A stretch of DNA of 64,000 nt from Pontiella sp. (GCA_050290185.1 JBNKHE010000001.1:706713-770712), one strand, 5' to 3'; numbered from the stretch's first letter, positions 1-64,000 are shown. The notes: generated by a model from the sequence alone, not told the origin. Numbers and translations: made by a program.

Positions 1-2
1 TC

Positions 3-470
3 GGACGGCCGAGGCTTGGATTTCCGACGGACGAAATTATCGCCGCTATCGAGGATTTTCTGGGTTGGTCCAACACCAGCGATGCCATTCTTGTGGGAGT
101 GGGCAACCTGGGACGTGCCTTGCTGGGTTACACCGGCTTCGAACAGCACGGAATGCGAATTGTTGCAGCATTCGACAGCAACCCGGATATCATCGGCACC
201 CAGGTTCACGGCAAAACCGTAATCGATGTCCAAAGGCTGCCCGCGATAGCCAAGGAGATGCACGTGCAGATCGGCGTCCTGACGGTGACCGCATCGGTCG
301 CGCAACAGGTAGCCAATGCGATGATCGAAGGCGGCATCCGGGCCATCTGGAACTTCACACCGACCACTCTTGATATTCCGGCGGAAGTCATCCTGCAGCG
401 CGAAGAGCTGGCCTCCAGTCTGGCCGTCCTTTCACATCGGCTACTCGTTGAGGGCGGTCGGACCCCCTAG
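3..470 (+). CDS. rex: Redox-sensing transcriptional repressor Rex (5'-truncated by window edge)
   Basis: Frame open from position 3 (GRPRLGF...IEDFLGW...AILVGVGNLGRALLGY); NADH-binding GxGNLG motif, AAFD, and AIWNFTP typical of Rex. Confidence 0.93.
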   Translation, partial: GRPRLGFPTDEIIAAIEDFLGWSNTSDAILVGVGNLGRALLGYTGFEQHGMRIVAAFDSNPDIIGTQVHGKTVIDVQRLPAIAKEMHVQIGVLTVTASVAQQVANAMIEGGIRAIWNFTPTTLDIPAEVILQREELASSLAVLSHRLLVEGGRTP

Positions 471-473
471 ACG

Positions 474-511
474 AAAAAAGCCAAGGCAGATACCTTGGCT
501 TCGAGATCCGT
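474..511 (-). terminator. Intrinsic terminator between convergent rex and EPS locus
   Basis: Stem AAGCCAAGG-cagata-CCTTGGCTT with an A-tract on the left, which is a U-tract on the minus strand. Confidence 0.75.
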
Positions 512-524
512 CTGCAACAGACAG

Positions 525-1184
525 TCAGGCAGAGAACACGGTCTTACGCGCATAAAAACCTTCAGCGTAGCCGGACGGGGAACAGGATTCCATGCCGCGG
601 ATGCGCATCAGCCCCAAAAAAAGCTCCTCGCAAAACCAATGCTTGGATTGCTGTGTACCAAAGAACCGCATGAGCGCAACGGCCTTTGCCCTGGCGACCT
701 CTTCCGACACCGGAATGTAAAAATTGGGAGATCCCATGTCTCCATCGTATTTTGGGATTTCATACTCCAGCACGAAGTGATTGCGAAAGGTGTTCCCGGA
801 GAGTTGGTTTATGATGCGGTGGTCCTGATGGGAATCGTCCCGGTAGTGCGTAAAGATGATGTCCGGCTCGAAGGAGCTCTTGAGCCGCTCAAAAGTCTCC
901 TTTATCCCAGCCCATTCGTTCGGAAAAAATCCGTCTCGGAAGCTATGAAAATCTGTGGCCTTGGCCTCCACCGCATCAAGCCAGTAGCCGGCGCTGACTT
1001 TAGCTTCCTCCGCCCGCGAACGGTCGCCGCTGAACACCACCCACCGTACGTCGAGCGGCTGACCGCTTTCGTGAAGCTGCAAAAGAGAGGCACCACAGCC
1101 GATTTCAATATCATCGCTATGGGCGCCCAGGCACAACACCCGCAAAGGGCTTCCGCTTTCCAATTTCGGGGTCAATTCAAGCAT
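525..1184 (-). CDS. PIG-L/LmbE family deacetylase
   Basis: AHSDDIEIGCG and HQDH metal-binding motifs. Confidence 0.9.
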   Translation of the reverse strand: MLELTPKLESGSPLRVLCLGAHSDDIEIGCGASLLQLHESGQPLDVRWVVFSGDRSRAEEAKVSAGYWLDAVEAKATDFHSFRDGFFPNEWAGIKETFERLKSSFEPDIIFTHYRDDSHQDHRIINQLSGNTFRNHFVLEYEIPKYDGDMGSPNFYIPVSEEVARAKAVALMRFFGTQQSKHWFCEELFLGLMRIRGMESCSPSGYAEGFYARKTVFSA

Positions 1185-1202
1185 CGGACCATCCCTTTCC
1201 GT

Positions 1203-1976
1203 TTAATCGTTTCTCCAGGGAGCATTGCCTTGCTCGTACAAGTCGTCGAGCATCTGCTTTTCCTTGAACGTATCCATGCAGCCCCAAAATCCAGTATACT
1301 TATGTGCATATAACTTGGATTCGGCAATCAACCGCTGGAAAGGCTGCATGACCAGCTCGTCACCTTCCTCAATGTAGTCGAAGATTTCAGGACTCAAAAC
1401 GAAGTAGCCCCCATTGACCCAAAAGTCCGCGGCGTTGGTATCCTCGATTTTTTTTACCAGCCCGGTTTTGGCATCGGCATCGACGCAATGAAAACTGTGA
1501 TAGGGCTTGATACACAAAAAGCTCGCGATGGCTCCGCGCCGCCTGTGCTCCTCGACCAGCTCCGGAATCGGTTGGTCCGTGAGTCCATCGCTGTAGTTGG
1601 CCAAGAAGACTTCCTCGCCGTCAAGATGCTCCTTCACCGCCATCAGACGCTCGGCAATGGTGGACTTCAATCCGGTATCCACGAAGGTAATGCGCCAATC
1701 ATCAATGTCGCTATGGAGCAATGTGATGTCACGGCCACCGTTTTCCATGACAAAATCGTTAGTGAGGCTTTCATCATAGTTCAGGAAGTAGCTCTTGATC
1801 GCATCGGCCTTGTAGCCCAGACAAAGGATGAAATCCTTGTAGCCGAACCTGGCATAGTATTCCATTACATGCCACAGCACCGGCCGGTAGCCGATCGGAA
1901 CCATGGGCTTGGGAATCTGGTCGGAATAATCCCGAAGACGTGTGCCCAATCCCCCGCAGAACAGAACCACTTTCAT
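1203..1976 (-). CDS. Glucose-1-phosphate cytidylyltransferase-like nucleotidyltransferase (copy 2)
   Basis: VVLFCGGLGTRL, PKPMVPIG, VDTG, NGGYFV, MDTFKE, APW motifs of the RfbF family. Confidence 0.88.
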   Translation of the reverse strand: MKVVLFCGGLGTRLRDYSDQIPKPMVPIGYRPVLWHVMEYYARFGYKDFILCLGYKADAIKSYFLNYDESLTNDFVMENGGRDITLLHSDIDDWRITFVDTGLKSTIAERLMAVKEHLDGEEVFLANYSDGLTDQPIPELVEEHRRRGAIASFLCIKPYHSFHCVDADAKTGLVKKIEDTNAADFWVNGGYFVLSPEIFDYIEEGDELVMQPFQRLIAESKLYAHKYTGFWGCMDTFKEKQMLDDLYEQGNAPWRND

Positions 1977-2006
1977 GATGCTTCCTCCACTTGCATGCCA
2001 ACTCTC

Positions 2007-3248
2007 TTACTCGACAACGTCTATCTCGGGGATCGGCACAATAAACCGACATCCCCAAGAGCGCACATGCGCCACGTTCGCCATGATCTCTTTTTTTAGG
2101 TTCCAAGGCAAAATTAAAAGATAGTCGGGACGCGCTTCGTCAATTTTTTCCAGGGGATAGACCGGAATTCGCGACCCGGGGAGCAACCGCCCATGCTTAT
2201 ACGGGTTCCGGTCCACGGTAAAGTCGATGAAGTCGGTCCCGATACCGCAGTAGTTCAACAGGGTATTGCCTTTGCCGGGAGCACCATAGCCGGCAATCGA
2301 CTTGCCACTTTGCTTGAGCTCAATCAACAACGACAGCAGGGCCCGTTTCGCCGCCTTCACCCGCGCGCCAAAACCTTCATAGGTCGCTATTTCAGCATAA
2401 CCTGCCTCCAGCTCCCGGCGACGCATGTCGAGCACCCGCGGCGTTATGTCCGCTGCGTGGGCTCCCTCGTGACAGGCATAGATGCGGATCGACCCGCCAT
2501 GGCTTGGAAGTTCTTCCACATCGAACAGGCGCAAGCCATGCGCCGCAAAGATGCGTTCTGCCACGAGAAACGAAAAATAGCTGAAATGTTCATGGTAGAT
2601 CGTGTCGTACTGGCACTGGTCGATCAACTGCATCAGATGCGGGAATTCCAGGGTTGCAACGCCGGTCGGCCGGAGCAGAACCCGGATACCTTCCACAAAC
2701 CCGTTTAGATCCGGAACCTGCGCAAGCACATTGTTGCCGATGACCAGATCCGCCTGCTGGCCTTCGGCAACCATTTTCCGCGCAACTGCGGCATTGAAGA
2801 ATTCCATCAGAGTGGGCACGCCGACCTCTTCCGCAGCCCGGGCCACGTTCTCCGCGGGCTCCACACCGAGACATGGAATCCCTTTCTCGCAAAAATTGCG
2901 GAGCAGGTAACCATCATTGCTCGCCAGCTCGACGACGAAGCTTTCCGAGTCGAGTCCAAAACGTTCCGTCACCATCGCGGCATAATCCGCGGCATGTCGC
3001 ATCCATGAATCGGAAAATGAGGAGAAATAGGCATAGTCCTTAAAAATATGCTCCGGGCTCACATACTCATCAAGTTGCAGCAACAGACAGTTTCCACACG
3101 CCATAAGCTTCAATGGATAGAAGGGCTCCATCGCGTTGTACTGGTCCGGCTCAACAAAGGATTCGCACAGCGGCGACATGCCCAAATCGACCACCGTATG
3201 TTCGAGCGGTTGGCCACAAAACCGACATAATGATTTTTGTTCGTACAT
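2007..3248 (-). CDS. NDP-hexose C-methyltransferase family SAM-dependent methyltransferase
   Basis: N-terminal CxxC...CxxC Zn site, ELASNDG SAM motif, YHEHFSYFS, HGGS, and GYGAPGKGNT C-terminal domain. Confidence 0.9.
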   Translation of the reverse strand: MYEQKSLCRFCGQPLEHTVVDLGMSPLCESFVEPDQYNAMEPFYPLKLMACGNCLLLQLDEYVSPEHIFKDYAYFSSFSDSWMRHAADYAAMVTERFGLDSESFVVELASNDGYLLRNFCEKGIPCLGVEPAENVARAAEEVGVPTLMEFFNAAVARKMVAEGQQADLVIGNNVLAQVPDLNGFVEGIRVLLRPTGVATLEFPHLMQLIDQCQYDTIYHEHFSYFSFLVAERIFAAHGLRLFDVEELPSHGGSIRIYACHEGAHAADITPRVLDMRRRELEAGYAEIATYEGFGARVKAAKRALLSLLIELKQSGKSIAGYGAPGKGNTLLNYCGIGTDFIDFTVDRNPYKHGRLLPGSRIPVYPLEKIDEARPDYLLILPWNLKKEIMANVAHVRSWGCRFIVPIPEIDVVE

Positions 3249-3375
3249 AAATAAAATAAGGGCCCGCAGGCTCCAAGGGTTGATCCCCCATCAACCGGTC
3301 CAATGACGACCGAAGGCCGGGATGCTTTGTCCCAAGGGGCGGGGCAAGGTAAAGAGTTGATGTTTAATTTCGAAA

Positions 3376-3900
3376 TTAAAGAAGTGGCCAGCGCTGATCC
3401 TTATCGCTCACAATTTTCGGTTCGACTGGCCATTCGATCCCCAGCTTCGGATCATTGTAACGCACACCACGCTCGCACTCCGGAGCATAGAAGCCCCCGA
3501 CAAGATAGTAGGCCTGGCTGTCCGGTTTCAGCGTCAGAAAACCATGTGCAAAATGGGCCGGAACAAAAAGCATCTTCTGATTTTCCGGCGTCAATTCGAT
3601 TCCGAAATGCTGCATGTATGTGGGTGATTCAGGCCGCATATCGACGATCACATCGTAGATGGCTCCACGAGTGCAACGCATGAACTTGGTCTCGGGAACG
3701 GGATCGACTTGGTAATGCATGCCACGCAACGTGCCGGCATCGCGGCTGAACGAGGTATTGCACTGCACAAAGGTCGAGGGCATGCCGTGCTCCTCAAACT
3801 CCTTTTGGCAGAACGCTCGGGCGAAATAGCCGCGTTCGTCGCCAATCGGGGTTTCGGTAACGATCCATGCGCCTTTCAGGGGAGTGGGTTCAAACTGCAT
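3376..3900 (-). CDS. rfbC: dTDP-4-dehydrorhamnose 3,5-epimerase family
   Basis: DERGYF, TLRGMHYQ, DVIVDMRPESPT, AHGF, DP.LGIEWP, SDKD motifs. Confidence 0.93.
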   Translation of the reverse strand: MQFEPTPLKGAWIVTETPIGDERGYFARAFCQKEFEEHGMPSTFVQCNTSFSRDAGTLRGMHYQVDPVPETKFMRCTRGAIYDVIVDMRPESPTYMQHFGIELTPENQKMLFVPAHFAHGFLTLKPDSQAYYLVGGFYAPECERGVRYNDPKLGIEWPVEPKIVSDKDQRWPLL

Positions 3901-3903
3901 AGA

Positions 3904-4683
3904 CTAATCCTTCCATACTTTCCAGGGAGCGTTGTTTTTGGACCAGAGATCTTCCAGCACATGCTTGTCACGAAGCGTATCCATGGGATGCCAGAAATCC
4001 TCATGCCGGAATGCGTTCAACTGCCCTTCGTGCGCCAATTGCTGCAAGGGCCGGCGTTCCCAGACCTCCGCGTCGGATTCGATGTAATCGAGCACTTTGG
4101 GTTCCAGCACAAAATAACCGCCATTAATCCACGCTCCATCGCCATGGGGCTTTTCCTGAAAATGCGTGACTTCGACCTGGTCATGCTCCAGCGTGAACGC
4201 GCCAAAACGTCCCGGAGCCATAACGGCGGCCATGGTTGCCAAACTGCCGGATTGGCGATGGAAATCGATCTCTGCCGTAATATCGATATTGCAAACACCG
4301 TCACCATAGGTCATGCAGAAGGTCTCGTCGTCAAGGTATTCACGTACACGAAGCAATCGCCCGCCCGTCATGGTTTCCTGCCCGGTATCGACACAGGTAA
4401 CGCGCCATGGCTCAACCTTTCTATGATGATATTCCGCCGTGTTGTTCGCCAGATCAAACGTCACGTCGGCTCCTGACAGAAACATCCTCGAAAAATAGTC
4501 CTTGATCATGAAGCCCTTGTATCCACACGCCACGATAAAATCGGTGATGCCATGGGAGGCATAGGTTTTCATGATATGCCATAAAATCGGCTGATCCCCG
4601 ATGCCAACCATGGGCTTGGGCCTAACGGCGCTCTCTTCGCTGATACGCGTTCCGTATCCTCCGGCTAAAATCACTGCTTTCAT
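3904..4683 (-). CDS. rfbF: Glucose-1-phosphate cytidylyltransferase
   Basis: [48 protein letters not shown]; start trimmed to ATG at 4683. Confidence 0.95.
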
Positions 4684-4702
4684 CGCTTCCTCGAATTCTT
4701 CG

Positions 4703-5911
4703 TTAACTGTTTTGGAGCTTTTCAATTTCATCGACCATATAGGCCGTAAAAGGAATAGAACAGGTCCACCCCGGGGAAACCGAGTTCAACACATGGAATG
4801 ACCGGTCATCGCCCTCAAACACGAAATCCATCTCCAGACTTTTCTTTTTTAGATTGAGCAGCTGCGCACGAATGCCCGACGGCCCCCAGTGGGTCAGTGT
4901 CGGAAAATCCAGCCCGGTGGCCAACGACTGCGACAGCCTGACAAGGTGGGCGCGGTGGTATTTGCGCAGCTCTTCGCACGCGAGGCGCCGGAAATTGAAA
5001 TCGGCCTTAAGCATCAGCTGCGAGCCCAGCCCCATGGTCTGGAGCAGCTCACCAAAATTAAAGTGCTCCATGCCCTTGTATTGCTCGCGCCAGAACGCCG
5101 GAATCGCAGTAGGGCCAATCTTGTGGTGGCCATCAACAGTGACCGTCACATGCACACCAAGAAACGGATTCTGAAGATTGGGGACCGGATATATGTTGGT
5201 CTTAAAACTGCCGGCAGGTTCGCTGGATTTAAGGTAGAGCCCCTTGAACGGCAAAATCGCATAGTTCTTTCCAAACCCAAATTGGTGCGCCACCTTGTCG
5301 GCATAGAGCCCGGCGGCGTTGATGACATAGCCCGCATTGAACTCCAGACTTTGGGTCCACACCCGGTTCCCCTTGGATTTCACAAAAGGCTCGGAGCAGA
5401 GGAACTCAATGCCCTGTTCCGAGGCATCTTTGCGGAAGGCCGCCAACACGGGCCTAGGATCGGCCGTTGCCGTTGCGGGACTCCACAAGGCATGCTTGCA
5501 GGTCTTGACCCGCGGTTCGATTTCCAATGCTTCTTTTTCGGATATCTTATGTAACTCGACGCCATTGGCCTGACCGCGCATCAGCAGCTCATCCAGGACC
5601 GCCAGTTCCGATTCATCCTTCGCCACCACCAGCTTGCCGCATTCGTTCAGCGGAATGCCGTGCTCACGGATATAGTCCTTCATTGCGGCATTGCCGTCGC
5701 GTGTAAAGCGCGCTTTCAGACTGTTGGCCGTATAGTAGAACCCGGCATGTACAACACCACTGTTGCGCCCGCTTCCATGGAGCCCCAATGTCGGCTCCTT
5801 ATCCACCACACATACCGATACCGCGGGATTACGCCGCTTCAGATGCAACGCCATGTTGATGCCGATAACGCCGCCGCCAATAATCAGATAATCTACTGTT
5901 CTTGCTGCCAT
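4703..5911 (-). CDS. lhgO: L-2-hydroxyglutarate oxidase-like FAD-dependent oxidoreductase
   Basis: GGGVIG FAD motif, [34 protein letters not shown]. Confidence 0.85.
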
Positions 5912-5927
5912 TTACGTTCTTTTCCCA

Positions 5928-6716
5928 CTAGGTTGCCGGCTTGTGTTCCCGACAGGGAAGGTACTTCCGTACGTAAGCCGAAATCTCCTCGAACGAGATG
6001 CTTTCCACCAAAGCGAAGGACAATGTGAACGGGACGGTTTCAACCAGAAAGCCAAATCCATCCTTATCGGTGCGCCCAAAGCCAAAGACCGTCATACCGC
6101 CCTTCCCGCCCATCGGCCAATAGGTGTCGACAAAGGAGTCCGGCCCATCGTAAGCCATGGCGAGACTTCGTTTTGTTTTTGGATCGCAGAATGCCACCCA
6201 TTTGGGGTCGGGGGTTGGTTCCCTGAACCTTTCCGAACACCCTCTACAAGTGCCATCCGACCAATAGACAAATTGCTTCTGCGGGTTGAATTTTCCGCCC
6301 GGAGTTCCTTCGTAAAGCAACCACACCGGCTCCGCAATCCGATGAGCAGTCATAACCGCATGGGAGGTATAGATGCTCCAGTCCACCTCCCACGCGCCGG
6401 CGGCAGCCGTTGACTTCAACGTGGCGGATGACTCTGTTTCATCCAGCAGTTCCGTTTGTCCCGTCACATAGCCCGGGTGCCCGAAGGTGTTGTAGCCCAT
6501 ATTCGGTATACCGCGATAATCGCCCCGCTCTTTCCCTTTTGGATGATAGCCGATCCAGTCGTTTCCATCCCGATCAATCAAACTGGAAAAAGCGCAGCCT
6601 TGCTTGTGATACCGATAGATAGCCCGTTCCGTCTGTATTTCAAACGACTCCTGCCCCTCATCCACCAATCCATCCCGGCATGCCACGGTCCGTTTCATCG
6701 TCTGCTCCGGATTCAT
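5928..6716 (-). CDS. Hypothetical protein (possible galactose-mutarotase-like beta-sandwich)
   Basis: 262-aa ORF coupled to the upstream gene; aromatic/Gly-rich (SSLIDRDGNDWIGY, YRGIPN, LYEGTPGG); fold is a guess. Confidence 0.7.
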   Translation of the reverse strand: MNPEQTMKRTVACRDGLVDEGQESFEIQTERAIYRYHKQGCAFSSLIDRDGNDWIGYHPKGKERGDYRGIPNMGYNTFGHPGYVTGQTELLDETESSATLKSTAAAGAWEVDWSIYTSHAVMTAHRIAEPVWLLYEGTPGGKFNPQKQFVYWSDGTCRGCSERFREPTPDPKWVAFCDPKTKRSLAMAYDGPDSFVDTYWPMGGKGGMTVFGFGRTDKDGFGFLVETVPFTLSFALVESISFEEISAYVRKYLPCREHKPAT

Positions 6717-9001
6717 TACTGGGCGGCATCCACTCGATAGAAAAACGTGTTGCTGGACTCAACCGGAAGTTGCCAGAACACGGCATCACCGGCGTTGGTC
6801 CAGTTGACCAGATCGAATGATTTTTTCAGCTGGATCCAGAGCGTTGCCGTCCCGTTTGAAACCACATACGCTGACTGTCCCATCGCGAGGTCAACCACCG
6901 AGTTCGAAGGATACAGATCGTAGGCCGAGCCGTTATTGCGGATATAATCCACGCGCCACAGATCGCTCTGTAACGGATCCCCGCCATTGGCTACTTCGAG
7001 CCCGTCATCAAATGTGTCTCCGTCACTGTCGGAATTCACCGGGCTCGTGCCCGCATTGAACTCTTCAAGATTGGAGAGCCCGTCTGCATCGGCATCGTTC
7101 GTCGAAGCGGCATTGGTGCCATACAGCCCGTAACTGCCCGCCCAGACATCCAGCGGCGTAATTTCAATCGTTGCGGAATAGACCACGGCGTTACTGGAAG
7201 CAATCGACAGCCGGACGTACACGTTGGTGGCCGGCACCGCGTCCATCCGGTTGGTCACCGTCTCGAACCCGTTGCTCAAGGACGACGTACCCATCACGGC
7301 ATAGCCGCTGTTCGTCCAGCTTCCCGGCACCGCGTTGCTGCCCAGCTCGACCACGTAGGAAAGGTCCAACGCGGCGGCATTCGTTCGCCGGGCATGGATG
7401 TAGTCCACCCAGTTGGTTCCGCCCGCCGGCGAGACCACATAGAAAGGCGCATAGCCGCTGTCGACGGCGTTGGTCGGGTTGCCGCCCATGGCGAATTCGT
7501 AGAGGTCCGGATTACCATCGACATCCGCATCGGCCAACGCATTGGTTAAAAGCGGATCAAGACCATACCCGGCCTCCCAGCCGTCGGGCATAGCATCGCC
7601 ATCGGTGTCTGCGTCCAGAGGATCGGATAAGTAGATATTCACTTCATCTCCATCACTCAGGCCGTCTGCATCGCTATCGGCAACCAACGGATCCGTGCCA
7701 TGGGTATTGATTTCGTCGCCGTCGCTAAGCCCATCAACGTCCGTATCGGCAACCAGAGGATCGGAACCATATGTGTTCACCTCAGTGCCGTCCAAAAGGT
7801 TGTCGTCATCACTGTCGCTATCCCGAGGGTCGGTGCCGAGGCTGTATTCATTCGTATTGAGCAGACCATCGCCATCTGCATCGTCGGAGAAGGTTGCTGT
7901 GATCGACTTGTTGGTATTGATAATCAAGTTCGTACTCGATGTGGTATATCCGCCGGACAGGTCGCCGCTCCATCCCACGAATAGCCAGTTTGTCTCAGGC
8001 GTCGCAATCATAGCGAGGTTGGTACCGATCACATACCAGCCGTTGCTCACGTTGACCGAGCCGTTCCCGTCAAGTATCACCTGTAGCTCGTAATAAGTGG
8101 GAGGCAACGCTGCGACCCGAAATCCGACCTCTGCATGCTCATGGGTAGGACTGAAAGAACTGTGGCGGTATCCGGCAGACATGTGGCTCTCATTTACGTA
8201 GTAGTCGCCGCCACGAATAACCCGATTTGTATTAAGATTGTCGTTGAGAGATCCTTCGTAGGCACTTTCGCACCACTCATAGAGATTCCCGTTCATGTCA
8301 TAGGTGCCGTTTTGTTCCTGTCCCCCGAAGCCCGTCTCCCAGACATAGTTGGGCGAACTGTTCGCATAATGGACCTCCAGAGTTGGATTCCATACCCATT
8401 CGGCATAGTTCCAGCCATTCGTGGTGCCTCGCAACGGCAGGTTCTGCCCGGAGGTCGAACCATTCGCGTATACCGCATACGATCCATCATTTACCGGCTT
8501 GTAGTAGGCCGCCTTAAACCACTCGTTCTCGCTGGGCAGCACATAGACTGTGCCATAAGAAAACATGGCGGCATAGCGATCCACGGCCACTAGCGTACCG
8601 TTGGTATCGAACTGATAGGCACCTGCATAGGCATCGCCGGAGGTCAACCAGTTGGCAAACCGGGCGGCCTCATACCAGGAGACACGAGCAACGGGGGCAC
8701 CGGGGCCGACCGTGCGGGTACCATCATTCCAGTAGTCCTCGTTGCCACTGCCAATGCGGCTGTCCTCGGCTCTGGCCTTGAAAAACTGTTCGACACTAAC
8801 TTCGTACGTCCCGATGCTATAGGTATGATCGACGGAACCAAACCCGGAAGAATCCGCCAGGTTTCCGGGATTTCCGATCTCCAGGAAAGCCATGGAAAAC
8901 TGATTGGAGCCCGTACCAAACGTCGCCGCCTCTACGCTGGCAACCGCCAGCGTTACGGCGAATAGTATGGTTCCTTTCACTCTGTTCATGGTCGTTTCCA
9001 T
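6716..9001 (-). CDS. Secreted SUMF1/FGE-like domain protein with InlB-like repeat, Asp-rich Ca-binding repeats and C-terminal FYR-type domain
   Basis: Signal peptide; [29 protein letters not shown]; DxDxDGL repeats; ends FFYRVDAAQ. Confidence 0.85.
7580..7885 (-). repeat. Tandem ~23-aa Asp-rich (thrombospondin type 3-like) repeats
   Basis: Repeating [12 protein letters not shown]...GTDPLxA units in the translation; coordinates approximate. Confidence 0.8.
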
Positions 9002-9041
9002 AAACCAATGGGTTCCATTAGTCTATAACTTCTAAGAAACA

Positions 9042-10211
9042 TTACAATCCCAACATTTCCGGATAAAGGCCTCGCTCCGCCAGACTTTGGCGAATCTCCT
9101 CCATATACACGGAGTTCATGACGATAACGACATCGGGTTGGTAATCCTGCAGGAAGTCGGGGTCTACATACTGGATCCCGATACCCGGAATGAAGTTGCC
9201 TTTCATGTGCGGATTGATATCCACCACGTGCTCGACAACCTCCAGATCCGCAAACTGAGTCAGGAACCCAACAGATTTGGAACCTCCGCCCCAAACAACC
9301 ACTTTTTTACCTTCCGCTTTGTAGGCTTCAAGGTTCCGACGCCAATCGCCCAGCTGAGCATTGATTTTTTTCACAAACACCTTGGTTTTGGCTTTGAGTT
9401 CCTCGATCGATTCCTCCAGCGGATGGATCTTTTCCGACGGCTCACCCACCGGCCGGGCCTCGATAAAGAGATACTGGCTGTCGTATTCCAGATACATATC
9501 GAGCACTTCAAATCCCCCCTTGCGGAACAAACGGGCAAACGATCCGGGGCTGAAGTAGGAGCAGTGTTCATAGAAGATATCCCAGAAGGCCTGGATGTCC
9601 AGAATGCGCACAATACTGGGAACCTCAAAGAACAAGACCGGTTTCGAATCGCGGCATGACGAACGAACCGTTTCCATGATCCCGATGGTATCATGTATAT
9701 GCTCCATGGTGTGGCGACAGGTAATGCAGTCCGCCTCGATGTCTCCGTGTTCGCGGGAATAGAACTCCTTGATGAAACGGACATTGGGATCCTCTTCACC
9801 GCGGCCAGGCACCCAGGCCGGATCAATACCGACCCCTTTATTATCGCCAAGCTTGCTGACCAAACGGATAAAATCCCCCTTGCCGCAGCCGATCTCTACG
9901 ACCTGCTTGTTGCGAATGCCATGCTTGTCCAGGAAGCGTTCGGTGACGCCGGTGATGAACTTGACAAACGTTGGGGAGAAGCCCTGCTGGTCTTCATAAC
10001 CCTGCGTGTAATAGTCGATCGATGTATCGAACGCGCTGTTGAAGATAAATCCGCAGGAGTTGCAAAACGTAAGCACGATATCCTGACGGGGAATCGAAAG
10101 GGCCTCCTCGCGGGTCTTGATCGTCACCAAACTCTGGGTTGGCGCATTACGGATCGTGAAAAAATCCTCCAGATCCCCGCCACGACAGTTAGGACAGGCG
10201 GTGTGTTTCAT
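9042..10211 (-). CDS. Second NDP-sugar C-methyltransferase-family SAM methyltransferase
   Basis: CPNC...CNSC Zn site, EIGCGKG, FYEHCSYFS, VVWGGGSK. Confidence 0.87.
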   Translation of the reverse strand: MKHTACPNCRGGDLEDFFTIRNAPTQSLVTIKTREEALSIPRQDIVLTFCNSCGFIFNSAFDTSIDYYTQGYEDQQGFSPTFVKFITGVTERFLDKHGIRNKQVVEIGCGKGDFIRLVSKLGDNKGVGIDPAWVPGRGEEDPNVRFIKEFYSREHGDIEADCITCRHTMEHIHDTIGIMETVRSSCRDSKPVLFFEVPSIVRILDIQAFWDIFYEHCSYFSPGSFARLFRKGGFEVLDMYLEYDSQYLFIEARPVGEPSEKIHPLEESIEELKAKTKVFVKKINAQLGDWRRNLEAYKAEGKKVVVWGGGSKSVGFLTQFADLEVVEHVVDINPHMKGNFIPGIGIQYVDPDFLQDYQPDVVIVMNSVYMEEIRQSLAERGLYPEMLGL

Positions 10212-11255
10212 CTAAATCCACTCCAGGTTGTCGTTGAGCCGCCCAAGGCTGCGATGGCGAGCCAACGTCTTCAGGCGAATGTATTGCGACTCGCGAAAGT
10301 TGGAATCGTTGAAGTTCATTTCAACCAGATTATTTCTCACCTCACGAATCGTATCTTCGAGGTTCCATACCGGCTGGTGATCCGGAGCCAGCTTCTTGTA
10401 GAGGTCAAAATTAACGCGATAGGAGCGTTTGTCCGGTACGGCGTCGGTATTCACAGTCACCTTTGCACCCGGAATCTGGACGGCAATGGCTTCGGCCAGA
10501 GGCTTGACCTGGGTATTCCATTCCGTGCAACCCGTATTGATGGCCAGAAACGCTCCTCCGTTGTCCGGCTTGCGCAACACGCCCCACTCGAAGGCCCGGG
10601 CCATATCCTTCGTGTTGATCATCGGACGCCACGGCGTACCGTCACTCAGAATGCCAATCTCCTTGTTGACGAGAGCTCCGGCGACAAAATCGTTGAGCAC
10701 CAGGTCCAGACGGAGGCGGCTGGTGAAGCCGCAAGCCGTCGCAAAACGCAGACAGGTGATGGAAAATCCTTCATCAGCGAGCGGTTCCAGATCTTTTTCT
10801 GCGGCTACCTTGGAACGGGCATAGGCCGTTAGAGGGTTGAGTTCATCGTCTTCCTTTTTCGGGAATTCGCTCGCCGCTCCGTACATACTGCAGCTGGAGG
10901 CGTAAACAAAGTTTTTCACCCCCTTGCGCTTGCACATTTCGGCCAGCCGGATGGCTGCCCGGTAGTTGACATCCATAGTGACTTCCTCGAACTGGTTGCC
11001 CATGGGATCGTTCGAAATGGCCGCCAGGTCGATCACGGCATCAACCCCGTCGAGCAACTCTTCCGGGAACTGCCGGATATCTGCAAACACCTGCCGGTTG
11101 AGCTTGAGTTCGGGAAGGAAACCCGCGTTGCTCAGACAATGTGCGAAGTATCCGATATCAACGCCGATCAGCTCGGCGTCTGGAAAGGTTTCGCGCAACC
11201 GCTCTGCCACGCTGGGACCAATGTACCCAAGATTTCCAACGATGATGATTTTCAT
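10212..11255 (-). CDS. NAD-dependent epimerase/dehydratase (extended SDR)
   Basis: GNLGYIG, LAAISND, SSCSMYG, YARSK. Confidence 0.9.
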   Translation of the reverse strand: MKIIIVGNLGYIGPSVAERLRETFPDAELIGVDIGYFAHCLSNAGFLPELKLNRQVFADIRQFPEELLDGVDAVIDLAAISNDPMGNQFEEVTMDVNYRAAIRLAEMCKRKGVKNFVYASSCSMYGAASEFPKKEDDELNPLTAYARSKVAAEKDLEPLADEGFSITCLRFATACGFTSRLRLDLVLNDFVAGALVNKEIGILSDGTPWRPMINTKDMARAFEWGVLRKPDNGGAFLAINTGCTEWNTQVKPLAEAIAVQIPGAKVTVNTDAVPDKRSYRVNFDLYKKLAPDHQPVWNLEDTIREVRNNLVEMNFNDSNFRESQYIRLKTLARHRSLGRLNDNLEWI

Positions 11256-12334
11256 GTAGCACTCCCGTTTGTTGTTTTATTTTTAAAATTCGACATGGCC
11301 AGCCAGCCTAGAAGACCGCCAATCAGTGCGCCAGTCAGGTTGTAAACCAGGTCCGGTGCACATGGCACCCGGTTCATGATATAGCGTTGCAGACATTCAA
11401 TCGTCAGGCTTGCGGCCCCTCCGAAGAGTAGCGGGATCACCACGGCCGCTAGTAATCTACGCTGTTCCAGACGCTCGGGAAGAAGCAGGTAGACAAAGAT
11501 CCCCAGCGGAATAAATCCCGCAATGTTAAAGAAACAGTCATCTAAGTTGCATGCGATCTCATCATGCATAACGAACAGGTTTCGATAGTGCAAAGGTCGC
11601 AATCCCATGGACCGAAGCCCGGACTTCCGCGTCACGGCATCAAAGTCATATGCCAGAACAGCCCCGGGCACCTCTTCATCCTGAGCCAGCCGCTTTGCTT
11701 CGCCGGCGGTTAGCGTACGATCATATAACGCCACGCGCCAAATATGCCCCGCCCAGCCGTCTCCGCCTGGCGGAAGATCCCCAAGCAACAGGACCTGATC
11801 CCGACCCCAGTTCTTAAAACCGCCATTCAGTTCATCCGATTCAGCCCGCAGTATTCCATCCACATAGAGCGCGGTATAGTCGCCGTCATACGTCACCACG
11901 ACGTGCTGCACCCGGTTGGTATCCAGACTCTGCGGCACAATCAGCCTGCCCCGCAATCCACCATGATCCGTCCGCGTGGTTCGCAGACGGAAATCCAAGG
12001 CGTTGCCTTCCTGCCCGAGAGAAAAATTGCGGTTCATGTTACCGCGCGCATATCCAAAGATGTTGGCGGCACCCACCTGCTTTAATGAATCCGTCTGAAG
12101 GCATGCCTCGATCGACAGCTGTCCCGTCTGCATCAGCGCTTCACGAATATGTTTTCCACCGCGACGGTCTTCCAGTGCGGCATCGCGCTGCACGTGCACT
12201 GCACCATCAGCAAAAGCGAGATCAGCCGGCGCGTATTGCAGGCCGCGGATCGGTCTAAAGGGGCGGAAGGCAAAATAGACCATCACCAACAGATAGAGGC
12301 CCGCCAATATACCAATCAGCCGCTTGTTCGTCAT
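11252..12334 (-). CDS. VanZ-family membrane protein with inserted LamG/concanavalin-like domain
   Basis: N-terminal TM; LamG motifs (HVVVTYDG..LYVDG, LYDRTLT); C-terminal VanZ motifs (NIAGFIPLG, IECLQ, R...DLVYNLTGA). Confidence 0.82.
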   Translation of the reverse strand: MTNKRLIGILAGLYLLVMVYFAFRPFRPIRGLQYAPADLAFADGAVHVQRDAALEDRRGGKHIREALMQTGQLSIEACLQTDSLKQVGAANIFGYARGNMNRNFSLGQEGNALDFRLRTTRTDHGGLRGRLIVPQSLDTNRVQHVVVTYDGDYTALYVDGILRAESDELNGGFKNWGRDQVLLLGDLPPGGDGWAGHIWRVALYDRTLTAGEAKRLAQDEEVPGAVLAYDFDAVTRKSGLRSMGLRPLHYRNLFVMHDEIACNLDDCFFNIAGFIPLGIFVYLLLPERLEQRRLLAAVVIPLLFGGAASLTIECLQRYIMNRVPCAPDLVYNLTGALIGGLLGWLAMSNFKNKTTNGSAT

Positions 12335-15093
12335 GGTTGCCGCACCGGTGTCTCTAATGTCCGTTGAATAATTTCGCCCATTTCTGGAATATCAAGCACA
12401 TCGGTATGGCTGCCGCCAATGGCATGCGCCTCGAAATTTCCATCGCAAAGATCCGCAAATCCGAGAAACGGATCTTCCCACCATCCCGGCAGGCCAAAAT
12501 AGCGTCCGACAACACAATCCGAACGGAAATAAAGCATGTCCCCTTTCAAACGCGAACTGCGGTGCCGTCTGACCGCTTTGACCATCGAACGCAAGCAATG
12601 CTCTGCGCGCCATTCCATTGGGATGGATTGGCCCGCCAGGTGGATCTTCAAAATCTTCCAACGTAACGGCAAAAGCTTCCATTCGCGCTTCATTTCCTTG
12701 CCCCATCGCAGCAGCCTGATCAGACCCGGAATCGCCCGGATCTTCGCGGCGTTGCCCACCGGAGGCGTATAATCGGATTCGGGCAGTTGATAGTGATCGC
12801 CCGTGTCCAGCCGGATGGCCTCGAGATCGGCTTTCATTTTATTAAACAGTTCAATATTGCGGGCGCTGTCCCATGGCTCATCCCGGCGATAGTGCCGCGA
12901 TTCCAGATTGGGTGAATCCCAGACCATCAACGGATAGATTACTTCCCGTCCCATCGTCTCCAGCTCCCGAACCAGTTCGATGGCAATCATCCCCCCGATA
13001 CAGTAGCCCCCCAACCGGACCGGACCTTCAGGGAGGAAGCGAACCAGCTCGTTGCAGTATTCCTTCGCCATCTGGCGGATATTCGCGGAGCCGGGTCGGC
13101 CATCCCACCCCGGCCACTGAAAGGCGTATACCGGTTGCCGACGGTCCATCATGTGCACAAAATCATGGTATACAAGTACGTTCCCTTGGCCTCCATGCAC
13201 CAGAAACAGCGGAGGAATGCCGGACTCTCCCTGCTGGATCATTTTCAACGACCGGAATGCCGAAAGGTCGGGGATATCGCTTTCTCCGTCGATCAACCTG
13301 GCCAACTCCGCAATGGTGGAGGCGTGGGTCAGTGTGGAAAGGGACAGATCCATTCCAAAGTGCTGCTGGATCTTCAGGAACAAAGTAACAGCGCGCAGCG
13401 AATCGCCGCCCAGCTCAAAAAAATCGGCCACACGCGGAATGCCGTCGAGCCCCAACAGTTCACTCCAAATTTCAGCAAGCCCCTCTTCGGTCGCCGATTC
13501 GTAGCGGACTTCTTCTCCGGCATACTGACTGTTTTCAATCGACGGCTTCGGCAGCGATTTGAGATCAACCTTGCCGCTTGGAGCATACGGAATCCGCTCG
13601 ATCTGGATCAGAAACGCCGGAACCATATAATCGGGCAGCTTGGCATCAAGATGGCAACGCAACTCCGCAAAAGACACTGAAGCCCCGTCCTGCACGGTGT
13701 AATATGCCGCCAGTTGCTGCGCACCATCCGAACCGACAAAGGCATGCGTCAGGCATTGGCTGATGCCCGCCAGCTGTGAAGCGGCATTGTTGATTTCGCC
13801 CGGCTCGATCCGATGCCCGAGTATCTTGACCTGATGATCCCGCCGTCCATGGAAAAGGATACTTCCGTCCGGAGCATAGGAGGCCAGATCTCCCGTTTTA
13901 TAGAGTATGGGGCGCTCCGGGACTTCGAATGGATTGAGATGAAACGCCTGCTTCGTGAGGTCATCGCGTCCAATGTAGCCATGCGCCAGGTTGCGCCCGG
14001 CCAAATAGAGCTCGCCGGTTTCACCGTCGGCAACGGGTTGCATGCATTCATCGAGGATGCAGGTTCCACAGTTCTTGAGCGGCGTTCCGATAGAAGGGAG
14101 ATCGGGCCAGCGTGAAGGATCGCCTTCCAGAAGATACGCCGTGATGACGTGCGTTTCCGAGGGCCCGTATTGATTATCCAAAGAAGAGCCTTCAACCTTC
14201 CGGAAAAACGTTCTGACCGTGTCGTCGACCCGGAGTTGTTCTCCGGCGGTGATTACCTCTTTAAGCGAGCGTGGATAGATGCCGATCATATGGGCAGCCT
14301 CAATCATGCTACGCATGGCGACATAAGGAAGGAAGAGCCGCTCCAGCCGTTGCCCGACCAGATAGTCCAGCAGCTTACGCGGATCTTTACGGTCATCATT
14401 GGTAATCAGGTGCAACACTCCGCCCGAGGCAAGCGTCGTGGCAATTTCCTGGAAGGAAACATCAAAGCTGATACTTGAATACTGGAGCACCCGCGCAGAC
14501 GGTTTGAAGGTTGTGCGTTCCAGCTGCCATTCAATCAGGTTGGCCAGCGCCCGGTGCGGCATGGCAATTCCCTTCGGCCGGCCGGTGGAGCCGGAGGTGA
14601 AGATCACGTAGGCCACGGTCTCGGGATCGATCTCGATCCCAACCGGATCCGCAGGTTCGCCAGGCAGGCACTTTTCAAGATCCTCCCAAACGAAAACCGT
14701 TCCATTTTCGTCGTCAAACATTTCAGCATGACTACGATGCGACAGAATACAGCGCAACCCGGCATCTTCCTGCATCATGGCCAGCCGCTCCGCCGGATAG
14801 GCCGGATCGAGGGGCACATAGGCGGCACCAACCTTGAGAATTCCCAATAGGGACGCAACCATTTCAATGGAGCGGTCCAGACATATTCCGACGCAATCAC
14901 CCGGCTGGACACCGGCATGCAACAGGTAATGAGCAATCTGGTTGGATTGGCAATCCAGCTCGCCATAGGTTAGCGACCGGCTACCGAAAACCAGAGCCGG
15001 CTGCGAAGAGTGGACGGCCATGGCGACATCGATCCATTCCACCACGGTGGCATGGAGCATCGGTTCATCGGGAAGTGGAAGTAGATGATTCAT
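12331..15093 (-). CDS. Stand-alone NRPS-like protein, adenylation-thiolation-thioesterase (A-T-TE)
   Basis: YVIFTSGSTGRPKG, SFDVS, YGPSE, YKTGD, GRRDHQVKILGHRIE, SGKVD; PCP DFFELGGDSL; TE LVHGG...GGYCIGG...GGSH. Confidence 0.93.
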   Translation of the reverse strand: MNHLLPLPDEPMLHATVVEWIDVAMAVHSSQPALVFGSRSLTYGELDCQSNQIAHYLLHAGVQPGDCVGICLDRSIEMVASLLGILKVGAAYVPLDPAYPAERLAMMQEDAGLRCILSHRSHAEMFDDENGTVFVWEDLEKCLPGEPADPVGIEIDPETVAYVIFTSGSTGRPKGIAMPHRALANLIEWQLERTTFKPSARVLQYSSISFDVSFQEIATTLASGGVLHLITNDDRKDPRKLLDYLVGQRLERLFLPYVAMRSMIEAAHMIGIYPRSLKEVITAGEQLRVDDTVRTFFRKVEGSSLDNQYGPSETHVITAYLLEGDPSRWPDLPSIGTPLKNCGTCILDECMQPVADGETGELYLAGRNLAHGYIGRDDLTKQAFHLNPFEVPERPILYKTGDLASYAPDGSILFHGRRDHQVKILGHRIEPGEINNAASQLAGISQCLTHAFVGSDGAQQLAAYYTVQDGASVSFAELRCHLDAKLPDYMVPAFLIQIERIPYAPSGKVDLKSLPKPSIENSQYAGEEVRYESATEEGLAEIWSELLGLDGIPRVADFFELGGDSLRAVTLFLKIQQHFGMDLSLSTLTHASTIAELARLIDGESDIPDLSAFRSLKMIQQGESGIPPLFLVHGGQGNVLVYHDFVHMMDRRQPVYAFQWPGWDGRPGSANIRQMAKEYCNELVRFLPEGPVRLGGYCIGGMIAIELVRELETMGREVIYPLMVWDSPNLESRHYRRDEPWDSARNIELFNKMKADLEAIRLDTGDHYQLPESDYTPPVGNAAKIRAIPGLIRLLRWGKEMKREWKLLPLRWKILKIHLAGQSIPMEWRAEHCLRSMVKAVRRHRSSRLKGDMLYFRSDCVVGRYFGLPGWWEDPFLGFADLCDGNFEAHAIGGSHTDVLDIPEMGEIIQRTLETPVRQP

Positions 15094-16268
15094 TCAGTTC
15101 CTTCAAAATAGTAGTTGTTCACAACGCGTGCGCCATCAGGCTGGCTCAGGACGTCGACATGGTTGCCACCCACGACATATCCCTTGAAATCGCCGGTGCA
15201 CAGATCGCCGAAGCCCAGGAATGGATCTGACCACCATCCCTGCAAATTCATCGGACGTCCAAGAATTACATCGGAACGGAAGTAGGTCACGGAACCGGGA
15301 TAACGGACCGTGAACCGCTTTTTCAAAGCGAAGTAGCTTGTTGTCATGCAATAGATCCAGCGCCATTTAACCTGCACCGGCCTATTGAAGAAGAGACGTA
15401 GCTTCATCGGGATCGTGCCAACGATGATTTGCGTGGTGCGGGCAAAAGTATAGATCCTGGGGAATCGGCGCAGCATTTCGTACGTTCCGCTGAACTGAGT
15501 CGGAGTGACCAACGGCTCGCAGTCGGCCTTCAATGCGCATCGATGCTCTTCCAACTCCGACACCATCCGCCGGAATTGAACGTAATCATCAGATGAATAC
15601 CATGGCTCCCGGCGGTGATAGCTGCTGGAACCGACATTCGGAGCATCCCATATAAATACAGGCCCCTCGATTTCCCGTCCTTTCGACTGGAGTATCTGCG
15701 CCACTTCGAGCGCAATCAGGCCGCCAATGCAATACCCCCCGAGACGCAACGGCCCGGTGGGATGAAAGCGGATCAGTTCATCCGCATAAGTCGTTGCCAT
15801 GGCGTGCAACGTTTTATCGCCCCGGCGCCCATCCCATCCGGTCCAGCGGAAGGCATAAACCGGAATTCTGGAATCCAGAAGTTTCGTCAAACGACGAAAT
15901 ACCCTGGCGTTTCCATCCCCTCCGTGTACCAGAAACAGCGGAATCACGTCAGGATCTCCCGGCCGAATACACTTAAGAGCCCTGTACTGTTCCGCGCCAT
16001 GAGTCTTCAGAGCGTGATCGATAACCTGTGCCAGATTGCGGATCGTGGGAGGTAACGAAAGGTCAAAAAGCGGGATTTCCTGTCGATGGTGCCGACGAAC
16101 CCGTTCATACACCTGCAGCGCCAGCAGCGAGTCGCCGCCGATATTGAAAAAATCATCGTCCAGGCCCACGTCGGGCAGATGCAGGAGTTCCTTGCATAAA
16201 TCGAGCAGGAGCTTCTCGGACGATGTGGGTTCGGGCATGGAAGTTGAAGGTTTCATGGCTTTATTCAT
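15090..16268 (-). CDS. Carrier protein-thioesterase didomain (T-TE)
   Basis: DDDFFNIGGDSL phosphopantetheine site; TE LVHGG...GGYCIGG...WDAP...GGNH; clear paralogue of the A-T-TE C-terminus. Confidence 0.88.
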   Translation of the reverse strand: MNKAMKPSTSMPEPTSSEKLLLDLCKELLHLPDVGLDDDFFNIGGDSLLALQVYERVRRHHRQEIPLFDLSLPPTIRNLAQVIDHALKTHGAEQYRALKCIRPGDPDVIPLFLVHGGDGNARVFRRLTKLLDSRIPVYAFRWTGWDGRRGDKTLHAMATTYADELIRFHPTGPLRLGGYCIGGLIALEVAQILQSKGREIEGPVFIWDAPNVGSSSYHRREPWYSSDDYVQFRRMVSELEEHRCALKADCEPLVTPTQFSGTYEMLRRFPRIYTFARTTQIIVGTIPMKLRLFFNRPVQVKWRWIYCMTTSYFALKKRFTVRYPGSVTYFRSDVILGRPMNLQGWWSDPFLGFGDLCTGDFKGYVVGGNHVDVLSQPDGARVVNNYYFEGTE

Positions 16269-16313
16269 GGCCGGGTGTGATTCGGAAGAATCGTTTCAGA
16301 CAGGAATCAAACG

Positions 16314-17093
16314 CTATTTACCGCCGTGAAAAAACTGGCGAAGTTTGCTGAGGTTTTTCCAGGCCAGCGTATGCCCCCCTCCGATTTTGTGACGGCGGAT
16401 GACCTGCCAGTCTTCTTTCATCTTCTGGATGATATGCCCCAGACTGCGGTTACTGATTCCGCCAACCCGCATCTTGACCAACATCATTCGAAGGTATGCG
16501 GGTTCCACCTCGTATTTCGAAAGAATGCGCATCATAAAATCATAATCAGCCGCACAACTGAACGATGTGTCGAAATACTCACCATTGTCCAGCATGGCGC
16601 GCTCATACACCTCGCGCCGGAGGTACAGCGTCGGATGCGGCGGCATCCAACCCCACTTCAAATTGCGATGGTAGTAAATGCCGCTCTCCCAGTGACGGAC
16701 AACAGCAAATCCCCCGTCCGGATTCGGCCTTACATACTGCAAATCGCCATACACGGCCTCGGCCCCGGAATTTTCGAAAGCGCATGAAACCCGGCTAAGC
16801 ACGTTGGGGCTTGCGAAGAAATCATCGGCATGCAAAAACCCGACAACATCTCCCGAGGCCATCCGCACCCCTTTGTTCAATGCATCGTAGATGCCGTTGT
16901 CCCTTTCCGACAGCAACCGGTCAGGCTGGAACTCCGAATCCTTGATCACGTGCAAGGTTCGATCCGAGGACGCACCATCCACCACAATCCATTCGATCTG
17001 GTCGCGCGGGAAGTCCTGTTCGGCGATCGATCGCTGTGTATCGGCAATGCTGGCCTCGGAATTGTATGTTGCTGTGATGATGGAAAACTTCAT
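16314..17093 (-). CDS. Glycosyltransferase family 2 (WcaE-like)
   Basis: MKFSIITATYN, VDGASSD, GIYDALNKG, FLHADD, PPHPT; start trimmed to 17093. Confidence 0.92.
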   Translation of the reverse strand: MKFSIITATYNSEASIADTQRSIAEQDFPRDQIEWIVVDGASSDRTLHVIKDSEFQPDRLLSERDNGIYDALNKGVRMASGDVVGFLHADDFFASPNVLSRVSCAFENSGAEAVYGDLQYVRPNPDGGFAVVRHWESGIYYHRNLKWGWMPPHPTLYLRREVYERAMLDNGEYFDTSFSCAADYDFMMRILSKYEVEPAYLRMMLVKMRVGGISNRSLGHIIQKMKEDWQVIRRHKIGGGHTLAWKNLSKLRQFFHGGK

Positions 17094-17100
17094 CGGCTTC

Positions 17101-18060
17101 TTATTGTTGGTTATAGACCTTGAACCATTCGACGAACCGGACCAGTCCTTCCTGGAGACCGGTGGCGGGTTGATATCCGAGCTTGGCCTTGGCTTTTTCA
17201 ATATCAGCATAGGTAACCGGCACATCACCGGGTTGCATCGGCAACATTTCCATCTGCGGCTCGATGCCGAGCGCATCGCCGAGATATTTAATCATATCCA
17301 TCAGCAGCTCGGGCTGGTTGTTACCGAGGTTGAACACTTCGTATTGCTCTAGTCCATCAGCAAACAAGGCGGCAACCACGCCCTGAACAATATCGTCGAT
17401 ATAGGTGAAGTCTCGCTTCATATCCCCGTGGTTGAACACCTTGATCGGCTGCCCCTTCAGCATGGCGTCGGAAAAGAGCCAATAGGCCATATCCGGGCGA
17501 CCTTCTGGCCCATACACCGTGAAGAAGCGCAGTCCAATCGACTGAAACCCGTAGAGGTACGTATAGCTATGCGCCATCAGCTCATTAGCCTTCTTCGTAG
17601 CGGCGTAAAGACTGACGGGATGGTCGACCAGATCGCTTTCCGAAAAGGGAACCTTCTCATTCCCGCCATACACGCTTGAACTCGAAGCATAGACCAGCCG
17701 CGGTACATCATGATGACGGCAGCATTCGAGAATATTCAAATGGCCCGCAAGGTTGGATTGCTCGTAGGCAAAAGGGTTCTGCAACGAGTAGCGCACACCG
17801 GCCTGGGCAGCGAGATGGCAGACCCGATCAAATTTATGTTCGCCGAAGAGTGATGATAGCAGTTCATAGTCGATCAAATCACCACGCACTCCCACAAATC
17901 CCTCGCGTGCCTCCAGCCGCGCATGCCGCGCTTCTTTCAGGGCGATAGGATAATAGTCGTTAAAGTTATCCAGGCCGACCACCTCATGCCCTTCATCCAA
18001 TAACGCGTGCGCTACATAGGAACCAATAAAACCAGCAGTACCTGTTATAAAAACCTTCAA
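17101..18060 (-). CDS. UDP-glucuronate 4-epimerase-like NAD-dependent epimerase
   Basis: TGTAGFIG, HLAAQAGVRYS, YAATKKANE, FFTVYGP.GRPDMA, QPGDV. Confidence 0.92.
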   Translation of the reverse strand: MKVFITGTAGFIGSYVAHALLDEGHEVVGLDNFNDYYPIALKEARHARLEAREGFVGVRGDLIDYELLSSLFGEHKFDRVCHLAAQAGVRYSLQNPFAYEQSNLAGHLNILECCRHHDVPRLVYASSSSVYGGNEKVPFSESDLVDHPVSLYAATKKANELMAHSYTYLYGFQSIGLRFFTVYGPEGRPDMAYWLFSDAMLKGQPIKVFNHGDMKRDFTYIDDIVQGVVAALFADGLEQYEVFNLGNNQPELLMDMIKYLGDALGIEPQMEMLPMQPGDVPVTYADIEKAKAKLGYQPATGLQEGLVRFVEWFKVYNQQ

Positions 18061-18902
18061 AGCGAACTCCCCTCGGACATTTGTTTGTATCTTAATTCAA
18101 CGACTTTCAAATCAATCATAAACTCATATACGGACCGCATCATGGAATAGCGAAACCCGGGTCGGCCATCAAGAAAGCCCATCCGGAAAAAATAGAGATA
18201 AACAAACATCAGCAACGGCCTTCCGGGCATGCGGTAGGCCAGCGTTTTGAGCGCCCGACGCTTAGTGGCCGCGTCGGAAGAAAAAAGTTCCCGAAAGCGG
18301 AAGCGACCGGACACCTCCTCGATCAAATCCTGTGCTTCCATGTTTGAATAGCGGTTGTGCCGATCAAACCAATGGCCAATACCATGCGAAAAAGGATGAT
18401 GGATGATATGCCCGTTCAGCGTTCCGGTTTCGCCGTCCACGACGGCCACGGGATTCACCAGCCGTTCGTATCGGATTTTATCCGGACGGAACACCCGGGT
18501 GATCCAGGTCGGGTAAAGTTGAGAGCGCTTAAGCCACCGGCCCATGAAATAGTCCTTCCGGCGCACCTGAAAAGCCGCAACGTTCCGGACAGATTCGTCA
18601 AGCCGCTCAAGCTCCTGCCGAAGCTCGTCATCGCAGGTTTCATCTGCATCGGTATAGTACACCCAGGGGTGCTTGAACTGAATATTCTGCACCGCCCAAT
18701 TCTGGTGAGCCGACCAGTTGTCAAACTCCCGCCGAACAATCCGGGCACCCATTTTTTCCGCCAGCTCAACCGTTCGGTCATCGCTGAGCGAGTCATACAC
18801 GACAATATCATCAGACCAGGATACGGCCTGAATGCACCGTTCGATGTTGATCTCTTCGTTCTTGGTAAGGATCAGGATGGAAACCGGAGGCATGCTACTC
18901 AT
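18057..18902 (-). CDS. Glycosyltransferase family 2
   Basis: SILILTKNEE, DSLSDDRT, DADE, GFLDG. Confidence 0.92.
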   Translation of the reverse strand: MSSMPPVSILILTKNEEINIERCIQAVSWSDDIVVYDSLSDDRTVELAEKMGARIVRREFDNWSAHQNWAVQNIQFKHPWVYYTDADETCDDELRQELERLDESVRNVAAFQVRRKDYFMGRWLKRSQLYPTWITRVFRPDKIRYERLVNPVAVVDGETGTLNGHIIHHPFSHGIGHWFDRHNRYSNMEAQDLIEEVSGRFRFRELFSSDAATKRRALKTLAYRMPGRPLLMFVYLYFFRMGFLDGRPGFRYSMMRSVYEFMIDLKVVELRYKQMSEGSSL

Positions 18903-19452
18903 TTCCCTTCAGTGTACGCTGTTTGACGACCCGCGCCGGATTGCCGGCAACAATATCCCATGGTTCAACATCCCGCGTGACGACCGCGCACGCCCCCACC
19001 ACAGCTCCATCCCCTACAGTCACGCCCGGTCCAACGAATGCATCCGCACAAATCCAAGCCTGCCGGCCAATCGATATAGGCGGTGTCAGCAACGGGAGCG
19101 ATGGATCCCGGTAATCATGGGTGCCCGCGCACAAGTGTGCCCGTTGAGAAATGGTGACCTTATCGCCGATCCGGATCACACCCAGGTTATAGATATAGGC
19201 ATGTTCCCCGATGGCCGACCAGTCACCGACCTCCAGATTCCACGGGAAATAGATCGTTGCGGTATTCGCAATGTTCACATTGCGGCCGACCTTCGCCCCG
19301 AACAGGCGGAGCAGGAACCTCCTTGGTGCCTGGACCGGCCGGGGCACCAGCCGAAAAAAGATGCGTACAACAGCCCACAAAACGCGCAGGATCTGAATCC
19401 GCAACGAATACTTCCGGTCTCCCCGGTTTTGGCTGATATCCAGTTCGCTCAT
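18895..19452 (-). CDS. wcaF: WcaF-like hexapeptide-repeat acetyltransferase
   Basis: LLRLFGAKVG, FPWNLEVGD, ISQRAHLCAGTHDY, AGNPAR. Confidence 0.85.
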   Translation of the reverse strand: MSELDISQNRGDRKYSLRIQILRVLWAVVRIFFRLVPRPVQAPRRFLLRLFGAKVGRNVNIANTATIYFPWNLEVGDWSAIGEHAYIYNLGVIRIGDKVTISQRAHLCAGTHDYRDPSLPLLTPPISIGRQAWICADAFVGPGVTVGDGAVVGACAVVTRDVEPWDIVAGNPARVVKQRTLKGNE

Positions 19453-19725
19453 ATTTCCTCAACGTTCCCGTGATCATCGCCTACCCAAGGCGCTCACACA
19501 AGAGTTCTGTTTATCGAGCAGCATCACGATAATCCAGATGATTGCAGTCAGGTCCGGCAAAAGGCACACCAGACCCAGACACTAACTCACGGGAGAGAAC
19601 GAAGTCCTCCCCAAACCGATACTTAAACACAGTCCGGAAGAGGCTTCTGGAACACCGCGCATTTTTAGCCTCCCACAGGCCATCCGAGGATGGGCATAGG
19701 CACGAGCACCAGATGGCCAGCTTCG

Positions 19726-20874
19726 TTAATCCATGATGATACACTCTGGCGGTGTTCCGGACGGGTCGATACACCAGGCATAAACGGATTGCATTTGTTC
19801 CGCGATCCGCATCCAGGAAAAACGGTTCTCTACCAATGCCCGGCCATTGCTACCCATGACATTCCGCTCGGCATCACTGAACGCAAAAAACTGCTTCAGC
19901 CCCTGCATGATATTGTCCGCATCCGGCTCGATACGGAAAGCCGCCCCGTTTTCAAACCCTTCCGGCAGGTTGCAGAAATCCGTCTTAATGACCGGTAGAC
20001 CGTACGACCACGCTTCAAGCACCGACATAGGCAATCCCTCCGAGAACGAGGGGAGAATGAACGCATCGACACTTCGAAGCAGCCTGTCCTTTTCATCGCC
20101 ATAGACGGGACCGGCAAAGTCAACAGATGCTTCGATTTTCAACTCTCCGGCAAGCGCCTTCAAGCCAGCATCGTGTCCGCCATCGTCCCATCCCGCGATG
20201 ATCAGCTGCCAGTCATCATTTCCTTCAGCATCACGTTGCCGCATGGCCCAGGCCTGCAGCAATTCCTTGAGCCCTTTCTTCGGATGGATTCGGCCCAGGA
20301 AAAGTAGTTTTTTCGGACCACCCCGATTCTGCGGTACGGCAGCCAGATCTGGAAGAACAACACCGTTGGGAATCACGGCGACCGGGTTTTTCAATCCATA
20401 GGCCCGTATGGAATCCACCTCTGATTGGCACAGCGCATTGATGCAGGTTGCGCGCTCAAGCGCTTCGCTGGCAAACAGTCGTTCCACCACTCGTTTCTTC
20501 CATGAGGAATTTCGAAGCGCCCAGGGATCAAGCATTCCCCGGGGTGAGACGACGACCGGCGTGGCATTCCGCTTCTGCCGTTTCAAAGCCGCCCATTGCG
20601 AATCGAGCCAAATTCCGTGTACATGGATAAGATCGGTATCCATCGCCATCAGGCGGCGGCGCATAGCGGGAGAAGACTGCAATGGCCCGTATGCGGGAAA
20701 CAGTTCTACCGGGAGCGGATGCCACTCCCCCGCATCTTCAGCCGAATACGTGTCTCGCGGACTCAACACCACAGGAGAACAGCCCCGTTCGGCCAGCGCC
20801 TTGGAAAGCCCTCGGACCGAATAATACAGCCCGCCGGCCATACGTGAAATAGTCGTCAGCACCGCAACGTTCAT
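19726..20874 (-). CDS. Glycosyltransferase family 4
   Basis: SPRGML, FLGRIHPKKG, PSFSEGLPMSVLEA. Confidence 0.93.
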   Translation of the reverse strand: MNVAVLTTISRMAGGLYYSVRGLSKALAERGCSPVVLSPRDTYSAEDAGEWHPLPVELFPAYGPLQSSPAMRRRLMAMDTDLIHVHGIWLDSQWAALKRQKRNATPVVVSPRGMLDPWALRNSSWKKRVVERLFASEALERATCINALCQSEVDSIRAYGLKNPVAVIPNGVVLPDLAAVPQNRGGPKKLLFLGRIHPKKGLKELLQAWAMRQRDAEGNDDWQLIIAGWDDGGHDAGLKALAGELKIEASVDFAGPVYGDEKDRLLRSVDAFILPSFSEGLPMSVLEAWSYGLPVIKTDFCNLPEGFENGAAFRIEPDADNIMQGLKQFFAFSDAERNVMGSNGRALVENRFSWMRIAEQMQSVYAWCIDPSGTPPECIIMD

Positions 20875-21998
20875 GCCCCACTCCAGTTCGCCAGCGCATC
20901 CACCAACCGGTCGGCATTTTTTTTCGGTGTAAATTGTTCATAAAAAATCCTCGCCGAACCGGCTCCATGTTCTGCGCATAATTGCGGCGATGATACATAT
21001 CGGTTCATGGCGTCGGCAAGTGACCCGACGGATGCCGCCCGGATGCGATATCCATTGACCCCGGAATCAATCACATGCCATGAGGCACCGCACAGGTCGG
21101 TGCCAATCAGGGGAAGCCCCAACGAAGCGGCTTCGTTCAATACGGCTCCCCAGCCATCAAACCGCGAAGCGAGAACAAATACATCCGAAGCCGCATACAC
21201 TTCAGCAATACGTTCCGACGGATAGGCTCCGAGAAAGCATACCCGGCCTTCCAGCCCCAGCTTTTGGCTCAGCGCTTCATAGGCCCGGTCGGATCGGTCC
21301 AAACCGCAAAGCACCAGACACCATTCATTACTCTTCAACCGGGCAAAGGCTTTAAGCAGAACATCCACTCCTTTGCGGCGGCACAACGCACCAACTGCAA
21401 GAAACACCTTCCGGCCCGATGCAAATTCCCGAACCTTTTCACTCGGCTCGAGCGGATTCAGGCCATTCGGAACATAGTAAAGATCCGCGATTTTTCTATC
21501 CGGAATCCCCATCCGGCGAAACGCCTTGCGGGCCAGAACCCCCTGCCCAAACGCCCCCAGAGCATGCTCCCGAATTCGCCGGCCATCCCGGTGCTTGCAC
21601 CGGTGCATCAGGGGGATAAACAAGCGAAACAATGGTGTGCGGTAGCCCACCACCTCAGCCAGCCGAATCCCCGGCTGCTCCGACCAGTGGCACCAGCGCG
21701 CTTTTTCGCGGCAGAACAGGTCGATCAATCCGGCGGAAAAATATCCGCAGATCAGATGCGTTCGTTCCCGCCAGTCCGGCAGCAGCGCATCAATATTCAA
21801 AACCAAATCAACGCCTTCTGCGTTGTGTTCAAACGGTTGATAATCGTGATCATCCCGCCAGCCTTCGGCCGCACGTGTTTTCGAAGCCCCATTGAGGTAC
21901 ACGACCCGCAGATCAACATCCTCCCGCTCCGCAAGCACATGAAAAAAAGCCGACTGGTAATGGGACGGTATATTCATCCAGATACATATGCTAAACAT
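20871..21998 (-). CDS. Glycosyltransferase family 4
   Basis: VGALCRRKGVD, SRFDGWGAVLNEA; start trimmed to ATG 21998, overlapping the upstream stop. Confidence 0.9.
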   Translation of the reverse strand: MFSICIWMNIPSHYQSAFFHVLAEREDVDLRVVYLNGASKTRAAEGWRDDHDYQPFEHNAEGVDLVLNIDALLPDWRERTHLICGYFSAGLIDLFCREKARWCHWSEQPGIRLAEVVGYRTPLFRLFIPLMHRCKHRDGRRIREHALGAFGQGVLARKAFRRMGIPDRKIADLYYVPNGLNPLEPSEKVREFASGRKVFLAVGALCRRKGVDVLLKAFARLKSNEWCLVLCGLDRSDRAYEALSQKLGLEGRVCFLGAYPSERIAEVYAASDVFVLASRFDGWGAVLNEAASLGLPLIGTDLCGASWHVIDSGVNGYRIRAASVGSLADAMNRYVSSPQLCAEHGAGSARIFYEQFTPKKNADRLVDALANWSGA

Positions 21999-23073
21999 GG
22001 GTTGTCTCCTCAAGCACACGAAGGAGCTGCTCTGCCCGGTCCGTCCAGGTAATCTTCGTTGACGGATCCTCAATCCGCATATCTTCCAGACGAGCGTCGA
22101 CCGCCTGTATAAAATCATCCGCGGAGCTGCACACAGCCACCCGGTCTCCAAACGCGTTGACCTGATCACAGGCATCGGTGGCCACAAGTGCAGCCGAGGA
22201 AGCAAGGTGGTCAAACAGCCGCATCGGCGAACAGAGCCGGTTGAACTCGGATCGGACATACGGAATCAGCCCCAGATCAAGGCAGTGGAACCAGGTGTGA
22301 ATCAATGCATGCGGCTGCGCGCCGACAGCAACGCATTTATCGTGTTGCAGCAATGTTTCCAGCTGATCCGACCGTTGCCGGGGCAGCGGCCCGACCAGAA
22401 GCAGCGTACCGAGTCGGGGCAGATCCGCACACCGCCGCAGCAACTCAAAATCCAGCCGGTCGTTGATCCCCCCCACCACACCGACGACCGGACGTTTCAG
22501 GTCATCGAACGGCGGATCAACCGGAGATCTTTTCTCTGAGGAAAAGAACCGTGACTCCGTGGCATTCATGCTGACGGATAACTTTTTCGGATCGGAACCG
22601 TATTCCTTCTGCGCCCGTTCCAGAAGTCCCTCCGAAACAAAGAACGTGTGGTCGACACGGTCGATGAGTTCCTTTTCATGATCAACGACCGAACCCCAGC
22701 CTTCGTAGCTGCGATAGTCATCCGACGCATAGTAAACGGTTTTCAGATCACCGGGAATGTACTTCAGCATCGGGAGGTAATGAGGGCTGGTCACAGCGAG
22801 CCAGTCAATCTGCTTTCCCTCCCGCCGGGCATGGCGCGTTATGCTGCGCCAAAGCATGCGTTGTCCAAGCCATGATGTACGCGAGGCCCATCCGGGAGGC
22901 AATGCCACCGGCATGACGTCCAGCGCTCCGCCAGATGGAGCCCCGTTGAAGTCAGGATGGTTGCGCGCTACCTTCCAGTCCGCAGGGGCAATCCCAAGGG
23001 TATCCGTAATCTCCGCCAACGCCGCAAATGGCTTGCGGCGCCAGACCTCATTGATATCGCAAACTACAATCAT
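21991..23073 (-). CDS. GT-B fold glycosyltransferase (TuaH-like)
   Basis: YYASDD, GGINDRLD, GLIPY, SPMRLFDHLA; start trimmed to 23073. Confidence 0.82.
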   Translation of the reverse strand: MIVVCDINEVWRRKPFAALAEITDTLGIAPADWKVARNHPDFNGAPSGGALDVMPVALPPGWASRTSWLGQRMLWRSITRHARREGKQIDWLAVTSPHYLPMLKYIPGDLKTVYYASDDYRSYEGWGSVVDHEKELIDRVDHTFFVSEGLLERAQKEYGSDPKKLSVSMNATESRFFSSEKRSPVDPPFDDLKRPVVGVVGGINDRLDFELLRRCADLPRLGTLLLVGPLPRQRSDQLETLLQHDKCVAVGAQPHALIHTWFHCLDLGLIPYVRSEFNRLCSPMRLFDHLASSAALVATDACDQVNAFGDRVAVCSSADDFIQAVDARLEDMRIEDPSTKITWTDRAEQLLRVLEETTHV

Positions 23074-23074
23074 C

Positions 23075-24205
23075 TTACTTAGTGGACTGAAATATATCTT
23101 CCAGCTGTTCGGCTGCAGAGCGCCAGTTGAATTTTTTTGCATGGGTTCTACCCACGCGGCTCATCTCATCCCGTCGCGCGGGGGAATCAATTATTGAATG
23201 AATGGCATCAAGGTGCTCACTCGCAGAATCCATATCGCATAGAAGCGCGGCACGGCCTGCTATTTCAGGAATCGATGCGGCATTACTGGCAACCACGGGA
23301 GCTCCGGCAGACATCGCTTCGATAACCGGCATTCCAAATCCTTCATAGCGGGACGGGAACCAAACCAAGGCAGAACTGCTGTAAAGCGCATTTAGCATTT
23401 CATCAGAAACATATCCGGTCTGAATAATGTTGGCATACTTTGCCGCCTTCAGTTTTTCCTTATACTCCGGGCTGCTCGATCCGGCGATGACGACCTTTAT
23501 CTCCGGCATTTTCTGCGCTATCAGCGCAATGGTTCGAAGTACCAAATCTGCATTCTTACGTAACGAAAGCCCTCCCGGAACCAGCACATATGGGCTGTTG
23601 AGCGTGACATCATCCACCTTCTTTTTCATCTCCTCAGAAACAGGTGAACCGAAGATATAGTGTGGTGCATTGTAAATCACCCGCAGCTTGTTCTCCAGCC
23701 CCGGGAAAAAGTGTGCAATCCGCGACGCGGAAAAACTGGAAACCGTGACCACGGCATCAGCGTGTTCCGCCATCCGCCGGAACATCATGCTCCACTTTAA
23801 GCGGTGCATCCGATTGCTCAAGGTGCTGGGATAGAGATCTTCTTCAAAGCCGGCGACATCATGAATCGTACATACCAGCCCGGCCTTGCGAGTGGGCACA
23901 TATGATTCCGCAGGACAATAGACCACATCCACATCCTCCCAATATTGCTCGGCATAGGGGTGGTTTTTCCATATCCATTGGGCCTGCGTCCATGAAGTTC
24001 TTCCTTTGAACGGGATAAAGGAAATTTTTTTCCAGAAATCATCGAGCTCCGCATAACATTGATCATACAGGTCCTTGGCCACGAGTATGCGATGGCTAGC
24101 ATCTGGATATTGATCGACATGATGCGCAATCAGACGATCAATCACCCGACCAACACCGGATGGATTCGGCAAACGATTTACATGGATATAGGAAAGTATA
24201 TTCAT
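23075..24205 (-). CDS. Glycosyltransferase family 4
   Basis: TIHD, RKN, FPSRYEGFGMPVIEAM. Confidence 0.92.
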   Translation of the reverse strand: MNILSYIHVNRLPNPSGVGRVIDRLIAHHVDQYPDASHRILVAKDLYDQCYAELDDFWKKISFIPFKGRTSWTQAQWIWKNHPYAEQYWEDVDVVYCPAESYVPTRKAGLVCTIHDVAGFEEDLYPSTLSNRMHRLKWSMMFRRMAEHADAVVTVSSFSASRIAHFFPGLENKLRVIYNAPHYIFGSPVSEEMKKKVDDVTLNSPYVLVPGGLSLRKNADLVLRTIALIAQKMPEIKVVIAGSSSPEYKEKLKAAKYANIIQTGYVSDEMLNALYSSSALVWFPSRYEGFGMPVIEAMSAGAPVVASNAASIPEIAGRAALLCDMDSASEHLDAIHSIIDSPARRDEMSRVGRTHAKKFNWRSAAEQLEDIFQSTK

Positions 24206-24210
24206 AGAGA

Positions 24211-25308
24211 TCAAAGGGTTTTATTCAACGCAATCTTGTAGATATCGACCACGCGGCGGGATATCGGTTTCCACGCATATTTATCATTCGTTTTCTTAAC
24301 ATTTGCATCAATCGCGCTGCGACAACCGTAGGTTTCCGGCCGACGGAGGAACTGTCGGATATCTTCATCCGTCCACGCATCCTCAATTTCTTCCGCGGAA
24401 AACTCACGCAGCAGTTGTACGGCTCCTCCGCCCTCGGTCACGGGAAACGATATAATCGGCAGGCCGCAGGCGACGGCCTCCAGAATCACCAATCCGAATG
24501 GCTCGTGATAGGAGGTAAACAAAAAGGCATCCGCCACTTTGTAATAGTTTTCAGGAGCTTCCACCGATCCAACCAAAACGATCCGTCCCTGCTCAATGAA
24601 CGGCTTCTGCCGTTCCAGAATGGCGTTGTATTCTGGCCCGTTACCTACCAGTACCAACACCATATCCTCCGGAAGAAGCCCCACCAGTCGTTCAACCCGG
24701 TCCAGCCCCTTCATTTTACGGTGCAATCTTCCCACCCACAGCAGGACTCGCTTATCAACAGGGAGGTTGAAACGTTTACGCAACTGTATTTTCGCCTCTT
24801 GATCGACCGGGTGGAAGCGCCCCAGATCAACGCCGTTAGGGATGTAATGAATCTGCGAAGGCGGATAGCCTTTGCCCACCCATGTGTCAATGGTATGCAG
24901 TGAAATCCCAATCAACAGGTCAGAAGTGCTCTTGATCAACCATCGGCTGAAGGGATGGCCGGTTTCGCCCAACGGCAGGTGCGTATGTGTAATCACTTTG
25001 GTTTTCAAGCACGCCAACGGAAGTCGGGGCCAGACAATACCGTCATGCGAATGGATAATATCCGGCTTGATCCGGAGGATGGCGGCATGCAGCTTAAACA
25101 TCCCTAGAATGGCCTTTTCCGATGACGGGAGGCCCAGGCAAACAACCTGACCGGCCAGCGAGGAACACACATGGCCGGGATCTCCATACAGAAAAAGAAG
25201 CCAGACATCGTGTCCGGCCGCTCGCTGGGACCGAACCAATGCTTCCGCCACACGCAGCGAACCGCCGGTGTCGGGATCATCCCTTTGACATATGTGCAGA
25301 ATACGCAT
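24211..25308 (-). CDS. Glycosyltransferase family 4
   Basis: IPNGVD, VGRL..KG, SYHEPFGLVILEA. Confidence 0.92.
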   Translation of the reverse strand: MRILHICQRDDPDTGGSLRVAEALVRSQRAAGHDVWLLFLYGDPGHVCSSLAGQVVCLGLPSSEKAILGMFKLHAAILRIKPDIIHSHDGIVWPRLPLACLKTKVITHTHLPLGETGHPFSRWLIKSTSDLLIGISLHTIDTWVGKGYPPSQIHYIPNGVDLGRFHPVDQEAKIQLRKRFNLPVDKRVLLWVGRLHRKMKGLDRVERLVGLLPEDMVLVLVGNGPEYNAILERQKPFIEQGRIVLVGSVEAPENYYKVADAFLFTSYHEPFGLVILEAVACGLPIISFPVTEGGGAVQLLREFSAEEIEDAWTDEDIRQFLRRPETYGCRSAIDANVKKTNDKYAWKPISRRVVDIYKIALNKTL

Positions 25309-25322
25309 TGCGGTTGGAACGG

Positions 25323-26252
25323 CTAAATCCGGTTCGGGCGCTCACTCGTCGCTTTTTTCCCGGTGGCAAGCAGCTTAAAGAAGCAACCGGCATATTCACA
25401 ATAGCCGCTGCGGTAGGCCTTCATAGAGATCCTTCGTAACGGACGCAGGCTTTGCCAGCAGAACTCCTTAAGCAAAGACCCCATCAATTGAGCCTTCTGC
25501 AGGAACGGAAGCTTCTTATGATGGAAAACCCGGAACTTGGTATACAATCCCTGCGTGGGATAGAAAAAGGGCTTCTCCATCATTTCCTCAGTCAGGCTCC
25601 CTGACCAGACACCGACAAAGCAGAGCGGCTTATCCACATGGACTACATTGCGATGCAGACAGCTTTCGATAAAGAAATCCCAATCTGCCGTGATTGTTCT
25701 TCGGTCGTATCGCCCCAGAGATTCAAAAAGCGAGCGGGTAAATAGGGTGGCGGAAGGTATGGAACAGGGCGCATACGGAAGCCGCCAGATTTCTTTGCTG
25801 TAGCCAGTTGTTCTTCTCCCGCTCTCAGGCGGATGTTTCAGCATCTCTCGCATTCCTTCAGGCTCGGTGCCAAACTCGAACTTCTGCACCCCAACGACCA
25901 CCAGCGTTTCGTCATCTATAAAAGGAACGGTCTGCGTTAAAAAGTCCGGATGCATTAAATCGTCGTCACACAGGGGCTTGATGATCTCGTGGGAACACAG
26001 CTCAACACATCGGTTCATATTGCCGGCAAACCCGGTATTTTCCTCCGCCCGGAACACCTTGAGTCGGGGGTCCTTGATGGATGCCAGAGCATCGGCAGCC
26101 CGGACCGGACCGGGGTTTTCAGATACCACCACCTCAAAATCAGAATAGCGCTGAGCCAATACAGACTCACATGTCTTGCGCAGTACCTCTCCCCGTTCTT
26201 CCGACGACAGGTAGGTCACAATGAATATGGATACAGGCGGATATTCTTTCAC
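25323..26252 (-). CDS. Glycosyltransferase family 2
   Basis: VSIFIVTY, SVLAQ, N.GFAGNMN, LCDDD, DWDF. Confidence 0.88.
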   Translation of the reverse strand: MKEYPPVSIFIVTYLSSEERGEVLRKTCESVLAQRYSDFEVVVSENPGPVRAADALASIKDPRLKVFRAEENTGFAGNMNRCVELCSHEIIKPLCDDDLMHPDFLTQTVPFIDDETLVVVGVQKFEFGTEPEGMREMLKHPPESGRRTTGYSKEIWRLPYAPCSIPSATLFTRSLFESLGRYDRRTITADWDFFIESCLHRNVVHVDKPLCFVGVWSGSLTEEMMEKPFFYPTQGLYTKFRVFHHKKLPFLQKAQLMGSLLKEFCWQSLRPLRRISMKAYRSGYCEYAGCFFKLLATGKKATSERPNRI

Positions 26253-26264
26253 GGTATTTTCTCC

Positions 26265-27455
26265 TTACATCTTGGCGACTTCTTCAACCACCTGAATCAA
26301 GCGTTGTTTCCATTGCTCCATCGTAAAATTCCCGGCCTGCTGAAGAGCCCCTTCGGCCAGACGGTTGCGGAGTGCGCGGTCGTTCACAATGCGACCCAAT
26401 GTGTCGGCCAGTGCGGCGGCGTCGCCAGCGGGCACGGTCATGCCGCATCCATCCTCAAAGTCCACGCCGCTCTCCCGGGTTGCCACGACCGGACACCCGC
26501 AGGCCATCGCCTCCAGCAGCACGCCGGCCTGACCTTCCGAAAGCGATGGAAGAACAAAAACATCGGCTTCTTCGTATTCACGATGCATCTGATCCATCGG
26601 AAGGCGGCCAAGACAATTAAGTTCCTCCCGATGCTCCATCCATAGAATCGAAGACGGATCAACTCCGGCTACACGGACTTCAATATCGCTTCCGGATGCC
26701 CGCAGGAGATGAGCCGCTTCAGCCAAGTAATGCAACCCTTTTCTCAACGCTTCCCGGCCGGCAAAAAGAATGCGTCCCGGCCGCGTATGAGTGTTGATGG
26801 AATCCCGGCTCTCCAGACTGCTACCATAAGGAACGATACGGAGCTTATCTGCATATTCCGGATTGAATGAACGCACCCCCTCCGCAACCCATTCGGAGGG
26901 ACATAGTAAAATGTCGGCCAACTTCAACGTTCGCTCTGTATGCCGATCTTCGGCGGCAATCTTCCCGGCCACGGAGCCCGGGGAATCCAGGTAGCGGGAT
27001 TCCTCTTCCGCAAAAATACGGTTCGTTGATGGATGAACGAATACATCCACAATAATTCGAGCTCCCTGCTCCTTGGCCCACTCCAGAAATCCGGCATCTT
27101 CGCCGTACATGCTGTATATGACCTGCGCACCTTGCAGCCCCCAGTGCCGATATACCCCCGAGAGATCATTCGAACATCCCGGTAAACGGGGGGCCAGCGC
27201 CCGATCAGAACTAAAAATCTTTTTACCCGGAATCCCCCCAGGTACACGCGAAGCAAGTGCAACCAGTCCCGCAGACCGTACCCCTGCGGCCACAACCAGG
27301 CTAGCCAGTCGACCCGCCGCACTATAGGCGGAAGAATCGGTGTACAACGCAGCTAACAAGCCTGATTCCTCCAGCAACCGAGGCACGGCATACCGCCTTC
27401 GAGCACCTCGCTGACAGGCAAGGACAAGGGCATTTCCCGCCGGATTACGCGACAT
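26265..27455 (-). CDS. Glycosyltransferase family 4
   Basis: FAGREALRKG, LPSLSEGQAGVLLEAMACG; start trimmed to 27455. Confidence 0.92.
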   Translation of the reverse strand: MSRNPAGNALVLACQRGARRRYAVPRLLEESGLLAALYTDSSAYSAAGRLASLVVAAGVRSAGLVALASRVPGGIPGKKIFSSDRALAPRLPGCSNDLSGVYRHWGLQGAQVIYSMYGEDAGFLEWAKEQGARIIVDVFVHPSTNRIFAEEESRYLDSPGSVAGKIAAEDRHTERTLKLADILLCPSEWVAEGVRSFNPEYADKLRIVPYGSSLESRDSINTHTRPGRILFAGREALRKGLHYLAEAAHLLRASGSDIEVRVAGVDPSSILWMEHREELNCLGRLPMDQMHREYEEADVFVLPSLSEGQAGVLLEAMACGCPVVATRESGVDFEDGCGMTVPAGDAAALADTLGRIVNDRALRNRLAEGALQQAGNFTMEQWKQRLIQVVEEVAKM

Positions 27456-28758
27456 GGGAAACCTCACTCCCTGAAAAAGCGCCCTTTTGCCGGGCAAAAT
27501 ACATCAAAGGATAGCCCAGAGCAAAAAAGTAAACCCACATCGAAACCAGTACGCGGTGGGTTTCATGCGAAACGGAATGCATGGCAGGGCTTAGCATATA
27601 TACATAGAGCAATTGGCCGAGGAAGTGCCCCTGCATTGCATGCCGATAAAGCACCCCCATCATCCAGCCTATCAGGATGAACTTGATAAAACCAAACCAC
27701 CCGAAAGAAGCAAAGGCATCCCGATAGCCCGTCGCGGTCGATCCCGTTCTATATACATGTCCATAGCGAGATTCAGCCACCCGTACAGGATCAGCTTCTA
27801 TACCAATCATCAGCCCCTCCTTTACGGAACGTCCGACAATCTGTGCGGGCACAAAATTGTATACGAACCGGTTCCAATGATTCAGGCCATAGTCGTAACA
27901 GTGGTCTTCTGCGGTGACCAAGCGATAGTACAGATAATTATCAAACTCCGCCCCACCTTCATCCATCACCTCCGAAGTCGACGAAGTATAGTCGGCCTGA
28001 GCCGCCTCGGACAGGCGCTGCCGGAAGGATTCATCTTTGTTTTTCATGATAGAGCGGTAGGTGCCTATGGCATTTACCAGCAGCAGACCGAACGATAAAC
28101 AGCCCAGAATCATCCAGCGGGGAATTGCGATGCGCCGAACAAACCACAGACTGATAACCGTATAAGCCAGCAGGCTCATCATCGCGGAGCGGCGACCGCT
28201 AAGAAAAGCGGCATCCAAGAGCAGCATCAGACTGGGTACGATGAACAACAACAGGCGCGGCACGATCCGTTTGCGCTGACTCAAATAGATCAACCATAAA
28301 GCAATGAACCCAAAAATAAAAATGTTGGACAAAAACAGATACTTTACTGCGGCGCCCGACCACTGGGACGATTCCAGCATTTCCTTCGGAAGGGTTCTCA
28401 ACTTGTACTGGAAGAAAAAACCGCAGGCACAAAGCGTTGCACCTGCCATGTACAGGCGGTTCACCTCGAACTGTGCATCCAGCCAGCTGGATCGAGAAGG
28501 ACTTCGCCCTACCCCCTGGGCATATCCTGCCCACACCCCCAGCGAACAGAGCGTCGCAAACAACAACGCATTCGCATACGCGTTGTCCGGATAATGCTCA
28601 ACCTGCCCCAATGCGCCGATGGCTTGCGGAAGGAACCAACCCAGCGTAAGCGCACCCAACCAGAAAGGAAACTCGTAGAAGCCGCTCCGATTGCGGAGGT
28701 AGTAGGCCACCATAGCCAGATTGGCACTGCCAAACAGAATAAGTGCTGTTAGATTCAT
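27445..28758 (-). CDS. wzy: Polytopic membrane protein, probable Wzy polymerase
   Basis: About 10 hydrophobic segments, GRR motif, large loop before the last TMs; position among GTs in a Wzx/Wzc locus. Confidence 0.72.
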   Translation of the reverse strand: MNLTALILFGSANLAMVAYYLRNRSGFYEFPFWLGALTLGWFLPQAIGALGQVEHYPDNAYANALLFATLCSLGVWAGYAQGVGRSPSRSSWLDAQFEVNRLYMAGATLCACGFFFQYKLRTLPKEMLESSQWSGAAVKYLFLSNIFIFGFIALWLIYLSQRKRIVPRLLLFIVPSLMLLLDAAFLSGRRSAMMSLLAYTVISLWFVRRIAIPRWMILGCLSFGLLLVNAIGTYRSIMKNKDESFRQRLSEAAQADYTSSTSEVMDEGGAEFDNYLYYRLVTAEDHCYDYGLNHWNRFVYNFVPAQIVGRSVKEGLMIGIEADPVRVAESRYGHVYRTGSTATGYRDAFASFGWFGFIKFILIGWMMGVLYRHAMQGHFLGQLLYVYMLSPAMHSVSHETHRVLVSMWVYFFALGYPLMYFARQKGAFSGSEVSHVA

Positions 28759-28772
28759 ACCGAAGATTTTGG

Positions 28773-29783
28773 CTACCTTATGGGATCATAATACAGCTCC
28801 CGCATACGTCTGATGCCGGGAATATGATAGCACATCCGAGCCAAGCCCCTTAATGAAGCAGACAGCATGTAGCAGTTATATTTTAGATTGTAGACCACTC
28901 GGGCGGTGTGCGGTTTGCGCTTCCACTCATCAAAGGCCGGTGCAATGTGGTTTTCGAGCACCTGGACCCAACGCAAAGCAATGGCATCGGTTGTAAACTC
29001 ACGGGCCCGCTCAGCCCCTGCGGCAACCAGTTCTCCATACGCTTTCGGGTTTTCCTTAAGCCTTAATATAGATAAAACCAGATCCTCGTGCGTATCTACG
29101 CGCAGGTAGTCCCGTCCAGGGTTGCCGACTTGTTCAAAGGCCGAATCCCAGCCAGCGATGAATGGTATGTTGGCATGCCAGGCATTAATCAGCTTGCTCG
29201 CCGGTTTGCGCTCATACCGCTTCTTTCCAAAATTCCGGATCCCCACCAAAATATCGATATGGTTCAAGTCCCGCCATTCATCCAATGCCAGGAATCGAAT
29301 GCCATGGGGATTCAAGTCGGCATTCAGCCGTCCAACATCCAAATCCGTAAACCCGATGCGGCCCTGATAGGCCACGGTTTCCACAACCTTTCTACTGGGA
29401 TCCCGCGGAATTTGGCCAATCTGCGGCCACAACGGCACGTGGAAACTGTTATCATCAACTTGGTTCTGATTCTGCACCAGATGAATCTGCGCCAACGGGA
29501 AACGAGGGTAATCAGCTTGAAGCGAGACTCCGAAAACACCGGCATTCCTGCCCATTTTGCGCCACAGGTTACCATGCGCAAGGTTGATGGCCTCCGGCAA
29601 GGGCTTCGTAGATAACGTCAGCTTTAACCCGCTCTGCATAAGCAGATAGTAACTCTGTAGCCCCCAGCAATATTCACCCTCGGCGTAGAGATCCGCATAC
29701 CGGTTAAGGTCACCCTTCCGCAAGGCATCAATCGGATGCTTACGGTCCTCTGGAACAATAAAGTTATAGGTGGGACTGCTCAT
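28773..29783 (-). CDS. Divergent GT-B-like protein
   Basis: KPASKLINAW...PFIAG.DSAF resembles a GT-B nucleotide-binding C-lobe; start trimmed to 29783. Confidence 0.65.
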   Translation of the reverse strand: MSSPTYNFIVPEDRKHPIDALRKGDLNRYADLYAEGEYCWGLQSYYLLMQSGLKLTLSTKPLPEAINLAHGNLWRKMGRNAGVFGVSLQADYPRFPLAQIHLVQNQNQVDDNSFHVPLWPQIGQIPRDPSRKVVETVAYQGRIGFTDLDVGRLNADLNPHGIRFLALDEWRDLNHIDILVGIRNFGKKRYERKPASKLINAWHANIPFIAGWDSAFEQVGNPGRDYLRVDTHEDLVLSILRLKENPKAYGELVAAGAERAREFTTDAIALRWVQVLENHIAPAFDEWKRKPHTARVVYNLKYNCYMLSASLRGLARMCYHIPGIRRMRELYYDPIR

Positions 29784-29820
29784 TCGGCGGTACTCCAGAT
29801 TTCTCCTTAAGCGATCAATC

Positions 29821-30909
29821 TTAATTGCTTCCGACGGCTCGTGCCAGAATCCGCTCAAAATCCCCTGCGCATTCAGCTACACCATAGGTCTGCCCGGAAA
29901 GCACACGGTCAATCACCCGACCAGGTTTGGAGACAAGAAAGAACCGGTCTGCGGGCACCACGCGCTTCGACGCCCCGATTCGTTTGCAAAAGTCGCGGGT
30001 TTTGCTTCGGATGTTTAAAACGGAACGAAGACCGGAATAGCTGTAGTAGTCTGAAGATACGAAAGGAGTGCGGAAAAAAGCACTCAAAACAATGGGGTGG
30101 AAGCGCTCTCCCACGTAGCCCGCCGCATTGGCCAGCAAGGCAAGCCACTCCAACGGATCCAGAACCTCTTCCACGCAATAGTCAGCAATTGCTTGCGCAA
30201 AAGGGCGGTCGGGATGAGGAATGAAACAGGTTTTCAGTCCCCTGGCATGCGCTTCATTGGTCATGCGTTTCAGCCAAGATTCCGCCCGGCTCGATTCAGA
30301 AAAGGTCAACATGATGTATTTCCCGCGTTCCAGCCCCCCGGGCAAGCTAGCACTGGAAAAATCAACCAACTGGGGCAGACAGGAAGTTGGATCGAATACG
30401 AGGTCATAGCTGGAGACTCCAGCCCACATCATAAATTTTTCCGTCCAGTTATCCCGCACGGAAATATAGTCGAATGATGCCAGATCTTTGGCGATCTGCT
30501 GCCGCTGCGAACGGGAGCATTTGGGAAACATCACCCCCATGCAGCTTGCGGCAATAAGCGCCTTGCGCACCGGCAAATCATCCGCCCACCGCAGCCAGAA
30601 CGGATTGGGATAGGCTCCACGTCCCGCAGCAGTGTTGGGAAGAAACCAGAGTACGGCATCGCTGCCAACCAACACCGTATCGATTTCATGCCGCAACGTC
30701 GCCGAACGGAAGTCTTCGTCGACCAAACACTTCTCCGTCAGCCTGAAATGGCCTTCCGCAAAACGGCGGCAGGCATGTTCGGCATTCTCCTGATTGTCGT
30801 ATACAAACACCTCGTGCCCTTGTCGCTCAAGCGCCTTGGCGCTCGCATATAACTGCAGGCTGGCTCCATAGTTCAGGCAACTGTGGTACGTCAGAATTCC
30901 AATGCGCAT
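29821..30909 (-). CDS. Polysaccharide pyruvyl transferase family protein
   Basis: MRIGILTYH..NYGA.LQ, VGSDAVL, ISVRD, DPT, FH. Confidence 0.88.
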   Translation of the reverse strand: MRIGILTYHSCLNYGASLQLYASAKALERQGHEVFVYDNQENAEHACRRFAEGHFRLTEKCLVDEDFRSATLRHEIDTVLVGSDAVLWFLPNTAAGRGAYPNPFWLRWADDLPVRKALIAASCMGVMFPKCSRSQRQQIAKDLASFDYISVRDNWTEKFMMWAGVSSYDLVFDPTSCLPQLVDFSSASLPGGLERGKYIMLTFSESSRAESWLKRMTNEAHARGLKTCFIPHPDRPFAQAIADYCVEEVLDPLEWLALLANAAGYVGERFHPIVLSAFFRTPFVSSDYYSYSGLRSVLNIRSKTRDFCKRIGASKRVVPADRFFLVSKPGRVIDRVLSGQTYGVAECAGDFERILARAVGSN

Positions 30910-30938
30910 GATAGATCGTCCTGGGGAAAATGAGGTGA

Positions 30939-32498
30939 TTATGCAGATAGGTGAAGGGCCATTCTGATCCGAGCGGGGATCATATCGATCAGTACTCGTT
31001 TTTCATCCTTATGAAGCACCAGCCACCAGCCCAGAATAGACGCCATGATCACGACAAATATACCCTGAAGCACAATCCCGGGATATGTATCGAGACTCAA
31101 CCCGACCAATGCGGCAATCGGAAGGTTGGATATCAGATAGATAACCCCCGTAACCAATACACCACTCAGCGTGTACCCCAGCAGTTTAAACCACGATAAC
31201 TTCATGATATAGGATGCATAAACCGGTACGAACAATGTATTTTTCAGCGACAGCACAACGGCAGTCGCCACCGCAACACCAATAGCTCCCATCCCAAGCG
31301 TTACCCCGAGCCAATAGGAAGCCAGTACATTGACAACGCCCAGTGCAAAAGTGAGCATGGCCGGCAATTTAACCGAATTGCTTGCGGTGTTTAAGGTAAA
31401 CAACGGAAGCACCGATAAATTAACCGGGAGATGGATGCAGAGAATCAGCAACAGAAAGGAAAACTGCGAAAAATCGTCGCCCAGCCAAAGCCCGAGTATG
31501 TGATGCCCATTTGCACAGATATAGGCCACAGGAACCGCCATCGCGAACGCCAATACCTTGACCATGAAAACCAAGAGCCGGCGGAGCGATACCATATCCT
31601 CCTTCGCCCAATAGTTCATGATAGACGGAGCCAATTGGTTGCTGAACTGGTTACCCAACTGCCGCACAAAATTGGCGATCACCAAAATTGCGGCATATTG
31701 CCCGGCAGCGACCTCCGAAATAAATTTATTGATAATCCAAATATCACTCCGGAGATACAACAGAGAGCCCAAACGATTCAATAATGTCCATGACGACATG
31801 GCGAATACCGGTTTCAGCAACTTCCAGTCAATGGCCCGATATGAAAAGTTAAGCTCAGGCGTAATGATACGCCAAATTTTGATCGCCACGCCCAAAAAGA
31901 AGATCTGCAGACCTAGATCGACATACCCGATGAAGCGCAGTTGCGGTTCAAATACCAGAAACAGCGCCACAATCAGACAAAATCGGGCAATCAAACTCCC
32001 TGCCATCAATAAATAACCGATATCGAGCCGATTCTTGGAAAAGAGGGATACGGAAAAAACACCTCCGACCTGCGCAAGCAGGAAACTCGCTCCACTGCAT
32101 CCCAGCAACAGCAACGCATCGACCTTCAATTCTGCGGGGATACTAAACAGCTTGTCAGCCAACAGCAATCCCCCTCCCAGTATCGGAATCTGTACCAGCA
32201 CCAGAACTATATAGAGGGCAAAGGCCGAGTTGAAAACCGTATTGGGATTCCCATCAGGCTTCTGCAACTCAATCGTCAGAAAACGGTTTACAGCGGCAGA
32301 AATCTGGGAAGTAATGATCGCGATCCATTGTGTAAAAATAGCCGCAATTGATACCAAACCGAAAGCAGCCGGACCGAGGGTCTTTAAGAGATACGGAGTC
32401 AAAAATGCAGCAGACAACGAATAAACGCCGAAATTCAAAGCCGAGCATATCGCATTTTTCGGAAGTTGTTTTTTGAGTGCTGAATTACTGTCAGTCAT
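30939..32498 (-). CDS. wzx: Wzx flippase (MOP superfamily)
   Basis: 12-14 TM pattern, TPYLLKTLG..AFG, D..IINKF, LWLG; start trimmed to 32498. Confidence 0.87.
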   Translation of the reverse strand: MTDSNSALKKQLPKNAICSALNFGVYSLSAAFLTPYLLKTLGPAAFGLVSIAAIFTQWIAIITSQISAAVNRFLTIELQKPDGNPNTVFNSAFALYIVLVLVQIPILGGGLLLADKLFSIPAELKVDALLLLGCSGASFLLAQVGGVFSVSLFSKNRLDIGYLLMAGSLIARFCLIVALFLVFEPQLRFIGYVDLGLQIFFLGVAIKIWRIITPELNFSYRAIDWKLLKPVFAMSSWTLLNRLGSLLYLRSDIWIINKFISEVAAGQYAAILVIANFVRQLGNQFSNQLAPSIMNYWAKEDMVSLRRLLVFMVKVLAFAMAVPVAYICANGHHILGLWLGDDFSQFSFLLLILCIHLPVNLSVLPLFTLNTASNSVKLPAMLTFALGVVNVLASYWLGVTLGMGAIGVAVATAVVLSLKNTLFVPVYASYIMKLSWFKLLGYTLSGVLVTGVIYLISNLPIAALVGLSLDTYPGIVLQGIFVVIMASILGWWLVLHKDEKRVLIDMIPARIRMALHLSA

Positions 32499-32581
32499 GG
32501 GGAAAATAAGGATTACAAGTTCGATTATCGCGCGGCACAAATAGAGGCGTCTTGCCTGAACAAAGAGAAAACCGTTTTTAT

Positions 32582-32597
32582 ACGCTACCGCCACTGG
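32582..32597 (-). promoter_or_regulatory. ops/JUMPstart-like element
   Basis: Minus strand reads CCAGTGGCGGTAGCGT, containing GGCGGTAG, in the wzc-wzx intergenic region about 84 nt before the wzx ATG. Confidence 0.6.
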
Positions 32598-32700
32598 TCG
32601 TTCGGCTTGAAACAACCGAGACCCTTACCTCTTCATTCTATTATTCCATGGCTCATCGCTCTCCGGGCAGGACTCAAAGCGTGAGGATTGCGGGATAGAA

Positions 32701-34905
32701 TCAATCAGCCTCATTGGCCTTGTAACCCTCATAGCCGTAACCATAGCCATAGCCATAGCCATAGCCTTCGGATCCGTCGAACATTCCTGCAAGCGAATAG
32801 GAAACACCGTTGGCAATGCATCCCAGTATGTTGGCATCCACTTCATGCAGACGCTGCAACGCAATTTTAAGCGAACGGCGGCGGGTTTTACCCATTCGAC
32901 ACACCATCACGACCGAATCGGACTTGTTGGCAAGCGCCAACGCATCCCCCACCAATCCCAATGGAGGGGAATCAATAATCACCCGATCATAGTTTTTGCG
33001 TGCCCAACTGATTAACGCGATTAAACGATTACGCCCCAACAGCTCAGACGGGTTGAGATCACTGAAAGGACGGCTGGAGATGAGATCCAGCGTATCAATT
33101 CCGCCACTGGAAATGAGATCCTCCGGCCGCAGCGTACTTTCCCCATCATATAGCCACTCCAACAGGGACGGGTGACTTTCATCGACATTAAAAACTTTCC
33201 CAATCTGGGGCTTCCTCAGATCACCATCAATGAGAAGGGTACGTGACCCGTTATGAGCGGAACTGATCGCAAGATTGCAGGCCGCAATGGTTTTTCCCTC
33301 GCCGGGCATCACACTGCACATGACCAGTACCCGCGTCTTTTCCTGCAAACGATCGGATGAAAAGAGCGTATTGATGCCGGCAAAAACTTCAACGATCTGA
33401 TTGAATTTATCCCGCAGAGCGATGGTTGCCAATTCGCCACGCGAATTCATTGTTTTCTGCGAGGGAATAGCTCCAAGCATCTTAAGGTGGAGGACGGACA
33501 GCTCGCTGACAGAGCCTATGGTATCTTTGAACAAAGCTATCAGCAACGATATCATGCAACCCAATGCCCCGCCGAGTAAAACACTGGTTATCAAGCTGCG
33601 CGGCTTACTCGGGTGAATCGGCACCCGAGGCACTTCGGCATCCTTAATGACTTTGGTGAAAGCCATATTTTCATCCGCAGCAAGCCTGGCCTCCTCAATC
33701 CGCCTCAAAACGGATTGATAAGAAGTATTTTCCACATTACGTTCGCTGTTCAGATGCTCTAACAGTCTGTTCCCGGAAACAATTTTCTGCTCAAGTTCGA
33801 GCGCTTCAGCTTTGATGGATTCAATTCGTTCATCTACCTGCTTTACCTGCTTGCTCAGCAACTCAATCTCGTTTTCTACTGCTTTGGCCGAAAGGTCGAT
33901 AAACTGATCCAGCCGATTCCTCGCACGAGCTTCTGCATCTGCCGCGCGTCGGTATTCAGGATGAATCTCCGTATAGCGCCCCGCAAGCGCAAGCCGACTC
34001 TCGCGTGCCGCGCGCCATGTCTGAATCAACTCGTTAAGCTGCTCTTCCTTCGGCAATCCGGGAGGAAGCATCTCAAGGTCAGGGTCGGTCCCCTGCAATT
34101 GCTTAACAAAATCGCATACCGTTCGTCGCGAGGCCAGCGTACTGATCAACGTCTCGCGCTCGGATGACACCGTCACCAGAGATTGATCTAAAACCATTTT
34201 ACGTTGCTGCAGCGAATCCAAATGGAGATCCTCCCGCAAATCCGCCAGTTTGCGCTCCATTTCACCCAAAGAAGAGCGTTTTTCCTCAACCTGAACCACA
34301 AGCCATTCCACAGCCTTGTCGGACTGGGCCTTGTTCTCCTGCATCATTAACAATCCAGCACAATGCGCCAGCACATTGACCAGCTTGGCGGCAAATTCAG
34401 GACTTGGACTTGAGTAGGAAACTGTAACGATATTTGCCTTGGGATCCTTTGACCATTGGGCTTGCCGAATCAAGATGGCCAGCAGGGAACGGCTAACACC
34501 CTCTTTGGAATCGGCGGACTCATCTTCGGGATAACGTTTGAAATACTCCTCGGTCGCCAATTTTTCCATGGCCGGAGATTTAAACTTGGCAAAGCGCGTA
34601 TAAAATACAACGCCTTCATCGCGAGACAAGCTACTGTCGTCGATCACCACATCGCCCGTTATCACCCTGGGCTGACGCACGCTCATTTCCATTTCGGCGT
34701 ATGCTTTATATATTGGCGTTGTATTCTGAATGTAGACAACGCCGCCTATCACTCCAAACAGCGTGAAAAGAAAAATAATTTTCCACCGACGAAGGGTCAA
34801 GCGGATCAGATTTAGCAGACTAAAACGCCCCTCCTCATGCATGGAAGATGTATGTCCTGGCTCCCTCTGAATCGGAGAACCTTGATATATATTGGATTGG
34901 TCCAT
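32701..34905 (-). CDS. wzc: Wzc polysaccharide co-polymerase / BY tyrosine kinase
   Basis: Two TMs flanking a coiled-coil; Walker A PGEGKT, IDGDLRKP, IIDSPP; C-terminal Tyr cluster. Confidence 0.95.
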   Translation of the reverse strand: MDQSNIYQGSPIQREPGHTSSMHEEGRFSLLNLIRLTLRRWKIIFLFTLFGVIGGVVYIQNTTPIYKAYAEMEMSVRQPRVITGDVVIDDSSLSRDEGVVFYTRFAKFKSPAMEKLATEEYFKRYPEDESADSKEGVSRSLLAILIRQAQWSKDPKANIVTVSYSSPSPEFAAKLVNVLAHCAGLLMMQENKAQSDKAVEWLVVQVEEKRSSLGEMERKLADLREDLHLDSLQQRKMVLDQSLVTVSSERETLISTLASRRTVCDFVKQLQGTDPDLEMLPPGLPKEEQLNELIQTWRAARESRLALAGRYTEIHPEYRRAADAEARARNRLDQFIDLSAKAVENEIELLSKQVKQVDERIESIKAEALELEQKIVSGNRLLEHLNSERNVENTSYQSVLRRIEEARLAADENMAFTKVIKDAEVPRVPIHPSKPRSLITSVLLGGALGCMISLLIALFKDTIGSVSELSVLHLKMLGAIPSQKTMNSRGELATIALRDKFNQIVEVFAGINTLFSSDRLQEKTRVLVMCSVMPGEGKTIAACNLAISSAHNGSRTLLIDGDLRKPQIGKVFNVDESHPSLLEWLYDGESTLRPEDLISSGGIDTLDLISSRPFSDLNPSELLGRNRLIALISWARKNYDRVIIDSPPLGLVGDALALANKSDSVVMVCRMGKTRRRSLKIALQRLHEVDANILGCIANGVSYSLAGMFDGSEGYGYGYGYGYGYEGYKANEAD
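32731..32766 (-). repeat. Hexanucleotide repeat encoding the Wzc (GY)n tyrosine cluster
   Basis: ATAGCC GTAACC followed by ATAGCC x4. Confidence 0.9.
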
Positions 34906-35055
34906 TGTTTACCGTTAATTTCAAAGGTATAGAGCAGTTATTGGGCCAAAAGGTATCAGGCGGTCGCTGATGCGATCAATCAGTATGAGATTGTAAACGG
35001 CACCCTGATTCGATGAGAGATTAAAAACCAATGTTCATTGCTTTTTTTACCGAGC

Positions 35056-35083
35056 AAAAAATAAAGGCCTCAACTTGAGGCCT
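35056..35083 (-). terminator. Intrinsic terminator after the PEP-CTERM gene
   Basis: AGGCCTCA-act-TGAGGCCT hairpin followed by TTATTTTTT on the minus strand. Confidence 0.7.
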
Positions 35084-35103
35084 CATACCGTTCCAGTCAT
35101 GGC

Positions 35104-36270
35104 TTATTTCATTATCTTGGCTAGAAGGGTATCCAAGTGCTTTACTGCGCTCTCCCTCACGGCCTCAGAGCGAGTCTCGAACCGTTCCAAACATACAACA
35201 ACCCAATTCCAGAACGCTTTGTCCAGTTCCCGCCTGGAGTTTGCAACGGAAGTCTTAACTCTTTCACATCCGTCTTTAGCGGTTGAACCCACAATCTGAA
35301 TCAAGTCCACACGTTCATAATCATACGGCATATCATCCGCTGATTTAAAGTCATCACAGGCACGTCCACGGATCGGAATTAGTGAGAGCCCAAGGCGCTT
35401 ACGTCGACGCATAGTCCGAGTCAGGAACAGACCCACCGTACTGAGACTCATCAGGCTGATCGTGCCCGGCTCAGGAACGGCAACCACGCGCATTCCCACC
35501 GACTGGTGCTCGAGACTATAGGCATCCTGCGCTCGTGAAGCCGAACTTAGTAAAGTCCCTAAGTTATTGTATGCCCCGCCCCGGAAAGCGATGTCCTCTG
35601 CAACCGGAAGATTCAGAGTTCCGTCATAGGCGCTCTCGGTCCACTCCCAAACATTGCCCATCATGTTCTTGGTGCCATTCTGTTCAACCGCTCCGGACTC
35701 GACGGCCCATGCCGCGGTGCCGTCATAGTTTGCATCCGCACCCTGCGTCGGAATCGTGGAGGTTCCATTGGCATAGGTGGAGTATGAGCCCGTGCCATAG
35801 TAGGCGGCCTTGTACCATTCGTCTTCAGTAGGCAGAAGATATACTTGGCCGTAGGTGGAAACCAATGCATCCATCGAGGCCCCGCTATGGGCGGTTACGT
35901 TGGTTACCTGCCCTCCGGAAATCGTATAGGCTCCGCTTGCTACGTCTCCGGATGTCATGAAGTTGCAGAAGCGGGCCGCTTCTACAAAACTAATTTTTAC
36001 GGCCGGGGCATTGCTGACGCCCAGGGCAGACCAGGAATTCTCGTTGCCATTACCGGCTCCGGTCGCCGCCTGAAACTGGCTCAGGGTTACCTCTGTTCTT
36101 CCGATGCGGTAGTCGTAGCCGACCGCACCGTATCCTGTACCATCGGCAGCGTTTCCCGCATCTCCGATGGCTTGGAAGTCCATTTTAATACCATGGATAT
36201 TGTCGGCCATTGCCATGGTTCCGCTCACAGCCAGCGCAAGCATAGTTCCGATGATTTTATTGCAGCTCAT
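35104..36270 (-). CDS. SUMF1/FGE-like domain protein with PEP-CTERM signal and long C-terminal extension
   Basis: Signal peptide; LPTEDEWYKAAYY, MGNVWEW, RGG; VPEP-TM-RRRKR followed by 96 more residues. Confidence 0.87.
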   Translation of the reverse strand: MSCNKIIGTMLALAVSGTMAMADNIHGIKMDFQAIGDAGNAADGTGYGAVGYDYRIGRTEVTLSQFQAATGAGNGNENSWSALGVSNAPAVKISFVEAARFCNFMTSGDVASGAYTISGGQVTNVTAHSGASMDALVSTYGQVYLLPTEDEWYKAAYYGTGSYSTYANGTSTIPTQGADANYDGTAAWAVESGAVEQNGTKNMMGNVWEWTESAYDGTLNLPVAEDIAFRGGAYNNLGTLLSSASRAQDAYSLEHQSVGMRVVAVPEPGTISLMSLSTVGLFLTRTMRRRKRLGLSLIPIRGRACDDFKSADDMPYDYERVDLIQIVGSTAKDGCERVKTSVANSRRELDKAFWNWVVVCLERFETRSEAVRESAVKHLDTLLAKIMK

Positions 36271-36404
36271 AATTTACCGCCTTATCTAAATATATAATAC
36301 GTTCTATTCCCATCGACACTATACAAAGGGAGCTTGGAGCTCCATTGCAAAATACAAGTTTTTTTGATACTAACAACTACCCAAAAGCATGTCTTTTCAA
36401 GATA

Positions 36405-37544
36405 TCAATAAGCAAATACAGCGCCGCAGGAAACCACTCGCCGATCTGCGTCTTCTTCCTCTGCAATGTAACTCCCGGACAAGTTGACTGTGACCCTGCG
36501 GCCCACATCGTATTCAATCTTCCCGTTTGCAAAATGCCGAGTCTCAACCTGCCCCGATTTAATCGTTTCCTGGCGGTCATGCAAAATCTGCGCACTGAGC
36601 CTCACTCGCTCCCAGATGGCCCAGCCGCCGCCGTAACCTGCTCGATAGACCTGTCTGGCCCCCAAACTACCAGTTCCCGGTTGATAGGCGCTCTCACCAA
36701 ACACATAAGCAGAAGTCTTTTCGGTCGGTTGCCAGTGAACATTCAGCGAACCTTGCATGCCCTGGTCCGTTCCAGTCTCTTCATAATCGGCAGCGGAGAC
36801 CCCAATCGCTCCACTCCAGCTGAGCTTATCCGAATATCGACTCTCTGCCCCAACGGACACCGTAGTCACCGTGCCGTCCTCATCGTTGCCAAACTGGAGA
36901 TCATAGCGCCCCAAGAGACTCAGCAATGTCCGCGACGAAAAGGCATATCTAACGCGAAGACTGGCGGAATGCTCATACCATTTCAAATCCGGAAGGCCAG
37001 CAATCGTCTGTTCGTAGTACATCGCGTCATACCTAGGCAAGAGCGAGGTCTTTTCCGACAGCAGCCTTTCATACCCGACACCCGCATTGGCTCTTGTACG
37101 CGTCGAGGTCCTTGCGGTTAAAATGTCCGGAAGGTTTGATCCTCCGCCATCCTTCACCTTGGTCTCATAATCGACCGTTTTCGCGTGATTGACAGAAGCA
37201 CTCAACTTCAGAGGAGACGCCTCGCTCGACAACGCCCCGCTGAAACCGTAGAAGTCATCGCTTGCTTCCGAATTTTCATCATAGGCCCGATACCCATAAT
37301 GGCCCGAACCTCCGATACCGTACAGAGCCTCGCCATTATTGAACCGGGTAGAAGCAGTGGTCTCCGCATAAAAGTCGCCGGAGGATCCATCTTTCTTATC
37401 ATAAGCACCCAACAGCTCCAACTCAGGAAAAAACCAGAAGTTACCGATATCAAAACCACTCTCATTCTCGGCATATTGCGCCAGTGCCGCGGAACCAAAA
37501 AAAACAAAGGCAAGAAGTAGCACAAGATATCGCTTTAGCGGCAT
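36405..37544 (-). CDS. Outer-membrane beta-barrel associated with polysaccharide export
   Basis: Signal peptide, alternating amphipathic strands, terminal aromatic residues (VFAY); coupled to wza. Confidence 0.8.
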   Translation of the reverse strand: MPLKRYLVLLLAFVFFGSAALAQYAENESGFDIGNFWFFPELELLGAYDKKDGSSGDFYAETTASTRFNNGEALYGIGGSGHYGYRAYDENSEASDDFYGFSGALSSEASPLKLSASVNHAKTVDYETKVKDGGGSNLPDILTARTSTRTRANAGVGYERLLSEKTSLLPRYDAMYYEQTIAGLPDLKWYEHSASLRVRYAFSSRTLLSLLGRYDLQFGNDEDGTVTTVSVGAESRYSDKLSWSGAIGVSAADYEETGTDQGMQGSLNVHWQPTEKTSAYVFGESAYQPGTGSLGARQVYRAGYGGGWAIWERVRLSAQILHDRQETIKSGQVETRHFANGKIEYDVGRRVTVNLSGSYIAEEEDADRRVVSCGAVFAY

Positions 37545-38203
37545 CAGAACACCCTTTCTGGAACAAAGACAATGTCGCCCTCTTTCAATGTCAGATCGTC
37601 ATCGGCATTGCCCGATTTTCCAATCGTGCCAAAATCGACCTTCACACGAACCTTCTGTCCACTGGCATTGATGCGAGTGACCTGGATTTCAGATGTTTTT
37701 GCACTGGGCGCAAAACCTCCAGCCGCCCGAATCGCCGCAGAAAGACGGATTTCGGGTCCTGACTCAAGCTGAACAGGCCCCGGATTCCTCACCCGTCCCA
37801 TCACGGAAACCTGGCCCCATTCGGACTCCCCCCCGGTACCAATAAGGGAGACCATAACCACGGGTCTACTCACGTAGTATGAGCTATAGCGCTTGGTTAT
37901 TACTGAGCGTGCCGCATCGAGTTTCAGCCCGCCAACCCCCACATCACCCACCAAAGGAAGAGTGACAAATCCAAGATGATTGATGATTGCACGATGCGCC
38001 GAATATTCCATGCGCCCATCGACCTCCACCGATACCTCAAGGGCATCTCCCACGGTTAATCTTGAAACTTCCGCGGCATCCTCCCCTGCAGCAAGCTGAC
38101 TGAACCCCTGAGCATCCACCGTGGTGGTACTTGTCGACTCACAGCCATTCATTGCGATAACAAACAGTAAAATCAGGAAACTATAAACCAACGACCTAAG
38201 CAT
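37544..38203 (-). CDS. wza: Short Wza/OPX polysaccharide export lipoprotein
   Basis: Lipobox MNGC; L..GD, G.VTLPLVG, GRVRNPG, AIRAAGG, LKEGDIVFVP; start trimmed to 38203. Confidence 0.9.
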   Translation of the reverse strand: MLRSLVYSFLILLFVIAMNGCESTSTTTVDAQGFSQLAAGEDAAEVSRLTVGDALEVSVEVDGRMEYSAHRAIINHLGFVTLPLVGDVGVGGLKLDAARSVITKRYSSYYVSRPVVMVSLIGTGGESEWGQVSVMGRVRNPGPVQLESGPEIRLSAAIRAAGGFAPSAKTSEIQVTRINASGQKVRVKVDFGTIGKSGNADDDLTLKEGDIVFVPERVF

Positions 38204-38220
38204 CAAAATCTCCGAACCCA

Positions 38221-38257
38221 TAAAGAACAACCCCAAGACGAGCAGGGTTGTTCTTTA
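38221..38257 (-). terminator. Hairpin immediately upstream of wza (terminator/attenuator-like)
   Basis: Perfect 13-bp inverted repeat TAAAGAACAACCC / GGGTTGTTCTTTA with an 11-nt loop. Confidence 0.6.
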
Positions 38258-38301
38258 AACCATAACGATGTTCCAGCGCAAGCCATTCCAGAGCCTGCTT
38301 A

Positions 38302-38736
38302 CTACTCAGGCGTGCTGGGAGGAAGGCTTGGAGGGGCTCCCAAGAATGAACCACCCGGGTCGACCGAACCGGCAGAGCCGCCGCCTCCGCCACTCCCTCC
38401 AGCGGATGATGCCGCAACGACACCCCCTGCCACGACAGCCTGACCTAAAAATATTCTGCCTGTTCGGCCTGGATCATCGCTCCACGCACCGGGATTCATC
38501 CACGAAAGACTCCCGCCAGTCGCAATCGGAGACTTCCAACGGCGAGGGGATACCAGAGCAAAAAAATCCCCCATGGATGTAAACTCAACACCGACTTCAG
38601 CATACCGCCCATATTCGGTGGCTTGCCCTGAGCCAACCAGTCGTGGCCCGCGCGGACCCTGCGCTCCAGGCATGGTGGCGCATCCAGTTAACATCGACAT
38701 ACATAGACACCCACTGATTAATTTTGCTGCGTTCAT
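38302..38736 (-). CDS. Hypothetical lipoprotein
   Basis: Lipobox LTGC; GAGG RBS; Gly/Ser-rich C-terminus. Confidence 0.7.
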   Translation of the reverse strand: MNAAKLISGCLCMSMLTGCATMPGAQGPRGPRLVGSGQATEYGRYAEVGVEFTSMGDFFALVSPRRWKSPIATGGSLSWMNPGAWSDDPGRTGRIFLGQAVVAGGVVAASSAGGSGGGGGSAGSVDPGGSFLGAPPSLPPSTPE

Positions 38737-38802
38737 GCTTCACCTCTTGTGCTTCGTTGCTGACAAGCGGCCGGTCGGAAAGACCTGCCTAGCATGATAT
38801 TG

Positions 38803-38819
38803 AGCAATTCCAGTGCCAA
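38803..38819 (-). promoter_or_regulatory. Sigma-54 (-24/-12) promoter
   Basis: Minus strand TTGGCAC-TGGAA-TTGCT, an exact consensus match about 70 nt upstream of ATG 38736. Confidence 0.8.
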
Positions 38820-38910
38820 CAGGACGCCTTCCCGACAATAATTTAAAACAGCGATTCCCCTCTCCGGAAATCAATCGGGGATCTCTCATCAAAATGCATG
38901 GCATGCATAT

Positions 38911-38950
38911 AAAAAAGGCGCTGTTTCGATACATCGAAACGGCGCCTTTT
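38911..38950 (-). terminator. Intrinsic terminator
   Basis: AAAAGGCGC-TGTTTCGAT-ac-ATCGAAACG-GCGCCTTTT long stem with a U-tract on the minus strand. Confidence 0.85.
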
Positions 38951-38971
38951 AGCTCGGAAACACCCGAACGA

Positions 38972-39274
38972 TCAGTCGGTCAGAAAGTGCCCAACCCACT
39001 TCCCAAAAATATATTCGTCACTCGCCTCATCCCAAAGCCCTATCCAGTACCATCTGCCCCAGGAAGGTAGCTGAAAGCGGTAGTAACCCGTATGATCATA
39101 ACTTTGATGTGCCTGAAGCCATTGTCCCGCCGTCTCATCCCAAACACATACCAGATAGTCTCCCTCGACTGCAGGCAGAGCAATCTGCTCCTCAGGCAAC
39201 CCAATTTGTCCGCTCCAGACACAGGCGTTTCCGCATACAATCAACATTGCCAATGATAGAATTATTTTTTTCAT
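38972..39274 (-). CDS. Small secreted Trp-rich hypothetical protein
   Basis: MKKIILSL signal peptide, AGAGG RBS; homologous to the C-terminus of the upstream gene. Confidence 0.8.
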   Translation of the reverse strand: MKKIILSLAMLIVCGNACVWSGQIGLPEEQIALPAVEGDYLVCVWDETAGQWLQAHQSYDHTGYYRFQLPSWGRWYWIGLWDEASDEYIFGKWVGHFLTD

Positions 39275-39290
39275 GTTATACCTCTAAAGA

Positions 39291-42200
39291 CTACATATTA
39301 ATCCAATTTGCCTGCACTCGCACCCATTCGCCGCTCGCATCGTCATACTCTTCCATAACAACCCAGTACCACCGGTTAGGGCTCATATTTTCAAGAACAA
39401 GTTCATCGGGGCCTACCATCTCACCAAGAGTCGAAAACTGCTCCGTCGCGGCATCCCACAACCGCGCCCGCACCAGTTGCCCTTCGAATCCCGATATTGG
39501 ATACACAACACGAGTAGCAACCATCCAAACGTTCAATACCTGCGTATCGGTATAGCCACCAAAACTGGCCGTAACGGTTACCTGTGCATCGGCATCAATG
39601 TTGCCGACATTCAGCGCCCCGGCAGCATTGATGGTCGCAAAACTTGTATTCTCGGACCATATGGGCGTCACGGTTGCACTCGATCCATCGGAATAATGGG
39701 CGGTACAACTGAAACTGGCAGTAGAGTTTTCCTCTAACTCGGCCGGCCCATTGATGCTGATGCTTGTTAACTCCACCGGAGGTGCGACGTATACAATACC
39801 AACAACATGCGCATCGCTCTTTCCGGAGTAGCTGGCAGCAATTGTAACACTCTGATCGGAATCCACGTTACCGGCGCTCAGCAGGCCACTGGAACTGATC
39901 GATGCATAGCCCGAGTTTTCAGTCCAGCTGGGCGTGACCAGCGTGGAAGTACCGTCTGACCAGTTCGCGGTGCATCGGTACTGGGCGGTTGTTTCCTCAT
40001 CAACGCTTGACGGACCTGAAATGGTGATCCCCGTGAGAGTCGGGGCAACATAGTTGATTGTTACCGTGTGCGTATCGGTCTTTCCATCAAAGTTCGCCGT
40101 GATGGTCACACTTTTGTCGGAAGTTACGTTTCCCGCAGTCAGCAGTCCGTTGCCATTGATCGATGCATACGAAGAGTTCTCGCTCCAGGTCGGAGCCACT
40201 ACGGAACTCGAGCCGTCGGAGTAGCTTGCGGTACAGATGTATTGGGCCGTAGTTTCTTCATCACAACTCGTTGGACCAGCAATCGTAATCCCCGTAACGA
40301 CCGGCGCTACATAGCTGATTGTTACCGTGTGCGTATCGGTCATTCCACCAAAGCTCGCCGTGATGGTCACACTTTTGTCGGAAGTTACGTTTCCCGCAGT
40401 CAGCAGTCCGTTGCCATTGATCGATACATACGAAGAATTATCGCTCCAGGTCGGAGCCACTACGGAACTCGAGCCGTCGGAGTAGCTTGCGGTGCAGGTG
40501 TATTGGGCTGTGGTTTCTTCATCACAACTCGTTGGACCGGAAATCGAAATCCCCGTAATAACCGGCACTACATAGTTGATTGTTACCGTGTGCGTATCGG
40601 TTTGTCCCCCAAAGTTCGCCGTAACCGTGACGCTTTGATTGGCATCCACATCACCCGCACTCAACAATCCGGAGGAACTGATGGTTGCGTAGGAGGAATT
40701 GAGACTCCAGGTCGGAACCACCGTAGCGGTCGAACCATCAGAATAGGTTGCTGTGCAAGTGTACTGCGCCGCATTTCCCTCATCAACAGTCGACGGACCC
40801 GCTATGGCAATGCTCGACAACACGGGAGCCGGCGGCGAATCCGGAGGCGGAGGACTCACGACCGCACTGGATTCATATACGACAGTCATCTGCTTCGCAT
40901 CGCCGGCGTCACTCGTTACCGTGATCACGGCCGAGTCGCCGAGTTGCGGTGTGTAACCCGCTTTAACAGCTACGCTCAGCGTACCGGTAGCCGTTTCATC
41001 TGCCACCTTATCCGACACCTGACTGACCTCCACCCACGAGCCGCTTTCCGGCACAGCCGTCAATCGCAACAGCGCCGTTCCTGCATTGTACACATCCACT
41101 TCACCAGTCGCGCTCTCAGGCGTCAGGGACAACACACGCCGGGGCAACTCAAGGACGCTGTTGGGAATAGTCCCATAATCCTGCGAAAATCCATTCCACG
41201 TATTCTCCCGCAGTGCCGGCTCGTTCCCTGGGCTGAATGAGATCCCCGTTCCCGATCCCGTGAACTCGTTGTTGCAGCACACCAGATGCACTAGATTATC
41301 AAGGGCACTGAAGGTATACAGATCGCTCTGACAGCGATTCCGGTCGAACACCACCAGATCCACAGGAGCCATATCATTATTGGACGATGGATTGATGGCA
41401 TAGCCTGTTATACCGGTTAACTCGTTCCGACGCCATACGCTTGCCAGAATCGAAGGATCCTTGTTTAGCGGAATACGATCGGCAAAGGCCACATGATGGT
41501 CGGCCAGACCAATCAGGCAATGATCGATGTGGTTTCCTTCGAAAAAGTTAAAGTAGTTCGGCTGTATCACGTTGTACGCCATCCCATCGGTCTGCTCGGA
41601 AAGGCTCCAGTTCAGGATCGCCCCCTTCACATCCGAAATCGTGTTGCCGGCAACCACCGATTCAAAAAATGCCCCGTAGAATGACACCCCCGCCGACGCG
41701 GTGTAGTTGGTATAATTCGGGCCTGAACCATACAGGATCTCCGTCGGGTCGGTAGTGCGCGGATGTCCGTTCAGATGATTGCCAAAGATCGCAAACCGGC
41801 TGGCATATTTCCCGATCATCACAATGCTGTCCGCAGCCGGACGCACGTTCCAGGGTTCGCTAACCGTAATGCGCCCCGAAGCGACATCCGCAGAGGAGAC
41901 CAGACGGCACTGTCCCAGGCCCGTTCCATCGACCACAACTATCATGCGGCCCACGGCACCCTCAGGCAGTCCAGAGCACTGGATCGTCGTGTCTGACAAC
42001 GCGGCCTCCACCGAGCCCCGATAGATCGTGCGCAGATGTTCAAACATGATCTGCTCGCCAGAGTTCTGACCGGCCTCCTGGCCGTATTTGCCAAGGGCCG
42101 GATCATAGCGCGGCGCCATGTTTGTTGTCGTGCAGTCTCCGATATAGATATTGCGGTGTGTACCGCCGTTCCCCGAACCATTCACAAAGCGACCTTCACA

Positions 42201-43589
42201 CCATCCGGATCCATCTGTTACATCCGAATCGTCATAGGAGCGCCCAGAGGTGCCGGTGATCGAGACCTGTTTTGACCCGTCGATGGCCAGTAGCTTATTG
42301 TTGTCGTGCCGACCCAGAAAGGTGCAATCCTCGACAAAAAAGCCATCCATGGTCGCTGCCAGCACATTCCTATTGAGGATGAACGTGCAATTCTTGAACG
42401 TCAGGTTATTACCACTTGCCACATCAACCAAATCTGCGCTTCCGGTATTTTCCAGCTGGCTGAAGCGGCAGTCCACGAACCGGCTGTTACGGGTCGAGCG
42501 GCAACGGATCAGCTTGCCGGCATAGCCCGGTGCAGCCTCGAACCCGAGTCCGCGTACCTCTACGCCGTTGAGGCCTGCATGGATCATCCCGTAGGAGGAA
42601 CTCAGTACATTCGATGAATGCGAACGGATGATTGAGCTTTCATTGCCGGCACCAAGCAGGCGACAGTTCGAGCCAACCGAACTGATTCGGTCGCTCAGCA
42701 GATAGACCCCTGCCGGAAAGTAGATCGTACCTCGGGCTGGACATGCCGCGATGGCCGACTTGATGGCGATCAAGTCGTCTGCAGAGCCATCGCCCTTGGC
42801 GCCGTAATCCTTGACATTGATAGTGCCTCCGTCCCAGAGAACGGGCGAAACAACCTCGATGCTCAACGAACGCGACCAACCAAACTCACCCCCGTGACCG
42901 TTGTGCACATAGACCGTATAGGTACCGTTCGGCACATCGGCGGGCATGGTGAACGGTGCGCGGTAGGGATTTGCTCTGGAGCTCGTAATCCAACGATCAA
43001 GTTCCACAATGTAGAGATGACACTCTCCGGCACCGAGCTTCAGGTTGCGGCCGAAGACGCAGAATGAAGAGCCGCTCGATATCCGGTCAGGACCGACCCA
43101 CCACGCCTCCGTTTGATTAATGGCCACGGGTCCGCCTATACCGTTGCCATTGCGCGGCCAAAGCAGATACATCTCGTCGGCAGGAAACAACCCACTCCCC
43201 GGCAGGGTCAGTGCGCACTGGCGGCCGGCGAGGCGCTGAATAAGTCCGGAAGCCGGCGCGAAGCCTTCTCCGTAGAAAACAAAGCCGGTATCGCGTCCTT
43301 CCTCGCTATCTGTGCTGTATAGCGAAAGTCGTTCGCCGGTGAGTGCCATGGTATCACCTGGCTGGTTGCTTCGCGTCCATTCCGCAATTTCCGGCGTATT
43401 GGACACAGGGGCCGTGTTGGTTACCGGCGGATTAAAGGCTGCAAAATCAGCCGGAAGGGCTGGCTTGCTGGAGGGACCGGTATATTCAGGGGCAGGATAA
43501 AGTGCGGCCGAAGCGTTTAACAACATCGCTCCCCCAAGAACCCATCCCAGTACAAAACGCTTCTCTAGTAGTGCATGTGAACTATACAT
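39291..43589 (-). CDS. Large secreted right-handed beta-helix (pectate lyase 3-like) protein with BACON-like domain and five Ig-like repeats
   Basis: INVKDYGAKGDG..DD..AI..AI...GTIYFPAGVY; Pro-rich linker; five ~87-aa I.GP..DE...AQY.C repeats; start trimmed to 43589. Confidence 0.87.
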   Translation of the reverse strand: MYSSHALLEKRFVLGWVLGGAMLLNASAALYPAPEYTGPSSKPALPADFAAFNPPVTNTAPVSNTPEIAEWTRSNQPGDTMALTGERLSLYSTDSEEGRDTGFVFYGEGFAPASGLIQRLAGRQCALTLPGSGLFPADEMYLLWPRNGNGIGGPVAINQTEAWWVGPDRISSGSSFCVFGRNLKLGAGECHLYIVELDRWITSSRANPYRAPFTMPADVPNGTYTVYVHNGHGGEFGWSRSLSIEVVSPVLWDGGTINVKDYGAKGDGSADDLIAIKSAIAACPARGTIYFPAGVYLLSDRISSVGSNCRLLGAGNESSIIRSHSSNVLSSSYGMIHAGLNGVEVRGLGFEAAPGYAGKLIRCRSTRNSRFVDCRFSQLENTGSADLVDVASGNNLTFKNCTFILNRNVLAATMDGFFVEDCTFLGRHDNNKLLAIDGSKQVSITGTSGRSYDDSDVTDGSGWCEGRFVNGSGNGGTHRNIYIGDCTTTNMAPRYDPALGKYGQEAGQNSGEQIMFEHLRTIYRGSVEAALSDTTIQCSGLPEGAVGRMIVVVDGTGLGQCRLVSSADVASGRITVSEPWNVRPAADSIVMIGKYASRFAIFGNHLNGHPRTTDPTEILYGSGPNYTNYTASAGVSFYGAFFESVVAGNTISDVKGAILNWSLSEQTDGMAYNVIQPNYFNFFEGNHIDHCLIGLADHHVAFADRIPLNKDPSILASVWRRNELTGITGYAINPSSNNDMAPVDLVVFDRNRCQSDLYTFSALDNLVHLVCCNNEFTGSGTGISFSPGNEPALRENTWNGFSQDYGTIPNSVLELPRRVLSLTPESATGEVDVYNAGTALLRLTAVPESGSWVEVSQVSDKVADETATGTLSVAVKAGYTPQLGDSAVITVTSDAGDAKQMTVVYESSAVVSPPPPDSPPAPVLSSIAIAGPSTVDEGNAAQYTCTATYSDGSTATVVPTWSLNSSYATISSSGLLSAGDVDANQSVTVTANFGGQTDTHTVTINYVVPVITGISISGPTSCDEETTAQYTCTASYSDGSSSVVAPTWSDNSSYVSINGNGLLTAGNVTSDKSVTITASFGGMTDTHTVTISYVAPVVTGITIAGPTSCDEETTAQYICTASYSDGSSSVVAPTWSENSSYASINGNGLLTAGNVTSDKSVTITANFDGKTDTHTVTINYVAPTLTGITISGPSSVDEETTAQYRCTANWSDGTSTLVTPSWTENSGYASISSSGLLSAGNVDSDQSVTIAASYSGKSDAHVVGIVYVAPPVELTSISINGPAELEENSTASFSCTAHYSDGSSATVTPIWSENTSFATINAAGALNVGNIDADAQVTVTASFGGYTDTQVLNVWMVATRVVYPISGFEGQLVRARLWDAATEQFSTLGEMVGPDELVLENMSPNRWYWVVMEEYDDASGEWVRVQANWINM
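39520..40825 (-). repeat. Five tandem Ig-like (Big_2-like) repeats with a 261-bp period
   Basis: TAG(T/C)TGATTGTTACCGTGTGCGTATCGGT recurs at 40051, 40312 and 40573. Confidence 0.9.
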
Positions 43590-43698
43590 CGATTTCTTCT
43601 TCCTAGAATTGCTGTTCAATGCCCACTCGCTCTCCCCCAAGAGCTGCTCCGAATCCGATCACCGGAAAATCCGAAACAAGAACGGACATATCGACATG

Positions 43699-43715
43699 AG
43701 CATCTGCCATGCCAG
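43699..43715 (-). promoter_or_regulatory. Putative sigma-54 promoter for the first EPS-locus gene
   Basis: Minus strand CTGGCAT-GGCAG-ATGCT with correct GG-N10-GC spacing, about 110 nt upstream of ATG 43589. Confidence 0.55.
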
Positions 43716-44325
43716 TATAGGAAGGGATGTGAATATTCGATGCTGAGAAGAAAGAACCGCCATTTTTGCGGAGATCAACAGACGAATTATCAGGAAACCT
43801 CTGCCGACGGCCGGTATGGATGCACCATAACCACAACCGCGGGACGCTTGTCTCACTATTGCCTAATCCAATCTAAAAAATCCACCGTTTTGCAAATATG
43901 AGAACAAAGCAGCACAGCTATTTACTAGCTCTCATCGGTCAAATATTTACATCAAAAACGATTCAAACTTCGCCCTTATCAACACGATAAAGTGTTATTT
44001 ATCTACCTTGATTAATAAGGACTTACATCGACAGACATACCCCTACCTGTACGAAAGTGGGCAGATATATAGGAGCGAAACTCAAGCGTCAAAAGGAAAA
44101 ACCTGAATATTTTTTCAGCCTAAAACACCCCTGCCGAACCGGTATCTTTACATAGGTTCGTTTTCCCCATGTATAATGGGTTTTAGATGCCAGCGAGCAT
44201 GTTAAACACCGATACTGAACTAATGATTACCATCGATTACGAGATCGTGAAATCAGGTATTGAGCGAGCTTCGGAAGCATCTTGGCCAACCCCAAATTTT
44301 AGGACGGGTTCAGCCTGAAAGCCTA

Positions 44326-44853
44326 TCAGGATTCGGTAAGCTTTCGCAGGATTTGGTCGAGGTGGCGCTTTAGTTTAACAGGAGGTTTATCCTGTAGAAC
44401 ATAGCGTCCGTCTGCATCCTCACGAACATAAGTGCGCCATCCGTTTGCTTCTCGCCAAGGCATAATCACATTGTCGATGGCGATTTCCGCCTCGTCAGGC
44501 TCCAACCCGAACTGCCCGCACGTCCACAAGCAACGTTCGCGGTTTGCATTCCCGCGCTGCACGGCCTCATAGGCAAAATACTCCGGTGACTGCTCATCGA
44601 TCGCGTTTTCAGAACTGAAATAAGGATTTCTGGGCGGAGGCAGTCCGGCCGCCTTCATGTTTTCGTGGGCATACTTGTAGAAACCGCGCATCAGCTGGAT
44701 CGCCCTGTCCAGTACCTCCTCGTACTGCACCAGACCCACCGGATCCACTCCAGCCCGCTCCGCGATTTCCGCATATCCACCAACGCCATCCACAATGGCC
44801 TTCATCACCCGGTCTGCCTGTAATATATCCATAAGGTCGCCGATACTATCCAT
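44326..44853 (-). CDS. Hypothetical protein
   Basis: 175-aa ORF with plausible composition, directly downstream of the 936-aa gene; no recognised motif. Confidence 0.7.
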   Translation of the reverse strand: MDSIGDLMDILQADRVMKAIVDGVGGYAEIAERAGVDPVGLVQYEEVLDRAIQLMRGFYKYAHENMKAAGLPPPRNPYFSSENAIDEQSPEYFAYEAVQRGNANRERCLWTCGQFGLEPDEAEIAIDNVIMPWREANGWRTYVREDADGRYVLQDKPPVKLKRHLDQILRKLTES

Positions 44854-44887
44854 CCAGAAGCGTCATGCAACAAAAACAGCATATGGT

Positions 44888-47698
44888 TCAATGGCAGATC
44901 GTCCGGAAACCGAGTGACCTCCAGGCATTGTCGGTGAATCCTTGCGAGGGAAGATCGATGTGGATGCCGCACTTCAGGTACGTTGCATTCTCATCGCCGA
45001 ATCCCCCGCTCGCACGGCCACGCTGTTCATCGATACCGGGAGCATGGGTTGTGGTAATGTTGTCGCACCATTCCCATACGTTTCCGACGATGTCGAACAG
45101 ACCAAAGCTGTTCGCGGGGTAGCTTCCGCAAAGAGTCGTGCCCTCCTGCGCATAGTTCGCGTCGTTCGTTGTTATGGTATTGCCCCAGGGGTAGAGATAG
45201 CCTCCGAATCCTCCTCGCGCGGCGTATTCCCATTCCTCCTGGGTTGGCAGCCGGAAGCCGTTGGCCTCATAATCGGTTTCCACGTTCTCGACCTGCCCCG
45301 TTTGGAACAAACTGCCCGACACATGGTAGCAAGGGGTTCGGCCTTCCATCTGGCTACGGGCATTGCACCACTTCACGCAGTCATACCAGTTGATCCATAC
45401 CACCGGATGGTCCGCAGCCGCCCACGTACCATTGGTCGAGAAATCATATCCCTGACCGATCGCCCATTGATAGACGTTCGACCACATCGCACCCGACACC
45501 TCGCATGCATCCATATGGAACGGCTGTTCCACGACCAGCGTGTAGTTGCTGTAAATCCCGTCGTTAACAGCTTTGGTGCCCGCCGGAATCAACACCGTGC
45601 CCACAGGCACGGGCGGAACCTCCGGCTTCAGTTCAACTTCAGTCTTGTAGAACAACTGCGACCAGGCAGTGTGCAGCAAATCGGTATAGCTATGCTGCGG
45701 ATATTCAATATCCACTGCCAGCGGCTGGAAACCGTCCAGCAGGTTGGTGCTCCACCAGACTCCGTAGTAGCGCCCCGTTGCACATGGCCACCATTCGATC
45801 GTGAAAGGCATCGAAACGGAGGAATTGGTAATCGCAAAGAACGATGCATCGTCCATCGGATCCGTATTGGCAATCTGTTCGTTCCGGTTGCTCTGGTGAT
45901 CGTTGTCGTCATCGCGATCCGGATCGACGTTTCCCCCGAAATAATCCCGTTCCCAGTCGTCCGGAAGCCCGTCGTTGTCGCTATCACTCAATCCAAGGAT
46001 GCCTTGGTATTCAAGGCAACCCATATCCACGTAGTCCTCGACGACGCGCGGATTATCATCCAGATCCACTGCATTCGTCATGTAGTTGTTGTTGCCCCAG
46101 TTGATGCACGGAGAGTTTGACTGGAGTCGATAATTGCCGCTGAAAGCATCCACAAACAGGGGGATGTTGGTAATATTCCCGCTCACGCCATGAATGGCAT
46201 CTGGACAGCAGGAATTGTACATGTCTCCACTGAAGTTAGCGGGTGAATTTTCATCATTAATATTTCCTGTGATGATACAGTTATAAGCCGTCCCATTCAT
46301 GGCTACGCCGTCATGCGATTCGGTATAATTATCAATGATTGTACAATTATATGCGAAAGAATTATCAAGCCCTCCGCTACCGTCGAATAAACCACCCGTG
46401 TTGCCCGATACCAGACAATTGATCGCTGTCAATCCAACACCGCCACCACTTATTCCCCCGTGGTTATCTTGTATCCGGCAGTTGACAGCGAGTACGCCGC
46501 CTGCCCCTCCCGCATCATCATTCGCCCCATTCCCGCTTATTAAACAATCAAATGCGCTTCCTTCCCACATCCCTCCGACTCCACTGTCGGAAAAATTGCC
46601 AACAATCGAGCATCCGTATGCTATTGACAACGCCAAGCCGCCGCCCCCTCCATACAGATCCGTACGGTTATTGGTAATCACGCAATCAACAGCCACGATG
46701 TCATATCCGCCACCGCCGCTCTGGCTCGCAAAATTGTCGGCAAGCAAACACCCGACTGCTGATCCTCCCAGCATTGCGCCACCATCCCACCATGCATAGT
46801 TATCCACCACAATGCAGTTTGTCAGCGTGCTTTCATAGGCCCCGCCGCCGCCGGAATATTCACTCACATCCGCCCGCGTGCGATTATTTGTAAAGAGGCA
46901 GTCAATGGCTGATGCATATGCCATTCCGCCCCCATATTGAGCGAGGTTTCCGTTGAATGTACAGTTGCTGGCAGCGCCCTCATACATGCCCCCGCCTTCA
47001 TCGGACGTCCTGTTACCCATGAACGTGCAGTCCATTGCGTTACCGTAGCCTATTCCTGCTCCATACTCGGAAAAATTGCTGATGATCGTGCAGCCGAACG
47101 CAGCCCCCTCGTAGAGTGCACCGCCGTAGGTATTTCCCTCATTATGGATGAAATCACAGGCATATGCGGTACCGCACATCATTCCACCGCCCCCCCATTC
47201 TCCTCCATAGTTACCTTGGAACAAACAGTTGTATGCCGTCCCACCATACAGTCCACCTCCACCCCCTCCGGCCATGTTCCCGATGATGTTGCAATTGGTA
47301 ACGAATGAATCCCTATTATCGGTGTAGAGACCACCGCCATACGGAAAAGTATTTCCGTTACGAATCGTAAAACCACTGACCGCACATTCGTTGCTCCCGA
47401 GGTTGAGGCAACGCGTTGCATGGTTACCATCGATGATGGTTACATCCGGCCCGTTGATGCTCGCCAACAGGATATTCGCATCCACTGCGGTTTCGTTTGT
47501 GAGTATATAGGTGCCGTTGGTGACATAGACCATGTGACCATCGGCGCAGGCATCCACCGCCGACTGAATGTTGGTAGCCGCATCTTCCCAGCTGGCAAAG
47601 GGGTAAATATGGGCGCCTTCAGAAGATACGTAGTGCGTGGTAGCAAAAAGAGGCTCTGCGCACCACAGACAAATTACCATTGCAAGAGTCGCTTTCAT
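44888..47698 (-). CDS. Secreted protein: parallel beta-helix repeats, choice-of-anchor-Q-like segment, Asp-rich/FY domain, C-terminal SUMF1/FGE-like domain
   Basis: Signal peptide; THYVS...AATNIQSAVD; many N...GGG repeats; NYRLQSNSPCIN.G; RLPTQEEWEYAARGG, YPWG, GNVWEWC, GFR. Confidence 0.88.
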   Translation of the reverse strand: MKATLAMVICLWCAEPLFATTHYVSSEGAHIYPFASWEDAATNIQSAVDACADGHMVYVTNGTYILTNETAVDANILLASINGPDVTIIDGNHATRCLNLGSNECAVSGFTIRNGNTFPYGGGLYTDNRDSFVTNCNIIGNMAGGGGGGLYGGTAYNCLFQGNYGGEWGGGGMMCGTAYACDFIHNEGNTYGGALYEGAAFGCTIISNFSEYGAGIGYGNAMDCTFMGNRTSDEGGGMYEGAASNCTFNGNLAQYGGGMAYASAIDCLFTNNRTRADVSEYSGGGGAYESTLTNCIVVDNYAWWDGGAMLGGSAVGCLLADNFASQSGGGGYDIVAVDCVITNNRTDLYGGGGGLALSIAYGCSIVGNFSDSGVGGMWEGSAFDCLISGNGANDDAGGAGGVLAVNCRIQDNHGGISGGGVGLTAINCLVSGNTGGLFDGSGGLDNSFAYNCTIIDNYTESHDGVAMNGTAYNCIITGNINDENSPANFSGDMYNSCCPDAIHGVSGNITNIPLFVDAFSGNYRLQSNSPCINWGNNNYMTNAVDLDDNPRVVEDYVDMGCLEYQGILGLSDSDNDGLPDDWERDYFGGNVDPDRDDDNDHQSNRNEQIANTDPMDDASFFAITNSSVSMPFTIEWWPCATGRYYGVWWSTNLLDGFQPLAVDIEYPQHSYTDLLHTAWSQLFYKTEVELKPEVPPVPVGTVLIPAGTKAVNDGIYSNYTLVVEQPFHMDACEVSGAMWSNVYQWAIGQGYDFSTNGTWAAADHPVVWINWYDCVKWCNARSQMEGRTPCYHVSGSLFQTGQVENVETDYEANGFRLPTQEEWEYAARGGFGGYLYPWGNTITTNDANYAQEGTTLCGSYPANSFGLFDIVGNVWEWCDNITTTHAPGIDEQRGRASGGFGDENATYLKCGIHIDLPSQGFTDNAWRSLGFRTICH

Positions 47699-47766
47699 CG
47701 TCCATCCCCCGCAATATGGCTTGCATCACTAAAATGCAATTATTCGATATATTCACACCCGCCTAT

Positions 47767-47783
47767 GGCAAGGCATGTGCCGA
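47767..47783 (-). promoter_or_regulatory. Putative sigma-54 promoter
   Basis: Minus strand TCGGCAC-ATGCC-TTGCC, about 70 nt upstream of ATG 47698. Confidence 0.65.
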
Positions 47784-48078
47784 ACTGCAACCCGCTTGCC
47801 CTCGTTAAGGCCAACAGGCTGTGGCGGATGGCAGCATGAATAATCCAAATCGTCCATGGACTTTCCATCGCCCATCCTCCCCTTCCCTTGCGAGGGAGAG
47901 AATACCGCCGGAACCAATGGATCCGCAACAAAATCAGACCGATCCCCCCTCTTTGTATTAGGTATAAGTTAGACAAATTCAAGGGGATGGCACGCATGCA
48001 CCCCGGGGAAACAATTCTTTTTCGTTACAATATATTTTATTGTTTATAGACCAAGTTTCATTTATTTATTATGGCCGA

Positions 48079-49443
48079 ATGAGTTTATATCTCCAACACA
48101 TGGAATCCTGCTTCCCAAGGTCCGCACTCTATCGGCAGGCGGGGCAAGCTGGCGGAGTAATTCAAGAAGCCTCCTCATCCTTCCGACACTTTCCCTATCG
48201 AGAACGCCACCTGCAGTGCCTTTGGGCCGATCCGCGCCACAGACCAGCCGTTCTGATGACCACGGAAGGGGAAACGGTGGAGATAGAACATCCGGGCGAT
48301 TGGAACCTTGAAGCCGGGCCGGACTTCCTCAATGCCGTTCTGCGGATCGGAAAGGAAAAGCGGCGTGTTTGCGGCGATCTTGAAATCCATATCCACGCCA
48401 ATGGCTGGAACCAGCATGGCCACGACGACGATCCTCGTTACGAAAACGTCCGCTTCCACATCGTCTACTTTCAGGGAATAGAGATACCCGGTCTGATCCA
48501 GATCCCTCTCCAGAAAACACTTTCCACCGACCCGCGCTTCTCGTTCGAAAACATCGACATTACTGTATACCCCTACTCCCTTCCCTCCGGCCATTTTCCT
48601 ATGCGGGGAATTCATCCTGACCGAAAAATCAAATTCCTCGAATCCGCCGGAGAAGAACGCCTGCGCATCAAGGCCGAACGACTCGCCCTCGCCATGCAAT
48701 CGAAGGAACCCGAACAGGTACTTTGGGAGGAACTGATGGCCGCACTCGGCTACAAGAACAACAAGACTCCTTTCCGGCAGCTCGCTGTTCGACTGCCTCT
48801 TGCACGGTTGCATTCACTGGCAAGAACAGCCAACGAAGCCTATTCCATTCTCCTCGGCCTCTCTGGACTGCTACCCGCCAATCCCGACCCCGCGTGGGAC
48901 ACCGAAACCCGGAAATTCATCAGGACGCTCTGGGATTGCTGGTGGAAGCAAACGGAGGAAGTGAAAGAGCTGGCCCTCAAGAAATCCAACTGGACGCTCG
49001 CCGGCATCCGCCCCGCCAACCACCCCGTTCGCCGCCTCATGGCTGCCGCACACTATGCCTTTCGAATCCCGGAACTCGCCAACGAAGCATCCATGCTGAC
49101 CCACTTTCCCGACAACTTCTGGAACACGCACATCAGCTGGAAAAGCAAATGCGATCCGATCGCACTCGTCGGTCAATCCCGTGCCAATGCCATCATCACC
49201 AACATCCTCATCCCCTTCCGAGCCGCCATGGGATCGATGGACTTGGACCTGAAAAAACTACCCATCGAACCCAGCAACAGCATCATCCGCCAAACCGCCT
49301 TCACCCTCTTCGGCCCCGACCACACAGCCAAGGTCTATAAATCCGCCCTCGCCCGCCAAGGCCTCATCCAAATCTTCCATGACTATGTAATTACGCATCG
49401 ACTGAATGAGTTGCGTCAGCTAAGGAACAAGCATGACCGCTAG
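48079..49443 (+). CDS. DUF2851 family protein
   Basis: E..LQCLW, PG.WN.EAGPDF.NA, GDLEIH...W..HGH..DP.Y..V..H, LGY..N..PF, RPANHP.RR; start uncertain (48079 or 48100). Confidence 0.85.
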   Translation: MSLYLQHMESCFPRSALYRQAGQAGGVIQEASSSFRHFPYRERHLQCLWADPRHRPAVLMTTEGETVEIEHPGDWNLEAGPDFLNAVLRIGKEKRRVCGDLEIHIHANGWNQHGHDDDPRYENVRFHIVYFQGIEIPGLIQIPLQKTLSTDPRFSFENIDITVYPYSLPSGHFPMRGIHPDRKIKFLESAGEERLRIKAERLALAMQSKEPEQVLWEELMAALGYKNNKTPFRQLAVRLPLARLHSLARTANEAYSILLGLSGLLPANPDPAWDTETRKFIRTLWDCWWKQTEEVKELALKKSNWTLAGIRPANHPVRRLMAAAHYAFRIPELANEASMLTHFPDNFWNTHISWKSKCDPIALVGQSRANAIITNILIPFRAAMGSMDLDLKKLPIEPSNSIIRQTAFTLFGPDHTAKVYKSALARQGLIQIFHDYVITHRLNELRQLRNKHDR

Positions 49444-50377
49444 TTCAGAATTAAGAATTCACCCGACAAACTCTCATTACAAAGCATGGCTTTCTCTCAA
49501 AGGAACGATTCTGTCCTACAAAGAAAGGACCCGGGACTCAGAAACCCTTGTCGATATACCCGTCGAACTTATAACAATTACTGAACGATATCGTTTCATG
49601 GGCCAACGTTTAGTAATCGCAATGGCATCTCTTGTTCTTTCAATTGCGATGGGTGGGGCAATAGCGGGCATCCCTTATTATTCGATATTCTACGAAACGC
49701 CAAAGCATGAGGGCATATATGTCATTACCGGGCTTTGCATCATGTTTATTCCATTTCTAATCCTGATAGTCCGATTCTTCTTTAAGCAAAGAACTGCCAT
49801 CTTATGGGTAAATCCAGATGGACCGGAGATTTCGTTTTGGATTCTGAAGAAGGACGAGCAAACCCTAAATGACCTGCTATCCGGCATCCGAATGCGACAA
49901 GCTCTAGTTGAAGACGAAGTTCCCTTTCCACTGTCATCAACGTCTGCATTTACCATTGAACGGCCATGGAAGAAGACAATCGCCCAAATGTGGTTGTTTG
50001 CTTTGCCAGCGATTTTCACCCAAAAACCTTGGTGGTTACTCCTAAGCCTGCTGCCCTTGGGTAAATTTCTGTGGGACATGCTGTATCTCATGGAACAGCC
50101 ATCACTTTATAGAAAAGCCTATCGCGCTGGCCTAAAACAAGATTGGGACTTGGCATTGGCCTATGCCAAACAACTTTGCTCAGACGATCCCGAATACGAA
50201 TCGGGTCATGAACTTCTGTATCAGGTCCACATTCGCCGTTCGGAGATCAATGAGGCATCAGCTGTATTGGGAACCATCCGGGCTAATCTCGATCCAGATA
50301 TAGCTCTCCAAATGGAAGAGCAACTTGTCTTACGCAAACGAATATCAGATCGGAAAAAAGCAGGAATTTTCGAATAA
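49433..50377 (+). CDS. Hypothetical membrane protein with C-terminal TPR-like helices
   Basis: About four TM segments, helical C-terminus; overlaps the DUF2851 stop; more AT-rich than its neighbours. Confidence 0.7.
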   Translation: MTASSELRIHPTNSHYKAWLSLKGTILSYKERTRDSETLVDIPVELITITERYRFMGQRLVIAMASLVLSIAMGGAIAGIPYYSIFYETPKHEGIYVITGLCIMFIPFLILIVRFFFKQRTAILWVNPDGPEISFWILKKDEQTLNDLLSGIRMRQALVEDEVPFPLSSTSAFTIERPWKKTIAQMWLFALPAIFTQKPWWLLLSLLPLGKFLWDMLYLMEQPSLYRKAYRAGLKQDWDLALAYAKQLCSDDPEYESGHELLYQVHIRRSEINEASAVLGTIRANLDPDIALQMEEQLVLRKRISDRKKAGIFE

Positions 50378-50467
50378 CGAAACGATCCTCTCCATTTAAC
50401 TGCGGAAATGACCGTAATGGATTGGGGGATTGCAAACACCTCTCACCAAACGTATCTAACATTCCAG

Positions 50468-50737
50468 ATGACTCGTTTCTTCCAACCCGTACGTAACCTG
50501 ACCCAGCCGGTCGGCAATGATCTTGCCGAACAAAAGAGGCACACGAAGACCCTTTCCATCTGGGAAGGGAGCCTTTGGGCCATCATGCTGCCGCAGTTTA
50601 GTGAAGTTCGCGAAACCGAACCTATTTCCACGGTTCGCATTCTCTGGCGCCTCGGCATCGGCCACCCCCTCTTCGGTCAAGTCGGCGCCTTCATGCCCCG
50701 CATTCGCGCCCTCATTGCGCCGAAGAATGGGAAATAG
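50468..50737 (+). pseudogene. Probable internally deleted MFS transporter remnant
   Basis: N-terminal half (KTLSIWEGSLWAIM) resembles MFS TM1; it is joined directly to LPQFSEVRETEPIS..ILWR, which resembles an MFS C-terminal tail. Confidence 0.5.
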
Positions 50738-50746
50738 CACATTGGC

Positions 50747-50799
50747 TGGAGGGCTACCGTCTGTCGCACCGAATGGACATCGAGGACGATGTCCCTCCA
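50747..50799. repeat. REP-like palindromic element between convergent genes
   Basis: TGGAGGG...GGACATCG-agga-CGATGTCC-CTCCA; terminal inverted TGGAGGG/CCCTCCA. Confidence 0.55.
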
Positions 50800-50801
50800 T
50801 T

Positions 50802-52052
50802 TTATTCCACCGGTTGCAGCAGAAATACCTTGTCCTGGCGGCGGGCTTTGGCGGGGAGAGCAAAGGTGACCTTGTCGTTTTTGACGGCCTTGTCGGCGGG
50901 CAGGCCATCGACGCGCAGGGTTTCGGCAACGGTTTCGATCGCGCCGGTCGTCGGACCTTCGATCAGGATTTCACTACCGGGCAGCAGCTCCTGCTGCCAG
51001 AGCGTGAATTCAACGACGCCGATCTTGGCGAAATAGTTGGAGACGACGCCAAGCTGGATGCGCTTGCGCGTGGCCTGCGAATGACCGGAAGCCGCCCACT
51101 CGCCCATCTTGTTTCCGAGGTAATATCCGCCATCCCAGAAACCGCGATTGAAGACCGATGCCAATCCGGCTTCCATCGGATCGAAGTCCTCGGGGTTGTA
51201 GGTGTCGGCTTCGACGGCATCGAGAGCCTTGCGATAGGCCTTGGTGACGACATCGACATATTGCGCCGTACGGGCGCGGCCTTCGAGCTTGAAGACCGAG
51301 ACTCCGGCTTCCGCCAGCCGGTCGAGATGCTGGATGGTGCAGAGATCCTTCGGCGACATGATGTAGCGGTTCTGCACCTCCAGTTCGTCGCCCGTCTCCA
51401 CATCAATCAGCCGGTAGGCCCGACGGCAGTTCTGGAAACAGGCGCCGCGGTTGGCCGACTGGTTGTAGCAGCCGAGACTCATGTAGCACTTGCCGGAAAT
51501 CGCCATGCACAGCGCACCGTGGGTGAAGAGTTCGATCTGGATCAATTCGCCCTTCGGCCCGCGGATATTTTCCTTCTGGATCGCATCGGCAATGGCCTTG
51601 ACCTGATCGATCTCCAGCTCGCGCGCCAGCACCATTACGTCGGCGTATCTGGAGTAAAACCGCACAGCGCCGATGTTGGAGATATTCGCCTGAACGGAAA
51701 TATGCACTTCGAGCCCGATCGAATGGGCATATTCGATCGCCGCGATGTCGGAGGCGATGACCGCGTCGACGTTCGCGGATTTGGCGGCGTCGCAGATCTC
51801 GGGAATCATTTCCAGTTCGTCGTCGCAGACAATCACATTCAGGGCCAGATACGACTTCACTCCGCACCAGCGGCAGATCCGTGCAATGCGTTTCAGGTCG
51901 CCCAAATGGAACGGGCTCGCCGCGCGCGAACGCATGTTCAGCTTATCGACCCCGAAATAAACCGAGTCCGCGCCCGCGCGAATCGCCGCCGACAACGACT
52001 CGTACGATCCCGCCGGCGCCATCAGTTCCAATCTAGATGATCTCTTTTTCAT
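50802..52052 (-). CDS. Peptidase U32 family protein (Fe-S dependent RNA/quinone hydroxylation family)
   Basis: ELMAPAGS, GADSVYFG, HGALCMAISGKC, ANRGACFQNCRR, SPKDL, KLEGR; start trimmed to 52052. Confidence 0.92.
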   Translation of the reverse strand: MKKRSSRLELMAPAGSYESLSAAIRAGADSVYFGVDKLNMRSRAASPFHLGDLKRIARICRWCGVKSYLALNVIVCDDELEMIPEICDAAKSANVDAVIASDIAAIEYAHSIGLEVHISVQANISNIGAVRFYSRYADVMVLARELEIDQVKAIADAIQKENIRGPKGELIQIELFTHGALCMAISGKCYMSLGCYNQSANRGACFQNCRRAYRLIDVETGDELEVQNRYIMSPKDLCTIQHLDRLAEAGVSVFKLEGRARTAQYVDVVTKAYRKALDAVEADTYNPEDFDPMEAGLASVFNRGFWDGGYYLGNKMGEWAASGHSQATRKRIQLGVVSNYFAKIGVVEFTLWQQELLPGSEILIEGPTTGAIETVAETLRVDGLPADKAVKNDKVTFALPAKARRQDKVFLLQPVE

Positions 52053-52321
52053 GAAGGGCTGAAACAATGGATAAAGCCTTTCTCGATTGCAATCCCCCAA
52101 AACCGCCAAAAAACTGACGGAAATCGTGAAATGAATTGAAAAGCCGGAATTCCATGGGTATTTTGGATGCTTCCCGCCGCTATGCCGGGATGGGGCGTTG
52201 CCCCGGTTGATCTTTGAGGGGTTGCTGATTGTTAGGTATTGAGTCATGGCTGACTGAAAATCCCTATCAACCAACAACCAGGAACCAACAACTGCGTGCT
52301 AGGCACGCGAAGGAGAGATAG

Positions 52322-54355
52322 ATGAAAAACATCCCCATTGATAATGTCCGCAACTTCGCTCTTATGGGCCACACTGGTAGCGGGAAGACATCACTGATCG
52401 ACAGCATTCTGTTCAAGCTGGGTCAGGTGGATCGCGTGGGCTCTCCGGAAAACGGTACCAGTGTGGCCGATTGGACCGCCGAAGAAAAAGCACATGGTAT
52501 TTCCATCTGGGCGAAACCCTTCGACGGCGTCTACACCGCCGCCTCCCGCAAGGTTCGCCGCCTCGTCATGATCGACACCCCCGGCTTCGCCGACTTTATC
52601 GGCGCAATGATTTCCGCGGCCGAAGTCACCGACGCCGCTCTCATCACCGTCGACGCCTCCGCCGGCATCCAGGTCGGCACCCAGCGCGCATGGAAAGCCG
52701 CCGAAAAACGCAACCTGCCCCGCGGCATCGCCATCACCTGCCTCGACAAGGACGACACCGATTTTGAAGCCACCCTTGCGGAAATCAAGCTGCGCTGGGG
52801 CGACGACCGCTGCGTGCCCATGGTCCTGCCGACCTCCGACGGCAAGGCCATCGATATTCTCAACTGCCCGAACGACCAGGTTCCAGACGAGCTGAAGGAC
52901 CGCGTCAAGGCCATCAAGGACCACCTCATTGAACTCGCAGCCGAAACCGACGACTCGCTCATGGAAAAATATTTCGAAGGGCAGGAACTCACCGCCGACG
53001 AGTTTTCCGAAGGCCTGCGCAAGTCCGTGCACGATGCGCACCTCATTCCCGTCTTCGCCACCTCGGTCAAAAAGGACATGGGCGTGAAGGAAACCATGGA
53101 CTCCATCAGCCGCCTATTCCCCTCGCCGCACGACTATCCCGTCAGCTGCGCGGAAGGCAACCAGATTTCCGCCGAAGAGGACCAGCCTTTCTCGGGCCAG
53201 GTCTGGCGTTGCTTCAGCGATGCCTTCATCGGACAGATGACTTTTGTCCGCATCTACAGCGGAGTCCTCAAGCCCGGCATGGAAGTTTTCAATGCCACCA
53301 AGGGAGAAAAGGAAAAGGTCGGAACGATTCTCTACGTGGACGGAAAGAAAACCACCGAGGCCCAGGAAGCCAAAGCCGGCGACATTGTTGCGATCACCAA
53401 GCTCAAGAACACCTATCTCAACGACTCGCTCTGCGCCGTTGGAAGCAATATCAGGTTCGAACCGATCGTCTTCCCCTCCCCGGTCACCGCCTATGCCGTC
53501 GAACCGAAAAACAAGGCCGATGCCGACAAGATCGGGCAGGCGCTCCATCGCGCCACCGACGAGGACCCGTCCATCCGGCTCGACCATAACACCGAGACGC
53601 ACGAGCTGGTTCTCTGGGGCATGGGCGACATGCACCTTGAAGTCACCCTAGAGCATATCCGCAACCGCAGCGCCGTGGAAATGACCCACCATACTCCACA
53701 CGTTGCCTACAAGGAAACGATCACGGGCAGCGGCGAAGGCCACTACAAGCACAAGAAGCAATCCGGCGGCCGCGGACAGTATGGTGAATGCTACATCCGC
53801 ATCCGTCCGCGCGATCCGAACGATGAAATCTGGTTCATCAACAAGCTCGTCGGCGGCTCGATTCCGGGCAACTTTGTCCCCGCCTGCGAAAAGGGTTTTG
53901 TGGAAGGCCTGAACAAGGGCCCGCTCGTCGGAGCGGAAGTAATCAACGTGCAGATCGAGCTCTACGACGGATCTTACCATGACGTCGACTCATCCGAAGT
54001 CGCCTTCAAGATCGCCGGCTCGCGCGCCCTGCACGAGGCCATCGAGAAGTCGAATCCGGTACTGCTCGAACCCATCGTGAGCGTCAAGGTCATCGTGCCC
54101 GAACAGTTCATGGGCGACATCTCCGGCCTGCTCAACACCAAACGCGGCCGCATCCTCGGCATGGGTCCGGAAGATGGACTGCAAGCCATCGATGCCGACG
54201 TGCCCCAGGCTGAAATGTTCAAGTTCTGCTCCGAGCTGCGCTCGATCACCAGCGGACAAGGCTCCTTCGAAATGGACTTCAGCCGCTACGAGCAGGTACC
54301 CGCACACATGGCCTCGAAAGTCATCGAAGCCGCCAAGACGGAGCATGACGACTAG
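52322..54355 (+). CDS. Elongation factor G paralogue (EF-G2-like)
   Basis: GHTGSGKT, DTPG, EDPS, GMGDMHLE, KKQSGGRGQYG, GSYHDVDSSE, LLEP, LRSITSGQG; AAGGAG RBS; not in a str operon. Confidence 0.93.
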   Translation: MKNIPIDNVRNFALMGHTGSGKTSLIDSILFKLGQVDRVGSPENGTSVADWTAEEKAHGISIWAKPFDGVYTAASRKVRRLVMIDTPGFADFIGAMISAAEVTDAALITVDASAGIQVGTQRAWKAAEKRNLPRGIAITCLDKDDTDFEATLAEIKLRWGDDRCVPMVLPTSDGKAIDILNCPNDQVPDELKDRVKAIKDHLIELAAETDDSLMEKYFEGQELTADEFSEGLRKSVHDAHLIPVFATSVKKDMGVKETMDSISRLFPSPHDYPVSCAEGNQISAEEDQPFSGQVWRCFSDAFIGQMTFVRIYSGVLKPGMEVFNATKGEKEKVGTILYVDGKKTTEAQEAKAGDIVAITKLKNTYLNDSLCAVGSNIRFEPIVFPSPVTAYAVEPKNKADADKIGQALHRATDEDPSIRLDHNTETHELVLWGMGDMHLEVTLEHIRNRSAVEMTHHTPHVAYKETITGSGEGHYKHKKQSGGRGQYGECYIRIRPRDPNDEIWFINKLVGGSIPGNFVPACEKGFVEGLNKGPLVGAEVINVQIELYDGSYHDVDSSEVAFKIAGSRALHEAIEKSNPVLLEPIVSVKVIVPEQFMGDISGLLNTKRGRILGMGPEDGLQAIDADVPQAEMFKFCSELRSITSGQGSFEMDFSRYEQVPAHMASKVIEAAKTEHDD

Positions 54356-54385
54356 CTAAACCCGCCGGGCAACGGAAAACAACGG

Positions 54386-54411
54386 GGGCAGGCTGCAAGC
54401 CTGCCCTTTTT
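54386..54411 (+). terminator. Intrinsic terminator
   Basis: GGGCAGGC-tgcaa-GCCTGCCC-TTTTT. Confidence 0.85.
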
Positions 54412-54525
54412 CATGCTCTGGACACACCGCACGTCCCGGCCATGTACTTCCGCTGAAGCTGATTCCAGTGGCGTATTGACCAAGCAACCAATTTTAATTC
54501 TTAACAATAAGCCCTCAGGCTATAA

Positions 54526-54542
54526 GTGGCACGTTGAATGCA
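54526..54542 (+). promoter_or_regulatory. Putative sigma-54 promoter
   Basis: GTGGCAC-GTTGA-ATGCA preceded by an AT-rich tract. Confidence 0.6.
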
Positions 54543-54689
54543 TCTTCACTGGCGAACCGTACGTGCCTTTCCTAGACATGGTGGAAAGATCCGGCCATGC
54601 CCATAGAAGTATCAGGCGTATGACCGTATCGTAATGGCATATACACGCTGAATGGAGATGGATTTAACCGTAACCCAAGGGTTCGGATC

Positions 54690-55412
54690 ATGAATAGACG
54701 CCGGTATATGGACCAGCTTCCCAAACAGAGCGCACTTCGCCAGTCCAGGATCGCCATCGTGCTCATAGCGGGCTTCCCGGTTATAGCGACCCTATATATA
54801 TGGGCCATGCTCCAGCTGCAACCGGAACAGCTCTCCCTGTACATCCCTGCGGGCATTTTCGCATCCACGATAATCCTGGCGGCCACCGGGTGTTCGATCC
54901 TGCTGAAATTTCCGAAAAACATCATGCGGCTGCGGCAGTATATTGCCGAAGCCGGCCCAGCGGGCTTTCCCTCCACCATCAGCCTGAGCGATACGCGAGA
55001 TTCCGATGACCTGCGGCATATCGAAAACGACCTGAATGCCGTGCTCCGGAAAATGCGACAGCAAATTGAACAGGCCGAACTCAACCAGCGCAAGGAGCAT
55101 TGGCTAAGGGAAAAGGTGGAGGAACAGCAGCGCGCACTGATCCATGCCGAACGCCACCGCGCCATGATCCAAAGCCTTGGCGCGGCCTGCCATCACCTCG
55201 GGCAGCCCGTGACGACGCTGAAAATACGCCTGTATCTTATGAAGCAGCACGGCGACCTATCGGAGAAGGAGCGTGAAAATATCGCAGAATGCGAGACGGA
55301 CATCGAAATGGTCCAGTCTGTTCTCGAACGGCTCAGAACCGTCAGCCAGTTCAGAACGGAACCGTATATCTCCGACGAAAACAAGGGAGAGAATGAAATC
55401 CTGGCTATCTAG
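54690..55412 (+). CDS. Membrane protein with two TMs, HAMP-like linker and HisKA-like H-box, no ATPase domain
   Basis: LGAACHHLGQP H-box-like motif; ends FRTEPY...ILAI. Confidence 0.78.
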   Translation: MNRRRYMDQLPKQSALRQSRIAIVLIAGFPVIATLYIWAMLQLQPEQLSLYIPAGIFASTIILAATGCSILLKFPKNIMRLRQYIAEAGPAGFPSTISLSDTRDSDDLRHIENDLNAVLRKMRQQIEQAELNQRKEHWLREKVEEQQRALIHAERHRAMIQSLGAACHHLGQPVTTLKIRLYLMKQHGDLSEKERENIAECETDIEMVQSVLERLRTVSQFRTEPYISDENKGENEILAI

Positions 55413-55630
55413 ACAATGGTTTCGGACAGGTGCCCCCCCACACGCGCGTCCACCGTAATCTCCGCCGTTTCGTCCGAACCCGCCATAGTGACCGCCTTTT
55501 ATCAATCATTACCCGCATGATTTTAAAGATTCATAACCCATTCATTTCATATCACTTGGCGTAATTTTATCCATGCAAACGGATGGCTGGTTTATGAATC
55601 CCGGTCTTCCGATTAGAGAGGAGATGTCTG

Positions 55631-56356
55631 GTGAATAGGATTTATCACTTAACGCATTTAGCTTCCCGGAATGCGTTGCGTCAAACGATCATCGCCACGT
55701 TGCTGATGTCGGTCATTCCCCTATTGTCGATGATCTACATTGTCGTTATGGTTTGGATATATCCCGGAAGGATCACGTATATGACCGGGGCGGTGCTGAT
55801 CGCATTGATTCTGCTTATGAACATTGCCGGATTCCTCATTCAGCTTGAATACCCAAGAATTCTCATGAAGCTCCGCAACCATATCTCCGGCATTGCCCGC
55901 GGAATACTGCCGGACAAAGGCCGTCTGCCCGAATCCCGCAACTCCGATGACTTGATCGATTTGGAAAACGGAGTCAACGAGGTGATCGAGGAAATGCGGC
56001 GGCAACTCAGGGTTGCCCGGGATAACCAGCTTCTGGAACAAGAGCGACGGCAACGCATCGAACAGCAGCAACAGGAGCTTATCCATGCCGAAAAACACCG
56101 CGCCATGATCCAAACCCTCGGAGCGGTCTGCCATCATATGGGGCCGCCTTTGAAGATCCTGCGCATGCGCATGCGTTTGATGAAGCATATTGATGATATG
56201 TCGCCCATGGAACGGGTGCAGATCGAGGAGTGCAAGAAGGAACTCGAAGTCACCGTGAACATCATCGAGCGCTTAAGAACCATCCGCGAATTCAGGACCG
56301 AACCATACACCGGCGACGACGACCACTACAACGATACTGAAATCCTGGCCATATAG
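55631..56356 (+). CDS. Paralogue of the upstream HisKA-only membrane protein
   Basis: GAGGAG RBS, GTG start; LGAVCHHMGPP; ends FRTEPY...ILAI. Confidence 0.78.
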   Translation: MNRIYHLTHLASRNALRQTIIATLLMSVIPLLSMIYIVVMVWIYPGRITYMTGAVLIALILLMNIAGFLIQLEYPRILMKLRNHISGIARGILPDKGRLPESRNSDDLIDLENGVNEVIEEMRRQLRVARDNQLLEQERRQRIEQQQQELIHAEKHRAMIQTLGAVCHHMGPPLKILRMRMRLMKHIDDMSPMERVQIEECKKELEVTVNIIERLRTIREFRTEPYTGDDDHYNDTEILAI

Positions 56357-56395
56357 CATTCCGTCGGCAAGACGGCCGGCCAACGGGGAAAAAAA

Positions 56396-56423
56396 GGGCA
56401 GGCATGCGGCCTGCCCTTTCTTT
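56396..56423 (+). terminator. Intrinsic terminator, possibly bidirectional
   Basis: A-tract, GGGCAGGC-atgcg-GCCTGCCC, TTTCTTT. Confidence 0.8.
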
Positions 56424-56597
56424 ATGGATGCGATGACTGGATATTGGAATGAACCGCGAATGAACGTAAGAAACACGAGAACACATCCGGTTCAATGTTC
56501 ATACCCCATCAGCGGGAATGCAACCGGATCTGGATAGTCGACGCGACGCCCTCGTCGCTTCTACGTTACAGGCTCCCTCATGCGAGGAGTGTAAACT

Positions 56598-57032
56598 TTA
56601 TTCCTTCCCAAGCTCCTCCGTGGCCTCCTTCTTGCCCATGGCACGGATTTCCTGCAGCCGGGTCTGGATGGCTTCGCCCCGTAGCGCGATCTTGCCTTCG
56701 GTTTTTTCCCAGCGCACGACGGTCTGCTGGGTGACGCCGGCGAGCTGGGCCAGCTCCATTTGCGTGATGCCCAGACGCTTCCGAAGCGACAATACGCCTT
56801 TGCCGGTGATCCAAAACCGTTGCTCCGTTTCTTCCTCGACCGCCGGAGCGGATTGACCGAGTTCCTTTTGCAGCCGCTTCACTTCCTTTTGTTGCTCGGA
56901 GAGTTCCCGCCGCAGGTCGGCGATATACTTCCGTTGCTGGGCATTGACCCGTTTGATGGGATCCAGTTCCTTCTTGATTTCCCTGCGCGCCACGCGCGCA
57001 ATCTCTGATCGAAGTTCTTTTATAACAGACAT
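56598..57032 (-). CDS. XRE-family HTH regulator with N-terminal coiled coil
   Basis: LRKRLGITQMELAQLAGVTQQTVVRWE; AAAGGAG RBS. Confidence 0.88.
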   Translation of the reverse strand: MSVIKELRSEIARVARREIKKELDPIKRVNAQQRKYIADLRRELSEQQKEVKRLQKELGQSAPAVEEETEQRFWITGKGVLSLRKRLGITQMELAQLAGVTQQTVVRWEKTEGKIALRGEAIQTRLQEIRAMGKKEATEELGKE

Positions 57033-57283
57033 ATTTTATCTCCTTTGCTTCTCAAAGTTCTATCTCAACAAATGATATATGACAAGGTTCTATTCATATC
57101 TGCCGGATATTGCGGGTTGCCTCAATGATGGTTCCAATGAAAATCTCCGTCTGATTCTCTTCGAGTAGTTCGGGAATCCTGAGGTCGCCCGGCAGGTTCG
57201 TGGTAAAGACACGTAAATTGTTGCTGTTTATGCTAGCGGATGCGCATGACGGGAGTAAAAAAAACCTCTGAGAGGAAAGAATA

Positions 57284-58948
57284 ATGTTAACACGATTTTT
57301 ATGGCGGCTCCTGCTTCTCTGGTGCGTGATGCCGATGGTTACTTCAGAGGCGGCCTCCCTGACGCGGGGTCCCTATCTCCAATTTGCGTCCCCCACGACG
57401 ATGTCCGTGCGGTGGCGAACAGACACCGTGAACACGGGCCGTGTGTTCTTTGGGGTATCGCAGACCAATCTGAATCAGTCGGTGCAGGAAAGCGGGAACA
57501 CGGATGAACATGAGATACCGCTCTCGGGCTTACAGCCTGCGACAACCTACTACTACGCCGTCGGGACCGGAACCAACATCCTGGCCGGCGATGAAAGCTA
57601 CCGGTTCAGAACGTTTCCCGCAGCCGGCACAAGAGACTCGATCCGCGCCTGGATACTCGGAGATCCGGGAACGGGATCGGTCAATGCCCTGGCCGTCTAT
57701 ACCGCCTATCTGGGCTTCACCGGAACGAACCGGACCGACCTTCTGCTTACGCTGGGCGACAACACCTACGAAAACGGAACCGATGCAGAATTTCAAACCG
57801 GCTTTTTTACCCCTTACCAGGAAATACTGCGGACCACTCCGGTCTTTCCGAGCTTTGGCAACCACGATGGCAGATCCTCCAACAGCTCGTCCCAGACCGG
57901 CCCCTATTACAATAACTTTTCCCTTCCGACAGCCGCAGAGTGCGGCGGCAGGGCATCAGCAACGGAAGCCTATTACAGCGTCGACTATGGCAATGCGCAT
58001 TTTATCTGCCTGGACTCCTATGGATCCGACCGCACCACCAACAGCGCCATGTACGCATGGACAAAGCAGGATTTGACCGCATGTACGTCCACATGGATCA
58101 TTGCGTACTGGCATCATCCCCCGTACTCCATGGGCTCCTATAACTCCGATGAGCAAACGAAAATGATCGATATGCGCTCAAACTTTCTCCCGCTGCTGGA
58201 GCAGTATGGCGTTGATCTGGTGCTGGGGGGACATAGCCATGCTTACGAGCGAACCTATTTGATGAATAGCCACTACGGTTATTCCGGAAGCTACGACTTC
58301 AATAGCCATGCCCTGAATCAGGGCAACGGACAGGAGGGCGGAGATGGCGCGTACATGAAACCATCGGCCATAAAGGCAGCCCATTCCGGAACCGTCTATG
58401 TGGTGTCGGGAGCAAGCGGGAAAGAGGTAACAAGCCTTCTTGGCGACCATCCCGCAATGCAAACCAACCGGCTCGATATGGGCTCGGTGGTACTGGATAT
58501 CGCCAGCAACCGGCTCGATTTCGTTTATCTGAACAAGGATGGCCTTATCTCAGATTCATTTTCCATGCTTAAAGGCGAAGCCGACTATGACGGGGACGGT
58601 ATGCCCGACCTGTGGGAACAGGACAAATTCCGCATCAATGTCGCGCCGGAAGATAATGCGGACGGAGATCCCGCCGATAATCTAAGTGAATTTATCGCAG
58701 GTACCGACCCTGCCAACGCCGATTCCTATTTCAGCATCACCACAAACGTCCTGGACGCAACGAACTTCGTTCTGCACTGGTCCAGCGTCAGCAACCGCTT
58801 CTACAACGTGCAGTGGTCCAGCCATCTGACCAATACCATGGTGAGCATTGCGACGAACCTCCTCTATCCGCAAAACTCCTATACGGACACGCTGAACACG
58901 GCCTTAGAGGCGGGCTTCTACCGTGTAGAGGTTGGCGTCTCTGAATAA
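57284..58948 (+). CDS. Purple acid phosphatase-like metallophosphoesterase with C-terminal Asp-rich/FYR domain
   Basis: RGPYLQ FN3 domain; GDxG, LGDNTY, GNHD, HHPPY, GHSH.YER; C-terminal DYDGDGMPD...FYRVEV. Confidence 0.92.
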   Translation: MLTRFLWRLLLLWCVMPMVTSEAASLTRGPYLQFASPTTMSVRWRTDTVNTGRVFFGVSQTNLNQSVQESGNTDEHEIPLSGLQPATTYYYAVGTGTNILAGDESYRFRTFPAAGTRDSIRAWILGDPGTGSVNALAVYTAYLGFTGTNRTDLLLTLGDNTYENGTDAEFQTGFFTPYQEILRTTPVFPSFGNHDGRSSNSSSQTGPYYNNFSLPTAAECGGRASATEAYYSVDYGNAHFICLDSYGSDRTTNSAMYAWTKQDLTACTSTWIIAYWHHPPYSMGSYNSDEQTKMIDMRSNFLPLLEQYGVDLVLGGHSHAYERTYLMNSHYGYSGSYDFNSHALNQGNGQEGGDGAYMKPSAIKAAHSGTVYVVSGASGKEVTSLLGDHPAMQTNRLDMGSVVLDIASNRLDFVYLNKDGLISDSFSMLKGEADYDGDGMPDLWEQDKFRINVAPEDNADGDPADNLSEFIAGTDPANADSYFSITTNVLDATNFVLHWSSVSNRFYNVQWSSHLTNTMVSIATNLLYPQNSYTDTLNTALEAGFYRVEVGVSE

Positions 58949-58954
58949 CCGGAT

Positions 58955-59104
58955 AGCCGACACTCCACCTTTCAACGCCTTCGAAGCCGGTCATGAGATA
59001 ACCATGACAGACCGCCCTCGGCTGGACCGGCGAAAACCATAGGGCGTTGACGCGAAGGTCGCACAAAGACGACAGCGTTCCACCACGCCCGGAAAGTGCC
59101 AGCC
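58955..59104 (-). ncRNA. Candidate structured non-coding RNA, unclassified
   Basis: Nested stems; the closing stem pairs fully only on the minus strand, via G-U pairs (see findings). Confidence 0.35.
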
Positions 59105-59134
59105 AGGGGCAATGATTCTGGAATGGACACCGTG

Positions 59135-59509
59135 TTATTCGGCGTTGGTGAGATACATGGTGGCGGTGGCTTTGGCGACCAGCTCGCCGGCGGCATTCCT
59201 GATCGCCCCTTCCACATAGGCCGTGCGGCGGGTGGCATGGATAAGGAAGCCGGTGGCGGTCAACCGGCCTTTCTTAACGGCCGTGAGATAATTGATCTTC
59301 ATCTCGAGCGTGACGCCGGTATTGCGCTCCGGCGGCAGGGTGTCAAAAAAGGCGCGCGACATGGTGGTATCGAGCAGCGTGAACAGGACGCCGCCGTGCG
59401 CATGGCCATAGCGATTCCAATGCCGCTCTTCCAGTTCCAGTTCCATAACGTAGGCACCGTCGCGCATACCGACATCGATGAGCCCGACCTGTTCGTTAAA
59501 ATCCTTCAT
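59135..59509 (-). CDS. PaaI family hotdog thioesterase
   Basis: N.YG.AHGGVLFTLLD, TLEMKINYL; GGAGG RBS. Confidence 0.92.
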   Translation of the reverse strand: MKDFNEQVGLIDVGMRDGAYVMELELEERHWNRYGHAHGGVLFTLLDTTMSRAFFDTLPPERNTGVTLEMKINYLTAVKKGRLTATGFLIHATRRTAYVEGAIRNAAGELVAKATATMYLTNAE

Positions 59510-59599
59510 GCCACCTCCATAGCCTGACTACATTTTTACCTCGGAGGACACACTGGGCCCCGAGGCAACGCCGGGGTATTTCGTGATTACTAAAACACA

Positions 59600-61777
59600 T
59601 CATGCAACCTCCGCCTTCACAGTTTGGGCTTCTCGTTCACGGATAAATTCGAGCACTTCATGGAATATTTTTTCGCGTCCGTTCTGCTGGACCAGATTGT
59701 GGTAGTCGGCCTCCACGAACACTTTTTTCTTAATGCTGGACGCGATATGCTTGTAGATGACATCGGCGCTTTCGGGATCGGCCACCGGATCGTCGGATCC
59801 ATGGATGATCAGGCAAGGAGCCTCCACTTCGGCCAGATGATCGCGGCAGACGGACATGAGATTGCAGAACTCCCGTACGCCTTCGAGATAGTGCACGGGA
59901 TAGTTAATATCAGGGGTTTCAGATATATTCTCGATGCTCTCGGCCATCGTGACTCCCATCCCGATTTTTTTCATCATCCGGTTCCAGCCCAGCGCGGCAG
60001 GAGCAATGGTGCAGGTGTGGCGCTTCATCAGGATCAACGGCGTATCGATGCAGAAGATGGAATCGATGGCGCTTTGCTTGCGGGCGGCATTCAGCAACAC
60101 CAGCAGGGCGCCGGCGGAGAAACCGCCGAGAATCACTTTCTGGCAGCTGTTGCGTACAACGGCATAAGCGCGGTTGAACGACAGTACCCAGTCCTTCCAG
60201 GTGACATCGCGCAGCTGTTCCGGTGCCGTACCGAAGCCCTGGAGCCGAACACCGTAGACCGTGTAGCCGGCATCGTGCAGGTATTCGCCGAGCGGCCGCA
60301 TTTCCTCGGGCGCCGCGAGATAGCCGTGGCAGAGCACAATGCCCGTGTCACGATTAGGCGATTTGAGAAAGAACGGCCGGCCAATGGATGGCGCTTTGGA
60401 CAGCCCTTCTTTAAAGTACTGGGCATAGTCCTCCTCGAAGTGCTGAACATCCAGTGCCGCCATACGCTCGGCCAGCTCCTCCCTCCGACCGGATGAAGAC
60501 ATGTTGACATATCGCGTTACGGCTTGGACGACAAACGACAAAGGTTCCACCTCGTTGGCGATCACTTTGGTCGCACCGCGCAATCGCACGGTCTCCGGGG
60601 AAGCGGCCTGCTTCATTTTACGGCGGACAATGCAATAATTACCGTTTTTACGGGAAACAATCCCTTCCTTTTTTGCCAGCGCATAGATGTCTTCCAGCGG
60701 GCCGTAGGGTTCGTCGGCAACGATCTTGATCAGATCGTTGTAAAGCGATTCATGCACACGCCGGTTGTCGTGCTCGCGGATGGTGAGCGCCGAGAGATAC
60801 AGCGCCCGGTGAAAATCATCAATGGGAATCGAGTCGGCCTTCATCTCCCGCAACCCGATGCAAAAGAGATGGTCCATGTTGACGGCGGTGGTGGAGTAGA
60901 TGGTTTTCATGAACCGTTCGGTCAGAGGCCAGCGCTGGGTCGAAAGCACCAGGCTCTCCCGCCGCGGCTCCTTGAGCAAAGGCAGATTGCGCAAGCGGGC
61001 AAGCGGACGTGCAAGATACTCATCCACCGGAATTGCGGGGCTGAAATAGATCGTCATGTCCGTATGTCGAAGCAGCAGGCTCCCTTCCGTCTTGAGTTCC
61101 TCGATCAGATAGTCCGGTATGTCATGCTTGATGCCGACGGCCATGCGGGAAAGAATATTGTTGTCCGGCCGCAGCGGATAGAAAGTAATGTTAACCGGGG
61201 TGACCACCAGCTCGGGAAAAAACTGGCATTGGTCCTGTTCAATACCGTAGCGCTCGCCCAGCTCCTTGATCACATCGGCATTCCCCCCGCGGCAGGCCTC
61301 CAAAAACTTTTCACGAACCAACGCGGCCTTGAGGGCCAGCACCGCGGCCCCCGTATGCGGCCGCCTCGCCTGACGGGGAAGCGACATCCGCAACTTGCCG
61401 TGCTCAACCACCTTCTTGTTTTTGACCATCACCCCTTCGGGAAATATGACCCAATCGTGCCGACCCGAAACCAGGTCGCCAATGATCAAGCGGTTGCGCA
61501 GGGGCTCGAGTGTTGAAAGTGCGCCCATCCGCCGAAGGTATTCACCGAACAAGCCTTTGAAGAGCTTGCCGTGGGCCAGGGCACGCAGTTCCTTGTCGGT
61601 ATGCTTGTACAGCACGTAGGGAACGATGAAGGTTTCCATCCGTGTGAAATGGTTTACCACGAAAAGCGTCGGCCGGTCGGTGATGTTTTCCAATCCCTCG
61701 ACGTGGATGGACAGCTTGAGCATGCGGTGCATCAGCCCTATCATTGCTGCGGTTGCCCTGAACACCCGGGTTGCCAT
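59600..61777 (-). CDS. PlsC-type acyltransferase fused to alpha/beta-hydrolase (carboxylesterase)
   Basis: VVNHFTRME and IFPEG acyltransferase motifs; LCHG, GFSAG, HGSDDPVA, H at the C-terminus. Confidence 0.85.
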   Translation of the reverse strand: MATRVFRATAAMIGLMHRMLKLSIHVEGLENITDRPTLFVVNHFTRMETFIVPYVLYKHTDKELRALAHGKLFKGLFGEYLRRMGALSTLEPLRNRLIIGDLVSGRHDWVIFPEGVMVKNKKVVEHGKLRMSLPRQARRPHTGAAVLALKAALVREKFLEACRGGNADVIKELGERYGIEQDQCQFFPELVVTPVNITFYPLRPDNNILSRMAVGIKHDIPDYLIEELKTEGSLLLRHTDMTIYFSPAIPVDEYLARPLARLRNLPLLKEPRRESLVLSTQRWPLTERFMKTIYSTTAVNMDHLFCIGLREMKADSIPIDDFHRALYLSALTIREHDNRRVHESLYNDLIKIVADEPYGPLEDIYALAKKEGIVSRKNGNYCIVRRKMKQAASPETVRLRGATKVIANEVEPLSFVVQAVTRYVNMSSSGRREELAERMAALDVQHFEEDYAQYFKEGLSKAPSIGRPFFLKSPNRDTGIVLCHGYLAAPEEMRPLGEYLHDAGYTVYGVRLQGFGTAPEQLRDVTWKDWVLSFNRAYAVVRNSCQKVILGGFSAGALLVLLNAARKQSAIDSIFCIDTPLILMKRHTCTIAPAALGWNRMMKKIGMGVTMAESIENISETPDINYPVHYLEGVREFCNLMSVCRDHLAEVEAPCLIIHGSDDPVADPESADVIYKHIASSIKKKVFVEADYHNLVQQNGREKIFHEVLEFIREREAQTVKAEVA

Positions 61778-61803
61778 ATTCTACCTCACTTAATCCCTGC
61801 GGT

Positions 61804-63699
61804 CTATTCTTCCGGACCGATCCAAATGATCCCCTCTTCGAGCCATCGGGCATCGCCGGACGAAACCTTTCTGGCCAGCTGGTCGATGGCACGGTTGTCG
61901 TTGCAGCGCAACGCGGCAAAGTGGGCCTTGATCCGGCGGGCCGCCTGCCTGCAGAAGAGGTCGGCCAGCTCAATCCCCATCGCACCCCCGGGCTGGTCTT
62001 TGGCAGCCAGCGCATAGCTGCACGTGGCAGACATCGTGAACAGCTCCGTGCCGATATCCATCAGGTGCCCCAGCACAATCTGGCGGCGGTCGAGGGTCGG
62101 ACCATAACGCGCCATGGCATGGAGCAAGCCTCTCGCCAGACGGTGTGATGTGCGGTTTGCATAACGGATGTGCCGCACCAAAGGGCCCGCACCTTCCGGC
62201 AGTCGTAGCGGCTGAAGGCTGATCCACTGCCGCGGATACCACAGTGCATAGAATCCCAGCAGCGTGAATGATGTTCCGATTTTTTTACCCAGCGGGGTCC
62301 CCGGCTTCATCAGCGGCCCCGCCATTTGAAGGTGCGGATCCATCGCCTCGCGCGCGAGGAACAGGCGCATGATTTCCGACGATCCCTCAATGATCGTGTT
62401 GATCCGCGCATCGCGCATCATTCGCTCCACCGGATAGGGCGTTTCACCCCGTTCCTTCAGTGAAGCCGCCGTTTCATAGCCGCGGCCACCGCGCAACTGG
62501 AGGGTCTGGTCGACGATCTTCCAGCCGTACTCGGTGCAGAAATACTTGGCCATGGCGGCCTCCAGCCGGATGTCCATGTTTTTCAGGTCGACGTAGCGCG
62601 AAGTCAGCATCGTGAGCGCCTCCATGGCAAAGGTCGTCGAGGCAATGAACGCGATCTTTTCGCGGCCGGCCTCATGCTGTCCAATGGGTTGCCCCCACTG
62701 TACGCGCTCGTTCCCCCAGCGCCGCGCAATCGACAGGCACTGCTTTCCCAGACCGGTACAGGCCGCGGGCAGTGTAAGGCGCCCGATGTTGAGCGTGTCC
62801 AGCGCCAGCTTAAGTCCGCGCCCCTCGTCGCCAATACGGTTTCCGACGGGAACCTTCACATCGGTAAACTTCAGGTTGCCGTTCTGCATGCCGTTCAGCC
62901 CCATGAAGTCGCAGCGCTGCACCACCTCCACACCGGGCATGTCGCGCTCGACAATGAAAGCACTGATCTGCTGGCGCTCCTTGCCCTTGATGACTTTCGG
63001 CGCGGTCTTCGCCATCACCACGAATACATCGGCCACCGGAGAGTTCGTGCACCATTGCTTGGCTCCATTGAGGATGTAGTGCGTACCGTCTTCCGAAAGC
63101 TTCGCTTCGGTGGTCATGCGCGCCGGGTCGGATCCCACATCCGGTTCGGTCAGTGCAAAGGCGGAAATTTTACCGTCCACGAACCACGGGAAATATTTTT
63201 TCTTCTGTTCCTCCGTACCGAACAGTTTGAGCGGTTGCGGCACGCCGATCGACTGGTGCGCCGAAGCCAGCACCGCCGTCGATCCGCAGTAGGAGGCAAT
63301 CATCATCATGATGCGGTTGTAGTTGACCTGCGACAGTCCGAGCCCGCCGTATTCCTTCGGAACCTTGAGCGCAAAGACGCCCAGCTTCGCGAGCCCGTTC
63401 ATCACCTCGTCCGGAATCTCGCGGGTGCGGTCGACTTCATCGGGATCGAGATGTTCTTCCAGAAATTTCCGGATGCGCCCGATATGCACATCGCCTTCGG
63501 CCTTGTCGTCCTCCGGCTGCATCGGAAAGGGAAACATCAGATCGCCGCGCCAGCGGCCCATGAACATTTCGCTGCAAAAGCTCGGCTGATTCCACGTGGT
63601 CTGGCGCGAAGCTTCCGCCACTTCAAGCGCCGCGCGCTTGCCTTCGCTCATCTTCGAAGTATCGATTACCATCTCGTCATCATGTTCATGCTGGTCCAT
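61804..63699 (-). CDS. Acyl-CoA dehydrogenase (VLCAD/ACAD9-like)
   Basis: VPKEYGGLG, AFALTEP.VGSD, LNG.K.W.TN, LNIGR, GGRGY, RDARIN.I.EG.SE. Confidence 0.95.
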   Translation of the reverse strand: MDQHEHDDEMVIDTSKMSEGKRAALEVAEASRQTTWNQPSFCSEMFMGRWRGDLMFPFPMQPEDDKAEGDVHIGRIRKFLEEHLDPDEVDRTREIPDEVMNGLAKLGVFALKVPKEYGGLGLSQVNYNRIMMMIASYCGSTAVLASAHQSIGVPQPLKLFGTEEQKKKYFPWFVDGKISAFALTEPDVGSDPARMTTEAKLSEDGTHYILNGAKQWCTNSPVADVFVVMAKTAPKVIKGKERQQISAFIVERDMPGVEVVQRCDFMGLNGMQNGNLKFTDVKVPVGNRIGDEGRGLKLALDTLNIGRLTLPAACTGLGKQCLSIARRWGNERVQWGQPIGQHEAGREKIAFIASTTFAMEALTMLTSRYVDLKNMDIRLEAAMAKYFCTEYGWKIVDQTLQLRGGRGYETAASLKERGETPYPVERMMRDARINTIIEGSSEIMRLFLAREAMDPHLQMAGPLMKPGTPLGKKIGTSFTLLGFYALWYPRQWISLQPLRLPEGAGPLVRHIRYANRTSHRLARGLLHAMARYGPTLDRRQIVLGHLMDIGTELFTMSATCSYALAAKDQPGGAMGIELADLFCRQAARRIKAHFAALRCNDNRAIDQLARKVSSGDARWLEEGIIWIGPEE

Positions 63700-63710
63700 T
63701 TTCGACTCCT

Positions 63711-64000
63711 TTATCCAGTCTCCGCACTGCCGTAAAACATTCCGCCCTGCAGCGCCATGGTCTGCAGCAGATCGCAGGGTTTGAACCGTTCGCCGCCGGA
63801 CTCCTGCAATTCATCCAGGCGTTTGACCACATTGGCCATGCCGCTTTCATCCGCATAGCGCAGCAGCCCGCCCCGGAATGGAGGGAAGCCGATCCCGGCG
63901 ATCAGCGCCATGTCCAGATAGTCGGCGCGCTCCACAATACGCTCCTGCAGGCACATGGCCGCCTCGTTCAGCATGGTGAGCATCAACCGGTCGACGATTG
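63711..64000 (-). CDS. C-terminus of a FadJ/FadB-type 3-hydroxyacyl-CoA dehydrogenase multifunctional enzyme (5'-truncated)
   Basis: IVDRL...MLNEAA.CL.E.IV...LD.A...GIGFPPFRGG.LRYAD. Confidence 0.9.
   Translation of the reverse strand, partial: IVDRLMLTMLNEAAMCLQERIVERADYLDMALIAGIGFPPFRGGLLRYADESGMANVVKRLDELQESGGERFKPCDLLQTMALQGGMFYGSAETG

Follow-up and report, generated by a model that had tools for sequence, protein, structure and literature searches.

A stretch of 64,000 nucleotides from a marine bacterium, Pontiella sp. (GCA_050290185.1 JBNKHE010000001.1:706713-770712), hereafter the window, encodes within a polysaccharide gene train a condensation-free single module, an NRPS-like enzyme in which an adenylation (A) domain, a carrier (T) domain and a thioesterase (TE) with an intact Cys-Asp-His triad are fused. 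This A-T-TE protein belongs to a small, conserved and uncharacterised family, which is real and has apparently been described nowhere before. The reading that we somewhat favour is that the Cys-thioesterase passes an amino acid to a CDP-sugar or to a lipid-linked repeat unit of a surface polysaccharide, the acceptor being putative.

The module and its gene train

The core of the system is the A-T-TE gene (12331..15093, minus strand; 920 aa), whose product matches Pfam AMP-binding, PP-binding and Thioesterase and scores above the TIGR01733 cut-off. It is preceded by the gene of a T-TE(Cys) didomain (15090..16268, minus strand; Pfam PP-binding and Thioesterase) and followed by that of a 360-aa membrane protein (11252..12334, minus strand). 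The initial annotation had described three co-oriented genes chained by ATGA-type overlaps, and reading of positions 15090-15093, 12331-12334 and 11252-11255 confirmed it, all three reading frames being on the minus strand. For the membrane protein, described as VanZ-LamG, the domains were right and the order was not: Pfam places Laminin_G_3 before VanZ, giving a TM-LamG-VanZ protein, in which three hydrophobic segments were counted.

The location between GT2/epimerase genes and CDP-sugar genes also held. Directly ahead of the module, a WcaE-like GT2 gene (16314..17090, minus strand) marks a slot that is conserved among genomes, and further upstream are Wzx/Wzy-type polysaccharide genes (17101..38236, minus strand), comprising a uronate epimerase-like SDR, a GT2/GT4 series, a WcaF-like acetyltransferase, a pyruvyl transferase, Wzx, Wzc and Wza; the Wzy-like gene at 27445-28758 is a weak call (24 bits for a cut-off of 40). 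Downstream is a CDP-sugar cassette (525..11255, minus strand), the candidate source of the acceptor. It contains, on the minus strand, an SDR (10212-11255), C-methyltransferases (9042-10211 and 2007-3248) and the glucose-1-phosphate cytidylyltransferase RfbF (3904-4731), as well as LhgO-like oxidase, RmlC-like, second cytidylyltransferase-like and PIG-L genes; an FGE/TSP3 protein and a 262-aa unknown are encoded in the same interval. A link of this cassette with dihydrohydroxystreptose was considered, but no matching gene set is described in the available part of PMC9095892. The minus-strand train runs from Wza, Wzc and Wzx through the glycosyltransferase series to the CDP-sugar cassette, and is closed by a terminator-like hairpin of 11 pairs (477..502, minus strand; a consensus match only). 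A promoter scan gave matches below shuffle expectation.

No condensation (C) domain was detected among the 48 window proteins scanned, as had been claimed, and none was matched in the genome of origin (95.5% complete), where three carrier-domain matches were obtained: T-TE, A-T-TE and one 83-aa frame. The closest titled relatives are Pontiella records. Some 230 bp separate the left end of the window from the sole PPTase match, with a terminator and a gene on the opposite strand in between, and PPTase is present in 48 of the 53 genus genomes, module-less ones included; its proximity was therefore dismissed as evidence.

In the A-T-TE gene, on the minus strand, the A domain occupies 13549..15021, the carrier domain with its GGDS serine 565 13291..13482, and the Cys-type thioesterase, with its GYCIGG motif and long helical lid, 12361..13257. 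Catalytic residues are D211 (amine-binding), K508, S565 (carrier), C698, D726 and H896; the thioesterases of both T-TE and A-T-TE have Cys instead of the usual Ser, plus Asp and His. In T-TE the carrier serine is Ser47 and the thioesterase cysteine Cys180. The best single-A-domain PDB match of the A domain was tyrocidine synthase 2 (291 bits), which we take to be specific for proline. The specificity code, read by the motif register of GrsA rather than by structural overlay, is DVQFIAQVIK, and is proline-like; tabulated codes are DVQFVAQVVK and DVQFVSQVMK for proline, and DAFWLGGTFK for valine (PMC9113097). From the code, L-proline is the predicted substrate. The thioesterase was modelled as an alpha/beta hydrolase (pLDDT 90), with the Cys-TE of AB3403 as top fold match. 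A segment of its lid (residues 781-845; 12559..12753, minus strand) is basic, the net charge being positive in 76 of 76 homologues (+5 to +18, median +11), and we infer a possible membrane or anion-binding surface. The Cys nucleophile and the basic lid fit a transferase role. Prediction of a TE/TE complex gave a score of 0.00, which is evidence neither way.

The T-TE protein (392 aa, or the 382-aa form P0001 if the start is the second Met) lacks an A domain and is paralogous to the C-terminal 390 residues of A-T-TE, with 36% identity over 384 aa. T-TE proteins form a clade of their own in a quick tree (12 rows, SH-aLRT 100), Ser, Cys, Asp and His are intact in the 11 full-length members out of 11, and dN is 0.28-0.44 for a dS above 2.7 or saturated; clade, motifs and dN/dS rule out a fresh pseudogene. 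Only 3 of the 29 module-bearing genus genomes have T-TE, always directly upstream of a proline-type A-T-TE (an apparent T-TE in locus L086 is a frameshifted A-T-TE, and was left out of the counts). We concluded that T-TE is a maintained but optional accessory, and the two-carrier relay of the initial annotation has to be dropped as a required part.

Family, exchange of A domains and genomic context

A profile made from 24 TEs retrieved 16 representatives at E <1e-60, all of at most 1,099 residues, and then generic TEs. A second search gave 76 homologous proteins, on which conservation counts are based. Cys nucleophile and carrier Ser are present in 76 of 76, the triad His in 71 of the 74 covered and the Asp in 70 of 76, with Gly as triad acid in 6; the amine-binding Asp at code position 1 is kept in all 75 covered homologues. 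Pfam labels of the 76 include no C domain, and none was found in 28 of the 29 module-bearing genus genomes. Some homologues have a 200-residue N-terminal remnant matching the second half of a C domain only (E 1e-16), and HHxxxDG was absent from the 4 extended proteins checked. Two metagenome matches, L077 and L078, are Ser-type C-A-T-TE proteins and were excluded from family counts; 17 duplicate loci were removed from locus counts.

Codes among the 76 homologues were DVQFIAQVIK (50), close variants of it (7), valine-type (7), presumably glycine-type (3) and others (9). Two neighbours in locus L026 share 76% identity in the TE versus 33% in the A domain, and P0228 compares with the window protein at 61% and 34%, respectively. 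These values, together with the quick tree, show that A domains for proline, valine, glycine and other substrates have been swapped onto one thioesterase chassis. Loci hold one to three copies of the module, with two to three in L026, L033, L035, L038 and L073; the arrays of L033 and L035 combine a glycine-type, another type and a proline-type module. Frameshifted members occur in L086 and L068. Cultured, non-pathogenic carriers of the family include Pontiella sulfatireligans F21 (L065, valine code), Pontiella agarivorans (P0232) and Fodinibius sp. SL11 (L071, proline-like code). No description of the family was found in the main texts searched, mostly outside subscription journals and including two Pontiella papers; its genes might figure in the supplementary lists of PMC7356697 or the Lipocone preprint.

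The counts draw for the most part on related genomes of a single genus, where the TE is found in 29 of 53. A WcaE-like GT2 orthologue (E <1e-100) is present in all 29, and the TE in none of the 17 genus genomes lacking that GT2. In 24 of the 29 the module stands on the same contig behind the GT2, either immediately or with one to two small steps in between; 4 further modules are cut by contig ends but adjoin RfbF, SDR or LamG-VanZ, and the last one (L032), which has lost the His and has a changed code, lies outside a glycan locus. This sharing of a slot by 24 of 29 genomes exceeds chance, although kin are not independent. An RfbF-family gene accompanies the TE in 29 of 29 genomes versus 9 of 24 TE-less ones, a contrast inflated by assembly gaps. 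The GT2 occurs without the TE in 7 of 36 genomes (two on short or broken contigs), and since several of these retain the CDP-sugar genes, the module is an accessory with which the cassette can dispense. In other genomes the slot behind the GT2, a variable one, holds other cassettes.

Of 201 genomes sampled across the class, 6 matched, and these 6 belong to the genus. Outside the genus, 7 of 10 loci (in Ilumatobacteraceae, Balneolaceae and Granulosicoccus) lie among nucleotide-sugar or Wzc/polysaccharide genes, including RfbF, RmlC, DRL and Wzc, a count made on loci of the family only. The commonest neighbours at the outside loci are a DRL-type oxidoreductase (6) and RfbF (5); L061, L075 and L076 have just one or two glycan-related neighbours. 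All 10 have a proline-like code, and the Balneolaceae loci include a PglK-like ABC flippase. Overall, four bacterial phyla have A-T-TE within sugar-polymer gene clusters, and its recurrent neighbours include neither a dedicated exporter nor a tailoring set or a regulator. The association with polysaccharides thus survived the check on homologues, nearly all of which are in polysaccharide or nucleotide-sugar loci.

The fate of LamG-VanZ was different. It is present in 17 of the 29 module-bearing genus genomes, absent from the other 12 and from all 10 outside loci, and occurs without a TE match in 3 genomes, standing module-free in G074. Its Atlas cluster has 5,196 members and is commonest in Acidobacteriota. 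Its VanZ domain scores above the Pfam cut-off, and a stretch resembling DxDDxxxN shows, by eye, one Asp and the Asn only; this motif, in helix 4, characterises the VanZ-1 Lipocone group (bioRxiv 10.1101/2025.01.14.632903). In the available part of the same preprint, lipid head groups and lipid-linked polysaccharide intermediates are put forward as targets of VanZ domains, and lectin fusions are noted. With such a role, the place of LamG-VanZ in the operon is explained without the NRPS. LamG-VanZ is a frequent but non-obligate neighbour outside the system core, and the CDP-sugar cassette is a tighter partner of the module. The required membrane partner of the initial annotation is therefore not supported, and a three-part machine of T-TE, A-T-TE and LamG-VanZ is too tight a definition.

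Comparison with known systems

In architecture the module is like MysE (Ava_3855), an A-T-TE protein without C domain. MysE, a shinorine synthetase, adds serine to mycosporine-glycine, a small non-peptide acceptor (PMC12232313). It differs by its serine substrate and its mysABC cluster, whereas the module has a proline-like code, a polysaccharide operon and a T-TE paralogue; the scan of 48 window proteins gave no cyclase or ATP-grasp neighbour. In the DltABCD system, an adenylation enzyme and a carrier aminoacylate a surface glycoconjugate. An adenylation enzyme and a phosphopantetheine carrier have the same task in AlmEFG of Vibrio cholerae (PMC4278540). In both, the proteins are separate, and AlmG or DltB/DltD carries out the transfer to lipid A or teichoic acid, while A, T and TE are fused in the module. 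No AlmG-kind acyltransferase is found in the operon, no MBOAT (DltB) or DltD Pfam among the 48 window proteins scanned, and DltA-family models score low on A-T-TE (NF003417, 236.8 versus 476 bits; TIGR01734, 214.6 versus 559.85). The Dlt analogy of the initial annotation is a loose one: MBOAT and DltD are missing from the operon, and the A, T and TE domains are soluble and joined in a single protein.

Clorobiocin synthesis offers another likeness, in predicted proline activation, two carriers and a putative sugar acceptor. There, CloN4, CloN5, CloN1 and CloN7 activate proline and bring, by way of two carriers, a proline-derived acyl group to a sugar hydroxyl (PMC11218499). These are stand-alone proteins that act on an antibiotic, with CloN3 oxidising the proline to pyrrole, whereas the module is fused and its operon has no acyl-CoA-dehydrogenase gene.

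As for the thioesterase itself, AB3403, SulM and ObiF1 also have a Cys nucleophile, but they have C domains and the module has none. AB3403 is the top sequence match of T-TE, and its TE has the acid after strand beta-6, as in the module TE (PMC11298585); the two TEs are 19% identical, and the lid of the module family is much longer. In SulM and ObiF the acid follows beta-7 and beta-lactam or beta-lactone rings are made, AB3403 being uncharacterised (PMC11298585). Around the nucleophile SulM and ObiF have Gln-Cys-Asn, versus Tyr-Cys-Ile in the module, where the Asp comes after the strand following the nucleophile helix. Alpha-keto-acid-dimerising A-T-TE enzymes of the TdiA/AtrA/RalA type have lost the amine-binding Asp at code position 1, unlike the present family, which conserves it throughout. 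A Roseobacter NRPS/PKS/glycosyltransferase/PPTase cluster has an NRPS conserved beside a glycosyltransferase, with product unknown (PMC4337385), but the enzyme there is an NRPS-PKS hybrid accompanied by a PPTase of its own, unlike a single A-T-TE(Cys) module. An NRPS in the flagellin glycan locus of C. difficile was discarded as a precedent, such terms being absent from the available part of PMC5207246. By analogy, the module appears to resemble MysE in architecture, AlmEFG and Dlt in purpose, and CloN in bringing a proline-derived group to a sugar; it is a member of none.

Proposed transfer, alternatives and significance

In the route that we propose, a housekeeping Sfp-type PPTase, present in the genome, would prime Ser565, and the A domain is predicted from its code to adenylate proline or a close analogue and load the carrier. 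The aminoacyl group would then move to Cys698 of the TE as a second thioester, by the chemistry of SulM and ObiF, and pass on to a hydroxyl or amine in the cytoplasm; the likeliest acceptor would be a CDP-sugar made by the downstream cassette or an undecaprenyl-linked repeat unit before Wzx flipping. Where T-TE is present, the A domain of A-T-TE may load it as well, in trans, for use at a second acceptor site or for a second residue. A point against this route is that Pontiella exopolymers are described as sulfated hexosamine-like polymers, the available part of the paper on them mentioning neither NRPS nor amino-acid substituent.

Some observations run against transfer: the module is dispensable, frameshifted copies exist and the triad acid is Gly in the 6 proteins mentioned above. 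The two characterised Cys-TEs, SulM and ObiF, cyclise and release small molecules (PMC11298585). It is from this release of small products that an unlikely alternative starts, in which ligation by the TE yields a free small molecule (prolyl dipeptide, diketopiperazine or aminoacylated free sugar) that is merely co-expressed with the polysaccharide. A-T-TE with T-TE, or two to three tandem modules, could indeed pair amino acids without a C domain; in most loci, however, a single module is enough, no exporter, tailoring set or regulator recurs alongside, and the glycan context is preserved across phyla.

The acceptor might also be a membrane lipid, lipopolysaccharide or protein-linked glycan, AlmEFG-like, rather than a Wzx/Wzy polymer. 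This we consider rather improbable: the amphipathic basic lid, the lipid-directed role proposed for VanZ domains (bioRxiv 10.1101/2025.01.14.632903) and the PglK-like flippase of Balneolaceae would suit it, but the recurring neighbours are nucleotide-sugar enzymes and glycosyltransferases, not lipid A or phospholipid enzymes, and LamG-VanZ is so often missing. It seems quite improbable that the module, lodged as a passenger in a variable insertion slot, has a role that does not concern glycans and that T-TE is an editing (type II) thioesterase. The variability of the slot, the L032 copy and the frameshifts speak for it; yet unrelated phyla with different loci also put the module among CDP-sugar genes, and T-TE keeps its carrier serine under purifying selection, which editing would not require.

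Transfer to a CDP-sugar or repeat unit remains our preferred reading. A rather unlikely extension of it is that in tandem modules residues are handed on between successive TEs and a short peptide grows directly on a polysaccharide sugar, as might happen in the L033 and L035 arrays or with T-TE and the proline-type module of the window; the modules would then, just as doubtfully, be interchangeable amino-acid cartridges for glycan decoration, with cysteine thioesterases replacing condensation domains.

Structure papers often show bacterial polysaccharides that bear amino-acid substituents, and in many cases the enzymes responsible are not known. In this family one gene encodes a compact and soluble candidate enzyme, whose substrates can be predicted and are swapped in nature (Pro, Val, Gly), and the module represents carrier-based aminoacylation in a new form, with a putative acceptor. 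If true, the transfer reading would add to Dlt and Alm a route in which a thioesterase acts as glycan transferase, offer a first way into the AB3403-like Cys-thioesterases and possibly supply a tool for aminoacylating sugars.

PPTase gene and contents of the variable region

A single PPTase match was obtained in the genome under study (G000), an Sfp-type protein of 256 aa encoded just left of the window (locus L041, G000:C1:705714-706484). The gene closes the polysaccharide locus, and it has this position in several relatives too, whether the A-T-TE module is present or absent; a PPTase was found in 48 of the 53 genomes of the genus. In a relative without the NRPS module, the same variable region contains genes for a 3-hydroxyacyl-CoA dehydrogenase, an acyl-CoA dehydrogenase and an ATP-grasp protein (L079:2463-7807), possibly a different acyl-donor cassette.

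Divergent members of the module family and weak matches in a sister family

One family member (L032:1905-5537), sited outside any glycan locus, has the code DAEYIAQVIK, lacks the catalytic His and overlaps a PhyH dioxygenase gene. It has possibly been repurposed; protein record P0245 resembles it. Two members are frameshifted (L086:10350-10620 and L068:8700-8850), one of them at the G run of the carrier motif; these may be errors of sequencing, signs of decay or cases of phase variation. Within the order, genomes of a sister taxonomic family (matches in G040-G059) contain open frames about 2,350 aa long that match the TE weakly.

Neighbouring genes and the CDP-sugar cassette

Upstream of wza, a pectate-lyase-like protein of 1,449 aa is encoded at 39291-43640, and its relatives occupy the corresponding position in locus L091. 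An EF-G-like protein (677 aa, 52322-54355) is encoded outside any ribosomal operon. Three proteins have FGE-sulfatase-like domains (6716-9001, 35104-36270 and 44888-47698), one of them bearing TSP3 repeats within the CDP-sugar cassette; longer versions occupy the corresponding position in relatives. Two ORFs without Pfam match, 5928-6716 and 28773-29858, are conserved in polysaccharide loci of relatives, with identities of about 65% and 29-43%, respectively.

The CDP-sugar cassette itself (525-11255) recurs in loci L023, L030, L062, L063 and L068. Its recurring genes encode RfbF, an RmlC-like protein, an SDR, a DRL oxidoreductase or LhgO-like oxidase, C-methyltransferases, DUF4910 and PIG-L, and its product may be a branched-chain sugar.
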